Positions 1-57,986 of a stretch of 57,986 bases of DNA are shown piece after piece (the stretch's first letter is position 1; every line of letters starts with the position of its first letter). The notes under the pieces are model-generated. The model saw only the letters and a program-made list of their open reading frames with translations, had not been told where the DNA came from and did not search any database. Source of the DNA: a virus (Duplodnaviria > Caudoviricetes). Made by a program: the position numbers and the translations under genes. The stretch is taken from positions 1 through 57,986 of the IMG/VR virus record IMGVR_UViG_3300043451_000103, one strand, 5' to 3'.

Positions 1-2
1 TA

Positions 3-716
3 GCAGCTGCACTTGCTGATAATCCAAACTATGCAACTGACATGGCTGCACAGCTATCTACAGCAGATTCAAATGCTCAGGGATATGCTAGTACAGCTCA
101 GACTAATGCAGAAACTTATGCTTCTGGATTAGTCGGACAGGAGGTGATTGACCGTAACTCTGCAATTTCAACTGCTATCAATGCACTTATTACAGATGAT
201 GTTGAAGAGGGTACTGTTAATCTATATTTCACTGCTGAGAGGGCAATCAGTGCAGTTGGTGGAACCATTGGTGACGCAATTAATGCACTGACAACAAACG
301 ACATCGAAGAGGGATCCTCCAACCTCTACTTTACCGATGCTCGTGCTGTGTCAGCACTTGAAGCAGTAGTTCCAAACTTTACAGAGATTGATATTAACTC
401 TGTTGCAACTCAGGTTGCTGCAACTCAATCAGTTGCTGTAGCTAGTCAGGTAGTTGCACACCAGTTTGCAAACTCAGCACACCGTTCAGCTGAATATACA
501 GTCAAGGTGGCTCATGGATCACACACTGAACTTTCAAAGGTAATGATTACTCTTGATTCTTCAGACAACGTTGCTATCACAGAGTATGCAATTGTTGGAA
601 CAAATGGTTCAGCATCAACAATTTCTGCTGATGTAAATGCTGGAAACGTAAGACTGCTTGTTACAACAGCTAACAACAACTCTATCGTTACAGTAGTAGG
701 AACACTTATCGCTTAA
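3..716 (+). CDS. Virion fibre/structural protein, 5'-truncated
   Basis: Frame is open from position 3 (AAALADNPNYATDM, resembling the DTLxELAAAL..D.N.AT fibre motif), upstream of the ATG at 42. Two LTTxDxxEGxxNLYFTxxRA repeats. Confidence 0.7.
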   Translation, partial: AAALADNPNYATDMAAQLSTADSNAQGYASTAQTNAETYASGLVGQEVIDRNSAISTAINALITDDVEEGTVNLYFTAERAISAVGGTIGDAINALTTNDIEEGSSNLYFTDARAVSALEAVVPNFTEIDINSVATQVAATQSVAVASQVVAHQFANSAHRSAEYTVKVAHGSHTELSKVMITLDSSDNVAITEYAIVGTNGSASTISADVNAGNVRLLVTTANNNSIVTVVGTLIA

Positions 717-740
717 GATAATTTAAAGGGAGTATAGTAG

Positions 741-1202
741 ATGGCAACAGTAAACAAGGATTTCAAGGTTAAACATGGAATTCAGGTAGCAGAAGGTGGT
801 GTATTTGGTGGCCCAGTGGTGGCATCAGATCCAACTGATGATACTCATGTAGTAACACGTGGGTATTTGAATTCACAAGCATCTGGTATTACTGTTGCCT
901 CTACTGCTCCTGAAAGTCCAGCCACAGGTAAGATGTGGTTTGATACAGTAACAAAAAGAATTAACATTTATGATGAAACAAATGGTTGGATGACAGTAGC
1001 CAACATTGATGATACGTTGACAGTGCCTCAGCACATTCACGATACATCTATTGGTGGTAATGGACTAATTACAACTAGTTTCCGTGAAGGTGGGTCAATC
1101 CCAGCAAGCCCTATGTCTAGTGGAATTGATGGCGGTAGCCCATCATCAACAGAGTTTACTCTAATTTTTGATGGTGGATCAGTTACTGATAATTTTAACT
1201 AA
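741..1202 (+). CDS. Small virion structural/fibre-associated protein
   Basis: RBS AAGGGAG; TAPESPATGKMWFDT fibre motif; C-terminal DGG repeats. Confidence 0.6.
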   Translation: MATVNKDFKVKHGIQVAEGGVFGGPVVASDPTDDTHVVTRGYLNSQASGITVASTAPESPATGKMWFDTVTKRINIYDETNGWMTVANIDDTLTVPQHIHDTSIGGNGLITTSFREGGSIPASPMSSGIDGGSPSSTEFTLIFDGGSVTDNFN

Positions 1203-1259
1203 AAATAGGATATAATATAAGTATTTGGTGCATAATTGCACTATTGGAGGAGAATATAA

Positions 1260-2903
1260 ATGGCAACAAGAATGCAGCAACGCAGAGGAACTGCAGAGCA
1301 GTGGACATCTGCTAACCCAGTACTAGCAGCTGGTGAAATCGGTTTTGAAACTGATACCAATCAGTTTAAGATGGGTGATGGCACCACTACCTGGGCAAAC
1401 TTGTCATACTTTAAGAACCTAGAAGATCTAGGTGGAAGTCTTGATGACTATATTCTCCTTACAGAAAAGGGTGCAGCTAATGGTGTAGCTACACTTGATG
1501 GCACTGCACAGATTCCTGTTACACAACTTGCTAATCTTATTCACAATGCCCCAAATACTTTAGATACTCTTAATGAAATTGCTGCAGCAATTACTGATGC
1601 AAATGGTATTGTAAATACTGCAATTGAATCAGCTATTGATGCTGAGGTTATTGCAAGAAACTCTGCAATTACTACTGCTAATGACACTATTAGCACCAGA
1701 ATTGATGGAGTTGACACAAGAATTGACGGAATTGACACAAGAATTAATGGCGTTGATGCAACAATCCTAGGTCTAACTACAGATGCAGTCCCTCAAACTG
1801 AAACAAATCAGTATTTTACAAATGAGAAAGCACAAGATGCTGTAGCATCAATGATTTCTGGTTCTGGTGGTATTACTGCAACATATAATGATACAGCAAA
1901 CACACTAACCATTGCAACTGACTCTACAATTGCTACTACATCTGGAGTAGCAACTGCAGTTTCTAATCACAACTCTGCAACCACTAACGTGCACGGTATT
2001 TCAGATACTGCCAACCTAGTCTATACAAATGATTCACGTCTTTCAGATACACGTACACCAACTGATAATACAGTAGCTACTGGAAAGATCGTTGATGGAG
2101 CAGTAACATCTGCAAAGATTGCTGATGGAACAATTGTTAATGCTGACATTAATGGTTCAGCTGCAATTGCAACATCTAAGATCGCTGGGCTTGACTCTGC
2201 TCTTGCAGCTAAGGCCCCTCTAGCAGCACCAGCACTTACTGGAAATGCTACAGCAGAAAACCTTACAATTTCAGGTAATCTAACTGTAAACGGTACAACT
2301 ACAACTGTATCATCTGCAAACCTAGAGCTTACAGACTCACTAATCTACCTATCATCAACACAGTACGATACAGATATTGTAGATATTGGTATCTTTGGTG
2401 CATATGGAGATGCAAATGCTGGACACTTCCACACTGGTCTTGTTCGTGATGCCTCAGATGGCAAGTGGAAGCTTATCTCTGGTGGCTCAGAACCTACGAG
2501 CAACGTTGTTGATTTCTCAACAGCAACATATGACACCGTTAAACTAGGCGGAGTTGAATTCTCGGACGGTACTCAGGTTAAAGCAGGAGTTCCATCGCTA
2601 ACTACTATTAACCAGCAAACAGGTGCATATACTACTGTTCTAACAGACCGTGATAAGCTTATTGAGGTTAACTCAGCTTCAGGAGTTACAGTTACAATTC
2701 CAACAAATGCTTCAGTAGCATATCCAGTAGGAACATCATTTGATATTCTTCAAACTGGAGCAGGACAGATTACAATTGCTGGAGCAGCAGGTGTAACTGT
2801 AAATGCAACACCAGGACTAAAGCTACGTACTCAGTGGTCATCTGCAACTCTATTTAAGAGAGCTACAGATACTTGGGTAGTATATGGCGACTTGTCAGCA
2901 TAG
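1260..2903 (+). CDS. Tail fibre-like protein with N-terminal Mtd_N/hyaluronidase-like domain
   Basis: N-terminus QQRRGTAEQWTSANPVLAAGEIGFETDTNQFKMGDG; APNTLDTLNEIAAA motif; KIxDGxV repeats; RBS GGAGGAG. Confidence 0.75.
   Translation: MATRMQQRRGTAEQWTSANPVLAAGEIGFETDTNQFKMGDGTTTWANLSYFKNLEDLGGSLDDYILLTEKGAANGVATLDGTAQIPVTQLANLIHNAPNTLDTLNEIAAAITDANGIVNTAIESAIDAEVIARNSAITTANDTISTRIDGVDTRIDGIDTRINGVDATILGLTTDAVPQTETNQYFTNEKAQDAVASMISGSGGITATYNDTANTLTIATDSTIATTSGVATAVSNHNSATTNVHGISDTANLVYTNDSRLSDTRTPTDNTVATGKIVDGAVTSAKIADGTIVNADINGSAAIATSKIAGLDSALAAKAPLAAPALTGNATAENLTISGNLTVNGTTTTVSSANLELTDSLIYLSSTQYDTDIVDIGIFGAYGDANAGHFHTGLVRDASDGKWKLISGGSEPTSNVVDFSTATYDTVKLGGVEFSDGTQVKAGVPSLTTINQQTGAYTTVLTDRDKLIEVNSASGVTVTIPTNASVAYPVGTSFDILQTGAGQITIAGAAGVTVNATPGLKLRTQWSSATLFKRATDTWVVYGDLSA
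1695..1757 (+). repeat. 3 x 21-nt coding tandem repeat (TRIDGVD/TRIDGID/TRINGVD heptads)
   Basis: Read directly from the sequence. Confidence 0.85.
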
Positions 2904-2929
2904 TTAGATTTAGAATAGGAAGTATATAG

Positions 2930-3721
2930 ATGAGTAAAAGAGCTGGAAAGCATTCACAGCAAGCAAATGACTTCTTGCAGCCATTGGCACCAACTAGCGT
3001 TGTGGCTACTGACGTTGGAACTGGTAGAGCATTTAATGATGGTGCTGCATCTGTAGCGTTTTCACTACCATCCAATTCACAACCAGCAATATCATATACT
3101 GTTACTGCATCAACTGGTCAAACTGCAACTGGAGCATCTTCTCCAATTGTGGTTGGTGGTATTGCATCTGGTGCTACACCAACATTTACTGTTACTGCTA
3201 CAAACTCATATGGAACATCATCAGCATCAGTTGCATCAGCAGCTATTACTATCACAACTGTTCCAGATGTTCCAACTGGAGTGTCAGCATCATCTCCTTC
3301 TGGAGCTACATATGATACTGTTACCTGGACTGCCCCAGTAAATAATGGTGGTAAGGCAATTACTAATTATCACGTAACATCATCCGACGGTAAGGCTGGA
3401 GACACAGCATCTACAACTATTAATATTGGCCAGGAAGCTGGAACAGCTCAAACTTATCAGGTTTATGCTACAAATGCTAATGGTAACTCAGCTACTTCAG
3501 CTGCATCTGGGTCTGTAACAACCTTCTCATTTGTTCCATTCTCAGTATTCAGCTTCTTTGGAGTCTTTAGCTTCTTTGGTGTATTTGGCTTTGTGCCAAC
3601 CTTTGGAGTATTTGGTTTTGTGCCATTCTCAGTATTTGGATTCTTTGGTGTATTTGGGTTCGTTCCAACATTCAGTGTCTTTGGATTTACTCCTACATTT
3701 AGTGTATTTGGTTTTAGATAA
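2930..3721 (+). CDS. Fibronectin type III domain protein with C-terminal Phe-rich repeat tail
   Basis: Two FN3-like segments (PLAPTSVVA...FTVTATNSYGTS; PDVPTGVSA...VTWTAPVNNGGKAITNYHV...YQVYATNANGNS), then a 65-aa F/G/S/V/P/T tail. Confidence 0.8.
   Translation: MSKRAGKHSQQANDFLQPLAPTSVVATDVGTGRAFNDGAASVAFSLPSNSQPAISYTVTASTGQTATGASSPIVVGGIASGATPTFTVTATNSYGTSSASVASAAITITTVPDVPTGVSASSPSGATYDTVTWTAPVNNGGKAITNYHVTSSDGKAGDTASTTINIGQEAGTAQTYQVYATNANGNSATSAASGSVTTFSFVPFSVFSFFGVFSFFGVFGFVPTFGVFGFVPFSVFGFFGVFGFVPTFSVFGFTPTFSVFGFR
3524..3718 (+). repeat. Coding repeat: 8 x F-[S/G]-V-F-[S/G]-F with VP/VPT/TPT spacers
   Basis: Seen in the translation; codons vary synonymously between units. Confidence 0.9.
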
Positions 3722-3741
3722 TCACATAAGTCTCTGCTATG

Positions 3742-3750
3742 GTGTATAAT
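3742..3750 (+). promoter_or_regulatory. Putative -10 promoter element for the oxygenase cluster
   Basis: GTGTATAAT (TATAAT 3745-3750) in the intergenic gap; no -35 seen. Confidence 0.5.
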
Positions 3751-3772
3751 ATATACATACATAGAACGGAGT

Positions 3773-4438
3773 ATGAGGATGTATAAGGACCAAACTCCCC
3801 TACGAAGCATAAGCAAGACAACGCAGGGGCACAAATTTTTTGAACGTTACCTTAATAATGATCTAGATGTGTTGACAAAAGAGCTACAGTCTAGATATGA
3901 GCTGATTGAGCAGGCTAAGCTTCCAGGTGTGACACCAGTAAGCCCTTTTGAAGCATGGAAAGATTCTAATAGTATCTCAACAATGAAGTGGAGACAGTAC
4001 AATGTTTTCCAATTCCATATTGATGGAATCTATGAGCTATATAAGGCTATTGGTGATATGGTTAGAGAAGCCTGTGATCACTATGAAATTGACTTTGAAG
4101 AACAAAAGTTTATGATTCAGGGATGGTTTAATATTAATCACTCTGGAAATGGAAAGCTTAACTGGCACGAACATGGTGGTCCAGGAGCACCTGACTTCCA
4201 TGGATATTATTCAGTTGCAGCAGAGCCATCATCAACCCATTACATTGTTTTTGACAATGAGGTTGAAAATATTAATAAAAATAACCGTGCTATTCTTTCA
4301 GAAATGGGACATCCACACGCAATGGGTGATTGGTCATGGGATGGTCCAAGAATTACTGTTGCATATGATGTAACTCCACTAGAGTATCTAAAACGTGGAG
4401 GATATTCTCAAGAACAGCATTGGATTCCATTACGATGA
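3773..4438 (+). CDS. Putative His-rich 2OG-Fe(II)/cupin-fold oxygenase (TIGR02466-like), paralog 1
   Basis: GWFN...WHEH...HGYY...HPH...RITVAYD, matching the HxH...H...RIS-type DSBH pattern. Confidence 0.65.
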   Translation: MRMYKDQTPLRSISKTTQGHKFFERYLNNDLDVLTKELQSRYELIEQAKLPGVTPVSPFEAWKDSNSISTMKWRQYNVFQFHIDGIYELYKAIGDMVREACDHYEIDFEEQKFMIQGWFNINHSGNGKLNWHEHGGPGAPDFHGYYSVAAEPSSTHYIVFDNEVENINKNNRAILSEMGHPHAMGDWSWDGPRITVAYDVTPLEYLKRGGYSQEQHWIPLR

Positions 4439-5112
4439 TTTCTATGAACAAGCCACCACAAAAATTTTTTGAAAGATATCTAGATGTCACACAAGAAGAT
4501 CTAGATAATTTGTATGATTTTTGCATTGCTCGTGAAAAAGATATGCTTGATGGAAAGTTTCCAGGAATTGCCTCAGAAGAAGCAAAGTCATATTATGAAA
4601 AAGGCGGTATGACTACTAGAACTTTGGGAAAGTATAATGTTTTTCAATTGCATCACCCAGTAATAAGAAAGTTGCTTGGTGCTGTAAGAGATATGACAAA
4701 AGAAGCTTGCGAATACTACGGTACCGATTTTGAGTCAGAAGCATACTATATTCAAGGTTGGATTAATATAGAACCAGCTGACCATGGAGATGCAGAGTTT
4801 TATGCACAAACAATGATTGAGCCTAATCTTCACGAACATTGTGGTGGATTGGGAATTCCTGATCTGCATGGGTACTTTTCTGTATTTGCAGAACCATCTG
4901 TAACACATTATAGAATTGACAAGGTGACTCCATTTGAAAATATTAATAAAAACTTCAGAGCAGTGCTTTCTGAAACTGGTCACCCACATACACGTGGATG
5001 GTGGGGTAACCATGATAAGCGTAGAATCACAATAGCTTACGATACCAGAAGTATTCATGATATTTCTGACGGAGATGCTGGATTGGAACAACATTGGATA
5101 CCTCTAGTATAG
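4435..5112 (+). CDS. Putative His-rich oxygenase, paralog 2
   Basis: GWIN...LHEH...HGYF...HPH...RITIAYD. ATG 4435 overlaps the upstream stop (ATGA); the ORF track starts at TTG 4420. Confidence 0.65.
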   Translation: MISMNKPPQKFFERYLDVTQEDLDNLYDFCIAREKDMLDGKFPGIASEEAKSYYEKGGMTTRTLGKYNVFQLHHPVIRKLLGAVRDMTKEACEYYGTDFESEAYYIQGWINIEPADHGDAEFYAQTMIEPNLHEHCGGLGIPDLHGYFSVFAEPSVTHYRIDKVTPFENINKNFRAVLSETGHPHTRGWWGNHDKRRITIAYDTRSIHDISDGDAGLEQHWIPLV

Positions 5113-5759
5113 TTAAAGATCATAAGTTCTTCACCAGAGATCTGTCAATAGATCTTTCAAAACTATTAAACTGGACTATTGATCTTGATAATAAGATCAG
5201 ATCTGGTAAGTTTAAAATAGGTGCAAGTAAAGAAATTCTTGATATTTATAAAAATCAAGCTTCTGGTGCAGGCACTGCACTATTATCTCATTATAATATT
5301 TTTGAAATGGGTAATTCAGATCTTAATATTCTAAAAAATGCAATAAATGATGCATTGCTAGAAGCTTGTAATTATTACGGTATTGACTATGATTCTGAAG
5401 AGTGGTACCTGCATGGATGGTATAACAGAAATGATAAAGATGTCATGTGGGATGTTTCTCCTATTGATAATGAAGATAAGTGGCACGAACATATGAATGG
5501 TGTTGGTGCACCAGTATTTCATGGTTATTATTGTGTAAATGCAGAACCATCCGTAACTGTATACAAGATATTTAAGAATCCTGAAAATATTAAGGTTAAT
5601 GTAAATAAAAATAATAGAATGGTTTTATCAGAGGTAGGGCATCCACATGGCATGGGTAATTGGAGAGTGGATGATACAAGGATTACTTTAGCATATGATG
5701 TAGCTCCAAGAGCATATATTAGTGATGAAGATGCACAAACATGGACAAGGCTTAACTAA
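5094..5759 (+). CDS. Putative His-rich oxygenase, paralog 3
   Basis: GWYN...WHEH...HGYY...HPH...RITLAYD. TTG start is needed to include the conserved HKFFxRxL N-terminal motif. Confidence 0.65.
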   Translation: MDTSSIVKDHKFFTRDLSIDLSKLLNWTIDLDNKIRSGKFKIGASKEILDIYKNQASGAGTALLSHYNIFEMGNSDLNILKNAINDALLEACNYYGIDYDSEEWYLHGWYNRNDKDVMWDVSPIDNEDKWHEHMNGVGAPVFHGYYCVNAEPSVTVYKIFKNPENIKVNVNKNNRMVLSEVGHPHGMGNWRVDDTRITLAYDVAPRAYISDEDAQTWTRLN

Positions 5760-5914
5760 TGAAAAATTGGATCCTCAGAATAAAATGTTTTATACTAGGG
5801 CATAGAGTTGTTCAAGGTACAAAGTGTCCAGTAACTGGAATAGTTAGATTGGACTGTTTATCTTGTGGAGACTCTAATATGCCAAAACACAGCGGTGAAA
5901 GTAGATTTAAATGA
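5759..5914 (+). CDS. 51-aa Cys/His-rich small protein (DUF1660-like, possible Zn binder)
   Basis: Not in the ORF track. MKNWILRIKCFILGHRVVQGTKCPVTGIVRLDCLSCGDSNMPKHSGESRFK; TAATG and ATGA overlaps with both neighbours. Confidence 0.7.
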   Translation: MKNWILRIKCFILGHRVVQGTKCPVTGIVRLDCLSCGDSNMPKHSGESRFK

Positions 5915-6438
5915 ATAAGACAGATCAAATTAAATATATTAAAGGTTTTGTGCCAAAAGATGTAGTTGATAAAATTCATGCATACTCAGTAAAGCATGAT
6001 TCAGAGTTCACAGAATACGGTAACAATGAAAAAGAGTTTACCGTAAATGTATTTAAAGATATGACACAGGAAACAAATGATATTCGTGCACTAGTAACAG
6101 AGTGGGGGATGAAAGTTTATGAGTTTGTTCTTGAAAACTATGGAGATAATTTTAAGCCATTTGATCCTATGATGTCTCATATTGCTAGATTTGAGCCAGG
6201 ATGGGGAATGCATGAACATTTTGATGCTGGCAAACCAAATGATATTGCAACATTAATTTATATAAATAATGACTATTTGGGTGGAGATATATACTTCCCA
6301 GAATATGGTATATCTCATAAGCCAGAGCCAGGAGACCTTCTTACATTCCCAGATAATCCAGACTATGTACATGGAGTTAAGTCAATTTCTGAGGGTATTA
6401 GGTATACAACTCCACGCTGGTTTACACGTATAGTATGA
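5911..6438 (+). CDS. Prolyl 4-hydroxylase-like 2OG-Fe(II) oxygenase
   Basis: HFD...YINNDYLGGDIYFP...PEPGDLLTFP...HGV...GIRYT canonical motifs. Confidence 0.85.
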   Translation: MNKTDQIKYIKGFVPKDVVDKIHAYSVKHDSEFTEYGNNEKEFTVNVFKDMTQETNDIRALVTEWGMKVYEFVLENYGDNFKPFDPMMSHIARFEPGWGMHEHFDAGKPNDIATLIYINNDYLGGDIYFPEYGISHKPEPGDLLTFPDNPDYVHGVKSISEGIRYTTPRWFTRIV

Positions 6439-6453
6439 TAAAATAGATGTACA

Positions 6454-9400
6454 ATGACTACATCTTTAAGCCTTTATTCATCTAAAATTCTAAGTGAGCA
6501 TCCACTAGGTCACTGGCCACTTCAGGATAAAGCAGACTACGTTTCTATGCTTTCAAAAACTAAGAGCGACTTGTCTGGATGGACAAAGGTTTCTAGTGAT
6601 ACAGATGTTTCCTTAGTATCAGCATCAGATGCTCCAATGTCTTCAGAATCAGTTTTTAAGATATCAACCCATAACCTTGGATCTTCAAGCATTAAAACTG
6701 TAACAGTACTGAGCGATACAATATCAGATTTCTCGCAACTAGATAGTTTTCTATCTACATTCACACTATCAACATTCTTATATTCATATGCTGAAAACAC
6801 CCAATCTGTTTCTATTGGCTTTGTATATGATGATCCAACATATGGGACAGCAAGAGTCTCTAAGCGATTTACAATGCCGTTTGGAAATAAGTGGGTATTT
6901 CTATCTGAAACTTTTGATAGGCCATATAACCTATCTTCAGAATTTAAACTTTTTATAGAAATTGAATTTTTATCAAATAATACAACTGATGAGGTTTCGT
7001 TTTTAATTAATGGCCTATCTCTTGGCCAATGGTCAGAGGAATTTAACTCTACGTCTACTGGTATCATTCCAGAAGAGGTTATTGAAAATATTTATAGTCT
7101 TGGTCCAAATACAAAAGCGGTAAAGCTATTAGCATCTGCAGAATCAACAAAAGACGGATATTCAATTTGTAAGGGAACAAATATTCTTGGAAAAAAGAAC
7201 GGAATTCCTATGACATATGGGTCCGAAGCTTCATTCCAGATATCCCCAAATACTACTGGGAAGCCATCTGTGGTAATTCCTGGACTAGGGTTTTTAAACA
7301 AATCAGGAGCAAATAGAAACTACACCTTTGAGGCATGGATTAAAGTAGATCATTCACAAGATTCAGAGTTTAGGATAGTTGGTCCAGTAGCTTCAGATGA
7401 TGGGTTGTATGTAGATGGTCCTTTCTTAAAGCTAAGAATTGGAGATTTGCACACATCACATTATGTTGGAGAATGGTACAGGCCAATGCTTGTTCACATA
7501 ACAATTTCTAAAGATAGTGTAACCCTATTAGTAAATGGAGAGATTGTCGGAACCATTTCTATATCAAATGTTTCTTTACAGTTCCCTGACGAGGTCCTAG
7601 ATGGCATTGAGCAAGACTGGATTGGAATATATTCAAATTCTAAAATGTCAATATTTGAAATAAATGCTGTTTCTATATATACATATGTTGTTTCTAACAC
7701 AATTGCAAAAAGAAGATGGATCTATGGTCAAGGTGTAGAAAATCCAGAATCACTAAATGTTGCATATGGTGGTAAAAGTATTGCAGTAGATTATCAGTTT
7801 GCAAAGTATTCAAGTAATTATTCATACCCTAAGATTGGGGCATGGTCTAAAGGCCTTTCAAATAACCTTGCCACCAGTGGAGATTACTTAAAGATTCCTT
7901 CTTACAAGGGTATGTCTATAATATCTGCTTCAGCTACACAAGAAGCAATTTTAAAAGAAATGCTTAATGTTCAAAATGAAACTGAAAAATTTATTAAACT
8001 TCCTGAAAACTCTTATGGCTATTATGAAAATCTAGATATTCTGCCAGATGGAATAGAGTCTCTACATGTAGTTTATAAGACAATGTCCAATATAACAAAG
8101 CAAGAAACTCTCCTAGAACTAAAAGACAAGCTTACTGGAGATTACTTGTCTGTAAAATTATTTGATGGAAACATTAAATATTCTATAAATATTCTTGGCA
8201 AAACTTCCACACTAATTGAAACAATAGCTTATGTACATGGAGAGCAGTTTGCAATTGCAATTCACCTAAAACGAATGGCTCAATACTTTGGAAACGAGGT
8301 TGCTCTATTTTTATCAAAGTACAAGACCCTATCTTTATATCTTGGTGGAACTGGAAACAATGATACATTTTCTGGAAATATTTATTCAGTCTCTTTCTCA
8401 AATCTTCATGCTACAGAAAAATTATCAGAATATTTTGCTCCAAATGGATTAGTCTGGGATGCTGAGACAATTCAGAATGCTACTGGAGAATATGATGCTG
8501 GAATGTATAGTACTACATTCTGGGAATTTTTACTAGATGGAGGAAATCCAGCACAACATGCAAACTCTGGACTTATTCAAACATCCTATGCTAGCTATAA
8601 GGTATCTCCATATGCAGATAAAAGCACACTATATTTAGATGGATTTGTTAATGGAAGCTGGACTTCGTCAATTCCATTATCATATTTTGGAAAATACTCA
8701 AATACTCAATCTGGCAAGAAGACATACGATCTTGACTTTATTCAGTTTAACATTTCATACCCATCTCCTGCAAGCTCAGTAGCTATAACAGAATCTGATG
8801 CAGCATGGAGCTATCAAGATTTGTCATTAAAATTTGCAATACCATCACAAAAAAGATATAGTGATTTAGATAACCATCTATATACTGGATATGTAGACTA
8901 TACTGACCTTCAACATAACACTAGACAAACATATAAGTTTGATACTTCTAGGTCAATAATTAAAACATATATTTTCTTTAAGGATAATGCAATTGTAGAT
9001 AATTTTTCATCTAAATATTATTCTAATATAATTTCTGCACCAAGAGATGGGGTTATTCAGCCAGGGTCAGAATGGGTAAATACAAAATATGAAGTAGTAG
9101 ACAATATGATTATTTATCCACCAGCAAATGTAAAATTTGAAAATATTAATATCTATACAGAAATTGTAGTGTCTGTAGACAAAATATCAGAAAAACCAAT
9201 TGCTATTAACGGCCTTGAGTTATCTTCAGTCGTTTTGGATAATAATATAAGAACTCCAATTGGAACTAAATATGGAATTGACATTTATCCATTTACTGAA
9301 AATGGATTCTATTATGACTATAAGTCAAAAAATCCATTTAGCATTTATAAAGGAAGCACTCCATATTTATACCTTACAAAAACTAGCGGAATAAAGCTAA

Positions 9401-10116
9401 AGGGGTTATTTAATGGTAGACAGTCTAGAGGTATAGAAATTGCTATTAACCAAGAAAAGGTAGATAACTATAGGGTTATTGCAATGCAATGTTTTGCAAT
9501 GTATGACGATGACTTCTTCCCATATAGTCCTACCGAAATATTTGAGATTGTATCTAATAATCTACATCTAAAATTCTATTTACAGGCAACACATCCAGAT
9601 GGTCTTCGTGGAAAAATATATGCAATCAACACCAAGACTGGACAGGTTGAAAATGGAATTGGATACTATATTAATGGCAATATTGTAAAAGACCCAGTGC
9701 TTACTATTAAGCAGTGGGCTGCCATTGGTATTGGTTTTGCAAATTATTTGGATTGTAGCTTAATTGGAGGTGCCCTAAGAATAACTGGACCACTAATGAT
9801 TAACAATATATCTTATTACAATTCGTCAAGACTGCAGCAGGTACAAAGAATTTCTGCAAGGCCATGGTTCAGCGTTAGAGAATCTGGAAGAATAAAGTTT
9901 GACTGGGTTGACTGGAAGGGAATCTTTAGATGGTTTGAGGTGCTGGTTTTGTCTAGCAAGAACTTCTACGGTGTTGATCCTTCTGATATTTATGCTGCTT
10001 ACGTTGGGTCTTCTAAAATAACTGTAGATGACAAATCAATTTTAAGGTTATTCAGAAGCAAATATAGAGTCATCTCAAACTCTGTAGCACAGCTTTTTAC
10101 TATTAATTCTGTTTAA
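6454..10116 (+). CDS. Large virion structural protein with LamG/concanavalin-like segment
   Basis: 1220 aa; SEHPLGHWPLQD N-terminus, YTFEAWIK, VTLLVNGE; sits upstream of the portal gene. Confidence 0.55.
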   Translation: MTTSLSLYSSKILSEHPLGHWPLQDKADYVSMLSKTKSDLSGWTKVSSDTDVSLVSASDAPMSSESVFKISTHNLGSSSIKTVTVLSDTISDFSQLDSFLSTFTLSTFLYSYAENTQSVSIGFVYDDPTYGTARVSKRFTMPFGNKWVFLSETFDRPYNLSSEFKLFIEIEFLSNNTTDEVSFLINGLSLGQWSEEFNSTSTGIIPEEVIENIYSLGPNTKAVKLLASAESTKDGYSICKGTNILGKKNGIPMTYGSEASFQISPNTTGKPSVVIPGLGFLNKSGANRNYTFEAWIKVDHSQDSEFRIVGPVASDDGLYVDGPFLKLRIGDLHTSHYVGEWYRPMLVHITISKDSVTLLVNGEIVGTISISNVSLQFPDEVLDGIEQDWIGIYSNSKMSIFEINAVSIYTYVVSNTIAKRRWIYGQGVENPESLNVAYGGKSIAVDYQFAKYSSNYSYPKIGAWSKGLSNNLATSGDYLKIPSYKGMSIISASATQEAILKEMLNVQNETEKFIKLPENSYGYYENLDILPDGIESLHVVYKTMSNITKQETLLELKDKLTGDYLSVKLFDGNIKYSINILGKTSTLIETIAYVHGEQFAIAIHLKRMAQYFGNEVALFLSKYKTLSLYLGGTGNNDTFSGNIYSVSFSNLHATEKLSEYFAPNGLVWDAETIQNATGEYDAGMYSTTFWEFLLDGGNPAQHANSGLIQTSYASYKVSPYADKSTLYLDGFVNGSWTSSIPLSYFGKYSNTQSGKKTYDLDFIQFNISYPSPASSVAITESDAAWSYQDLSLKFAIPSQKRYSDLDNHLYTGYVDYTDLQHNTRQTYKFDTSRSIIKTYIFFKDNAIVDNFSSKYYSNIISAPRDGVIQPGSEWVNTKYEVVDNMIIYPPANVKFENINIYTEIVVSVDKISEKPIAINGLELSSVVLDNNIRTPIGTKYGIDIYPFTENGFYYDYKSKNPFSIYKGSTPYLYLTKTSGIKLKGLFNGRQSRGIEIAINQEKVDNYRVIAMQCFAMYDDDFFPYSPTEIFEIVSNNLHLKFYLQATHPDGLRGKIYAINTKTGQVENGIGYYINGNIVKDPVLTIKQWAAIGIGFANYLDCSLIGGALRITGPLMINNISYYNSSRLQQVQRISARPWFSVRESGRIKFDWVDWKGIFRWFEVLVLSSKNFYGVDPSDIYAAYVGSSKITVDDKSILRLFRSKYRVISNSVAQLFTINSV

Positions 10117-10134
10117 TATGGTATACTAGTGGTT

Positions 10135-10515
10135 ATGAAAAGACAAAAACCACGATTTCCTGGTCAGGTTGGAGAAACCAAGGTACAGGTCATACAAGAG
10201 AATTTTTCTTTATTTGGAACATATGTTTGGATGAAGCCAAATGGAAAGCCATTTACAGATGGAAGCGGTAATGCCCTATCTATTGAAGGCATGAAAGATG
10301 ATAAAGCTAGAATTAAAGAGTTAGCTGATGCTGCAAAATATTGGGGGCAGCCAGAAGGTCGTGCCGTATTCTATCCAAACATGCGAAAGATTTCAGACGA
10401 AGAACACTCTGAGCAGGTAGACAGAATGAACCAGGGGCTTATTCCATCAATGAATGACCTAGGTGCACTTATTGCTGCAAAGAAAACCCTTGATACCTAT
10501 GGAGACGTTGAGTAA
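10135..10515 (+). CDS. Hypothetical protein, probably leaderless
   Basis: ATG 10135 lies 7 nt after TGGTATACT with no SD (track start is GTG 10129); coupled to portal by TAATG. Confidence 0.65.
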   Translation: MKRQKPRFPGQVGETKVQVIQENFSLFGTYVWMKPNGKPFTDGSGNALSIEGMKDDKARIKELADAAKYWGQPEGRAVFYPNMRKISDEEHSEQVDRMNQGLIPSMNDLGALIAAKKTLDTYGDVE

Positions 10516-12158
10516 TGTCAGATTATGAAGAAGTAAAGTATATCCATGCATCTCTTCAGGATGCTGAGACAGAGCAGGATCTATTTAAAGATCATGACCC
10601 ATTTATGAAAAATTGGGATGAACTAAAAAATTACTCTGGCCTAGAAAAGAATTTTAAGCGTCGTACAGAAAGACTTTCAAAGTCAACTGATGTGCTTATT
10701 GAAAATAGAACAGTAAATACTGGTATTGATATTAATGATTTGGGATATCAGGATAGTGCTCTTGCGGTAAATCGTGGTAAAGATGATGCTCGTTCAAAGG
10801 TAATTAACCCAGGGCGTGTATATCGTAATGGCTATGGAATGTTTGATGTCATCACTCCTCCGTGGAACCTGTACGAGCTAGCAAACTACTATGATACATC
10901 ATTTGCTAATCACGCAGCAATTGATGCCAAGGTAGAAAATATTGTTGGCCTAGGCTACGACTTTGAAGTTTCAAAGAGAACAATGATGTCACTTGACGCA
11001 CATCCAAACGAAAGTGCAAAAGAAAAAGCACAAAAGCGTATTGAAAGAATGAGGGTAGAGCTTCGTGATTGGCTAGAAAGTCTAAACCTGGACGAGTCAT
11101 TTACTGAGGTAATGTCAAAGGTAATGACAGATTATGAGTCTACTGGAAATGGATACCTTGAAATTGGTAGAACAGTTAAGGGGGAGATTGGTTATGTAGG
11201 TCATATCCCATCTACAACAATGCGTGTACGTCGTTTGCGTGATGGATATCTTCAGATTATTGGCAATAGAATTGTTTATTTTAGAAATTTCCAGGCAACT
11301 AACCCAAACCCAATTACTGCAGATCCACGCCCAAATGAGATTATTCATTTTAAGTCATACTCTCCACTAAACACATTCTATGGTGTTCCAGACATTATTT
11401 CAGCTATTTCAGCACTTCAGGGAGATATGCTTGCATCACAATACAATATTGATTACTTTACAAACAAGGGTGTGCCACGTTATGTTGTAACTCTTAAGGG
11501 TGCTAAGCTTTCTGAAGATGCAGAAGACAAGATGTTTAGATTCCTTCAGACTAGCCTAAAGGGTTCAAACCACAGAACACTATACATTCCACTTCCTGGA
11601 GATTCAGATACTAACAAGGTAGAGTTTAAGATGGAAGCTGTAGAGACTGGTACACAGGAAGCATCATTTAATGAGTACCGTATTCGTAATCGTGATGATA
11701 TCTTGGTAGCTCACCAAGTTCCACTATCTAAGATTGGTGGTGGAGATTCTGCAGCAATTGCTGCTGCTCTAGCACAGGATCGTACTTTTAAGGAACAGGT
11801 AGCTCGTCCTAGACAAGATGCTATGCAAAAGATCATCAATAGACTTATCCGTGAAAAGACAGATATCCTTGAGTTTAAGTTTAACGAACTTACCCTTACT
11901 GATGAAATTGCACAGTCTCAAATTCTTGAACGATATGTTAAGAACAAGATTATGGTTCCAGATGAGGCACGTGAAATTCTTGGAATGCCTGCTCGTCCAG
12001 ACGGTGATGGTGGCAAGCCTTTGGAAGTAAAGCCACCAGAAGCACCTAATAGTACTGGAAATGATGCCAGAGATGCACAGCGTGCAAATAATGCATCAGA
12101 TAGTCCTGCAACAATTGCAGGTAGAAATCCAAAAGGTGAAGGAAGAGCTAGTCAATAA
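10515..12158 (+). CDS. Portal protein
   Basis: DYESTGNGYLEIGR, NEIIHFK, YGVPDI, YFTNKGVP, ILVAHQVP motifs of PBSX/HK97-type portals. Confidence 0.92.
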   Translation: MSDYEEVKYIHASLQDAETEQDLFKDHDPFMKNWDELKNYSGLEKNFKRRTERLSKSTDVLIENRTVNTGIDINDLGYQDSALAVNRGKDDARSKVINPGRVYRNGYGMFDVITPPWNLYELANYYDTSFANHAAIDAKVENIVGLGYDFEVSKRTMMSLDAHPNESAKEKAQKRIERMRVELRDWLESLNLDESFTEVMSKVMTDYESTGNGYLEIGRTVKGEIGYVGHIPSTTMRVRRLRDGYLQIIGNRIVYFRNFQATNPNPITADPRPNEIIHFKSYSPLNTFYGVPDIISAISALQGDMLASQYNIDYFTNKGVPRYVVTLKGAKLSEDAEDKMFRFLQTSLKGSNHRTLYIPLPGDSDTNKVEFKMEAVETGTQEASFNEYRIRNRDDILVAHQVPLSKIGGGDSAAIAAALAQDRTFKEQVARPRQDAMQKIINRLIREKTDILEFKFNELTLTDEIAQSQILERYVKNKIMVPDEAREILGMPARPDGDGGKPLEVKPPEAPNSTGNDARDAQRANNASDSPATIAGRNPKGEGRASQ

Positions 12159-12230
12159 AAAATATGCTATAATATACTAAATGTTATAAATATGTAATAT
12201 TGCAAAAAAAGGCTCTATAATTATACTACG

Positions 12231-13520
12231 ATGACTATTTCTAAGGCTCAATGGACTACGGACGGAAATGATATCCGTCTGTCAATGCCACTATCTAAGG
12301 TGGATCAAGAAAAGCGTATTGTCTCAGGTTTTGCAACTCTAGACAACATTGATAAGCAGGCTGACATCGTTACACCAGAAGCCAGCATGAACGCATTTAA
12401 GAAGTTCCGTGGAAATATCCGTGAGATGCACCAGCCAATTTCAGTTGGTAAGATGGTCTCATTTAAGGAAGAAAAGTATTTTGATCCAGAAACTAAGAAG
12501 ATGTATAATGGCATCTATGTTTCTGCATATGTATCAAAGGGTGCTCAGGACACTTGGGAAAAGGTTCTTGACGGCACCCTTTCAGGTTTTTCAATTGGCG
12601 GTAGAATGAACAAGTGGGACGATGCCTACGATGAAAAGATGGATTCGCCAATTCGCATTATTAAGGATTATGATCTAGTAGAGCTATCTCTAGTTGACAA
12701 CCCAGCAAACCAGTTTGCAAATATTCTATCTGTACAAAAGGCTGATGGCTCAGAAGGTGCATCTGGAATTGCTGTTGACACAGTAATTGAAAATGTATTT
12801 TATGACAAGGAAGCAGGAATTGTTCTGCTATCTGAAAATGAAACATTGTCTAGTCCAGTTTCTGGAGAGCCTATGCAGAATATTGGTTTTGTTGAAAAAG
12901 AAGATAATGAAAAAGTAGACATGATAAAGTTCTTAGTTGATAATGCTAAAGGCATTAATCTTTCTAAGATGACAAAGGAGGTAAGTCCTATGACTGAAGA
13001 AACAACAGTTGCAGCAGAAGATGCTGTAGTTGCAACATCAGAAGAGGTCGCTCCAGAGGCAACAAAGGCTGAGTCAACTCCAGATGACGAAAATGCAGAA
13101 AAGGCTATGAAGCCACATGCAGATGAGGAGACTCCTGCCGAAGATGCTGGCGAAACACCAGCTACTGAGGAAGAGGAAGACAAGGCTAAGAAATCAGATG
13201 ATGTCGCAGACATTTCAAAGGCAGTAGCTGAAATGAAGGACTCTGTAACATCAGCCTTTAGCGATCTTGTATCAACAATCAAGTCAATGAAAGAAGAAAT
13301 CTCTGTATTGACAAAGTCACTAGATTCAGTAAAAAATGAGGTAGCTGAATCAAAGGGTGCATTCGATGAGTTTGGAAAGAGAGTAGACGCAGTAGAAGCT
13401 GACACTGCTTTCCGCAAGTCTGGCGATATCGGTGATATCGTGCAGGAACAGCCTGAGATACAGGTTGAAAAATCAATATGGGGCGGACGTTTCCTCAAAA
13501 CTGCCGATCTATTTAAGTAA
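12231..13520 (+). CDS. Capsid maturation (prohead) protease fused to scaffold
   Basis: IREMH, GTLSGFSIGG, LVELSLVDNPAN; acidic/coiled-coil C-terminal half. Confidence 0.88.
   Translation: MTISKAQWTTDGNDIRLSMPLSKVDQEKRIVSGFATLDNIDKQADIVTPEASMNAFKKFRGNIREMHQPISVGKMVSFKEEKYFDPETKKMYNGIYVSAYVSKGAQDTWEKVLDGTLSGFSIGGRMNKWDDAYDEKMDSPIRIIKDYDLVELSLVDNPANQFANILSVQKADGSEGASGIAVDTVIENVFYDKEAGIVLLSENETLSSPVSGEPMQNIGFVEKEDNEKVDMIKFLVDNAKGINLSKMTKEVSPMTEETTVAAEDAVVATSEEVAPEATKAESTPDDENAEKAMKPHADEETPAEDAGETPATEEEEDKAKKSDDVADISKAVAEMKDSVTSAFSDLVSTIKSMKEEISVLTKSLDSVKNEVAESKGAFDEFGKRVDAVEADTAFRKSGDIGDIVQEQPEIQVEKSIWGGRFLKTADLFK
12990..13520 (+). CDS. Putative nested in-frame scaffolding protein (176 aa)
   Basis: Strong SD AAAGGAGGT (12974-12982) 7 nt before in-frame ATG 12990 (MTEETTV...). 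Confidence 0.65.
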   Translation: MTEETTVAAEDAVVATSEEVAPEATKAESTPDDENAEKAMKPHADEETPAEDAGETPATEEEEDKAKKSDDVADISKAVAEMKDSVTSAFSDLVSTIKSMKEEISVLTKSLDSVKNEVAESKGAFDEFGKRVDAVEADTAFRKSGDIGDIVQEQPEIQVEKSIWGGRFLKTADLFK

Positions 13521-13543
13521 TACATCACTTAGGAGGTGACAAT

Positions 13544-14680
13544 ATGTCGGAAGAAATTAAGAAAAACAATCCAGATGCAGCAGGAGCTGATTCTGGTCTA
13601 TTTAATGGAGAAGGTGCGTTCGCATCAGGTTCATCAGCTGGAGCTAACATCCCAGGCAACTACCGTAACGGTGCTGCTGTAGGAAACATTCCAACTGCGA
13701 ACTTTGGTGTAACCACAGGACCTAACGCAGTAAATCCTTCAGGTGATGCTGGCAGTGGTATCCTGCGTCCTGAACAGGCACGTCGTTTTATCGACTATGT
13801 TTGGGATGCGACTGTTCTTGCTAACGATGGTCGTCGTGTAACAATGAGAGCAAACACCATGGAACTTGAAAAGGTTAACGTGGGTGAGCGTGTTATTCGT
13901 GCTGCTACTCAGGCAAATGGTGACTACACAAACACTGGTGCAACATTCTCTAAGGTTGAGCTAACTACCAAGAAGATTCGTCTTGACTGGGAAGTCTCAG
14001 CTGAAGCTCTAGAAGATGGTATTGAAGGTGGTGCTCTTGAGGATCACCTAGTACGTCTTATGACAAACGCTTTTGCAAATGACATTGAAGATCTTGCTAT
14101 CAACGGAACTGGCGACAGTGACGATGGTGCGTTCCTTGGAATCATGAATGGTTTCTTGAACAAGGTTAAGACTGATGGCGATGCTCACGAAGCTGTTGTT
14201 ACAGTAGCTGACAACGCATGGACACCAGAAGTTATGCAGAAGATTATCCTTGCAATGCCACGTAAGTACCGTGCACTTAAGAACAACCTTAAGTTCTACG
14301 CTGGTACTGACGCATTCCAGGGAATCGTTAAGCACAATGGTACTCTTGCTGACGCTATTGCTGAAGCATTTGCTGGCACACCAGCAGGTACACCTGCAAA
14401 CCGTCAGGCATACCTAGACGGTAATGGTCAGACATTCGGTGGTGCTCGCACTACTCGTGTTCTTGGCGTAGACGTTCAGGAAGTTCCTTACTACCCAGAA
14501 GGTTACGTTGACCTTACATTCCCTCAGAACCGTGTTTGGGGTATGCAGCGAGACATCACTGTAAACCGTGAATACAAGCCAAAGAAGGACACAATTGAAT
14601 ACACCGTATTCGTTCGCTTTGGTATTCAGTGGGAAGAGCAGGACGCAATTGCGTTCGCTGACGCTGCTGCAGATGCATAA
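13544..14680 (+). CDS. Major capsid protein (HK97 fold)
   Basis: SD AGGAGGT; GILRPEQARRFIDYV, EALEDGIEG, FANDIEDLAING; follows protease gene; biased codon usage. Confidence 0.93.
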   Translation: MSEEIKKNNPDAAGADSGLFNGEGAFASGSSAGANIPGNYRNGAAVGNIPTANFGVTTGPNAVNPSGDAGSGILRPEQARRFIDYVWDATVLANDGRRVTMRANTMELEKVNVGERVIRAATQANGDYTNTGATFSKVELTTKKIRLDWEVSAEALEDGIEGGALEDHLVRLMTNAFANDIEDLAINGTGDSDDGAFLGIMNGFLNKVKTDGDAHEAVVTVADNAWTPEVMQKIILAMPRKYRALKNNLKFYAGTDAFQGIVKHNGTLADAIAEAFAGTPAGTPANRQAYLDGNGQTFGGARTTRVLGVDVQEVPYYPEGYVDLTFPQNRVWGMQRDITVNREYKPKKDTIEYTVFVRFGIQWEEQDAIAFADAAADA

Positions 14681-14700
14681 TCTGTAAACAGTACCTTTTT

Positions 14701-14736
14701 AGGGGGCAGGGGCATCCAAGCTCCTGCCCCTTATCT
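14701..14736 (+). terminator. Stem-loop terminator after capsid gene
   Basis: GGGGGCAGGGGC-ATCCAA-GCTCCTGCCCCT; weak U-tract. Confidence 0.65.
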
Positions 14737-14746
14737 CATATATTAA

Positions 14747-14755
14747 TGTTATAAT
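14747..14755 (+). promoter_or_regulatory. Extended -10 promoter
   Basis: TGTTATAAT immediately after the terminator. Confidence 0.55.
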
Positions 14756-14780
14756 ATAACTAGACAATCAAGGAGGCATT

Positions 14781-15239
14781 ATGTCTGAAGATATCAAAAA
14801 TGAAGATGTAGTCCCAGCATCAATTGAAGCAGGAGAGCCAATCGTTGCACCTGAAGTTGCTGAAAAAGCAGCTGAAGTAATCGCAGAGATTGTAGCAGAA
14901 GCTAAGGTTGAAGAAGCACCAAAGCCAGCAGAAGATGTAATCACAGGACCAAAGGGTTCAGGTACAGGAGAAGCACAGGCACTAGGTTCAGTTGCTGATG
15001 GCGTTATTGGAACTGGAAAGGTTGCCAAGAAGGCTGCTGCTCCAAAGGCACCAGTAAAGCCACTAGCCGTTGAAGATACAGTAGCTATCTACTCAACACG
15101 CAACATGCACTGGGAAGGTGTTGGAAAAATTTCCAAGGGATTTAACATCGTATCAAAGGAAGCTGCTGAGAAGTGGCTTACTAAGGGCAACATCCGTTTG
15201 GCAGATCCAAAGGAAGTCGCTAAGGGGTACGGCCTATAA
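14781..15239 (+). CDS. Hypothetical virion-associated protein (Ala/Glu/Pro-rich N-terminus)
   Basis: SD AAGGAGG; lies between capsid and adaptor genes. Confidence 0.65.
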   Translation: MSEDIKNEDVVPASIEAGEPIVAPEVAEKAAEVIAEIVAEAKVEEAPKPAEDVITGPKGSGTGEAQALGSVADGVIGTGKVAKKAAAPKAPVKPLAVEDTVAIYSTRNMHWEGVGKISKGFNIVSKEAAEKWLTKGNIRLADPKEVAKGYGL

Positions 15240-16144
15240 TGGAAGTATTGAGGGTTCCACCATATCCACTAACAACAACATGGGATCTTCCAGATCCTAA
15301 TTACGGCTATATCGTATATGTTGAGGATTTGGTGGACCACTCAATCGAAGAAACAACTGTCACATCAGATTCAAATGGACGAGTAGTTTATACACTACCT
15401 CTGACAAAAGTTCAGTTCGATAGACAATTCCTTATTAGATTCTACGATGCTGAACACGAACATGTTATTTATGAATCTAACCTTGACATCATTAGACCAT
15501 ATACTGATCCAAATAAGCTGGGTACAACAGCATCTGAAATTGCAGAATATAAGACATATGAGCTAATTGCAAGATCAATTATTGATACTTACACAGATGG
15601 TGGTTTTTATAACCACAAATCAATCTATCAAGTTTCTGGAAACGGTGCAGACTATATGCCAGTATGGCGAGATGCAAACCGTGTTCTAAAGGTATACGAA
15701 AACAATGTTCTTGTTTTTGACATTGAGTCAACCACAAATGAATATACATATAAAGTAACACTAGATAACTCTGCAATTCATAGGGTTGAGACTGGTGCTG
15801 TAAATTCATTGCAATCGCCTACAATTAAGTTCCCTATGGCAAGAGGAGATATTGCTTTTGGAATTTCTAATGCTGGAACATTCCCAGCAGGATACGACTA
15901 CCTATTTGTTCTTGACGAAGGTTTCCGTGCTATTCCACCAGATGTTGAGGCTGCAACAAAGATGCTCATTGATGACATTAAATGTGGCAAGCTTGAATAC
16001 TATCAAAATTATGTAAAGAATTACAATACTGACCAATTTAGAGTTCAGTTTGCTGATAAGCTACACGAAGGAACAGGTAACGCAATAGTAGACAAAATAC
16101 TTGAAAAGTATAAAAAGTCTATTTATAAAGTTGGAGTCTTGTAA
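15239..16144 (+). CDS. Head-to-tail adaptor
   Basis: Synteny; IARSIIDTYT and GFRAIPPDVEAATKMLI motifs. Confidence 0.65.
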   Translation: MEVLRVPPYPLTTTWDLPDPNYGYIVYVEDLVDHSIEETTVTSDSNGRVVYTLPLTKVQFDRQFLIRFYDAEHEHVIYESNLDIIRPYTDPNKLGTTASEIAEYKTYELIARSIIDTYTDGGFYNHKSIYQVSGNGADYMPVWRDANRVLKVYENNVLVFDIESTTNEYTYKVTLDNSAIHRVETGAVNSLQSPTIKFPMARGDIAFGISNAGTFPAGYDYLFVLDEGFRAIPPDVEAATKMLIDDIKCGKLEYYQNYVKNYNTDQFRVQFADKLHEGTGNAIVDKILEKYKKSIYKVGVL

Positions 16145-16593
16145 TGGTTGCATGTGAAAAGACAAACTACATGTTCCCAATGACAGCTGAGGTTTTCTAC
16201 CCAACTGTAGAACAAGGTGCCTATGGAAATGTCAAGAAGACTTGGATTCACAATAAAACTATTGCTTGCTACTTTGCTTCAGCAGCAGGGGCATCCAAAG
16301 AAGAAGTAGTACCAAATGTGAATATCACTAAAGAGCTACTTCTTGTTGGTCGTGTAAAATCAGACATCAGAATTAATTCACAAGAAGATGGACAAGCGAT
16401 TACAAACATCGTAGTCTCTAATATCAAGGATAATCTTGGCAATAGAGTGTACATTGAAACATCTGGTGTTCGTGATTCTAAATCAACTATTTTTGAAATT
16501 GCATCACAAGAACCTATTTTTGGCCCATTTGGCAAGGTTGAATACTATAAGGTTGTGTTACGCAGATCAGATAACCAGGCGGTAGACATCTAA
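16144..16593 (+). CDS. Head closure/stopper protein
   Basis: Synteny, size, beta-rich sequence. Confidence 0.5.
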   Translation: MVACEKTNYMFPMTAEVFYPTVEQGAYGNVKKTWIHNKTIACYFASAAGASKEEVVPNVNITKELLLVGRVKSDIRINSQEDGQAITNIVVSNIKDNLGNRVYIETSGVRDSKSTIFEIASQEPIFGPFGKVEYYKVVLRRSDNQAVDI

Positions 16594-17273
16594 TGGTTTT
16601 AGCTGTAGAGTGGAATGACAGAAAGTTCATGTCTGAAATGAACAATCTAATTGAATACTCAATAGGATTTATTGATGGTATTGATAGAGGAAAGCCAGCA
16701 TTTCTGAATAGTCTTGGAAAGGCTACAATAGAGTCTTTAAAAGATTTTATTGACAGTATGGCTAGAGTAGATCAAAGAATGCTACATCACGTATATGAGT
16801 GGAATAGGGTTGGAGATCCATCATCTAGATTGTTTAGTTTAGACTATTCTTTGTCAAATGGTGGCTTGTCTATTGGTGCAACCTTTACACAGTCTAAAAT
16901 AGCCTCACAAGGCTCCACAGAACCATTCTATGACAAAGCAAGAATTATGGAGCTTGGCATCCCAGTAACAATTAAACCAAAGAAAAATGTTTTAGCTTTT
17001 AAAGATGGAGAAAATACGGTTTTTACTAAAAGGCCAATAACTATAAATAATCCTGGTGGAGAAGAATCTCAACACGGTCTTGAAACCACACTAGATACAT
17101 TTTTTAATAGATATTTTTCTCAACTATTTTTAGATAAAAGCGGCATTTTAAAATATCTAGAAACTCCAGCAATGTATCATAAATATCTTCAAGGTGGCAT
17201 TAAAAGTGGAGGAAGGTCTGCAGGACTTTCTGCAGGATATAGATGGATTTCACAGGCAGGAGCTGATAAATAA
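16593..17273 (+). CDS. Neck/tail completion protein
   Basis: Synteny; KARIMELG..VTIKPK motif. Confidence 0.5.
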   Translation: MVLAVEWNDRKFMSEMNNLIEYSIGFIDGIDRGKPAFLNSLGKATIESLKDFIDSMARVDQRMLHHVYEWNRVGDPSSRLFSLDYSLSNGGLSIGATFTQSKIASQGSTEPFYDKARIMELGIPVTIKPKKNVLAFKDGENTVFTKRPITINNPGGEESQHGLETTLDTFFNRYFSQLFLDKSGILKYLETPAMYHKYLQGGIKSGGRSAGLSAGYRWISQAGADK

Positions 17274-17878
17274 TGGCTATATATTACCCACCAGCATTTA
17301 TTAATGCATATTTGGCAGAAAAGGTGCCAGCAGAATTAGGTACTGATAGATTCAATAATGGACTAATGAAGTTTTTCCCAACTAGCCCAACAGATATTGA
17401 GGCACTAACTGAGACATTTCCAGATGCGTCTGCAAATGTATTTGCAGTATTTGACAGAATGCTTAAAATGAGGAAAAATGCTTTTCCACATATTAAGTCA
17501 GAACAGCTTTTGTATTATTTTTATAAAATGGCAGGGGATCCAGTAGATCTTATAGAAACCACACAGGTAGTTCAAGACCTGTTAGATAGGGAAGATGAGT
17601 CTGCACAAGATATAAACAATTGGATAAAAACATTACCAGCTGGAACCCCAATCCAGCGTAAAGATGATCAAGGTAATTTAATGTGGCAAGATGAACAAAA
17701 AACTGTCCCATTATTGAGAAATACAGTTCACATTCTAGGTACAGACTTTTTGCCAGTGTTTTTCCACAAAATTCGCATATATCAGCTAGAAGAAACCAGA
17801 GATTTAATTGATTTTGGTACTGCTAGAACGTATGCAGGAAATAAAATAATTATTGATTACGATTGGCATAAATCATAA
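17273..17878 (+). CDS. Putative tail terminator protein
   Basis: Position directly upstream of the tail tube gene. Confidence 0.45.
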   Translation: MAIYYPPAFINAYLAEKVPAELGTDRFNNGLMKFFPTSPTDIEALTETFPDASANVFAVFDRMLKMRKNAFPHIKSEQLLYYFYKMAGDPVDLIETTQVVQDLLDREDESAQDINNWIKTLPAGTPIQRKDDQGNLMWQDEQKTVPLLRNTVHILGTDFLPVFFHKIRIYQLEETRDLIDFGTARTYAGNKIIIDYDWHKS

Positions 17879-17954
17879 ACAGTCATAAATGGCTGTATAC
17901 TATAAGTGAGGAAACGAAGCCCACTTATTCCATAAGAAATAAGAGGTGAAAACT

Positions 17955-18593
17955 ATGGCATATACACGTGGTACAAGTGCGAACATCATCGTTGGTGCAG
18001 CTGCCCTCTTCACATACGAAGATGGTATTCTAACCGATGCAGATCTTCCAGCTTACGAAGCTAACACATCATATGTAGAAACTCTACAGGATGGTGCAAA
18101 CGCTGGCAATGGCTGGACATCTAACGATGGATTCCGCAACGTTGGTTATACTGCTAACGGTCTTGAACTCCAGTTCCAGCCTGACTTCGGTGAAGTTAAG
18201 GTTGACCAGGTTCTTGACGTTGCTAAGCTTTACAAGCAAGGCATGCAGGTTAACATGAAGACTACATTTGCTGAAGCTACACTAGAAAACCTTCTCTTTG
18301 CTCTCGCAAGCAAGGACACCAACTTGACTTCAGGTTCTGGTCTCCAGACTCTGAACCTGTCAGCTGGTGAACTTGGTGAGTGCCCAGTAGAACGTGGTCT
18401 AGTTGCAGTTGGTCCTGGTACAGGAGACTGTGCAGCAAATGAGCAGAGAATCTATGCAGCTTACCGTGCACTCTCAATTGAGAATGTTACAGTATCTGCA
18501 AAGCGTGACGAAGCTACCCAGTTTGAGGTATCTTTCCGTCTGCTACCAAACGACAACGCATCTTACGGCAAGATCGTTGACCGTACATTCTAA
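17955..18593 (+). CDS. Major tail (tube) protein
   Basis: SD GAGGTG before ATG 17955; NIIVGAA, VGYT..GL, VDQ, TTFAEATLENL motifs. Confidence 0.88.
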   Translation: MAYTRGTSANIIVGAAALFTYEDGILTDADLPAYEANTSYVETLQDGANAGNGWTSNDGFRNVGYTANGLELQFQPDFGEVKVDQVLDVAKLYKQGMQVNMKTTFAEATLENLLFALASKDTNLTSGSGLQTLNLSAGELGECPVERGLVAVGPGTGDCAANEQRIYAAYRALSIENVTVSAKRDEATQFEVSFRLLPNDNASYGKIVDRTF

Positions 18594-18612
18594 TAATTTA
18601 ATATAGAGAATT

Positions 18613-18650
18613 TGTCCCCTTGGAAAAGTCCAGGGGGACATTTTCTTTTT
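18613..18650 (+). terminator. Rho-independent terminator
   Basis: TGTCCCCTTGG-AAAAGT-CCAGGGGGACA followed by TTTTCTTTTT. Confidence 0.85.
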
Positions 18651-18664
18651 GCTATAATTAAATG

Positions 18665-19354
18665 ATGGCAACTCAAGTACATAAAACAGCTACTATTGAA
18701 ACTATAGATGGAGTATCAATAGATATTGGCCCACTCAAAATAAAATTCCTTAGACAGTTTATGGACTCATTTGATATGATGAAAGATGCCCCAGACGATG
18801 GGCTTGCACTAACTTTTATGTCTGAATGCGTAAGAATATCAATGCAACAGTTTTTCCCAGAAATAGTTTCGGTATCGCAGGTAGAGGATAGGTTTGATTT
18901 ACAGACAATGCGAGAAGTCCTGCATATCTCTGCAGGTATTAGCGTAGATCCAGAAAAGGAAGATCTTGTAAAACAGGCAAAAGAAGATGCAGAAGGAACT
19001 TCATGGGAAAGCTTTGATTTAGTAACTCTAGAAGCAGAAGTATTCTCTTTAGGTATCTGGAAAGACTTTGATGAACTAGAGTCAAGCCTAACACTACAAG
19101 AATTAACAGCCATACTTGAAGCAAAAAGAGATAAAGATTATCAAGATAAAAAGTTTATGGCTGCACTTCAAGGGGTAGACCTAGATGAACAATCTGGTAA
19201 AAAAGAAGAGGATCCATGGGAAGCAATGAAAGCTAGGGTATTTAGTAATGGTAAGGCAGAGAGTTCAGATGACATATTGTCTTATCAGGGACCTAATGCT
19301 AATAAAGCTGGATTTGGAATTGGTATGGGGCTTGACTACGAGGATTTACGCTAA
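18665..19354 (+). CDS. Tail assembly chaperone, long (GT-like) form encoded in one frame
   Basis: Between tube and tape measure genes; N-terminal ~95 aa homologous to 19416..19733; C-terminal WKDFDELESSLTLQEL is gpT-like. ATG 6 nt after TGCTATAAT (track start 18662). Confidence 0.7.
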   Translation: MATQVHKTATIETIDGVSIDIGPLKIKFLRQFMDSFDMMKDAPDDGLALTFMSECVRISMQQFFPEIVSVSQVEDRFDLQTMREVLHISAGISVDPEKEDLVKQAKEDAEGTSWESFDLVTLEAEVFSLGIWKDFDELESSLTLQELTAILEAKRDKDYQDKKFMAALQGVDLDEQSGKKEEDPWEAMKARVFSNGKAESSDDILSYQGPNANKAGFGIGMGLDYEDLR

Positions 19355-19369
19355 AAATCTAGTTCTCTA

Positions 19370-19378
19370 TGATATAAT
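19370..19378 (+). promoter_or_regulatory. Extended -10 promoter
   Basis: TGATATAAT upstream of the short chaperone gene. Confidence 0.55.
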
Positions 19379-19415
19379 AATATAACCACACAGTATATGT
19401 TCATAAGGAGGAACA

Positions 19416-19733
19416 GTGTCACTAACTATAAATGAAGCAAAAACAATCACCCTTATTGATGGAACAGAAATTGCAATTAGACCTTTGAAGGTTTCTCTAC
19501 TTCGTCCATTTTTGAAGAAGTTTGAGGGTATCTCAAAGGTAGCAGACAACAATGACAAGTCTATGGATCTTCTAATGGAGTGTGTACAGATTGCTATGCA
19601 ACAGTACAAGCCAGAACTTGCAACAGATATTAAGGCACTAGAAGACAATCTAGATTTGCCAACAGTGTACCAGATCATCGAAGAGGCTTCAGGTTCGAAC
19701 CTTGGAGAGGGACTTGCGGCACTTAAAAACTAA
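19416..19733 (+). CDS. Tail assembly chaperone, short (G-like) form
   Basis: SD AAGGAGGA with GTG start; paralog of the N-terminus of the preceding gene. Confidence 0.72.
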   Translation: MSLTINEAKTITLIDGTEIAIRPLKVSLLRPFLKKFEGISKVADNNDKSMDLLMECVQIAMQQYKPELATDIKALEDNLDLPTVYQIIEEASGSNLGEGLAALKN

Positions 19734-19748
19734 ATGAGGTGCTAATTA

Positions 19749-22700
19749 ATGGCTGATATCCAATCAAATATCCGAGTCAATATAGATACTGCCGAAGCTC
19801 TGGCATCTATTAAGGCTCTCCAAAAGCAGATATCAACCTTCCAAAAGGAGATGGCAAGTTCTTCAACTGCCAACGCCATTGCTGCAAAGAATCTACAAAA
19901 GTCATTAATTGATGACATCAATGCAACTGGAAAATTCTCCGCAAGCATCAAAACAGTTAGTTCTACAACTGATACTTTTACAAGATCACTTGAGAAAAAT
20001 AAGCTCTCGCTAGGAGAGTACTTCCGCTATGGAATGGCTTCTAGCAAGAGCTTTTCTCGCATGTTCCAGACCGAATTTGATACGGTTAACAAAGTTGCTC
20101 GTGAAAGAGTAAAAGATTTACAAACACAATACATCTCTCTTGGTAGAGATGCATCAGGAGCATTGAGATCAATTGCTATTAGACCACTTGCTCTTGACAT
20201 GGAAGATCTTGGAACCAAGTCACAAATTGCTGCACAAAGAGCACAAATCTTTAACCAGGTTTTGAAGCAGGGATCAACAAATCTTCTAAACTTCGGTAAG
20301 AATACTCAATGGGCTGGTCGTCAGCTTATGGTTGGTTTTACAATTCCTCTTTCAATTTTTGGATCTGCTGCAGCTCAAGAATTTAAGAAAATTGAAGAAG
20401 CATCAATCAAATTCAAGCGTGTGTATGGAGATGCTTTTACACCTGCTGAGCAAACCAATGCAATGCTTGATCAAATTAAAAAGGTTGGTCTTGAGTTAAC
20501 AAAATATGGTGTAAGCCTTGATCAAACTCTAAGTCTTGCTGCTGACGCTGCTGCAATGGGTAGCACTGGACAACAATTAATTGCACAGGTTCAGCAATCA
20601 ACTAAGCTTGCTGTTCTTGGACAAACAGGAACACAAGAAGCATTACAAACAACTATGTCTCTGACAAATGCTTTTGGTTATTCAACTCAGCAACTTGCAG
20701 ATAAGACAAACTTCCTTAACGCAGTAGAAAACCAAACTGTTCTTAGTATTCAAGATCTGACAGAGGCTATTCCAAAAGCTGGACCAGTTATCAAGCAACT
20801 TGGTGGTAGCGTAGAGGACCTATCATTCTTCATGACTGCTATGAAGGAAGGTGGAATTAATGCATCTGAAGGTGCTAACGCACTAAAGTCAGGTCTTGCA
20901 TCACTGATTAACCCAACTGCAAAAGCTAGCCAAATGCTTCTTGGTATGGGAATTGATATGCAAAAGATTCTTGATACTAATAAGGGAAATGTATCTGGAG
21001 TTGTTGTAGATTTTGCCAAGGCACTAGATAAGCTTGACCCAACAACAAGAGCACAAGCAATTGAGCAGCTATTTGGTAAGTTCCAGTTTGCACGTCTATC
21101 AACATTGTTTAAGAACGTCGTAGCAGAAGGTACTCAAGCACAGCGTGTACTTGAACTAAGTAACATGACTGCTTCTGATCTTGCTGCATTGTCCGCAAAA
21201 GAGTTGTCAACAGTAGAGCAATCACCTCTATACAAGTTCCAAGCTGCACTTGAAAAGTTCCAAGCAGCAATGGCTCCAGTAGGAGAGCAATTCATGAAGA
21301 TGGTTACACCATTTATTGAATTTGGAACAAAGATTTTAAATATGTTTAATGGCATGACTGATGGAGCAAAAGGTTTTATTACCACAATCGTAGGTCTTGC
21401 AGGTGTTGTAGCTCCAGTATTTATTATGGCATTTGGTCTTATTGCTAACGCTATCGCAAACGGTATGAAGGGATTCATATTCCTTAAGAATGCATTGCAG
21501 GGAACTCTAAAAGAGACTACAGACCTTGGTGAACAAACCCAATACATGACAGCAGAACAGCTTCAGGCCGCTGCTGTTGCAGCCTCTCTTGACCAAGTGC
21601 ATGGAAAACTTATTCAGACATTTACTTCTGAAGCAGGAGCAATCGATAGACTTCGTAATGCAATGGAAATGGCTGCAGCTGCTCAAACCAGATTTGGTGC
21701 TCCAAGAGTTTCTGGTGGAGTTAAGCCAAAGAATTTTGCTAAGGGTGGAATGGCTGTATCAGGTCCTGGAGGACCAACTGGAGATAAGATTCCTGCCAAC
21801 CTTTCAGATGGAGAGGTTGTTCTTACAGCTGATACTGTTCAGCAAAATCCAGGAATTGTTGCTGCATTACTCGGTGGTGGAAAAGTCAAGGTACCAGGAT
21901 TTGCAGGAGGAACCCCACAAGGACAACTTTCATTTGGGGATAAAGCAGTATCTATTAACGCATCTCAGCGTGCAATTGATAGAATGCAAACCATTATTAA
22001 TGGAATTGCAGATGACTTAATTAAGGTAGATCAAAAGGGTGATGTGGTTGAGAAGTTGTTTGAATCTCTTGCAACTATGTCAGAAGAAGGAAAGGTCAAT
22101 TTAAAGAAGTTCTTCCAATCATTTGCTGTTGCTGCAGAAGATGTTAGTGGTCAGAATATTTCTAATCAAGTAAATAAATTCTATGAAAATCAGCTTAGCG
22201 TAAAGACAAAGCCAATGAAGTACTCTGCTACTGGTGTTGGAACTATTCAGCAACAGGCAGATAGAGCAGGAAGAGTAGATGAGTTAGAAAGAGCTAAGGC
22301 TCGTCTTGCTGCAGAAGAATCTCTAGGACTACCTGGTGGTCAGTACCAAATTGACAGAGCACACAGAGTGCCAGTTAGTGGTTCTGCAAAAGCATTCCCA
22401 GAAGCATGGGATATGAAGGGTGTAAACCTACAAACACACACTGAAAATCAAATATCTAACTATCTTGCAGGAGAGCAAAAGGTAAAGGCTTTCTATGACA
22501 AGTATATGGCAGAGCTTGAAAAAATGCGTTCAGAAGGAAAGGTTAGTGAAGAACAATACCTTTCTATCATGGATAAGGTAAATAATAACCTTGCACTTTC
22601 AGAAACAGAACTTGCTACTCAGGCAAAAATACTTGACAAAATAACATCAGAAGACGAGCAAGCCTGGGAAAGCTCAAAGGCAATGAAGAATGTAAAGAAT

Positions 22701-25700
22701 GACGCTAGACGTGCTGTTGCAGGTGCAAGCGTTGTTGGAGGACTGTCTTCAGATCCATCTATTGGAAATGCTTCACCACAAGAAGCTGCTGCCTTTACTG
22801 CAGGAATTGAAGCAGCTCAGGATAAAGTAAGAGCATCTGGAAGCCGTACAGTAAATAATTTTGCTGATGGTATTAATGCAGAATCAGAGTCACAATCTCC
22901 ATCAAAGAAAACCAGACGTGCAGCAAAAAATCTAGTTGACGGCGTTGTTGAAGCAGTCACAGAAGGTAAAAAAGATGTCAAAGCAGCAACACAAACTGCA
23001 ATGGCAGAAGCAAATAGACAAAACCTTTATGGTGGAAGACAACCAACATCAGAAGACAAATCTCTAAGACGACAAATTGAGAGAAGATCTGTTATTGGTT
23101 CTTCTGCAGAAAGAAGGCAGACTGCATTAGCAGAAGCAAGCAGACGGAGTCTTTATGGTGGAAATCAGCCAACGTCAGAAGATAAGTCATTAAGACGACA
23201 GACTCAAAGAAAGTCTGTTGTTGGTGCTGCCATAGAAAAGAGACAGCAAAAGAATACAGAGGCATTTAACAAGCAGCTTCAGCAATCAGTAGATAGGTTC
23301 TCTGGCTTTAATAATAAACTAATGGGAATCTCTAGCGTTCTTGGCTCTATTACAATGATTGCTGGTATTTTTGGTCAGGATCTAGGCGGTCTTGGATCAG
23401 TTATTACTGGTCTGTCAACAGCAATGTTTACACTGTCAATGCTAACTAATTTACTTATTGGAAAAGAAAAACTTGAGATAGGGCTTAAGGCAGCATCTGT
23501 TGTTGCATCTGGAGAATTCTCCAATATATTTGTTAAAATGGCATCAATGTCAAGAATGTTTATAATGGGTCTTCTTGGTATGAATGCAGCTACAAAGGTT
23601 GCTACTGGTGCTCAGGCTGCAGAGGCAGCTGCTGCTGGTGCAGGAGCAGTTTCAATTTGGTCAATGGTTTGGCCAATCGCACTTGTTGTTGCAGGACTTG
23701 CAGCTCTTGCATTAGGAATTAAGTGGCTAGTTGATTTCTTCAAGGGTGAGCAAGATAAGATTTCTGGTCTTGGAGATACGGCTGCTATGTCAGCTGAAAA
23801 GGTAGCTGCACTTGGAGAAGCTCTTGGTGTTGCTACTACAAATATTGATCTTGCAAGTCGTGTTGGAACAGCAAGTGGTTCGACTGGTGCACAACAAACA
23901 ATGCAGCAAAAGGTTGAAGGTGCAACCTATGGATCAGAAGGAAAGAGTTTTAAGGATTACTTTGCTGAAAATATTACTGCCGTTGGTGCAGCAACTAAGG
24001 GGGATGCAACAGCATCTCTACAATCACTAGCACTACAGCTTGGCAACTCTGGATTTGGTCCAGAAACTGTTGATGGTATTATTAGAGCGATTGCAGCTGC
24101 AGCAGGAAGAAAAGACCTAAACCTGCAATTCGCTAGCGTAAACCTAGGACTTGACACAGCAGAAGGAAAAGCACAGCTAGATTCTCAAGTAAACCAAGCA
24201 ATTACAACTGTTCAAGGAATTGCTAACAAAAAAGATAATGGAACTGCTGTATCAACTGATGATCAGAAGTCAATTAACGTAGCTGGTGGACAAATAGGCA
24301 CAAGCCTTCAGGCATTAGCAAATGGTTTTGAAACTGGAACTGTTGATGCAGCAACTTTTGTAGAAAAAATTAATCAAGTTGGAACAAGCTTTGCATCTTT
24401 GACTGACACGGCTAAAGCCCTTGCTCTTCCAGAAATTGCCAAGGCAATGGGAATGGAAGAAGCAATTAAGGATGTTAAGGATGTAAATGATCAATTCTTG
24501 ATTCTTCAAGCAGCTGCAGCAGGAGTAACCATTCCAGATGATCAACTAAAGATTTTAAAGCAAGGAAAATCAGCTGGAGATAAGTATAATAATACTATTA
24601 AAGCAATTAAACAAAGCATAACAACCACTGCAGCAGCAACAGAGTTGCAAAAGAAAGCAACAGATGCTCTAAATACATCTGAGGCAGTTGGTGCTATGGC
24701 AGCTCAAACTCAAACTAATATTGATACATATAGAGCTTTGCAGTCAAAGGAATTGACTGGTCTTGCACTTACAAATGCAGAAGCAATCAAGTATGCTACA
24801 AACGCTACAATTCAGGATGCAATTCAAAAGGTTGAAGCAGCCAAGGGTACAGATCAATATGCAACAGCATTGGCTAATCTACAAGAAGCTCTTGGAAACC
24901 TAGTGAAAGCAGACAGACAATGGGACAAGATTCAGTCAGCAGGATCTGGTCAAAAGTCAGCATACCAGCAAGCCATTGAATCACTAAAGTCACAAAGAAC
25001 TGAGCTTAAGAACACAGTAAATGCATATAAGCTTCTAAAGGGAGCACATATGACAGCTGGTGCATCTTGGAAGTATGCTAATGATGCAACTATAGCTGCA
25101 GGTTTGGCTAATGCTAAGACAAAGAAGCAGGTAGATGCCCTAATTAAATCAATTAAGGAATTAGAGAAGGCAAACATTAAGAATGCTTTTGGAAACTGGA
25201 GCAAGGAAAATGATGCTGCAAAAACCACTCTTGATAATCAGCTAAAGCTAGCATCTGCACTATCTAAAACTGGTGCTACTGCAGAACAAGTTGATGCTTT
25301 GCTATCAGATGAATATCTAGCAGCTGGTTTTAAAGCAGGAACAGTATCAGCAGAACAATTGCAGCAAGCTGTAGATAAACTCAAGGCAAATTCTGAAATT
25401 GAAATGAAGATTAAGATGCAGACTCCAGAGGGAATGCAGCAAATTTTTGATGATGCTATGAGTCAGGTCCAGGAAGCCTTTGACGCTCAGCAAACACAAA
25501 TTGAACTAGACTTTAAGCTTGGAACTAACCTCAGTGGTGCTAATGGCGAACTTATCAATACTAATGAAATTGATAAGATTATTGAAGGTGCTCAAAATGA
25601 AATTGATAAGAAGAACTATCAAATTGATGACCTTGATGCTGGACTACAACAAATTTCTTGGCAAGAAGAAGACATTAACAAGAAGTATGATGCAAGAAAT

Positions 25701-26852
25701 AAAGCACTTGAAAAGATTCAAAAGGCCAATGACGCAATTACTCGCCAAAATAAGGCACAGCTTACAATTGCTGATGCAATTACTCAGGGTGACATTGCTG
25801 CAGCTGCTAGAGCCATTGAGGATGCACGAGCACAGTCTGCAGCAGATGCAAGTTCTTCACAACAGCAACTACTTGATGATGCAAAGCAACAAGAGATTGC
25901 AAACCTTACAGATGCCCAGGGAAGAACTAGAGCACAACTTGAAGCTTCTATTAAAACACTTAAGCAAGAAATCTTTAATATTGAAGAGAAAACTCTTGAG
26001 CCAGCTACCGAAGCCAGAAGACAGGCAGACCTCAAGAAGCAAGCTGCCATTGATAGCATTACAGTTCTTGGTAAAAATAAAGATGAATGGGATGCTATCC
26101 AAAATAAGGTAGATATGGCACGTGTTAACTCTGATAAATATAAGACATCAATTAGTAACGCTTTGACTATGGTAAATGATCTAGTTGCTAAGTGGGGAGG
26201 CCTTGATGGCAAGGTTGTTACAACTACACACAAGATTATTGAAGTAACAGAAAAGGCAGGCTCAACTGGTTCTGGTGGTTCTGGAGGAAGTGGTGGTTCT
26301 GGCGGTAGCGGTGGTTCTGGTAGCACAGGTACAGGACCTGTTGTTGGAGATAAGAAGTATATTGGAAGTATGTTAATGACGTACACCAAGGAATTAGTTA
26401 AGGGAACTGGCGTGTACAATGGATCAACCTTTACACCTGCACAGTATCGATACATTTGGAAATCTAATGGTGGAATAGTTCCTCAATACTTTGGAAATGG
26501 TGGAGAGCCAAGGGGTACAGATACAGTTCCAGCAATGCTTACTCCAGGAGAGTTTGTAATGAGAAAGTCTGCTGTTGGCAAGTATGGTGTTGGAATGATG
26601 CGTGCTATGAATAGCGGAAGCTTTATGCCAGAAATGTCTGCCCCTGGAATTAGTGCTCCAGGAGGAGACACAGCTGCTCCATCAGTAGTTAATGGTGGAA
26701 AAAACTCATCAACAAACAACTCAGCAGTGTATAATTATAGTGTAAATGTAAATGTTGGTTCTTCAAATGCTGGTGCTCAAGAAATTGCAAATGCAGTTAT
26801 GGGCAAGATTAAAGCAGTTGAATCGCAAAAAGTACGAGGAGTTAGATTTTAA
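19749..26852 (+). CDS. Tape measure protein (2367 aa)
   Basis: Very long Ala-rich helical ORF after the chaperones; TP901-type core (GINASEGANALKSGL); GTDTVPAMLTPGEFV near the C-terminus. Confidence 0.95.
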   Translation: MADIQSNIRVNIDTAEALASIKALQKQISTFQKEMASSSTANAIAAKNLQKSLIDDINATGKFSASIKTVSSTTDTFTRSLEKNKLSLGEYFRYGMASSKSFSRMFQTEFDTVNKVARERVKDLQTQYISLGRDASGALRSIAIRPLALDMEDLGTKSQIAAQRAQIFNQVLKQGSTNLLNFGKNTQWAGRQLMVGFTIPLSIFGSAAAQEFKKIEEASIKFKRVYGDAFTPAEQTNAMLDQIKKVGLELTKYGVSLDQTLSLAADAAAMGSTGQQLIAQVQQSTKLAVLGQTGTQEALQTTMSLTNAFGYSTQQLADKTNFLNAVENQTVLSIQDLTEAIPKAGPVIKQLGGSVEDLSFFMTAMKEGGINASEGANALKSGLASLINPTAKASQMLLGMGIDMQKILDTNKGNVSGVVVDFAKALDKLDPTTRAQAIEQLFGKFQFARLSTLFKNVVAEGTQAQRVLELSNMTASDLAALSAKELSTVEQSPLYKFQAALEKFQAAMAPVGEQFMKMVTPFIEFGTKILNMFNGMTDGAKGFITTIVGLAGVVAPVFIMAFGLIANAIANGMKGFIFLKNALQGTLKETTDLGEQTQYMTAEQLQAAAVAASLDQVHGKLIQTFTSEAGAIDRLRNAMEMAAAAQTRFGAPRVSGGVKPKNFAKGGMAVSGPGGPTGDKIPANLSDGEVVLTADTVQQNPGIVAALLGGGKVKVPGFAGGTPQGQLSFGDKAVSINASQRAIDRMQTIINGIADDLIKVDQKGDVVEKLFESLATMSEEGKVNLKKFFQSFAVAAEDVSGQNISNQVNKFYENQLSVKTKPMKYSATGVGTIQQQADRAGRVDELERAKARLAAEESLGLPGGQYQIDRAHRVPVSGSAKAFPEAWDMKGVNLQTHTENQISNYLAGEQKVKAFYDKYMAELEKMRSEGKVSEEQYLSIMDKVNNNLALSETELATQAKILDKITSEDEQAWESSKAMKNVKNDARRAVAGASVVGGLSSDPSIGNASPQEAAAFTAGIEAAQDKVRASGSRTVNNFADGINAESESQSPSKKTRRAAKNLVDGVVEAVTEGKKDVKAATQTAMAEANRQNLYGGRQPTSEDKSLRRQIERRSVIGSSAERRQTALAEASRRSLYGGNQPTSEDKSLRRQTQRKSVVGAAIEKRQQKNTEAFNKQLQQSVDRFSGFNNKLMGISSVLGSITMIAGIFGQDLGGLGSVITGLSTAMFTLSMLTNLLIGKEKLEIGLKAASVVASGEFSNIFVKMASMSRMFIMGLLGMNAATKVATGAQAAEAAAAGAGAVSIWSMVWPIALVVAGLAALALGIKWLVDFFKGEQDKISGLGDTAAMSAEKVAALGEALGVATTNIDLASRVGTASGSTGAQQTMQQKVEGATYGSEGKSFKDYFAENITAVGAATKGDATASLQSLALQLGNSGFGPETVDGIIRAIAAAAGRKDLNLQFASVNLGLDTAEGKAQLDSQVNQAITTVQGIANKKDNGTAVSTDDQKSINVAGGQIGTSLQALANGFETGTVDAATFVEKINQVGTSFASLTDTAKALALPEIAKAMGMEEAIKDVKDVNDQFLILQAAAAGVTIPDDQLKILKQGKSAGDKYNNTIKAIKQSITTTAAATELQKKATDALNTSEAVGAMAAQTQTNIDTYRALQSKELTGLALTNAEAIKYATNATIQDAIQKVEAAKGTDQYATALANLQEALGNLVKADRQWDKIQSAGSGQKSAYQQAIESLKSQRTELKNTVNAYKLLKGAHMTAGASWKYANDATIAAGLANAKTKKQVDALIKSIKELEKANIKNAFGNWSKENDAAKTTLDNQLKLASALSKTGATAEQVDALLSDEYLAAGFKAGTVSAEQLQQAVDKLKANSEIEMKIKMQTPEGMQQIFDDAMSQVQEAFDAQQTQIELDFKLGTNLSGANGELINTNEIDKIIEGAQNEIDKKNYQIDDLDAGLQQISWQEEDINKKYDARNKALEKIQKANDAITRQNKAQLTIADAITQGDIAAAARAIEDARAQSAADASSSQQQLLDDAKQQEIANLTDAQGRTRAQLEASIKTLKQEIFNIEEKTLEPATEARRQADLKKQAAIDSITVLGKNKDEWDAIQNKVDMARVNSDKYKTSISNALTMVNDLVAKWGGLDGKVVTTTHKIIEVTEKAGSTGSGGSGGSGGSGGSGGSGSTGTGPVVGDKKYIGSMLMTYTKELVKGTGVYNGSTFTPAQYRYIWKSNGGIVPQYFGNGGEPRGTDTVPAMLTPGEFVMRKSAVGKYGVGMMRAMNSGSFMPEMSAPGISAPGGDTAAPSVVNGGKNSSTNNSAVYNYSVNVNVGSSNAGAQEIANAVMGKIKAVESQKVRGVRF
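22992..23246 (+). repeat. 126-nt tandem duplication inside the tape measure gene
   Basis: Two copies of QTAxAEAxRxxLYGGxQPTSEDKSLRRQxxRxSVxG starting at 22992 and 23118. Confidence 0.9.
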
Positions 26853-27490
26853 TGGCTACACAAGCATATATGGATGGTCGTAAAAAATACGCACGTCCAC
26901 ATGGTATGATGTGGTCAAAGCAACCACCTCTAATTATCAATGGAAAATATGTTCCATACGGACTTGAAACAAATGATTATGTTGATGCACAAACTCCTGC
27001 AGCCCTTCAAGATCAATTCTTGATTTTATCAGATGACAACAGAGAGCCTTTAGCATTTAAAACTAATCGTATTCAAACACGTAAACGTATGGTTAATGGC
27101 CAAATGCGTTCATACCATATTGCAGATAAACTAAACATATCTACTTCTTGGAGTCTTTTGCCATCTCGTGGATTTACAACATATCCAAATTTTAATACCT
27201 CAACAGGAGACATTGATCCACTTTTAGTTTCATCACAGATTATTACTTCAGATGGTGGAGCTGGTGGAGTAGATATTCTAAACTGGTATGAAAATAATAC
27301 AGGATCTTTTTGGGTATACCTATCATATGATAAATACAATGAATTTGCAAAAGATCAATTTAGGTATGAACGTATTGGAGAATATCCACAGGCAATTGAG
27401 ATGTATATTGCATCATTTGATTATGATGTCATAAAACGTGGAGGAACTCACGATCTCTGGAATGTATCAGTTTCCCTAGAAGAGGTATAA
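26852..27490 (+). CDS. Minor tail protein (distal-tail-like)
   Basis: Follows tape measure gene; C-terminal WNVSVSLEEV. Confidence 0.6.
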   Translation: MATQAYMDGRKKYARPHGMMWSKQPPLIINGKYVPYGLETNDYVDAQTPAALQDQFLILSDDNREPLAFKTNRIQTRKRMVNGQMRSYHIADKLNISTSWSLLPSRGFTTYPNFNTSTGDIDPLLVSSQIITSDGGAGGVDILNWYENNTGSFWVYLSYDKYNEFAKDQFRYERIGEYPQAIEMYIASFDYDVIKRGGTHDLWNVSVSLEEV

Positions 27491-30400
27491 TGTTTGGTAA
27501 TAAAGATCTTTTAGACACTTTACAAAAATCAAATGATATTTCAGTATCATCTTTGATTCTTGCTGAGTTTAATATGAATATAGCAACTAATTTTGCAAAG
27601 ATTGGAAACTATAGATATAGACCAAATGATACTTCGTCAATTTATCACACATTAATGTCAAAGTATGATAAAAATGATGCTGGTAGCTACTATACTGGTG
27701 CAACAGACGCAGATATTACAATTGATGGCGGTATTGACGAGTCAGATATGCCACTTAAGTTTACTGCACCAGTCGAACAAACCAAACTGCTATTTTCCTT
27801 AGAAGATTGCTTTGACAAATTTAGACCACGTTCTGGAATAAACAAAGCAAAGTATTTCTCAGATAGATTCTTCCACTATAGTGGTCCAGATATGGCAAAA
27901 AGGCCAAGGTATTATATAGCTACAAAAAATGATTCATTTAAGTATTGGACATCAGATAGAATTGAAAATGGTACTAGAGGTATTTCATATCCAATAAAAA
28001 GTGGTAACAACACAACATACATGATTGACGATGCATCACCATTTATTGTATATTCAGAAAGTGTCCCTGCAAATAGACTTGTAGTCAAGATGCAAACACA
28101 TATTGGATCAATCAATAATGGTCCTTTTGTTTCTAAATCTGGAAGTACATTTGAAGACCCATTCTATGGAGATGCGAATGCAAAGGTGCCAACAAAATGG
28201 AAAATCCAAGTACTTGATGAAGCAGACACCTGGATAGACGCTGTATCATTTTCCCCATCAGATAAAAGACTAGATGGTACAGCTATCATTGGTAATGATG
28301 GATATGTAGAGGCATATTATGGATTGCTAATTCCAACCGAATACTCTAAGATATTTAAGTATAAGCGTCAATTTGTTTCAAGTCAGATGGTTCCTGTAAA
28401 CTCTGAAATTGGTGATTCATATTTAGTCAAAACATCTGACACAGATTCTGGTACATTCTATGTTTATACATCTAATGGGTACAAAACTTTTGCTGCTAAA
28501 TATGGCTGGGCATTGTCACAAAATGATGTTATTGATTATAGAAATGTTGTGAATGTAACTTCATCAGATGAAAAATATTTTAATCCACTAACTAGTAAAA
28601 ATGAGTACAGCAAGTACCAAAAAATTCGTGGTATAAGAGTTGCTGTAGAACAGATGAATACAAATAACTCTTCATTTGACCTAATAGAAATGTCTCCAAG
28701 ACTAGTATTGGACTTTACAGAAATGACAAATTCTCTTTCAGTAACTAAGAGTTTGTCTGATTTGGGAAATGCTGGAATGCCAGTTGGTCAGTTGTTGGCA
28801 TCTGTTGGCTCTCTAGAACTGTTTGATTACAATGAAGTATTTAATCCAAATAATAAAAATAGCATAATTGCCAACTATCTTGATCAAATGTTTAAGTTTA
28901 TGATCTATGAAAGATTGTCAGATTCAAATGGAAATGCATACCTTGTTCCAATTAAAACAATGTATTCTGCCAATAGGCCATCAGTTAAAGCTGCAACAAG
29001 AGATGTTTCAGTTGAGTTAAGAGACCTATCATTCTTATTTGAGCAATTATCAGCACCAGAATTGCTAATGGTAGATGTATCAATCAGTGTTATTATTTCA
29101 ACATTGCTAGACTCTATTGGTTTTTCAAACTATAAATTCTTGAGAATGTCTGGAGATCAAGACTTAATTGTCCCATACTTCTATACGTCACAAGATCAGT
29201 CAGTTATGCAGGTATTGCAAGAGCTGGCAGTGTCATCACAATATGCGATGTTCTTTGACGAAGAAAATAACTTTGTTGTTATGTCACGTAGCTACTTATT
29301 GCCAGACTCTGTAGCACCAAGAGATACAGATATAATTTTGAGTGGAGAAAAGACTAACACTCTATTTGCAAATATTGAAGATATTTCTATGCAAGAGATG
29401 AAGGTTTTTAATGGTGGTACCATAAACTACCAAGAAAAATATATTCAAAGATCATATGGTTCTGTTAAGCAAGCATCAATGATTGATAGAAATAAAACAT
29501 GGATATACAAGCCTGTTTTGTTATGGGAAGCTTCTGGATCTCTAAATACTAAAACACAAAACGGACAAATCTCAAATCAGTCTGCGTATACACTTGCAGC
29601 CATCCCTCTGAATTCAACGCTATCAAGTGATGTGCCAACTGTAGTTAATGGAGTTATTCAAAACAACACTATAGATTTTGGTGAAGGGGTATACTTCATA
29701 ACAAGATATAATGGATACTTCTTCTCAAGTGGAGAAATCATTAAGTTTGATGCTGTTCAATATTCAATTTCTGGACAGTCAGCACCAGTATGGATTCAAA
29801 GCACTCAAGAATATTCTAATTATTTCCAGCAGGTAAAATTTGGTGGCACCATGTTCCCAACTGGACTTGTAAGAATTTATTGCGAACCAAAGTATGAAAC
29901 AGTAAATGGTATTACCAAATTTAAAGATGGTGCAGTAAGCAAGCATGGTCGTGGTCAATTTGGAACAACTATTACAACACACTCCTACGGTCTTGATGCT
30001 AAATGGTCAAATTCTGATGGATCTAATCCAACACGTGGATGCAAGATGTCTCTATCAGATCTTCTTCTTTTTGATGTAGAAAAGGCAAAAACTAAAAGCG
30101 TGGCATCAAGGGTTGCATCAGCAGGTGTTGATAATTCAACAGTATCTAGTGCTACCAGAAATGGTGTCATTAGAAACTCATTAAGTGGAAATTATAAAAC
30201 TGAAAGCGAAGTAAGCCAACTCAAGATTGCAGAAGTTGGAACAGTTCAGTCTTCAGCATTAGTATTTACTGGACCAACATTTTCTAATGAGGTCAAGGCT
30301 ACTGATTATTTAAGCTATGTCCCAATTGGTATCTCAAGACCATTCTCTCATTTTGGAACCAGAATGAGAATTATTGGTAGAGCAGAAAATGGAACAAACA

Positions 30401-31752
30401 AAACACAAACTCCATATGGCTCAATGGGATATTACTCAGATGGAAAGATTGGTGGCTCATCTGGTGGTTTGGCGGTAATGCTTAATCCATCAACCAATAA
30501 CGGATACTATTTTGAAATTATTGCTCTAACTGATGATACAATCACTGGCAACGAAGATGTTACACTAAATAATGTTTTATTTTATAAGCTAAAAGCAGAT
30601 GGTTCTGGTAATGCTGTACCAATTAAGTTGTGGTCAGGACTTGCCAACATCCTAGTTGACTCTGGCAATTTTGCAGGACAGTCAAGATTAAACTCTCAGC
30701 AAAATCCAACAGTATATGACCTAGCAGTAGAATATGAGAATATTGATAAAGCATCTACTAGAAGATTCTATCTATATATAAATAATCAATGTGTAGCAAT
30801 TGTTGATGATACAGATCCATTGCCAGAGTATAGAGACAGTGCATTATTTATTCGTGGCACCTCAAGAGTAATGTTTGAAAATGTATATGCAATTGCTAAA
30901 AAGATTTCAATAGATACATCTGCAAGCTTGTCTACACCACTTACTTCAATTTTTGATGACGGTACATTAGACATATCAGAATCGTTAAGAAAATATTCTA
31001 TGAGTGGTGCAGTACAAAAAGCATATCTATCAGAAATTAATGGCCAGCAAGGGCCAGGACATGACATCTTCTTTGAAGAATTTGGGTCTATCATGCGTGA
31101 AGCTGCATACTTTAACATTAAGTATGACAAGGCATTCCCAGCTCTATCAGCTAAAATTTCTCCAACCTTTAATAAGGTGAGAGGATATACAGTATCTGGA
31201 TTTATGCCAAGTGCATATGGAGCAGAGTTCTTAGTTTTCAACCATACTGATAGCGTTATTAGTCTAGATGAAACAACTGGCAATTATCTGAGAATTCAGG
31301 GAGTAACCTTTACCCAAAATTCAGATAGAAAAATGACACTAGATGATTACTATAAAAATAATAGTGATTTTTCAAATGTTGATTTTGTAGTTACTGGGAT
31401 AAATTCACCACTGAAAGCACAAAAAGAATATTTTGATTTACGTACCAGTAGATCAACTTATGGCAAAAATGAATTCTCTATTGATGCTAAATATATTCAG
31501 AATGAAGATTCTGCTAGAGACCTTATGGGTTGGCTTGCTTCTAAAATTCTTAAACCAAGAAAGGCAATTGGTATGTCTGTATTTGCAGGATCCATAGTTC
31601 AACTTGGAGATATAGTTCAGATATTCTGGACAGATGACCAAGGTATTGACCAACTAGTTGATAGGAATAAAAAGTTTATTGTATATAACATAGAGTATAA
31701 ACTATCTGGAGATGGACCTTCAAGCACATTGTACGTAAGTGAGGTAATCTAA
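27490..31752 (+). CDS. Large tail tip/hub protein
   Basis: 1420 aa; LQELA...AMFFDEENNFVV and IVQLGDIV motifs typical of hub proteins. Confidence 0.65.
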   Translation: MFGNKDLLDTLQKSNDISVSSLILAEFNMNIATNFAKIGNYRYRPNDTSSIYHTLMSKYDKNDAGSYYTGATDADITIDGGIDESDMPLKFTAPVEQTKLLFSLEDCFDKFRPRSGINKAKYFSDRFFHYSGPDMAKRPRYYIATKNDSFKYWTSDRIENGTRGISYPIKSGNNTTYMIDDASPFIVYSESVPANRLVVKMQTHIGSINNGPFVSKSGSTFEDPFYGDANAKVPTKWKIQVLDEADTWIDAVSFSPSDKRLDGTAIIGNDGYVEAYYGLLIPTEYSKIFKYKRQFVSSQMVPVNSEIGDSYLVKTSDTDSGTFYVYTSNGYKTFAAKYGWALSQNDVIDYRNVVNVTSSDEKYFNPLTSKNEYSKYQKIRGIRVAVEQMNTNNSSFDLIEMSPRLVLDFTEMTNSLSVTKSLSDLGNAGMPVGQLLASVGSLELFDYNEVFNPNNKNSIIANYLDQMFKFMIYERLSDSNGNAYLVPIKTMYSANRPSVKAATRDVSVELRDLSFLFEQLSAPELLMVDVSISVIISTLLDSIGFSNYKFLRMSGDQDLIVPYFYTSQDQSVMQVLQELAVSSQYAMFFDEENNFVVMSRSYLLPDSVAPRDTDIILSGEKTNTLFANIEDISMQEMKVFNGGTINYQEKYIQRSYGSVKQASMIDRNKTWIYKPVLLWEASGSLNTKTQNGQISNQSAYTLAAIPLNSTLSSDVPTVVNGVIQNNTIDFGEGVYFITRYNGYFFSSGEIIKFDAVQYSISGQSAPVWIQSTQEYSNYFQQVKFGGTMFPTGLVRIYCEPKYETVNGITKFKDGAVSKHGRGQFGTTITTHSYGLDAKWSNSDGSNPTRGCKMSLSDLLLFDVEKAKTKSVASRVASAGVDNSTVSSATRNGVIRNSLSGNYKTESEVSQLKIAEVGTVQSSALVFTGPTFSNEVKATDYLSYVPIGISRPFSHFGTRMRIIGRAENGTNKTQTPYGSMGYYSDGKIGGSSGGLAVMLNPSTNNGYYFEIIALTDDTITGNEDVTLNNVLFYKLKADGSGNAVPIKLWSGLANILVDSGNFAGQSRLNSQQNPTVYDLAVEYENIDKASTRRFYLYINNQCVAIVDDTDPLPEYRDSALFIRGTSRVMFENVYAIAKKISIDTSASLSTPLTSIFDDGTLDISESLRKYSMSGAVQKAYLSEINGQQGPGHDIFFEEFGSIMREAAYFNIKYDKAFPALSAKISPTFNKVRGYTVSGFMPSAYGAEFLVFNHTDSVISLDETTGNYLRIQGVTFTQNSDRKMTLDDYYKNNSDFSNVDFVVTGINSPLKAQKEYFDLRTSRSTYGKNEFSIDAKYIQNEDSARDLMGWLASKILKPRKAIGMSVFAGSIVQLGDIVQIFWTDDQGIDQLVDRNKKFIVYNIEYKLSGDGPSSTLYVSEVI

Positions 31753-32582
31753 TGGCTAATAAAACAGTAAAAGTAGAAAAGGGTGATACTCTTAGTGCTC
31801 TAGCTAAAGAGTCTGGAGTATCTCTAAAGTCTTTAATTCAGGCTAATCCTCAGATTAAAAATCCTAATTTAATTCATGTTGGTCAAAAGATAAATATTCC
31901 AACTAAAAGCTCTACTCCTGCAAAAAGCAATAATCAGACAGCTTCACCATCAACGCCATCATATTCCACTACAGTGGCTGATAGAACAGATGAGAAAAAT
32001 ACAAAAAATGCTCAATCTGGACAAGGTAGTGTAACTGGCTCCTCTAGTTCCTCTGGATCTTCAGGATCTTCTGGATCATCAGATGAGTCTTCTAGCGGTG
32101 GAGGAACATCTGCTACACCAAATACACCAGGATCAACATCTAGTGGTAGTGAAAAGCCTACAGCAAAGGCAGCTACACCAGATTTAATTCAGTTAAATGA
32201 GGAAGCTTTTCCTGTAGATGCAATTGCAGACTTAATGTTTGAAGATCTCGGCGGTACAGAGATTCTTAATTTTGCTAGACATGACCTTGTAAATGGAATA
32301 GATATTAAGTATCATCAAATATCGAATTTAGATAAAATTGAGAGTATTTATGGTGCATCAAAACTGATCTCTTTACAAGAGACATCAGAGCAAATATTTA
32401 GTAAGTATCCGCTAAAGAGATACAAGTATGTTCCTAACACAACAGATGACCCATCTGGATTCAACAGTCCACTATATCTTGATGCAGATGGCAATTTGAT
32501 AGTTGAGCTGGGTGGCCTAACAAACTCAAATCAGATAGAAGTTGAGTTCCAGGCAGCAGATACTAATGATATAATGTATTGA
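31752..32582 (+). CDS. LysM-domain tail protein with Ser/Gly linker
   Basis: VEKGDTLSALAKESGVSLKSLIQANPQIKNPNLIHVGQKINIP. Confidence 0.85.
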   Translation: MANKTVKVEKGDTLSALAKESGVSLKSLIQANPQIKNPNLIHVGQKINIPTKSSTPAKSNNQTASPSTPSYSTTVADRTDEKNTKNAQSGQGSVTGSSSSSGSSGSSGSSDESSSGGGTSATPNTPGSTSSGSEKPTAKAATPDLIQLNEEAFPVDAIADLMFEDLGGTEILNFARHDLVNGIDIKYHQISNLDKIESIYGASKLISLQETSEQIFSKYPLKRYKYVPNTTDDPSGFNSPLYLDADGNLIVELGGLTNSNQIEVEFQAADTNDIMY

Positions 32583-32592
32583 GGTAAAGAAT

Positions 32593-33963
32593 ATGATAAC
32601 TAATAAAGGGCAACAACTAATTACAAAATATATGATTGGTCAAGCACCATCATATGCTTCTCACATTGCCGTTGGCTGTGGGCCAATGCCATATACCACT
32701 ACACCAGGCCAGTCTGAGATAGCTGCCCAAAGACTAAAGCAAAACCTAGACTTTGAAATGTTTCGTGTTCCAATTACATCAAGAGGTTATGTTACAGAAG
32801 AGTCTGGATCTGCCACAATCACTGGGGCATCTATTTCAAATGGAGTTGTAACATATACTACATCAACAAACTCATTCATTACTGGAGATCGTGTAACAAT
32901 CTCTGGTGTATCACCAAGCCAATTTAACATTTCTGATGCTATTATTATTGATTCTTCACCAACTAACTTTTCTATTAGTAACGCAATCTCAGGTTCTTAT
33001 GTTTCTGGTGGTATTGCAAAAACTTATTACACAGACATTGTTTTAACTGCGGAACTTCCAACAGAAGAAAGATATGAGATTACAGAGGTTGGTCTATTCT
33101 CTGCTAAGGCAAATCCAGATGCAGGATCATACGATAGCAAAACTATTTATTCATTTTCACAAAATGAAAACTGGCAATATCACGGAGTTAATATCGAACC
33201 TATTCCAGTAATCTATTCCCCACTTGACACAAACTCAGCTAACGTGCTTGAGGGAAGTTATACTATAAATGGGCAGCTTAAAGATTGTAAGGTTATTCAC
33301 ACAAATGCAGATAATACATTATTTGCAAATGAGTCTAGAGTAAAGAGATATGAGACTTGTCGATATCTAAATAATGTTGTAGCAATACGTGGAAATTTAA
33401 GTTCACTATCTTATGATCAAAATACTAGAAGAGTTGTTTATAATTCTGGAGACCATATCCATCTAAACAATGTCAAGCTCAATTTTGACAAAAACTCTCC
33501 ATCAGATGAGATTAGATTAGCTTTTTCTGTTATTAACAAGCGAGGTGGAGAACTTGAGAATCCATCAGAGGTAAACTTGATAGTAGAATTTGCACTATCT
33601 GATTCTGCTTCTACAGAATCTGCAAAGTTTGAAGTTCACCTAACTGATGCTCAAGCAGGCTTTACAAATAATAGATATTTTGTAGTATCTAAAAAAATTA
33701 GTGACCTATTTACAACATCAGGTTTTTCTTGGAACCAGGTAACAAGTATTAAGGTTTTTGCATCTGTTAAAGATTCTGCAAATACAATAAATGATCTATT
33801 CTATGTATGCCTTGATGCTCTACGCCTTGAAAATATTGCCACAGTGAATCCACTATATGGAATGTCTGGGTATTCTGTAATTAAGACAGTTGATGGATCA
33901 ACTATTAAAAAGCTTGAGAATACTACAAACCATATTGAGTTTAGATTTGGTGTTGACATCTAA
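32593..33963 (+). CDS. Minor tail/baseplate protein
   Basis: MITNKGQQLI...IAVGCG...ITEVGLF tail-collar-like motifs; inserted beta domain (FITGDRVTISGV). Confidence 0.6.
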   Translation: MITNKGQQLITKYMIGQAPSYASHIAVGCGPMPYTTTPGQSEIAAQRLKQNLDFEMFRVPITSRGYVTEESGSATITGASISNGVVTYTTSTNSFITGDRVTISGVSPSQFNISDAIIIDSSPTNFSISNAISGSYVSGGIAKTYYTDIVLTAELPTEERYEITEVGLFSAKANPDAGSYDSKTIYSFSQNENWQYHGVNIEPIPVIYSPLDTNSANVLEGSYTINGQLKDCKVIHTNADNTLFANESRVKRYETCRYLNNVVAIRGNLSSLSYDQNTRRVVYNSGDHIHLNNVKLNFDKNSPSDEIRLAFSVINKRGGELENPSEVNLIVEFALSDSASTESAKFEVHLTDAQAGFTNNRYFVVSKKISDLFTTSGFSWNQVTSIKVFASVKDSANTINDLFYVCLDALRLENIATVNPLYGMSGYSVIKTVDGSTIKKLENTTNHIEFRFGVDI

Positions 33964-34391
33964 TGGCAAACAAGAAGAATAAAATAGATAAAAGCCTGTT
34001 GCCACTGGTTAACTTTGAAAATAAGTATATTGTAAGATATCGTATTATTGAAGATAAGGTCAAGGCATCTGACTGGTCAATGTTTTATTCTATCCCTGCA
34101 AAGCCAGTTAGGGAAGTTCAGGGTGTAATTAGACATACAGTCGTTGGTTCATCAGCCACTGTCGATATTATTTGGGAAAATACAAACAATCTTCCACTAT
34201 ATGATATTTTTATAAAATATAATAGTTCAGATAAATATACATACCATGGAAAGACTCAGTCATCAAACTATTCTCTTATTCCTGCTGCAGGTAAAACATC
34301 GATTTACGTATTAGTACAGGCTGCATCAGTTCAAAAGAGGGTATCTACACCAAATCTTTTAAAAGTTTTTGAAGGAAATAATAGCTGGTAA
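33963..34391 (+). CDS. Hypothetical tail-region protein (Ig/FN3-like)
   Basis: ORF coupled to the upstream gene by TAATG. Confidence 0.55.
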   Translation: MANKKNKIDKSLLPLVNFENKYIVRYRIIEDKVKASDWSMFYSIPAKPVREVQGVIRHTVVGSSATVDIIWENTNNLPLYDIFIKYNSSDKYTYHGKTQSSNYSLIPAAGKTSIYVLVQAASVQKRVSTPNLLKVFEGNNSW

Positions 34392-34415
34392 TGCTATACT
34401 AGTACAGGAGAAAAA

Positions 34416-34862
34416 ATGTCAAATATCGTAAGAACACCAAGTGCAGGACAGCCAATAGATGCTACATATCTTTTAGAGCTAGCTGATGCAATCAATAAGG
34501 TTGCAGCAAGCGTGTCATCATCACCAACCGCAAAGCTAACTAGCATTCAGACACCATCTGCTGGTGTTCAGACTGTTAAGACAGCTGAGGCATGCTTTGT
34601 TGGAGGGTATACAGAGGTATCCCGTGGTAACGTTTCAGCAGGAACTCCAGTAACTTGGGATTATACATTTCCAACATATTTTAAATATCCTCCAGTAGTT
34701 ACAGCAACGCCAATTGCAATTGCTGGTGCTGATGCTGGATCAGGGGTAACTGTTATGATTAAATCTGTTGGTCAAAATATGGTTAGTGGGACAGCAACAT
34801 TCTCAAGTTCTGGAAACTTGTCTGTGGGTCTTAATATAATTCTTGTTGGCATTCCTAATTAG
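34416..34862 (+). CDS. Small tail fibre/lectin-like protein
   Basis: YTFPTYFKYPPVVTATP motif; own TGCTATACT and SD AGGAG. Confidence 0.55.
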   Translation: MSNIVRTPSAGQPIDATYLLELADAINKVAASVSSSPTAKLTSIQTPSAGVQTVKTAEACFVGGYTEVSRGNVSAGTPVTWDYTFPTYFKYPPVVTATPIAIAGADAGSGVTVMIKSVGQNMVSGTATFSSSGNLSVGLNIILVGIPN

Positions 34863-34868
34863 GATAGT

Positions 34869-35420
34869 ATGGAAAAGAAAAAACACCGTCTAGGTGCAAT
34901 GTCTCGTGAAGAGTATAATAATGCACCAGTAATACCTGGAAGCAAAAAGGTTTACTTTTTGAATGGAGACCTTGTAAGGGTTTATCACTTAAATAGGTCT
35001 AATGGAATAATGTCTGTTTATAATATTATTCAAGATAGAATAGAAAGCTGTCTTATTAGTGATTTTAAAAAGAATCGTGAACGAGCTTTTACTGTAGGAG
35101 AAACTGCCAGTTTAGTTAATCGCCACAAAAAGTATATGCCATCTTTGGTTCGTAGGGGAATTGTTCCTCCTGCAATGGGGTCTCAGAAGGGTGGAAAAAC
35201 TGGGTGGCAGGTAAGATCGTACTATTCTGAGTCGCAAGTTTTTGAACTTCGTGATATACTAGCTTCCTACCATATTGGTGGGCCAAGAAAAGACAAGCTA
35301 ATAACAAATAATATTACCCCAACACGCCAAGAGTTGACAAGGCGTATGGGAGATGGTATACTAACATATACCAAGACAGAAGATGGTAGATTCATTCCAG
35401 TGTGGTCTGAATCAATATAG
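34869..35420 (+). CDS. MerR-like HTH DNA-binding protein
   Basis: FTVGETASLVNRHKKYMPSLVRRGIVP...SYYSESQVFELR. Confidence 0.6.
   Translation: MEKKKHRLGAMSREEYNNAPVIPGSKKVYFLNGDLVRVYHLNRSNGIMSVYNIIQDRIESCLISDFKKNRERAFTVGETASLVNRHKKYMPSLVRRGIVPPAMGSQKGGKTGWQVRSYYSESQVFELRDILASYHIGGPRKDKLITNNITPTRQELTRRMGDGILTYTKTEDGRFIPVWSESI
35334..35362 (+). promoter_or_regulatory. Consensus sigmaA-type promoter for the replication module
   Basis: TTGACA-17 nt-TATACT with TG extension, inside the HTH gene. Confidence 0.8.
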
Positions 35421-35434
35421 TAAGGAAAACGGGT

Positions 35435-35638
35435 ATGGAAAACGAAAACACTAAGATTGGCGTTACGCTAGGTTACACTCTTAATCTAGGCAACTTTCAG
35501 TCGCTACGCATTGATCTAAACATTATTGACAATAAGCGTGAGAATGAAAACATTAACGATGCATTTGAGCGAGTCTATTCGTTCGTAGAAAATAAGTTGG
35601 CTGAAAAGGTCGCTGAAGCTAAGTCAGAAGTAGAATAA
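35435..35638 (+). CDS. Hypothetical protein
   Basis: 67 aa; GYTLNLGNFQSLRID; SD AAGGA. Confidence 0.7.
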   Translation: MENENTKIGVTLGYTLNLGNFQSLRIDLNIIDNKRENENINDAFERVYSFVENKLAEKVAEAKSEVE

Positions 35639-35946
35639 TGGCAGAACGCAAAGACCGTATGGCTTTGCTCAGTCGTTACTCCAAGCTTCACACTCAGCGA
35701 TATGAGCAAAAGCCACAAATCAACATTAATGTTGAGCAATGGGCTGCAGATGCTCTAATTGAATCATATGGCATATCTGAATGCTATGATCTAGTTGCAT
35801 ACTATTTTGATGTTGCACAGAATCCTAGCTGGAAGTATTTTGCTAACTATGCACAAGATATAATTGACAAAAAAGCACAACTAGAAGAAGACAAAAAAGA
35901 AAGAGCAGCAAGACGAGAGATGGCAAAGAGGTGGCTAAATGAGTAA
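35638..35946 (+). CDS. Hypothetical protein (possible helicase accessory)
   Basis: Translationally coupled directly upstream of the helicase gene. Confidence 0.6.
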   Translation: MAERKDRMALLSRYSKLHTQRYEQKPQININVEQWAADALIESYGISECYDLVAYYFDVAQNPSWKYFANYAQDIIDKKAQLEEDKKERAARREMAKRWLNE

Positions 35947-37159
35947 TACGGAATCAAAACTAATCTCTGCAGTCCTACAGGACAAGCAGATGCATGTTTT
36001 ACTACAGGCAAATGTTGATAACATCCTAAAGACTCACAAGGACATCTGGAACTTTATTCGTCTCTACTTTGAGCAAAATGCATCTGTTCCTCCTGTTTCC
36101 CTAGTTGTTGAAAAGTTTCGTGACTTTCAGCCAGAGTCTAGTGTTGGTGCTACAAAACATCACCTAGAAGAGCTACAGTCTGAGTATATGACTGATAGTC
36201 TTAAGGACATTATTCGAACTGCAGCTGCAGAAATTCAGGCAGATAAGGGGCTTGATGCACTAGAAGCCTTGATCTCTAAAACATCTGAGCTACGCAAAAA
36301 TACTGCTGCCATTCGTGATATTGATGCTACAGACCTAGACTCAGCAGTTGCATACTATGAGAATGCTAAAAAGCAAGCAGAGCTTGGCCTATCTGGAATT
36401 AAGACTGGTTTGCCAGGATTTGACAACTATCTTCCTGCTGGAATTATGCCAGGACAGCTGGGCGTTATGCTTGCGTATCCAGGTATTGGTAAGTCATGGC
36501 TATCGCTATATTTTGCGGTACAGGCATGGAAACAGGGCAAGTCACCTATGATTGTATCGCTTGAAATGAGTGAGACAGAAGTTCGTAACCGTGTATTTGC
36601 AATTATGGGCGAAGGACTATGGTCTCACCGTAAGTTATCTGCTGGGCAGATCGAAATTGATGACCTAAAGATGTGGCATAAGAAAGCACTTCAAGGTAAG
36701 CCAGAGTTCCACATTATCTCTAATGATTCTGGTGGAGAGGTAACCCCATCTGTTCTTCGTGGAAAGATTGATCAGTATAAGCCAGACTTTGTTGTAGTTG
36801 ACTATCTACAGCTTATGAGTCCAAATCAAAAGGCTGACTCTGAAACCGTACGTATGAAGAACTTGTCTCGTGAGCTAAAGCTTATGGCTATTAGCGAGGA
36901 AGTTCCAATTATTGCTATTTCGTCTGCTACTCCTGATGATGTTACAAAGCTTGATACTGTTCCTACACTTGGACAGACTGCTTGGTCACGACAGATTGCA
37001 TATGATGCTGACTGGGTACTTGCTCTAGGTCGTGGAACTAATTCTGATATTATTGAGTGTGTATTCCGTAAAAACCGTAATGGCTTTATGGGTGAGTTCC
37101 TTGTTCAGGCAGACTTTGACAAGGGATATTATAAGTACAAGGACTTTGAGGATAAGTAA
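35939..37159 (+). CDS. dnaB: DnaB-like replicative helicase
   Basis: Walker A AYPGIGKS, SLEMS, VVVDYLQLM, IAYDAD, KNRNG. Confidence 0.93.
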   Translation: MSNTESKLISAVLQDKQMHVLLQANVDNILKTHKDIWNFIRLYFEQNASVPPVSLVVEKFRDFQPESSVGATKHHLEELQSEYMTDSLKDIIRTAAAEIQADKGLDALEALISKTSELRKNTAAIRDIDATDLDSAVAYYENAKKQAELGLSGIKTGLPGFDNYLPAGIMPGQLGVMLAYPGIGKSWLSLYFAVQAWKQGKSPMIVSLEMSETEVRNRVFAIMGEGLWSHRKLSAGQIEIDDLKMWHKKALQGKPEFHIISNDSGGEVTPSVLRGKIDQYKPDFVVVDYLQLMSPNQKADSETVRMKNLSRELKLMAISEEVPIIAISSATPDDVTKLDTVPTLGQTAWSRQIAYDADWVLALGRGTNSDIIECVFRKNRNGFMGEFLVQADFDKGYYKYKDFEDK

Positions 37160-38070
37160 TGTATACTACTGATCAAATCAAGAAGGTGCTGGTAGGTTCT
37201 GGTATTGACATCGAAAAAGAGGTGGATACTGACTACATCATCTTCTGCCCATTTCACGCTAATAACAGAACTCCTGCTGGTGAAATAGATAAGAACTCTG
37301 GAAAGTTTTTCTGCTTCTCCTGTCACCACGTTGCAGATTTGGTTGAGGTTGTTATGCACACAACAGGTAGAACCTACTTTGAGGCAGCAAGATTTATCAA
37401 ATCAAAAGAAGGATTGTCCTCCATCACAAATGATATTGAAAAAAAGCTAATTACGGTACCAGACTATGTCCAGTATGACCAGGTTTTGATTAAGCGTCTA
37501 AATGTTCAAGCTTTAGAATCACCAAGAGCAATGAGATATTTTTCTGGTAGGCTTATTACAGAAGCATCTGTAAAAAAGTTTATGCTTGGATTTTCTGAGA
37601 AACAGGATATGGTAACAATTCCAGTCTCTGCACCAGACGGTATGGAGGTAGGTTTTGTTGGTAGATCAATTGAGGGCAAAGATTTCAAAAATACTCCAGG
37701 GCTTCCAAAGTCTAAGGTATTATTTAATTTGCATAGAATTAAAACATCAAGTAGGGTTTATGTGGTAGAATCGTCTTTCGATGCTATTAGATTAGACCAG
37801 GTTGGGATTCCAGCTGTTGCAACACTAGGAGCTAATGTTTCTAGCAAGCAAATCGAACTTCTTCGCAAGTATTTTAACTCTGTATTTGTGATTGCTGATA
37901 ATGATGAAGCAGGAAGTAACATGAGAGATAAGATTATTAAAAGTCTTGGCTCAATGGTTACAACTGTTAAGCTAGATTCAGCATACAAGGACATTGGTGA
38001 CATGCAAGACGAAGACATAAAAAGGCTAGATATGTCATTTGACAAATCAATAATGGCCATGCTACAATAA
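37159..38070 (+). CDS. dnaG: DNA primase (CHC2 Zn finger + TOPRIM)
   Basis: CPFH...CFSC; VVESSFDA; ADNDEAG; KDIGD. Confidence 0.9.
   Translation: MYTTDQIKKVLVGSGIDIEKEVDTDYIIFCPFHANNRTPAGEIDKNSGKFFCFSCHHVADLVEVVMHTTGRTYFEAARFIKSKEGLSSITNDIEKKLITVPDYVQYDQVLIKRLNVQALESPRAMRYFSGRLITEASVKKFMLGFSEKQDMVTIPVSAPDGMEVGFVGRSIEGKDFKNTPGLPKSKVLFNLHRIKTSSRVYVVESSFDAIRLDQVGIPAVATLGANVSSKQIELLRKYFNSVFVIADNDEAGSNMRDKIIKSLGSMVTTVKLDSAYKDIGDMQDEDIKRLDMSFDKSIMAMLQ
38039..38068 (+). promoter_or_regulatory. sigmaA-type promoter for the SSB gene
   Basis: TTGACA-18 nt-TACAAT with TG extension. Confidence 0.7.
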
Positions 38071-38098
38071 AATACAAACAAAAAATAAGGAGAACACC

Positions 38099-38752
38099 AT
38101 GGGTGTAATTAAAGGGCTAAAGGATATTAATGCAATCCTTGATAAGCCAAAGTATGAAAGCACAGGAACAAAGGTCCGTTGGGTAAAGCTAGCTGACGGT
38201 CAGGCTGCAAAGATTCGTTTCGTTGAGGAACTAGATCAGGATTCAGCACACTTCGATCAGGCTCGTGGCCTATCTGTAGTTATTGCACAGCACACCAATC
38301 CAAAGGACTACAAGCGTATGGCTGCTTGTACCATGGAAACTGAAGGTCGCTGCTTTGCATGTGAGATGGCACGTAAGGAGCCAAAGGCAGGTTGGCGTTC
38401 AAAGCTTCGCTTCTACTGCAACGTACTAGTTGAAGATGGTCTTGAAGCACCATACATTGCGGTTTGGTCACAGGGTGTTACAAAGCAGTCTGCATTTAAC
38501 ACAATCCGTGAGTATGCTCTTGAGACTGGTTCAATCTCAAACCTTGAGTGGAAGCTTAAGCGTAATGGTCAGGGAACTGAGACTAACTATACTCTCCTTC
38601 CTACCAAGCCAGATTCAGAGCCTTTCGTTTGGGGAGACTTTGAGTTCTTCAACCTTGAAAAGGTAGTTCGTGAAGTTCCATATCCAGAGCAGGAAGCATT
38701 CTACTTTGGATTTGATACTCCATCTGTAACATCAACCAATATTGATTGGTAA
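38099..38752 (+). CDS. ssDNA-binding protein (gp32-like, Zn-binding)
   Basis: H...C-x7-CxxC; KLKRNGQGTETNYTL; lies between primase and polymerase genes. Confidence 0.7.
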   Translation: MGVIKGLKDINAILDKPKYESTGTKVRWVKLADGQAAKIRFVEELDQDSAHFDQARGLSVVIAQHTNPKDYKRMAACTMETEGRCFACEMARKEPKAGWRSKLRFYCNVLVEDGLEAPYIAVWSQGVTKQSAFNTIREYALETGSISNLEWKLKRNGQGTETNYTLLPTKPDSEPFVWGDFEFFNLEKVVREVPYPEQEAFYFGFDTPSVTSTNIDW

Positions 38753-38764
38753 TTAAGTTTGATT

Positions 38765-38792
38765 TGGGGGTGGCTTTTGCTGCCCCCATTTC
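38765..38792 (+). terminator. Stem-loop terminator
   Basis: TGGGGGTGGC-TTTT-GCTGCCCCCA followed by TTTC. Confidence 0.7.
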
Positions 38793-38802
38793 ATCTTACT
38801 TC

Positions 38803-38831
38803 TTGACAAAACATATTTAAAATGCAATAAT
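38803..38831 (+). promoter_or_regulatory. sigmaA-type promoter for dnaE
   Basis: TTGACA-17 nt-AATAAT with TG extension. Confidence 0.55.
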
Positions 38832-38862
38832 TATATACACACAATTAAGATAAAGGAATTAA

Positions 38863-41800
38863 ATGAGTTACGCTGGTCTGCATGTCCACACACACTACTC
38901 GCTATTTGACGGAATTGCAACACCACAGGAATATGTGGACCGTGCCGTAGAGCTGGGAATGCCAGCAATTGCAATCACTGACCACGGAAGTCTATCAGGA
39001 CATCGTGAAATGTATCGTGCTGCTAAAGAGGCAGGAATCAAGCCAATCCTTGGTATCGAAGGGTATATCACAAAGGACCGCTTTGATCACACAGATAAGA
39101 AGGAAAAGAACGACCCCCTTGACCTAAACTATAACCACCTTATCATTATTGCAAAGAATGCCAAGGGGCTACAGAACCTTAACAAGCTTAATGAGATTGC
39201 TTGGACAGAAGGATTTTACAAGAAGCCACGTATTGACTGGGACATTCTTGAAGAGTATAAGGATGGACTTATTATTACATCTGGATGTTTGTCTGGTGTA
39301 TTAGCTAAGGCTATTGAAGCAAATGAATTTGCATATGCAAAAGAACACATTGCAAAGTGCAAGAAGATTTTTGGCGATGACTACTATATTGAGGTTATGC
39401 CACACAACCCACCTGAGATTAACAAGGCACTGCTTGATCTAGCAGATGAATTTGGCGTAAAGCCAGTTGTAACTCCAGACTGCCACCACTCTGATCCCTC
39501 ACAGAAGGAAATCCAGGAACTTAAGTTAATCCTAAACTCATACTCAAATAAGGTTGAGAAGGGTGCAACCTATGAAGGTTCTAAGAAGTATGACAATCTA
39601 ATGGACCGTCTTGACTACCTCTATGGTGCAGACCGCCAGATGTCATTTAATAAGTTTGAGATTCATCTACTTTCTGATGAAGAAATGCACAATGCCATGA
39701 AGGCCCAAGGCATTGATCGTGAGGATATGTATGAGGCTACTCGTGAAATTGTTGATAAGGTAGAAGACTATAAGATTAAGGACCACCAGGACCTTCTTCC
39801 TGTGCAGTATCAAAATCCAAATCAGGAGCTACGTGAGCTTGCTCTTGCTGGTCTAAAAGACCGTGGTATTGAGACAGAAGAGTATTTGGCACGCCTAGAC
39901 GAAGAGCTAGAAGTAATCGAAGCAAAGAACTTTGGTCCATACTTTCTTGTTGTACGCTCTATGATTTCATGGGCAAAGAAGGAAGGAATCATGGTAGGTC
40001 CAGGACGTGGATCTGCTGCAGGTTCGCTACTATGCTATGCACTAGGAATTACTGACATTGATCCTATTGTTCATGGACTGCTATTCTTCCGTTTTATTAA
40101 TCCTGAACGTAATGACTTTCCAGATATTGATACAGATATTCAGGACTCACGTCGTGAAGAGGTTAAGGATTATCTAGTACGTCAGTATAAGCACGTAGCG
40201 TCTATTGCTACATTTCTACAGTTCCGTGGTAAGGGCATGGTTCGTGACATTGCACGTACTCTAAACGTACCACTAGCAGACGTTAACAAGGTTTTAAAGG
40301 TTGTTGATGACTGGGATGATTACTGCTCTTCAAAGCAGTCAGCATGGTTCCGTGAAAAGTATCCTGAGATTGAGACTTATGGAGATCTTCTTCGTGGACG
40401 AATTCGTGGTACTGGTATTCACGCTGCAGGTGTTGTAACCTCTAAGCAGCCTATCTTTAAGTTTGCTCCACTAGAAACTCGTACGTCTCCAGGAAACAAG
40501 GAGCGTATCCCAGTTGTGGCAGTAGACATGGAAGAGGCAGAGCGTATTGGACTAATTAAGATTGACGCACTTGGTCTAAAGACTTTGTCTGTACTAAAGG
40601 ATACACTCAACATTATCGAAGAGCGTCACGATAAAAAGATTGACCTGCTATCTGTTGACATGGAAGATGCCAATGTATATCGCATGCTTTCTGATGGCTA
40701 TACCAAGGGTGTGTTCCAATGTGAAGCTACTCCGTATACAAATCTACTAGTTAAGATGGGTGTGAAGAACCTAGCAGAGCTTGCTGCTTCTAACGCTCTA
40801 GTTCGCCCAGGTGCTGCTAATACAATTGGTAAAGACTATATTGCTCGTAAGCAGGGTCGTCAAAATATTGACTACAAGCACCAAGTTATGAAGTCCTTTA
40901 CTGCAGAAACTTATGGATGTATTCTATATCAGGAACAGGTTATGCAGGCTTGTACAGAACTTGGCGGTATGACAATGGCTGAGGCTGACAAGGTTCGTAA
41001 GATTATTGGTAAGAAGAAGGATGCTAAGGAATTTGATCAGTTCAAGGATAAGTTCGTTAAGGGTGCATCACGATTCCTATCGCCAAACGTTGCTGAAGAC
41101 CTATGGACAGACTTTGAAGCACATGCTGGATATTCGTTTAACAAATCTCACGCTGTGGCTTACTCAACACTCTCATACTGGACAGCATGGTTGAAGTACC
41201 ACTATCCTCTAGAGTTTATGTATTCAATTCTTAAGAATGAGAAAGACAAGGATGCACGTACAGAGTACCTAATTGAAACCAAGCGTATGGGTATCTCAAT
41301 CAAGTTGCCACACGTAAATGACTCAGATGCTGACTTTAAGATTGAGGGCAAGGGTATTCGATTTGGACTGACTGGTATCAAGTATATTTCTGACAATATT
41401 GCATCCAAGTATATGGCTGCTCGTCCATTTAATAGCTACAAGGAACTTGAAGAGTTTACATTTGGCAAGGGCAATGGGGTTAACAGTCGTGCACTACAAG
41501 CAATGAGAGTTGTTGGAGCTGCTACTTTCCAAGATCAGCCAAGAAATGACCAGGAGATTCGTGAGAACCTTTATGAATATCTAAACCTTCCAGAATTTAA
41601 TATTACAGTACCTCAGCACTACCATGCATTTATTAGTGATGTTGAGGAGTTTGAAGAAAAGGGTTCCTTCATTCTGATGGGTATGGTCAAGGAGATTAAG
41701 CGTGGCAAGGGATGGTCTCGTGTAGAGATTTTGGATAAGACTGGTAGTGTTGGCATCTTTGATGAAGAGCAGTCAACAATTGAAACTGGTAAGACATACC

Positions 41801-42138
41801 TACTACTTGCTAGCGATAATCGAATAACTGAGGCTATTCAAATTGATGATATTGGCAAGGTAGAGTCAGCACTAGTTAAGTATTTGAATTATAAGCAATT
41901 GCCTTATAAGGATGAAGAAATGTTTGTAGTATCATTTAAGCCACGCATTACAAAGGCTGGCAAGAAAATGGCTACATTGACAGTAGCAGATGCTTCTAGA
42001 GAGTTGCACCCAATTACGGTGTTCCCTACAGCATTTGCAAAAGCATATATGAAGATTCAAGAAGGATCTGCATATAAATTTGATTTGGGTAAGACCAAGG
42101 ATGGAACAGTAATTATGGAGGATGTACATGCAATTTGA
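38863..42138 (+). CDS. dnaE: DNA polymerase III alpha subunit
   Basis: PHP domain HVHTHYSLFDG and AITDHG; GPGRGSAAGS; FPDIDTD; GIHAAGVV; YSFNKSHA. Confidence 0.97.
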   Translation: MSYAGLHVHTHYSLFDGIATPQEYVDRAVELGMPAIAITDHGSLSGHREMYRAAKEAGIKPILGIEGYITKDRFDHTDKKEKNDPLDLNYNHLIIIAKNAKGLQNLNKLNEIAWTEGFYKKPRIDWDILEEYKDGLIITSGCLSGVLAKAIEANEFAYAKEHIAKCKKIFGDDYYIEVMPHNPPEINKALLDLADEFGVKPVVTPDCHHSDPSQKEIQELKLILNSYSNKVEKGATYEGSKKYDNLMDRLDYLYGADRQMSFNKFEIHLLSDEEMHNAMKAQGIDREDMYEATREIVDKVEDYKIKDHQDLLPVQYQNPNQELRELALAGLKDRGIETEEYLARLDEELEVIEAKNFGPYFLVVRSMISWAKKEGIMVGPGRGSAAGSLLCYALGITDIDPIVHGLLFFRFINPERNDFPDIDTDIQDSRREEVKDYLVRQYKHVASIATFLQFRGKGMVRDIARTLNVPLADVNKVLKVVDDWDDYCSSKQSAWFREKYPEIETYGDLLRGRIRGTGIHAAGVVTSKQPIFKFAPLETRTSPGNKERIPVVAVDMEEAERIGLIKIDALGLKTLSVLKDTLNIIEERHDKKIDLLSVDMEDANVYRMLSDGYTKGVFQCEATPYTNLLVKMGVKNLAELAASNALVRPGAANTIGKDYIARKQGRQNIDYKHQVMKSFTAETYGCILYQEQVMQACTELGGMTMAEADKVRKIIGKKKDAKEFDQFKDKFVKGASRFLSPNVAEDLWTDFEAHAGYSFNKSHAVAYSTLSYWTAWLKYHYPLEFMYSILKNEKDKDARTEYLIETKRMGISIKLPHVNDSDADFKIEGKGIRFGLTGIKYISDNIASKYMAARPFNSYKELEEFTFGKGNGVNSRALQAMRVVGAATFQDQPRNDQEIRENLYEYLNLPEFNITVPQHYHAFISDVEEFEEKGSFILMGMVKEIKRGKGWSRVEILDKTGSVGIFDEEQSTIETGKTYLLLASDNRITEAIQIDDIGKVESALVKYLNYKQLPYKDEEMFVVSFKPRITKAGKKMATLTVADASRELHPITVFPTAFAKAYMKIQEGSAYKFDLGKTKDGTVIMEDVHAI

Positions 42139-42448
42139 TGATTGGGCAGAAGAGCTACACAAGACTGCAGTAGCAAAAGGCTTTTGGCCTGAAGATGTAG
42201 ATGATATCTTTATTACAAAGCAGCTAATGATGATTGTATCAGAAGCTGTAGAGGTAATGGAAGCTATCCGCAAGGATAAGGGTCAAGAAGAGGTAGCAGA
42301 TGAAATGGCTGATATTCTAATTCGTACCTTTGACCTATATGCAGGGTTAGTAGAGAATGGATATACAACCACATCTCTTGACTATGCTATGGAAAAGAAA
42401 ACCAAGTTTAACCAGAGCAGACCAGAGAAGCATGGGGTACGATTCTAA
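42128..42448 (+). CDS. MazG-like NTP pyrophosphohydrolase
   Basis: SEAVEVMEA.RK...EEVADEMADILIR; SD GGAGG favours ATG 42128 (track start 42122). Confidence 0.85.
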   Translation: MQFDDWAEELHKTAVAKGFWPEDVDDIFITKQLMMIVSEAVEVMEAIRKDKGQEEVADEMADILIRTFDLYAGLVENGYTTTSLDYAMEKKTKFNQSRPEKHGVRF

Positions 42449-43461
42449 TGACAATGACAGTAGAAGATGTTTTAGCACAACTTAATCCAAAGTTGCGTAA
42501 GGGAATTATGATTGGAGATGCTGTTCCTCCTACGGAGTTTGCAGCTACACCAAGTTTTGGACTTAACCGTGCACTAAATGGTGGCCTACCATATGGTCGT
42601 CAGGTACTTATCTGGGGGTCAAAGTCATCAGCTAAGTCTTCTGTATGCTTGCAAACAATTGCTTTAGCACAAAAAGAAGGAAAGATCTGTGCATGGATTG
42701 ATGCTGAAATGTCGTATGACCAAAGTTGGGCAGAGCGTCTAGGCGTTGATACTTCTAAGCTGATTGTGTCACAAGCAAGAACTATTAATGAAATGGTAGA
42801 TGTTGGTGTTCAACTAATGGAGGCAGGGGTTGACCTTATTGTGGTTGACTCTATCACATCTTTGCTACCTGCAATTTATTTTGAAAAAGATTCTGATGAA
42901 CTTAAGCAGCTTGAGAATACTAAGCAAATTGGTGCAGAGGCAAGAGACTTTAGCAATGCAGTTAAGATGCTTAATTATGCTAACAATAAGGTAAAGCCAA
43001 CATTGCTTATTCTTATTAGCCAGTCTCGCAATAATATTAGTGCTATGTATACTAGCCAGCAACCAACTGGCGGACAGTCTATTAAGTTCTATTCATCTAC
43101 AGTAATTAAACTATTTTCATCTGAATCAGATAATCAAGCACTGAAAGGCAAGATACATGTTGGAGACAAGCTCATTGAAGAAAAGATTGGTAGAAAAGTT
43201 CGTTGGGACCTACAATTCTCTAAAACTTCTCCTGCTTTCCAAGGTGGCGAATATGATTTCTACTTTAGAGGCGATAATGTTGGTGTTGACAGTATTGGCG
43301 ATCTTGTTGACACAGCAGAACAGCTAGGTATTGTGTCTAGAACTGGAGCTTGGTACCAACTTGAAGATGGTTCTAAGATTCAGGGTAGGGACGCATTTGT
43401 CGCAAGAGTAAAAGAAGACCTAGATCTACAGGATTCGATTAAGGCAAAGCTAAATGGCTAG
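42448..43461 (+). CDS. recA: RecA-like recombinase
   Basis: GGLPYGR, variant Walker A GSKSSAKS, WIDAE, IVVDS, TGGQSIKFYSS, GAWY. Confidence 0.93.
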   Translation: MTMTVEDVLAQLNPKLRKGIMIGDAVPPTEFAATPSFGLNRALNGGLPYGRQVLIWGSKSSAKSSVCLQTIALAQKEGKICAWIDAEMSYDQSWAERLGVDTSKLIVSQARTINEMVDVGVQLMEAGVDLIVVDSITSLLPAIYFEKDSDELKQLENTKQIGAEARDFSNAVKMLNYANNKVKPTLLILISQSRNNISAMYTSQQPTGGQSIKFYSSTVIKLFSSESDNQALKGKIHVGDKLIEEKIGRKVRWDLQFSKTSPAFQGGEYDFYFRGDNVGVDSIGDLVDTAEQLGIVSRTGAWYQLEDGSKIQGRDAFVARVKEDLDLQDSIKAKLNG

Positions 43462-43636
43462 ATATACGGTATATCCTGGTAAGTTTCCGTGTCATACTTG
43501 CAAGGCTGAGGTCAATTCTCTAAGATCATATCCAGAGATAAAAGAGTTAACTTGGATGTGTAAGGATGGTCATATCAGCAAGGTATCTATGGCAACAAAG
43601 AAGAAGAAGGATTATGAGCGAGAGAAGCGAGAGTAA
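43454..43636 (+). CDS. Small Zn-ribbon protein
   Basis: CHTC...C.DGH. Confidence 0.65.
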   Translation: MARYTVYPGKFPCHTCKAEVNSLRSYPEIKELTWMCKDGHISKVSMATKKKKDYEREKRE

Positions 43637-43898
43637 AAGAATAGGTGCTAAGCAGCACAAGAACTCTGGTAGAAATACAAAAAAGGGTGATGCTACTTGG
43701 CACAACTTTACTATTGATTTTAAGGAATATCCTAAAGGCTTTACGGTCAACAAGGATAACTGGGCAAAAGTAGTTACTGATGCTATTAAAAATGGTAACG
43801 ATCCAGCTATCTTTGTTGTCCTTGGCGAGGGAAATCAAAAGGTAAGGCTGGCCATCATTGAAGTCGAAATGCTTGAACAGCTAATTGATAATGTATAA
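43614..43898 (+). CDS. PD-(D/E)xK nuclease / Holliday junction resolvase-like
   Basis: NSG...KGD...IDFK pattern; ATG 43614 with AAGGA SD (track start 43566). Confidence 0.55.
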   Translation: MSERSESKRIGAKQHKNSGRNTKKGDATWHNFTIDFKEYPKGFTVNKDNWAKVVTDAIKNGNDPAIFVVLGEGNQKVRLAIIEVEMLEQLIDNV

Positions 43899-43905
43899 TA
43901 GTAAT

Positions 43906-44442
43906 ATGGCAAAACAAATTAAAAAGCTATTTAGCACAGAAGAGGTAGAATATCTCAAAAAGCTTATACACGATGAAAAAGCAAAACGTAAAGTATTTGT
44001 TTGGGATGAGTTTAGCGGAGATGAGTTCCCACAAGAAATCATGGACAGCTCTGACCATATGGTTCAAAATGTTAGTCTTGGTAAAATAATGTTTAACCTT
44101 ACCATACCAGACTCACTTAAGGATAGGTTGGTTGAGGTAGCAAAATCTATTGGGTATGATGTTGAATATTTTTGTGCAACATATACAGAATATTCAAAGG
44201 ATTATGGTAAGCCAATTCTTACACCACATAAGGATAGGCAGAATTTTTGTCTTATTGACTATCAGCTAGAGGCCAATGCGTCATGGCCACTATTTGTTGA
44301 AGAACAAACTTTTGATTTGGCAAATAATGATGGATTGATTTTTTTGCCAGCACAGATGGTTCATGGAAGAACAGAAAAGGCATTCCTAGACAAAGAATAT
44401 GTCAGAATGATTTTCTTTGATATGAAGTTGGTAAATGAATGA
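43906..44442 (+). CDS. Putative 2OG-Fe(II)-type oxygenase (HxD...HGR), paralog A
   Basis: LTPHKD, WPLFV, VHGR; ATG 6 nt after TATAAT (track start 43885). Confidence 0.7.
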   Translation: MAKQIKKLFSTEEVEYLKKLIHDEKAKRKVFVWDEFSGDEFPQEIMDSSDHMVQNVSLGKIMFNLTIPDSLKDRLVEVAKSIGYDVEYFCATYTEYSKDYGKPILTPHKDRQNFCLIDYQLEANASWPLFVEEQTFDLANNDGLIFLPAQMVHGRTEKAFLDKEYVRMIFFDMKLVNE

Positions 44443-45014
44443 TTTCATTAGATAATTTTATTATAGATAATATATTTACTGATGAAGAGATATCAGTAAT
44501 TTATGATCATGTAAATAATACTCCAGAAGACAAAAGATATCTACAAGATTGTTTTGGTCATATTGCTTACTTTTCCTGGTTACCAGAAAGTGTTATTAAA
44601 AAGATTGAAAAAGTAGTTTCTGAAAATTTTGATATTCCTCTAGTTCTCAGAGAGCTTTCTTTTGCTAGGTATGATACAGCAGATGGAAAAAAGCCAGCAC
44701 TTTATCCACATTTTGATGAAACTTTTAAGGAACAAAGAGTGACTGTAGATATTCAAGTTAAGTCAACAAGACCATGGGCAATTGTAGTAGAAGATAGTCC
44801 ATATATTCTTAAGGATAACCAAGCTTTGGTGTTTGGTGGCACACACCAAATTCATTGGCGAGAAAAGGTTGAATTTACAGATACTGACTATGTAGATATG
44901 ATATTCTGTCATTTTTCAGAACCAATTGATATAGCAGTTCCACATTCTGCAGAGCATCTAGAAAAAATGTTTGAAAAACAGAAAAAATATAAAGATGCCT
45001 ATTACGCAAACTAA
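44439..45014 (+). CDS. Putative 2OG-Fe(II)-type oxygenase, paralog B
   Basis: LYPHFD, WAIVV, IHWR. Confidence 0.7.
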   Translation: MISLDNFIIDNIFTDEEISVIYDHVNNTPEDKRYLQDCFGHIAYFSWLPESVIKKIEKVVSENFDIPLVLRELSFARYDTADGKKPALYPHFDETFKEQRVTVDIQVKSTRPWAIVVEDSPYILKDNQALVFGGTHQIHWREKVEFTDTDYVDMIFCHFSEPIDIAVPHSAEHLEKMFEKQKKYKDAYYAN

Positions 45015-45052
45015 ACTTTTATGGTAAAATTGTATAAACTGAGAGGTACAAA

Positions 45053-45847
45053 ATGAATAATAACGTAGCACCAATGCATAAATGGTTAACAGATTTTGAT
45101 AGATATAACAAGCCTTTGCCAATCTATATTGAAAATCCATTCAATGAGCAACAGATTGATCTATTGCGTGGGGTAATTGAAAATAACCGTGTTCTGATGA
45201 ATAACGCTCAATATGATCGTCTTCAAGGAAATCAAGAACAGTATTATGGAGAAACAAGATTCCATCCAAAGAAAATTGTTCACATGTCTAGACTACTAAT
45301 TGAGTTTGTCTGTCCACCTGAAATTGAAGCGGTAATGGATTCATATGCCAAGCCAATTCACAAGGATCCTGTTAGACTAACTCATTATAACTATATTGAT
45401 TATAATATGGCATATGGAGACGGGAAGTATGCTCCTGCACTTCCTCCACACCTAGATGCAGATGAAAACCTAGTAACCTTTAACTATTGCCTAGACCAGA
45501 ATATCGAAGACTGGACTCTTTGGGTTGATGACAAGGAATATAACCTAAAGAAGGGTGATGCCATTATCTTTAGTGCTGTTAATCAGGTTCACTGGAGACC
45601 AAAGCGTAAGTGGAAAGAAGGAGAGTTCTGTGAAATTGTCAGCTTTGACTATTGCCCAGTAACTAATTACAGATGGACTGGCCAAGGCAATCCTATCGAT
45701 CCAATTAGCAGATTTGCTGAAAGACAAAAGTATCAAGATGAAGTTGCTGCTCATCCAAAAATGATTGCTGCATGGGATATCTATAATGCAATGGGAAATG
45801 AAGCTGGTATTCCAGGTCACGAGATTGCAGGCTTTGTGAATGAATAA
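45053..45847 (+). CDS. Putative 2OG-Fe(II)-type oxygenase, paralog C
   Basis: LPPHLD, WTLWV, GDAIIF, VHWR. Confidence 0.7.
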   Translation: MNNNVAPMHKWLTDFDRYNKPLPIYIENPFNEQQIDLLRGVIENNRVLMNNAQYDRLQGNQEQYYGETRFHPKKIVHMSRLLIEFVCPPEIEAVMDSYAKPIHKDPVRLTHYNYIDYNMAYGDGKYAPALPPHLDADENLVTFNYCLDQNIEDWTLWVDDKEYNLKKGDAIIFSAVNQVHWRPKRKWKEGEFCEIVSFDYCPVTNYRWTGQGNPIDPISRFAERQKYQDEVAAHPKMIAAWDIYNAMGNEAGIPGHEIAGFVNE

Positions 45848-46148
45848 TGAATCTCAGACAACTCTAGATATGATTAATGGTCTTGCAGAAATCGCAGATT
45901 ATATGCAGGACGAGGAACTAACAACGGCACTTACCTTTATTGCTAAGCTTATTGTTAAGCCAGATATTCCTCTTCAAGTAGCAACAATTGAAATAGTACG
46001 CCTACAGGCAATTGCTGCAAAGATGTCTTTTAAAGCAACCTGGATGGCAAATGTAGATAAGGGAGATAGAGCGAAGAAGAACTTGTACTTCACAGCTGCA
46101 GAATCAATCAATAATTTGGTTGCTGCTCTAAAGTACATTACTCGCTAA
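45840..46148 (+). CDS. Hypothetical helical protein
   Basis: ORF fills the gap between neighbours; normal codon usage. Confidence 0.65.
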   Translation: MNNESQTTLDMINGLAEIADYMQDEELTTALTFIAKLIVKPDIPLQVATIEIVRLQAIAAKMSFKATWMANVDKGDRAKKNLYFTAAESINNLVAALKYITR

Positions 46149-46156
46149 GTGGTATT

Positions 46157-46990
46157 ATGGCTAAGAATTTATTAAGTCAGGTAATGTTGAAAAAGGCTAC
46201 AGATAAGGCCAGCATGTTCCTGAACCCAGACGATTTAATTGAAAAGCTTCGTTCTGGATATACAGTTAATCGTGTTGCAAAGTTTACTAAGAAGAAAACT
46301 TTTGCACCAAGCACTATTGCATTCTCGCATGGAGAGTGTCCACGATACTGGTACCTAGCTTTTGACGGTGCAGTATTTGAAGATAATGCTGATGCATATG
46401 GTGTTGCAAATATGACTAGTGGTACTTTGTCGCATGAAAGAATCCAGAATGCTATGTTGGCCTCTGGGCTAGCAAAGAAGTTTATTGACGACAAGGGTCA
46501 GGAAACTACTGAGTTTAAAATTACCAGTCAAGATCCACCTATTTTTGGATATGGTGATGCTATGCTGGAATGGCTTGGTGAAGATATTGTTGGAGAAATT
46601 AAGACAATGCCAAGCGAAGGATTTGAGTATAGGAAGTTACATGGTAAGCCTAAGACTGGTCACCTAGTTCAGCTTCTAATCTATATGAAGATTCTTAATA
46701 AGACAAAGGGTGTTCTTATCTATGAGAATAAGAATAACCATGACCTTCTAGTGTTGCCAGTTGAGGTAACACCAGGAAGTTACTATGTATCGTGGGTAAA
46801 CCAAGCTTTTGATTGGATGAGAACTGTTCGTAAGGCATGGACAGATAGAACGTTGCCTGAAAAGAACTACCGTTCCAATTCAAAAATTTGCAAGACATGT
46901 CCTATTCAGGCAGCATGTGCAGAGGCTGGCAAGGGAGAGATTAAGATTAAATCTCTGGAGCCAATAGATGAAACATTGCCAATGGTGTGA
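46157..46990 (+). CDS. Cas4-like PD-(D/E)xK exonuclease
   Basis: CPRYWY, GYGD, EIKT, QLLIY, C-terminal CKTCPIQAAC (Fe-S staple). Confidence 0.85.
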   Translation: MAKNLLSQVMLKKATDKASMFLNPDDLIEKLRSGYTVNRVAKFTKKKTFAPSTIAFSHGECPRYWYLAFDGAVFEDNADAYGVANMTSGTLSHERIQNAMLASGLAKKFIDDKGQETTEFKITSQDPPIFGYGDAMLEWLGEDIVGEIKTMPSEGFEYRKLHGKPKTGHLVQLLIYMKILNKTKGVLIYENKNNHDLLVLPVEVTPGSYYVSWVNQAFDWMRTVRKAWTDRTLPEKNYRSNSKICKTCPIQAACAEAGKGEIKIKSLEPIDETLPMV

Positions 46991-47291
46991 TACACAGTTC
47001 GTACCAAACACTTCATATCAGATATACTGTTCATCCCTATGTCGTGAAGAGGCCACTAAGGAAAAAATAGCATTACGCTATGAAAAAACTAGACGTGAGC
47101 GTCGAAAGAATAAGGATAGACGTTGTAAAATATGTGACGCATCATTGTCTATTTATAATGATGAAAAAACCTGTGAGCAATGTCTGGTTGATCCAAAAGA
47201 AGTTAGCAGAATACTTAGACAAATAAAAGGAATAGCAAGTGGCAAAATTGAATTCAATAATTGGGAAACCAACAAAGATTCTAGCGATTGA
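46968..47291 (+). CDS. Cys-rich Zn-finger protein
   Basis: CQWC...YCSSLC...CKIC...CEQC. Confidence 0.7.
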   Translation: MKHCQWCDTQFVPNTSYQIYCSSLCREEATKEKIALRYEKTRRERRKNKDRRCKICDASLSIYNDEKTCEQCLVDPKEVSRILRQIKGIASGKIEFNNWETNKDSSD

Positions 47292-47817
47292 TGCTAGTAC
47301 AACTAGCCTAGCATTCTCTGTGTTTGACTCAAAAGATTTAGCTTCTTTTGGGAAAATAAAATATAGCGGAATCACTACATATGACAAGGTCATTGATGCC
47401 TGTAGAAAAACAAAGGCATTCTTTGACGCATATGGCCCCTTTGATGCTATAGTAATTGAACATACAGTATTTATGAACAGTCCTAAAACTGCTGCAGACC
47501 TAGCCTTGGTACAGGGGGCATTGCTAGGTGCTGCAGGTCTGACTGGGGTATCAGTAATTAAGTCAGTAGCTCCAATTACATGGCAAAACTATATTGGCAA
47601 TAAGAAATTAACCAAGGAAGAAAAACTTGAAATACGTAAGAATAATCCTGGAAAGTCTGAGTCATGGCTCAAAACCTACGAAAGAAATCTCAGAAAACAA
47701 AAGACTATTAGCTATATTAATATCCAATATGATAGGATGGTTACTGATCCTGACGTTGCTGATGCTATTGGTATTGGGCACTATTCGATAAATAACTGGG
47801 ATAGGTTGACAGACTAA
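47239..47817 (+). CDS. ruvC: RuvC-like Holliday junction resolvase
   Basis: ILAIDAS, IVIE, DVADAIGI. Confidence 0.8.
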   Translation: MAKLNSIIGKPTKILAIDASTTSLAFSVFDSKDLASFGKIKYSGITTYDKVIDACRKTKAFFDAYGPFDAIVIEHTVFMNSPKTAADLALVQGALLGAAGLTGVSVIKSVAPITWQNYIGNKKLTKEEKLEIRKNNPGKSESWLKTYERNLRKQKTISYINIQYDRMVTDPDVADAIGIGHYSINNWDRLTD

Positions 47818-47834
47818 TGGCAAAGTTGTATACT
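47806..47834 (+). promoter_or_regulatory. Consensus sigmaA-type promoter
   Basis: TTGACA-17 nt-TATACT spanning the ruvC end and the start of the small HTH gene. Confidence 0.7.
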
Positions 47835-47969
47835 AATGAGACATGGCTGCGAAAGCGATTCATTATTGATAAAAAGTCTCCAGAGGACATAGCAAAAGAA
47901 TGCGGAGTTAGCCTAGAAACAGTATATGTTTATTTGGCTAAATTTGGACTAAGAAAGAGCAGACGATGA
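47817..47969 (+). CDS. 50-aa HTH DNA-binding protein
   Basis: Not in the ORF track. MAKLYTNETWLRKRFIIDKKSPEDIAKECGVSLETVYVYLAKFGLRKSRR; TAATG and ATGA overlaps. Confidence 0.8.
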   Translation: MAKLYTNETWLRKRFIIDKKSPEDIAKECGVSLETVYVYLAKFGLRKSRR

Positions 47970-48202
47970 GCGATAAGCTAAAGATTACAGTAGATCAGGT
48001 AAATCACCCAACACACTACACTAGCCATCCAAGCGGTATTGAGGCACTACAGATTACCAGACACATGAACTTCAACTTGGGTAATGCTATGAAGTATATC
48101 TGGAGAGCTGGGATTAAGAGCGAAGAAAAGCATATCGAAGATCTTGAAAAAGCTATCTTCTATATTCAAGACGAGATTAAACGTATTAAGGGTGAGTTTT
48201 AG
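47966..48202 (+). CDS. DUF3310 / SaV-like protein (T7 gp1.7 nucleotide-kinase-like)
   Basis: VNHPTHY...GNAMKYIWRAG.K...EDLEKAIFYI. Confidence 0.88.
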   Translation: MSDKLKITVDQVNHPTHYTSHPSGIEALQITRHMNFNLGNAMKYIWRAGIKSEEKHIEDLEKAIFYIQDEIKRIKGEF

Positions 48203-48508
48203 TTGGCAAGAAAAAAAATATCTGCAGCACCAACTAATAGCAAGTTCTCAAGAGAGTATTCAATGCTAATTGACGGGTTTGAGATAGCTCGTGGTGATAT
48301 AATTAAAGTAAGTGGACAATATGGACTAAAGTTCAAATTTGACTCTGTAGTTACAAATACACACACTGGAGCAATCTGGGTAGACTGTTTCGAAGTGTTT
48401 CGTGGACAGAGTCAATGCTTTAGATCATTTGAGCCAGGGCAAATAAAGAGAATACCTCAGAGAGGTAAGAGAGGAAGAAGACGTGTTGCCAACAGTGAAG
48501 CACTATGA
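48203..48508 (+). CDS. Hypothetical SH3-like basic protein
   Basis: ORF with TTG start; GDIIKV..., WVDC, FRSF. Confidence 0.6.
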   Translation: MARKKISAAPTNSKFSREYSMLIDGFEIARGDIIKVSGQYGLKFKFDSVVTNTHTGAIWVDCFEVFRGQSQCFRSFEPGQIKRIPQRGKRGRRRVANSEAL

Positions 48509-49223
48509 CTTCCCAACGCCAATCTGGGTAATTGACGATTTTTTTGAAGACGAGTTAGCACTTCAAATGTCTAATGAGTTTTACTCATATGACGATGAAA
48601 GATGGCTAACAAGAAACAATTCTGAGTTTGAGGAAAAGCTTTTATCTACACACTGGGACTGGTATCCTGGAGTATTTTATAGGACATTCTTTGAGTTGGC
48701 TTCTCAGGATTTTACCGATGCTTTAAGCGACATAACTGGAATTAAAAATCTTATTGCCGATTATGGTCTGCATGCAGGAGGAATGCATTTGCATGCTAGT
48801 AATGGCAGACTTAATCTTCATCAAGATGCAAAGATTCACCCAAAGCTAGGTCTTAAAAGAAAACTTAACATAATCATTTATCTCAATAAAAATTGGGAAG
48901 AGTCCTGGGGCGGAGAGCTTGAGTTCTGGGATGATTTGGATGGTGAGCCAAATCAAAAAATTGTTTCTGTATCTCCTAAATTTAATCGTGCAGTGCTATT
49001 CCAAACTGATGGAGATTTTTGGCATGGGCTACCAGAAATGATTGCAGCACCAAATGGAGAAAATAGACAAAGTATTGCTATGTTTTATTATGTAAATGAT
49101 GAAGAAAGCATAGACCTATCAACTAGGGCCAAGTTTGCCCTTACATCTGAGCAAAAGAAGGACGCAAGTCTTGTTGCCAAGAATGAAGAAAGAATGAGAA
49201 CGGCTTTTAAATATGGAAGATAA
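48483..49223 (+). CDS. 2OG-Fe(II) oxygenase (proline hydroxylase-like)
   Basis: LNLHQD, YLNKNWEESWGGELEFW, PKFNRAVLF, WHG, RQSIAMFYY. Confidence 0.88.
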   Translation: MLPTVKHYDFPTPIWVIDDFFEDELALQMSNEFYSYDDERWLTRNNSEFEEKLLSTHWDWYPGVFYRTFFELASQDFTDALSDITGIKNLIADYGLHAGGMHLHASNGRLNLHQDAKIHPKLGLKRKLNIIIYLNKNWEESWGGELEFWDDLDGEPNQKIVSVSPKFNRAVLFQTDGDFWHGLPEMIAAPNGENRQSIAMFYYVNDEESIDLSTRAKFALTSEQKKDASLVAKNEERMRTAFKYGR

Positions 49224-49743
49224 GCTAGTAGAACACCTAGATAATGTAAATAAGGTTGTTGAAAAATACCTTGCTGGTAGCGATCCAACACAGATTTCTA
49301 AAGAACTTGCTATGCCAAGGCAGACAGTTGTGGCATACATTGGTGAGTGGCGACAGATGGCTGCAGATAATGCTGCTATTCGTGCTCGTGCCAAGGAAGC
49401 TCTAGTGGGTGCAGATACACACTATACAAAACTAATTAGTAAAGCATATGAGGTTATTGATGAAGCAACAACAACTGCTAACCTAAATGCAAAAACCCAG
49501 GGTATCAAACTTGTAATGGACCTTGAAAAGACACGTATTGAAATGCTACAGAAAGCAGGATTGCTAGAGAACAAAGAGCTTGCAGAAGAAATGGTTGAGA
49601 TTGAAGAGAGACAGCAAGCACTTATTGAGATCCTAAAAGACATTGCTTCAGAATATCCAGAAATTCGTGATGAAATTATGCGAAGACTATCAAAGGTAAG
49701 CAAGCAAAAAGAAACAATAGTGATTGTGAATAATAATGTTTGA
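49213..49743 (+). CDS. Probable terminase small subunit
   Basis: N-terminal HTH then helical region; directly upstream of terL. Confidence 0.55.
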   Translation: MEDKLVEHLDNVNKVVEKYLAGSDPTQISKELAMPRQTVVAYIGEWRQMAADNAAIRARAKEALVGADTHYTKLISKAYEVIDEATTTANLNAKTQGIKLVMDLEKTRIEMLQKAGLLENKELAEEMVEIEERQQALIEILKDIASEYPEIRDEIMRRLSKVSKQKETIVIVNNNV

Positions 49744-51514
49744 TGATTTTTTAGAGGCTCTTAAGTCTGATGCATTTGCTGAGATTCCAGTAGATGCTAA
49801 GACTTTCGTGGAGGGTGAAGATTATCTAAACCAGCCACCACTATCAGAAGTCCAGTATGACATTGTGGAGGCAATGAGTCAGATCTATAAGCTAGATGAT
49901 CTGATTTACCTAATGGGAGAAACTGATGGTCGAAGATACTATAAGAAATACACCAAGAACGAAGTTATTCTACAACTTGGCAAGGGGTCTGGTAAAGACT
50001 TTACCTCAACAGTTGCTTGTGCTTATATTGTATATAAGTTACTTTGTCTTAAGGATCCTGCACGTTATTTTGGTAAGCCTAGTGGCGATGCCATTGACAT
50101 CATTAACGTCGCTATTAACGCACAGCAGGCGAAGAACGTATTCTTTAAAGGCTTTAAAACTAAGATTGAAAAATCGGCTTGGTTCGCTGGAAAATATAAT
50201 CCAAAAGCAGAATCCATCGAATTTGATAAGTCTATCACAGTATACTCAGGTCACTCAGAAAGAGAGTCGCATGAGGGTCTCAACCTTATCCTTGCTGTTC
50301 TTGACGAGATTTCTGGTTTTGCTACAGAAATTGGAACTGGTAATGATCAAGGTAAGACTGCTGATAACATCTACAAGGCATTCCGTGCTTCTGTAGACTC
50401 TCGTTTCCCAGACTTAGGAAAGGTAGCACTTCTATCCTTCCCTCGTTTTCCTGGCGACTTTATCTCAACAAGATATGATGCAGTTATTGCAGAAAAAGAA
50501 ACGGTACATAAGACTCATAAGTTTATTATGAATGAAGATCTTCCAGAAGATGCTGAAGGAAACTCTCTAGAGATTGAATGGGATGAGGATACAATTGTTT
50601 CTTACAAGTATCCAGGAATGTTTGCACTCAAGCGTCCTACATGGGTTGTAAACCCTACACGTAAGATTGATGACTTTAAGCTTGCGTTCTTTACTGATAT
50701 TGGAGATGCTATGCAACGTTTTGCATGTGTTCCAACATTCTCGTCAGATGCATTCTTTAAGCAACGTGATAAGGTTCGTGCAGCAATGACAATTAGGAAT
50801 CCTCTAGATACCTTTAGAAGATTTGAACCAAACTTTGAGCCAGATCCAGATAAGATTTATTATGTACATGCTGACCTTGCACAGCGTCATGACAAGTGTG
50901 CTGTAGCAATTGCTCACGTAGAAAAATGGGTAAATGTTCAGGTAGTTAAAGATTACGAACAGATTTCTCCAATTGTAGTAGTAGATGCAGTAGCATGGTG
51001 GGAGCCAAAGATTGAAGGCCCCGTAGATCTATCTGAGGTAAAACAATGGATTCAAAATTTGCGTAGAGTTGGATTTAACATTGGACTTGTCTCGTTTGAC
51101 CGCTGGCAGTCATTTGATATTCAGAATGAGCTAAAAGCTGTTGGAATGAGAACTGATACTGTTTCTGTTGGTAAGAAACATTATGAAGATATGGCCATGC
51201 TAGTCTATGAGGATAGAGTAGCTATGCCAGCAATTGAGTTACTGTTTGAAGAACTTACAGAGCTTAAGATTACTAAGAATGGTAAGAATGTAGACCACCC
51301 ACGTAAGCTGTCTAAAGACTTAGCTGACGCTGTCTGTGGTTCCATTTTTGGTGCCATAAGTCACACACCAAGAGACCTGAACCTTGAAGTAGAGATTCAT
51401 ACTTTTAGGGATAGACCTAAAAATCAGGTTGACAAACAAAAAGATAGTGTGATAGAATATAAACCTATGCCAAAAGAGGTAAAAGACTACTTGGATAGGT
51501 TCAATTTAATATAA
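49736..51514 (+). CDS. terL: Terminase large subunit
   Basis: Walker A LGKGSGKD, Walker B AVLDE, nuclease HADLA, FDRWQS, DHP...SKDLADA. Confidence 0.93.
   Translation: MFDDFLEALKSDAFAEIPVDAKTFVEGEDYLNQPPLSEVQYDIVEAMSQIYKLDDLIYLMGETDGRRYYKKYTKNEVILQLGKGSGKDFTSTVACAYIVYKLLCLKDPARYFGKPSGDAIDIINVAINAQQAKNVFFKGFKTKIEKSAWFAGKYNPKAESIEFDKSITVYSGHSERESHEGLNLILAVLDEISGFATEIGTGNDQGKTADNIYKAFRASVDSRFPDLGKVALLSFPRFPGDFISTRYDAVIAEKETVHKTHKFIMNEDLPEDAEGNSLEIEWDEDTIVSYKYPGMFALKRPTWVVNPTRKIDDFKLAFFTDIGDAMQRFACVPTFSSDAFFKQRDKVRAAMTIRNPLDTFRRFEPNFEPDPDKIYYVHADLAQRHDKCAVAIAHVEKWVNVQVVKDYEQISPIVVVDAVAWWEPKIEGPVDLSEVKQWIQNLRRVGFNIGLVSFDRWQSFDIQNELKAVGMRTDTVSVGKKHYEDMAMLVYEDRVAMPAIELLFEELTELKITKNGKNVDHPRKLSKDLADAVCGSIFGAISHTPRDLNLEVEIHTFRDRPKNQVDKQKDSVIEYKPMPKEVKDYLDRFNLI
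51429..51458 (+). promoter_or_regulatory. sigmaA-type promoter within the 3' end of terL
   Basis: TTGACA-18 nt-TAGAAT with TG extension. Confidence 0.7.
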
Positions 51515-51543
51515 TGATAATGATAGAAAAGGAAAACATATAT

Positions 51544-52545
51544 ATGACTTCACTAAAGAAGATCGCATTTGGCTTGGTTGCAGCCACAGCTCTTGCAACA
51601 TCACTAATTGCAACACCTGCAAGTGCTGCAGTTTCAACTGCTCTAACTGTTGGCGGTTCGTCAGCTGTTGGTGGCACAGCTATTTCAGCACCTGTTGCAC
51701 TACCAGTTCCTGCAGACAACTCTGTAGATGCTGCTGACGCACTCAAGATTGGCCTAACTGGTCTTGACACTGGTACTGTTGTTACTGCTGTAGCAACTAA
51801 CGGAAAGATCGTTACTGCTCTTTCTACTAGCGATGCACGAGTAACTGCTTCTGCAGGTGCTTCATCTGTATCAGTTAATACTGGTACTGGTACTACTGCA
51901 GACCTATACGTATTTACCACTACTACTGCAGTTGGTACTGTGGCAGTTACTGTTGGTGGAAATACTACCACCTATTACTTCCAGGGTACTGCTGGTGCAC
52001 TAAACGCAATTGAGCTTGCTGGTGCTACTACTGGTGCTGCTGGTACTGTATATACTGCAACTGTAAAGGGTGTTGACGTATTTGGTAATGCTAAGGGTAA
52101 TGCTGCTATCAGCCTTCAGGTTGTAACAAGTACTGCATCAACCACTTATTCACTAACTACTGATACTGCAACTGCAACTCTTGGTTCAAAGACTCAGGAC
52201 ATCACTCTTCCAGCAACTGGAACTGTACGTCTTATTGCAACTGCAACTGTTGCTTCTGCTGTAACTGGTCTTGCAACTCCTGTTGCTGTTCGTGTTGCAG
52301 ACGTAACTGTTCGTGACCTTGCTTCTGAGCTTGCTGCTGAGAAGGCTGCTCGTGCTGCTGACAAGGTAGTTGCAGATAAGGCTGTTGCTGATGCACTTGC
52401 TCTTGTTGCTGCTAAGGATGCAGAACTTGCAAAGGCAAAGGCAGACAATGCTGCATCTGTAGATGCTCTAAAGAAGGCATTTAATGCACTTGCAACTAAG
52501 TGGAACAAGAAGAATCCAAAGGCAAAGGTTGCCCTACTTAAGTAA
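51544..52545 (+). CDS. Secreted Ala/Thr-rich surface-type protein
   Basis: Sec signal MTSLKKIAFGLVAATALATSLIATPASA; beta-rich core; C-terminal coiled coil with basic end (track start 51514). Confidence 0.75.
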   Translation: MTSLKKIAFGLVAATALATSLIATPASAAVSTALTVGGSSAVGGTAISAPVALPVPADNSVDAADALKIGLTGLDTGTVVTAVATNGKIVTALSTSDARVTASAGASSVSVNTGTGTTADLYVFTTTTAVGTVAVTVGGNTTTYYFQGTAGALNAIELAGATTGAAGTVYTATVKGVDVFGNAKGNAAISLQVVTSTASTTYSLTTDTATATLGSKTQDITLPATGTVRLIATATVASAVTGLATPVAVRVADVTVRDLASELAAEKAARAADKVVADKAVADALALVAAKDAELAKAKADNAASVDALKKAFNALATKWNKKNPKAKVALLK

Positions 52546-52561
52546 TAAGTAGTATAATAGT

Positions 52562-52593
52562 AGGGGGAGAGCGTAAAAACTCTCCCCTTACTT
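52562..52593 (+). terminator. Stem-loop terminator
   Basis: GGGGAGAG-CGTAAAAA-CTCTCCCC followed by TTACTT. Confidence 0.6.
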
Positions 52594-52622
52594 GTCTAAA
52601 AATCAAAGGAGCAGAGAACTTT

Positions 52623-53016
52623 ATGAACGTGGGTATCGTTTATTTCTCTAACCATTCTGGAAACACAAAGAAGTTTGCTGAAAAGATTTCAGACAACCCC
52701 ATTAGAATTCCCATCAAGTGGGACTCAGAGAATCCATTAGTTGTATCTAACAAATATGTTCTTTGTGTACCAACATATGGTGGAGGTAGCGAATCAAGTG
52801 CTATACCTCGTCAGGTAAGAAACTTTTTAAATATCCCTGAGAATAGGGATCTCTTAGTCGCAGTAATTGGACTAGGAAACACTAATTTTGGAGAACATTT
52901 CTGCAAAGCAGCAGATATAATATCAGCTAAAACTGGAAAGCCAGTGTTGGCAAGAGTAGAGATTTTTGGGACATCAGAAGATGTACAAAGAGTAAAGGAT
53001 AGGTTGGAGAAGATAA

Positions 53017-53024
<8 letters not shown>
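52623..53024 (+). CDS. nrdI: Class Ib RNR flavodoxin NrdI
   Basis: [28 protein letters not shown]. Confidence 0.95.
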
Positions 53025-56102
<3,078 letters not shown>

Positions 56103-56116
56103 TTAGATAAATGATT

Positions 56117-56145
56117 GGCCCCTCTTCGGAGGGGCCTTTCTTTTT
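56117..56145 (+). terminator. Rho-independent terminator with UUCG tetraloop
   Basis: GGCCCCTC-TTCG-GAGGGGCC followed by TTTCTTTTT. Confidence 0.92.
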
Positions 56146-56201
56146 ATGAAACTGGTGTATAATTAGATTAGAAAACTTCTAACCCCACAAGGAGACCCCA
56201 C

Positions 56202-57986
56202 TTGAAGAAGTTCTTGATTCGGCTTAGCTTAACTGGAATATTGCTATTTTTATGGCTTTTATTTGCACCGTCTGAGTCTGCAAAAGCAGAAGAAGTGACT
56301 GTGCAGGTTTCCCCTACCCCAACAAATGAAACATCTACAGCAACCATACAGGCAACTGCTGCAGATTCTATACAGCAAGCACAAACAGCAATTGCTAATG
56401 CAGATGCTCAAATAGCTACAGTCTCAACTGATGCCAGATCTTTAAATGATTCATCTCTAGTAGATCAAGCTATATCAAATGCACAATCTGCAATTGATGC
56501 CGTAGCAACAAATATTCAGGTGGTACAGGAATCCGTACAGACATTAAATTCTGCTCAAGAATCAGTAACAGTACAAACATCTATTGTAGACTCAGCAACA
56601 GCTATTGTTAACAATGCAACCTCAACTTTGCAGCAAGCAACACAAACATTAGAGTCTCAAACTGCTGTAGTAGATCAAGCACAAACAAATTTGACAAACG
56701 CTCAGGCTGATTTGCAATCTGCATCGGATGCCGTTGATGCACAAATCCCAGTTGTTGATACAGCTCAGACAAATAAAAATACAGCACAAGCGATAGTTGA
56801 TTCCAATTCTTCTGCTGGGCTAACTATGACTGTATACCAAGATCGTGGGTATAATAACGCCCCACCTATGGGTGCTGGAACTATAGTTTCTGTAACCACT
56901 GATACAAATGGTATTAATGAGCCTTGGGGTGGAGGTGGGCCTGCTAATACATACCCAGAAGACTTCCAGGTAAGATGGCAGGGTATTTGGACACCTCAGT
57001 ATACTGGAACACAGTGGATTTATGCTCCAGCAGATGATGGAACAAGATTATATCTTGATGGCCAATTAGTAATTAATGACTGGTTTGATAAAGGTGGTGG
57101 TGGTTCTACTGCTGCTGTTCAAACAACCTCTGGAGTTGGAAAAGCATTAGATTTTTGGTTTTATGAAAATGGTGGTGGAGCATCTGTTTCTTTAATGCGT
57201 TATACAGGAAATGGATACTGGGAAGTAATTCCAGCATCAGAATTTTCGACATCTTCTGCTACACCAGAACAACAAGCAGCACTACTATCTGCAATTCAGA
57301 CCCTGACAGCAGAGCAATCTACATTAGTTGTCTTACAACAAATTGAAAGCAACGCATCTGATGTTGTAGCAGATAAGCAAATAGTCCTAGTTAATGAAAC
57401 TCAAAACCTAACAAATGCTCAGCAAAACCTAACAACTGCTACAGAAAACCTAACAACTGCTATAGAAAACCTAACAAATCAGGCAACAATGTTAGATAAT
57501 CTTGAGTCTCAATCTCAATCAGCAGAAATAGCTGTTTCTATTGCTGTTGGCAATCTTAACATTTCTGTTCAAACAATGCAGAACAACGTTTCAAATGCTC
57601 AATCAGCATATACTGATCAAGCCAACCTAGAAGAGCAACAGCGTCAGGCTGCCATAGCTGCAGAACAAGCTAGACAGGCTGAGATTGCCAGACTAGCTGC
57701 TGAGGCAGAGGCTGCAAGAATTGCTGCACAACAAGCTTATGAAGCAGAGCAAGCAAGACTTGCTGCAGAAGCACAGGCAAAAGCAGAAGCTGATGCAAAA
57801 GCAGCAGCAGAGGCTGCAGCCAAAGCAGAAGCAGATCGTTTAGCTGCAGAAGCAGCTGCCAAAGCAGAGGCAGACAGAATTGCAGCAGAAGCAGCAGCTA
57901 AAGCTGAAGCAGATAGGATTGCTGCAGAACAGGCTGCTCAAGCAGAGGCTGATAGGATTGCTGCAGAGCAAGCAGCAGCAGAAGAG
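56202..57986 (+). CDS. Secreted PA14-domain coiled-coil protein, 3'-truncated
   Basis: Not in the ORF track because it has no stop in the window. SD AAGGAG with TTG start; signal MKKFLIRLSLTGILLFLWLLFAPSESAKA; PA14 at ~56817-57250 (EDFQVRWQG...ADDGTRLYLDGQLVINDW...FYENGGGA); AKAEADRIAAE repeats. Confidence 0.85.
   Translation, partial: MKKFLIRLSLTGILLFLWLLFAPSESAKAEEVTVQVSPTPTNETSTATIQATAADSIQQAQTAIANADAQIATVSTDARSLNDSSLVDQAISNAQSAIDAVATNIQVVQESVQTLNSAQESVTVQTSIVDSATAIVNNATSTLQQATQTLESQTAVVDQAQTNLTNAQADLQSASDAVDAQIPVVDTAQTNKNTAQAIVDSNSSAGLTMTVYQDRGYNNAPPMGAGTIVSVTTDTNGINEPWGGGGPANTYPEDFQVRWQGIWTPQYTGTQWIYAPADDGTRLYLDGQLVINDWFDKGGGGSTAAVQTTSGVGKALDFWFYENGGGASVSLMRYTGNGYWEVIPASEFSTSSATPEQQAALLSAIQTLTAEQSTLVVLQQIESNASDVVADKQIVLVNETQNLTNAQQNLTTATENLTTAIENLTNQATMLDNLESQSQSAEIAVSIAVGNLNISVQTMQNNVSNAQSAYTDQANLEEQQRQAAIAAEQARQAEIARLAAEAEAARIAAQQAYEAEQARLAAEAQAKAEADAKAAAEAAAKAEADRLAAEAAAKAEADRIAAEAAAKAEADRIAAEQAAQAEADRIAAEQAAAEE
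57403..57480 (+). repeat. About 4 x 21-nt coding repeat (AAAACCTAACAA core; NLTxAxx heptads)
   Basis: Units start at 57403, 57424, 57445 and 57466. Confidence 0.85.
57650..57986 (+). repeat. Degenerate Ala/Glu/Lys/Arg repeats (AKAEADRIAAEAA)
   Basis: Seen in the translation of the terminal ORF. Confidence 0.8.

Follow-up and report, generated by a model that had tools for sequence, protein, structure and literature searches.

The C-terminal, phenylalanine-rich repeat array of a small accessory protein of a phage fibre cassette is a real, translated protein module; it is conserved, strongly selected and previously undescribed, and it is shared by many related phages. The DNA analyzed (the window, 57,986 nucleotides) is part of the genome of a siphovirus from freshwater with kinship to Streptomyces phages. 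Our proposal for the function, tentative and somewhat short of probable, is a cohesive role as an aromatic stalk or anchor, by which heads that bind the cell wall are held in a bundle on the virion: The water-excluding, Phe-rich arrays of several chains would pack together. The partners could be further copies of the protein itself and, in most relatives, also copies of a sister protein that combines a PASTA head, which binds peptidoglycan, with an array of matching flavor. A multivalent adhesin, assembled from several wall-binding heads, would thereby form on the phage particle. A Hint/bacterial-intein-like domain, by which the array is extended in about half of the relatives, might act as a self-removing cap or solubilizing chaperone of the array; the protein of the window would represent the cap-less form that ends simply in Arg. 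The location on the virion, the self-association, the co-assembly with the sister protein and the self-cleavage of the Hint-like domain are what we infer from the observations below.

Protein layout and genomic neighborhood

The gene (Table 1) carries an AGGA-type ribosome-binding site 9-14 nt 5' of its ATG and ends with TAA at 3719-3721; a promoter/terminator scan of positions 2700-4000 yielded counts no higher than in shuffled sequences. The encoded protein consists of an N-terminal peptide, two FN3 domains and the aromatic array. In the alignment of 54 sequences, residues K3, G6, S9, N13, D14, L16, P18 and P21 of the N-terminal peptide are invariant or nearly so, and this segment may serve as a docking peptide. 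Both sandwiches of the head are predicted by AlphaFold2 with pLDDT values above 90 (strands within residues 22-92 and 116-182, respectively); the second matches Pfam PF00041 at E 1.4e-5 (25.7 bits versus a cut-off of 25). Membership in the fn3 family, based on the passed gathering score and the two predicted beta-sandwiches, is confined to the head; fn3 was the sole Pfam match of the protein at E<=0.1, no PHROG or NCBIfam family was matched, and no profile match to known cell-wall-binding repeats (e.g. choline-binding CW_binding_1) was obtained. In its FN3 tandem, the protein is similar to minor tail proteins from phages of Microbacterium, Arthrobacter, Rhodococcus and Streptomyces.

Table 1. 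Features of the window around the aromatic array (positions refer to the window).
Feature	Position	Strand	Basis
Fibre-cassette gene, cut by the record end	3/42-716	+	weak PHROG minor-tail match
Fibre-cassette gene	741-1202	+	weak PHROG minor-tail match
Upstream fibre protein, 547 aa, Mtd_N domain	1260-2903	+	Pfam Mtd_N, E 1.5e-14; PHROG tail/fibre families
Array-protein gene	2930-3721	+	263 aa and TAA stop, from ORF list
N-terminal peptide, residues 1-30	2930-3019	+	alignment of 54 sequences; AlphaFold2 helix 9-16
First FN3-like beta-sandwich, approximately residues 22-105	2993-3244	+	AlphaFold2; Pfam fn3 at the same position in relatives
Second FN3 domain, residues 114-192	3269-3505	+	Pfam PF00041; AlphaFold2
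Aromatic repeat array, 65 residues	3524-3718	+	translation; C-terminus of the 263-aa protein
Three tandem paralogs, 221, 230 and 221 aa	3773-5759	+	2OG/Fe(II)-oxygenase (double-stranded beta-helix) fold
2OG-Fe(II) oxygenase, prolyl-4-hydroxylase-type Pfam family	5911-6438	+	PF13640

The Mtd_N fibre gene is located directly upstream of the array gene in 78 of 80 related loci, and the two fibre-cassette genes preceding it are syntenic in 63 and 66 of these loci, respectively. The three paralogs downstream (present in 62 of the 80 loci) were matched by neither Pfam, NCBIfam nor PDB profiles and were identified by fold search only: AlphaFold2 modeling gave a pLDDT of 92.4, and Foldseek comparison with the PDB returned 3bvc, ThoJ (6zyk), 2rg4, FtmOx1, AsqJ and prolyl hydroxylases (E 2e-5 to 6e-4); H132, H134, H143, H182 and R193 are invariant in their alignment. 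The subsequent prolyl-4-hydroxylase (P4H)-type gene matches its family at E 4.9e-6 (27.9 bits versus a cut-off of 27) and is present in 51 of the 80 loci.

Composition and predicted structure of the array

A preliminary description of this DNA had noted a 65-residue tail with 26 Phe and no charge before the terminal Arg, and translation reproduced it exactly: The array comprises F 26, V 12, G 10, S 7, P 5, T 4 and R 1; besides the reported lack of Leu, Ile and Ala, it is devoid of Asp, Glu, Lys and His, and its sole charged residue is the last one, Arg263 (AGA), directly before the stop. Eight x-V-F-[G/S]-F cores are connected by joints of F, VP(T) or TP(T) in units of 6, 8 and 9 residues, with a Phe-to-Phe spacing of 1 (3 times), 2 (9), 3 (10) or 4 (3) and 10 FG dipeptides in total. 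This composition is far beyond chance; all other stop-free 65-codon stretches in the six frames of the window hold at most 11 Phe, and the Phe frequency of 0.040 in long plus-strand frames gives a binomial P(>=26 of 65) of approximately 1e-19. At the DNA level, the repeats are 72-92% matched according to Tandem Repeats Finder and 63-81% identical to the reference copies; Phe is encoded by 9 TTC and 17 TTT codons, and four synonymous codons are used for Val, four for Gly and three for Ser.

The mean Kyte-Doolittle hydropathy is +1.51 for the array versus -0.07 for the head, and the summed Wimley-White interfacial free energy of the array is approximately -23.9 kcal/mol. The array is no normal transmembrane helix, as had been supposed from its composition: The longest run free of Pro and Gly extends over 7 residues, and with 5 Pro and 10 Gly in 65 positions there is no stretch of about 20 consecutive helix-compatible hydrophobic residues as in a transmembrane helix or tail anchor.

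AlphaFold2 (54 sequences) assigned pLDDT values of 40-51 and no secondary structure to residues 200-263, which is compatible with disorder in the model; no ordered assembly of the array is predicted, an observation that speaks against the proposed stalk. Structure prediction as monomer and trimer had been suggested beforehand; the monomer run gave the above result, whereas the trimer run returned no answer (the homo-trimer prediction for residues 110-263, performed without controls, scored 0.00 versus a mark of 0.42 and is evidence neither way). A search of the ESM Atlas with residues 196-263 gave no usable feature match, the structural rows (TM 0.22-0.35) being meaningless. The regular beta-solenoid considered in the preliminary description is unsupported in view of the irregular Phe spacing, the different repeat periods among relatives (3, 5, 6 and 8) and the missing AlphaFold2 strands; on the computational evidence, a cross-beta state may still be adopted. 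The lack of a constant repeat period, within the array and across relatives, likewise weighs against the proposed stalk and is better explained by selection on composition than by a defined zipper.

Selection on the array and variation among relatives

Synonymous codon differences between the units had been taken as a sign of protein-level selection, and the comparison with three relatives (L003, L004, L009) bears this out: pS of the array is 0.52-0.55 and pN 0.035, and the resulting pN/pS of approximately 0.065 is below the 0.23-0.28 of the N-terminal/FN3 head of the same genes; the array is therefore more tightly constrained than the folded domains. At least 1146 relatives of the protein were found at E<=1e-3 among 8000 scored candidates. 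The aromatic array is present in all 178 distinct relatives with a length of 23-116 aa and an aromatic fraction of 0.31-0.63; it lacks any charged residue in 146 of them, the protein ends within 12 residues past the array in 85, and a domain of 150-200 aa follows in 88, while the arrays of P0121, P0122, L091 and L099 are positioned between folded domains. Besides the xVFxF type of the window, a Tyr-rich flavor (TPYSF) and (GAF)n arrays occur, the latter (L044, L052, L066, L069, L105) being a formal Gly-X-Y repeat with the collagen feature of Gly at every third residue; almost every Pro of the arrays is preceded by S, T, V, A or G.

As anticipated in the preliminary description, the unit number varies among strains: Apart from the range of lengths, contigs of three other studies span the array and carry an in-frame allele that is 24 nt shorter. 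The reading as a mis-assembly, a slippage product or a chance-open frame might draw on the low complexity of the sequence and on an antisense ORF (3463-3834, 123 aa) that is open across the array too, but it is already refuted and of vanishing probability, as synonymous changes in the plus frame exceed non-synonymous ones about 15-fold per site, 579 related IMG/VR stretches were confirmed, the array is kept in frame in 178 of 178 distinct proteins, and the length difference in the spanning contigs is a multiple of 3. Hence, none of the circumstances named beforehand as fatal to the description (an untranslated tail, an assembly artefact, relatives without a biased tail) was encountered.

Neither tblastn of the protein nor megablast of positions 1-12000 against 50,697 phage records gave a match, and no cultured relative with this protein family is present among these records; the long relative P0030 matched one of them via its intein-like part with 26% identity. 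The strings SPFGVFGF, FGVFGF, FSPFGF and FGFSPF were found in no paper of the literature searched, and the excerpts returned by the literature searches contained nothing on such aromatic arrays.

Hint-like domains and Cys knots

The 150-200-aa domain C-terminal to the array corresponds to the Hint/bacterial-intein-like cap; a few relatives possess a Cys knot at this position. The profile of the cap matches the bacterial intein-like domain 2lwy of the PDB (E 6e-8) and inteins. Position 1 is occupied by Cys in 17 and Ser in 6 of 23 sequences, the block A Thr is present in 21 of 23, and 15 of 23 end in HN; self-cleavage is uncertain, because the block-B His is retained in only 10 of 23 and replaced by Glu or Gln in the other 13. 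The short forms (..FSPSY, ..FSPGY) end like the pre-Cys junction of the long forms (..FSPTYF|C, ..FSPG|C). The protein of the window has no Hint domain, ending at Arg263 right after the array, and no Hint-like ORF is located downstream. A basic residue near the mature C-terminus was considered as a universal feature and rejected; it is a mere tendency (53 of 85 short forms, 28 of 62 Cys-class and 20 of 26 Ser-class forms).

Phage tailspikes and fibres are known to possess C-terminal intramolecular chaperone domains of the Peptidase_S74 type. The logic proposed for the caps, assembly aid followed by self-cutting, would be alike; this is a functional analogy only, as the Hint fold and its chemistry differ, and no Pfam S74 match was found. 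With BIL domains the caps have in common that no nucleophile-bearing C-extein of any length follows, whereas the frequent replacement of the block-B His in relatives and the absence of such a domain from the protein of the window set them apart. We know of no described BIL domain behind an aromatic repeat in a phage fibre cassette, and none was mentioned in the parts of the literature covered by our search; the Hint-like caps would be a new setting for BIL-type autoprocessing. True inteins are treated in PMC3556154.

Matched arrays in FN3- and PASTA-headed proteins

In a phmmer search with the array alone against 1.84 billion representatives, six proteins were retrieved, four of which consist of a PASTA domain and an array. 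The array flavors of the FN3- and PASTA-headed proteins match in 9 of the 10 records in which both genes were seen (L034, G001, G002, G003, G008, G010, G011, G014, L103), and so does the C-terminal cap in these nine records save G014. The 4-mer Jaccard index of FN3 and PASTA arrays is 0.22 within versus 0.085 between genomes, and with five flavor groups the observed match was reached by 1 of 120 permutations. Since 45-62% of the identical-residue codons differ between the two arrays of one genome and the longest shared DNA word comprises 12-21 nt, the matching is not due to recent gene conversion; old within-lineage duplications with subsequent purifying selection on each copy could account for it without any interaction. 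From these arrays matched between two proteins of one genome, the FG-like cohesive element, one of the options in the preliminary description, is favored on indirect grounds. However, in the complete relative G009 the PASTA protein contains (V/A)TP repeats without aromatics, whereas the FN3 protein keeps SPFGVFGF arrays; co-assembly via matched arrays therefore cannot be universal.

No PASTA gene is present within the window; going by the relatives, that of the window's phage would be located past the 5' end of the record. An obvious signal peptide is absent from the FN3 and PASTA proteins (judged by eye on the translations), and an extracellular role thus implies that the virion carries them.

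Alternative explanations and significance

Unlikely, but deserving consideration, is an insertion of the free array into a hydrophobic layer, be it the interface of the host membrane or another one, after the head has bound to the wall, with the benefit of virion anchoring or of help in triggering DNA delivery. The extreme hydrophobicity of the uncharged array, the interface-seeking character also of the Tyr-rich TPYSF flavors, the free terminus in 85 of 178 relatives and the nature of the heads (PASTA and FN3 as cell-envelope binders) are in line with it. It is opposed by the arrays embedded between folded domains, by the 88 relatives with a domain behind the array and by the non-aromatic VTP repeats at its place in G009; furthermore, Pro or Gly at least every 7 residues excludes a transmembrane helix, and plain membrane affinity leaves the lineage-matched flavors unexplained.

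Less probable still is a plain extended spacer, a Pro/Gly-punctuated linker that sets the distance between the head and the other end without specific interactions and would be the hydrophobic cousin of PT linkers and collagen-like stalks. The positionally equivalent (VTP)n of G009 and the (GAF)n arrays, the highly variable length with in-frame gain and loss of units between strains and the predicted disorder would suit such a spacer. Linkers, however, usually evolve faster than the domains they join, contrary to the pN/pS values of array and head; in the protein of the window and in the 85 relatives with a terminal array there is nothing to be linked, and a solvent-exposed chain with 40% Phe would be costly and aggregation-prone.

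There is also a slim chance that the array is an oxygenase substrate. The P4H-type enzyme and the three paralogs would then hydroxylate its Pro and/or aromatic residues, with cross-linking as a possible further step, and give rise to a modified adhesive or a stabilized fibre, comparable to collagen or mussel foot proteins; this would be compatible with the cohesive stalk. Apart from the frequency of both gene types downstream, the paralogs accompany xVFxF-type arrays in 38 of 39 loci and other flavors in 6 of 15 (54 distinct loci with at least 4.5 kb downstream; Fisher 8e-6, uncorrected for kinship), PFF-type arrays keep the P4H-type gene without paralogs, the Pro-free GAF type has neither, and the residue preceding nearly every Pro is S, T, V, A or G. 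Then again, related phages have both traits in common, which confounds the association, and at TPYSF-type loci Pro is present although no gene of the P4H type lies within 6 kb; 2OG oxygenases of unknown role are common in aquatic phages. If the oxygenases modify the arrays, a class of phage 2OG oxygenases so far without a function would receive one.

Similarly improbable, as a more elaborate variant, is a collagen-like maturation of an aromatic fibre, in which the flavor would act as a lineage-specific docking code between FN3- and PASTA-headed proteins, Pro or aromatic residues would be hydroxylated by the P4H-type enzyme and the three neighboring oxygenase-fold paralogs, and nucleation and later release of the assembly would be the task of either a Hint 'C-propeptide' that cleaves itself or a Cys knot; if true, phage particles would carry a type of proteinaceous adhesive stalk that is new.

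With regard to the cohesive stalk, arrays that are indeed cohesive and flavor-specific would provide a natural, tunable and very short protein-protein docking module. The family is large and belongs to phages of, probably, freshwater Actinomycetota; since these hosts are difficult to cultivate, the adsorption machinery of their phages has received next to no study.

Comparison with known systems

Among the known components of phage host-recognition proteins are low-complexity stalks and removable C-terminal caps; to our knowledge, an uncharged array with approximately 40% Phe that is more conserved than the adjoining folded domains is not among them. FG nucleoporins (FG/GLFG/FxFG) likewise exhibit repeated Phe-Gly motifs, no predicted fold and few or no charges, and the proposed principle, Phe-mediated cohesion between chains, may by analogy be common to both. 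Their motifs are separated by hydrophilic stretches of 10-20 residues and their Phe content is far lower, whereas the array has 40% Phe and no such spacers, being built from F, V, G, S, P, T and one R, and belongs to a phage structural cassette instead of a transport channel; the two are not homologous.

Collagen-like (Gly-X-Y) and Pro/Thr-rich stalks or linkers occur in phage fibre and actinobacterial surface proteins. The array resembles them as a low-complexity, Pro/Gly-punctuated segment of variable unit number between head and C-terminal cap, and the layout of the relatives, with a Cys knot or removable C-terminal domain and a nearby P4H-type gene, mirrors collagen maturation. In contrast to these stalks, it is hydrophobic and aromatic, not polar, and evolves more slowly than the folded head; the array of the window cannot form a collagen triple helix, because its longest Gly-x-x run comprises 3 triplets.

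FN3 and PASTA are typical weak cell-envelope binders; Ig-like/FN3 accessory domains occur on tailed-phage virions, and PASTA domains in Gram-positive penicillin-binding proteins (PBPs) and kinases. The heads of the array proteins are of the same kinds; none of the examples known to us is fused to an aromatic repeat array. In DnaJ-type co-chaperones, a G/F-rich low-complexity linker mediates intra- and intermolecular contacts (PMC12126530). This linker is cytosolic, its Phe density is far smaller, it lacks a repetitive pattern with Pro connectors, and it is unrelated to the array in sequence.

Phage and host

A prophage scan of 185,579 species genomes yielded an FN3 relative in 381 stretches; among the 79 loci kept, the array was present only in L103-L105. 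The MAG labels of these three disagree (Flavobacterium, Chitinophagaceae, Gammaproteobacteria), and they are therefore read as mis-binned phage contigs; in consequence, the prophage copies in the genomes scanned do not allow a host to be named. A search for the WhiB motif within the window was negative; whiB and actinophages are treated in PMC6802176. Complete relatives, on the other hand, encode WhiB, and the host is for this reason probably an actinobacterium (Actinomycetota).

Phenylalanine-rich tail and its constraint

Translation of the + strand at the C-terminal end of the FN3-array gene reproduced exactly the 65-residue tail of the preliminary description (F 26, V 12, G 10, S 7, P 5, T 4, R 1), with the terminal Arg, directly followed by TAA, as the sole charged residue. 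With Phe at 0.040, its background frequency, a binomial model gives a probability of about 1e-19 for at least 26 Phe in 65 residues; elsewhere in the window, all six frames considered, no stretch of 65 codons exceeds 11 Phe. Eight x-V-F-[G/S]-F cores occur in the tail along with 10 FG dipeptides, its longest run free of Pro and Gly comprises 7 residues, and at most three Gly-x-x triplets occur in succession. Due to this spacing of Pro and Gly and the few triplets, a collagen helix is ruled out for this array, as is a transmembrane helix, in agreement with the initial view that the tail does not resemble a normal one.

Features of the window and their positions
Feature	Position	Strand	Length	Remarks
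Mtd_N fibre gene	1260-2903			upstream of FN3-array gene in 78/80 loci
FN3-array gene	2930-3721	+	263 aa	tail at C-terminal end
Antisense ORF	3463-3834	-	123 aa	open across tail; likewise in related locus L034
Tail (array)	3524-3718	+	65 aa	
In-frame loss in a close strain	3589-3647		eight codons	within tail
Three tandem paralogs	3773-5759			downstream of FN3-array gene; 62/80 loci
2OG-Fe(II) oxygenase, PF13640	5911-6438			after paralogs; E 4.9e-6; 51/80 loci
Tape measure	19749-26852		2367 aa	GSGGSGGS run close to its end
LysM-domain protein	31752-32582			in tail module
Second PF13640 oxygenase (prolyl-hydroxylase-type)	48483-49223			E 3.7e-17

The synonymous codon variation reported between units was found again (Phe: TTC 9, TTT 17; Val and Gly: four codons each), the repeats being just 63-92% alike at the DNA level. 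The suspected protein-level selection became apparent in comparison with three relatives of equal tail length: pS was 0.52-0.55 and pN 0.035 in the tail, whereas pN/pS was 0.23-0.28 in the head (N-terminal peptide and two FN3 domains) of the same genes. Hence the frame is translated, and constraint is tighter on the tail than on the folded domains. Contigs of one run, which may be the source sample, were identical to the window across 2600-3766; contigs of three other studies spanned the tail with 38-64 substitutions and were 24 nt (eight codons, in frame) shorter, and the gaps listed were all located at 3493-3496 (balanced -1/+1) or inside the region of the in-frame loss. The anticipated variation in unit number thus exists (tail lengths of 64, 65 and 68 residues in close relatives), and both an untranslated tail and an assembly artefact are excluded by the purifying selection in frame and the independent contigs. 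The antisense ORF across the tail is a by-product of composition and not a gene; Phe, Gly and Val codons, when reversed, become codons for Lys, Pro, Asn and Thr, with no stops arising.

Protein family and C-terminal caps

In the AlphaFold2 prediction (54-sequence alignment), residues 9-16 form a short N-terminal helix, and two beta-sandwiches reach a pLDDT above 90; the structure prediction proposed for the tail, carried out for the monomer, yielded no secondary structure for residues 200-263 (pLDDT 40-51). Residues 1-30 are strongly conserved, and Pfam fn3 matched residues 114-192 with a score barely over the cut-off; searches of PHROG, NCBIfam and the non-FN3 Pfam families gave no match. A word-seeded search (8000 candidates scored) revealed at least 1146 relatives at E<=1e-3, whose source names were all "hypothetical protein" or accidental, and an IMG/VR scan confirmed 579 related stretches.

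When 120 listed proteins and the ORFs from 80 fetched loci were pooled, all 178 distinct sequences carried an aromatic array right behind the last FN3 domain; homologs devoid of a biased tail, which would have spoken against the preliminary description, were absent from this set. The arrays comprised 23-116 aa (median 56) with an aromatic fraction of 0.31-0.63, a pooled composition of F 37%, P 14.5%, G 14%, S 13% and V 9%, and no charged residue in 146 cases. Their repeat motifs (flavours) were lineage-dependent: SPFGVFGF, TPFGAFGF, [TV]PYSF, FFSVFG, (GAF)n, (YNF)n and PFF/PPFF. Extreme flavours were seen among L025, L044, L105, L067, L070, L076 and L077: about 56% of the aromatics are Tyr in (YNF)n, up to about 27 triplets form a formal Gly-X-Y repeat in (GAF)n, and PFF/PPFF arrays lead into (GV)n plus a Cys-rich knot. 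In the multi-array proteins (P0121, P0122, L091, L099), aromatic arrays alternate with Cys-rich modules, some with a W-x-x-W...C pattern that, we presume, recalls thrombospondin type-1 repeats; L099 has two PASTA domains.

Like the window protein, 85 of the 178 sequences end within 12 residues past the array. In 88 others a C-terminal domain of 150-200 aa comes after it, and in five a short knot rich in Cys. A profile built from 23 C-terminal domains matched the bacterial intein-like (BIL) domain 2lwy (E 6e-8), the gp41-1 intein (8e-7) and other inteins; the Pfam Intein_splicing and Hint models matched weakly in 7 and 5 of these members, respectively. Position 1 is Cys in 17 and Ser in six of the 23, the block-A Thr is present in 21 and the block-B His in 10 (otherwise Glu or Gln), and the domain has a penultimate His in 17 and a terminal Asn in 15. 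Unlike splicing inteins, the Hint-like caps are followed by one to a few residues only, a BIL-type autoprocessing layout; BIL domains are their nearest known counterpart, although the window protein has no Hint domain. Several short forms end where long forms would if cut before the Cys. Self-cleavage of the Hint-like caps is plausible; it does not concern the window protein.

A PASTA-headed protein with matching array

A search of 1.84 billion representatives with the tail only gave six matches: four have a PASTA domain over the Pfam cut-off followed by like arrays, the fifth is an FN3 relative, and the sixth is an apparently unrelated Trp/Tyr repeat protein (P0124; 255 aa, GVWGYTPSA-type repeats, E 3e-6, no Pfam family). 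In L034, the gene of a PASTA-array protein (163 aa) lies 5.9 kb upstream of its FN3-array counterpart, and SPFSVFGFR ends both proteins. With the records behind other loci and L103 searched as well, both genes were seen in 10 records, and the flavour matched in nine; in eight of these nine the cap matched too (Arg end, Cys-type Hint domain or KPYPYC knot), whereas G014 combines an FN3 protein bearing a Hint-like domain with a PASTA protein whose end is rich in Cys. Flavour differs in one case, the complete record G009, whose PASTA protein (L095, 532-1767, -) has long (V/A)TP arrays without aromatics, between small Cys-rich modules, where other genomes have aromatic arrays. No PASTA gene was found in G004-G007, G012, G013 and G015, records that are incomplete or short of upstream sequence.

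The two arrays shared 0.22 of their 4-mers within genomes versus 0.085 between genomes, and in a permutation test with five flavour groups, one genome each, the observed match was reached by 1 of 120 arrangements. Recent gene conversion as its source is ruled out, since 45-62% of the codons for identical residues differ and the longest common DNA word is 12-21 nt. Only 2.9 kb of the window precede the FN3 gene; judging from the relatives, the window's PASTA gene would be located outside the record, past its 5' end.

Genome and probable host

The window is an entire IMG/VR virus record with an estimated completeness of 53%, encoding portal, prohead protease, major capsid protein, tape measure, DnaE-type polymerase and ribonucleotide reductase. 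Its polymerase and capsid protein are 55% and 43% identical to those of Stanwilliamsviridae Streptomyces phages, the gene order is similar, and the public runs containing the stretch bear the label freshwater or riverine metagenome. WhiB, used in PMC6802176 as the actinophage marker, was over cut-off in three of five related records, including both complete-rated ones, and among 14 control genomes in Corynebacterium only; a motif search of the window found none. Based on the phage kinship, the freshwater runs and WhiB in the relatives, the host of this lineage is most likely a freshwater member of Actinomycetota. The long tape measure and the LysM-domain protein fit a phage of a Gram-positive host. 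Family-bearing phage-like contigs (L103, L104, L105) occur in MAGs labelled Flavobacterium, Chitinophagaceae and Gammaproteobacteria; these labels probably reflect binning error and are thus unfit as host evidence.

Possible function of the array

What the differently headed proteins of one phage share is the array, which is better conserved than the heads, carries no charge and is too hydrophobic for exposure. For these reasons we tentatively favor a cohesive stalk or anchor: the FN3 and PASTA heads would bind the cell envelope, the arrays would pack the chains together so that several weak binders act as one, and the Hint-like domain or Cys knot would serve as assembly cap. Both proteins would be carried on the virion, as no signal peptide is obvious in their translations (read by eye) and the genes lie among fibre genes of a phage with a Gram-positive host. 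Against a cohesive stalk stand the absence of predicted structure and of a constant repeat period, and the deviating arrays of G009. A less likely alternative is that the array inserts into the host membrane; the composition speaks for it, while the internal arrays and large C-terminal domains weaken it. A plain spacer, for which the (VTP)n and (GAF)n equivalents speak, appears more doubtful still, given the strong constraint and because half of the family has nothing beyond the array.

Nearest in composition is the FG domain of nucleoporins, from which the tail differs in having no hydrophilic spacers; nearest in architecture are collagen-like or PT-type stalks with removable C-terminal domain, whose Gly-X-Y register it lacks. 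No occurrence of the motif strings, and no earlier description of such arrays, was found in the literature searched. The array may be classed with the repeat stalks known from phage host-recognition proteins, and it could well turn out to be something more distinctive.

Gene neighborhood and oxygenases

The conserved gene order is fibre A, a small gene, the Mtd_N fibre and the FN3-array gene. The three downstream paralogs, 39-45% identical to each other, had no sequence match in Pfam, NCBIfam or PDB; a confident model (pLDDT 92) matched 2OG/Fe(II) oxygenases, among them prolyl hydroxylases and ThoJ, which modifies peptides. H132, H134, H143, H182 and R193 are invariant in 51 paralog sequences, and the H-x-H arrangement, where H-x-D/E is usual, suggests an iron site formed by three His. 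That the array is a substrate of the neighboring oxygenases is the least probable reading, albeit one that can coexist with a cohesive stalk. Paralog presence was associated with array flavour (38/39 versus 6/15), which is a lead only because the counts ignore relatedness. Altogether, five oxygenase-fold genes are present in the 58 kb of the window.
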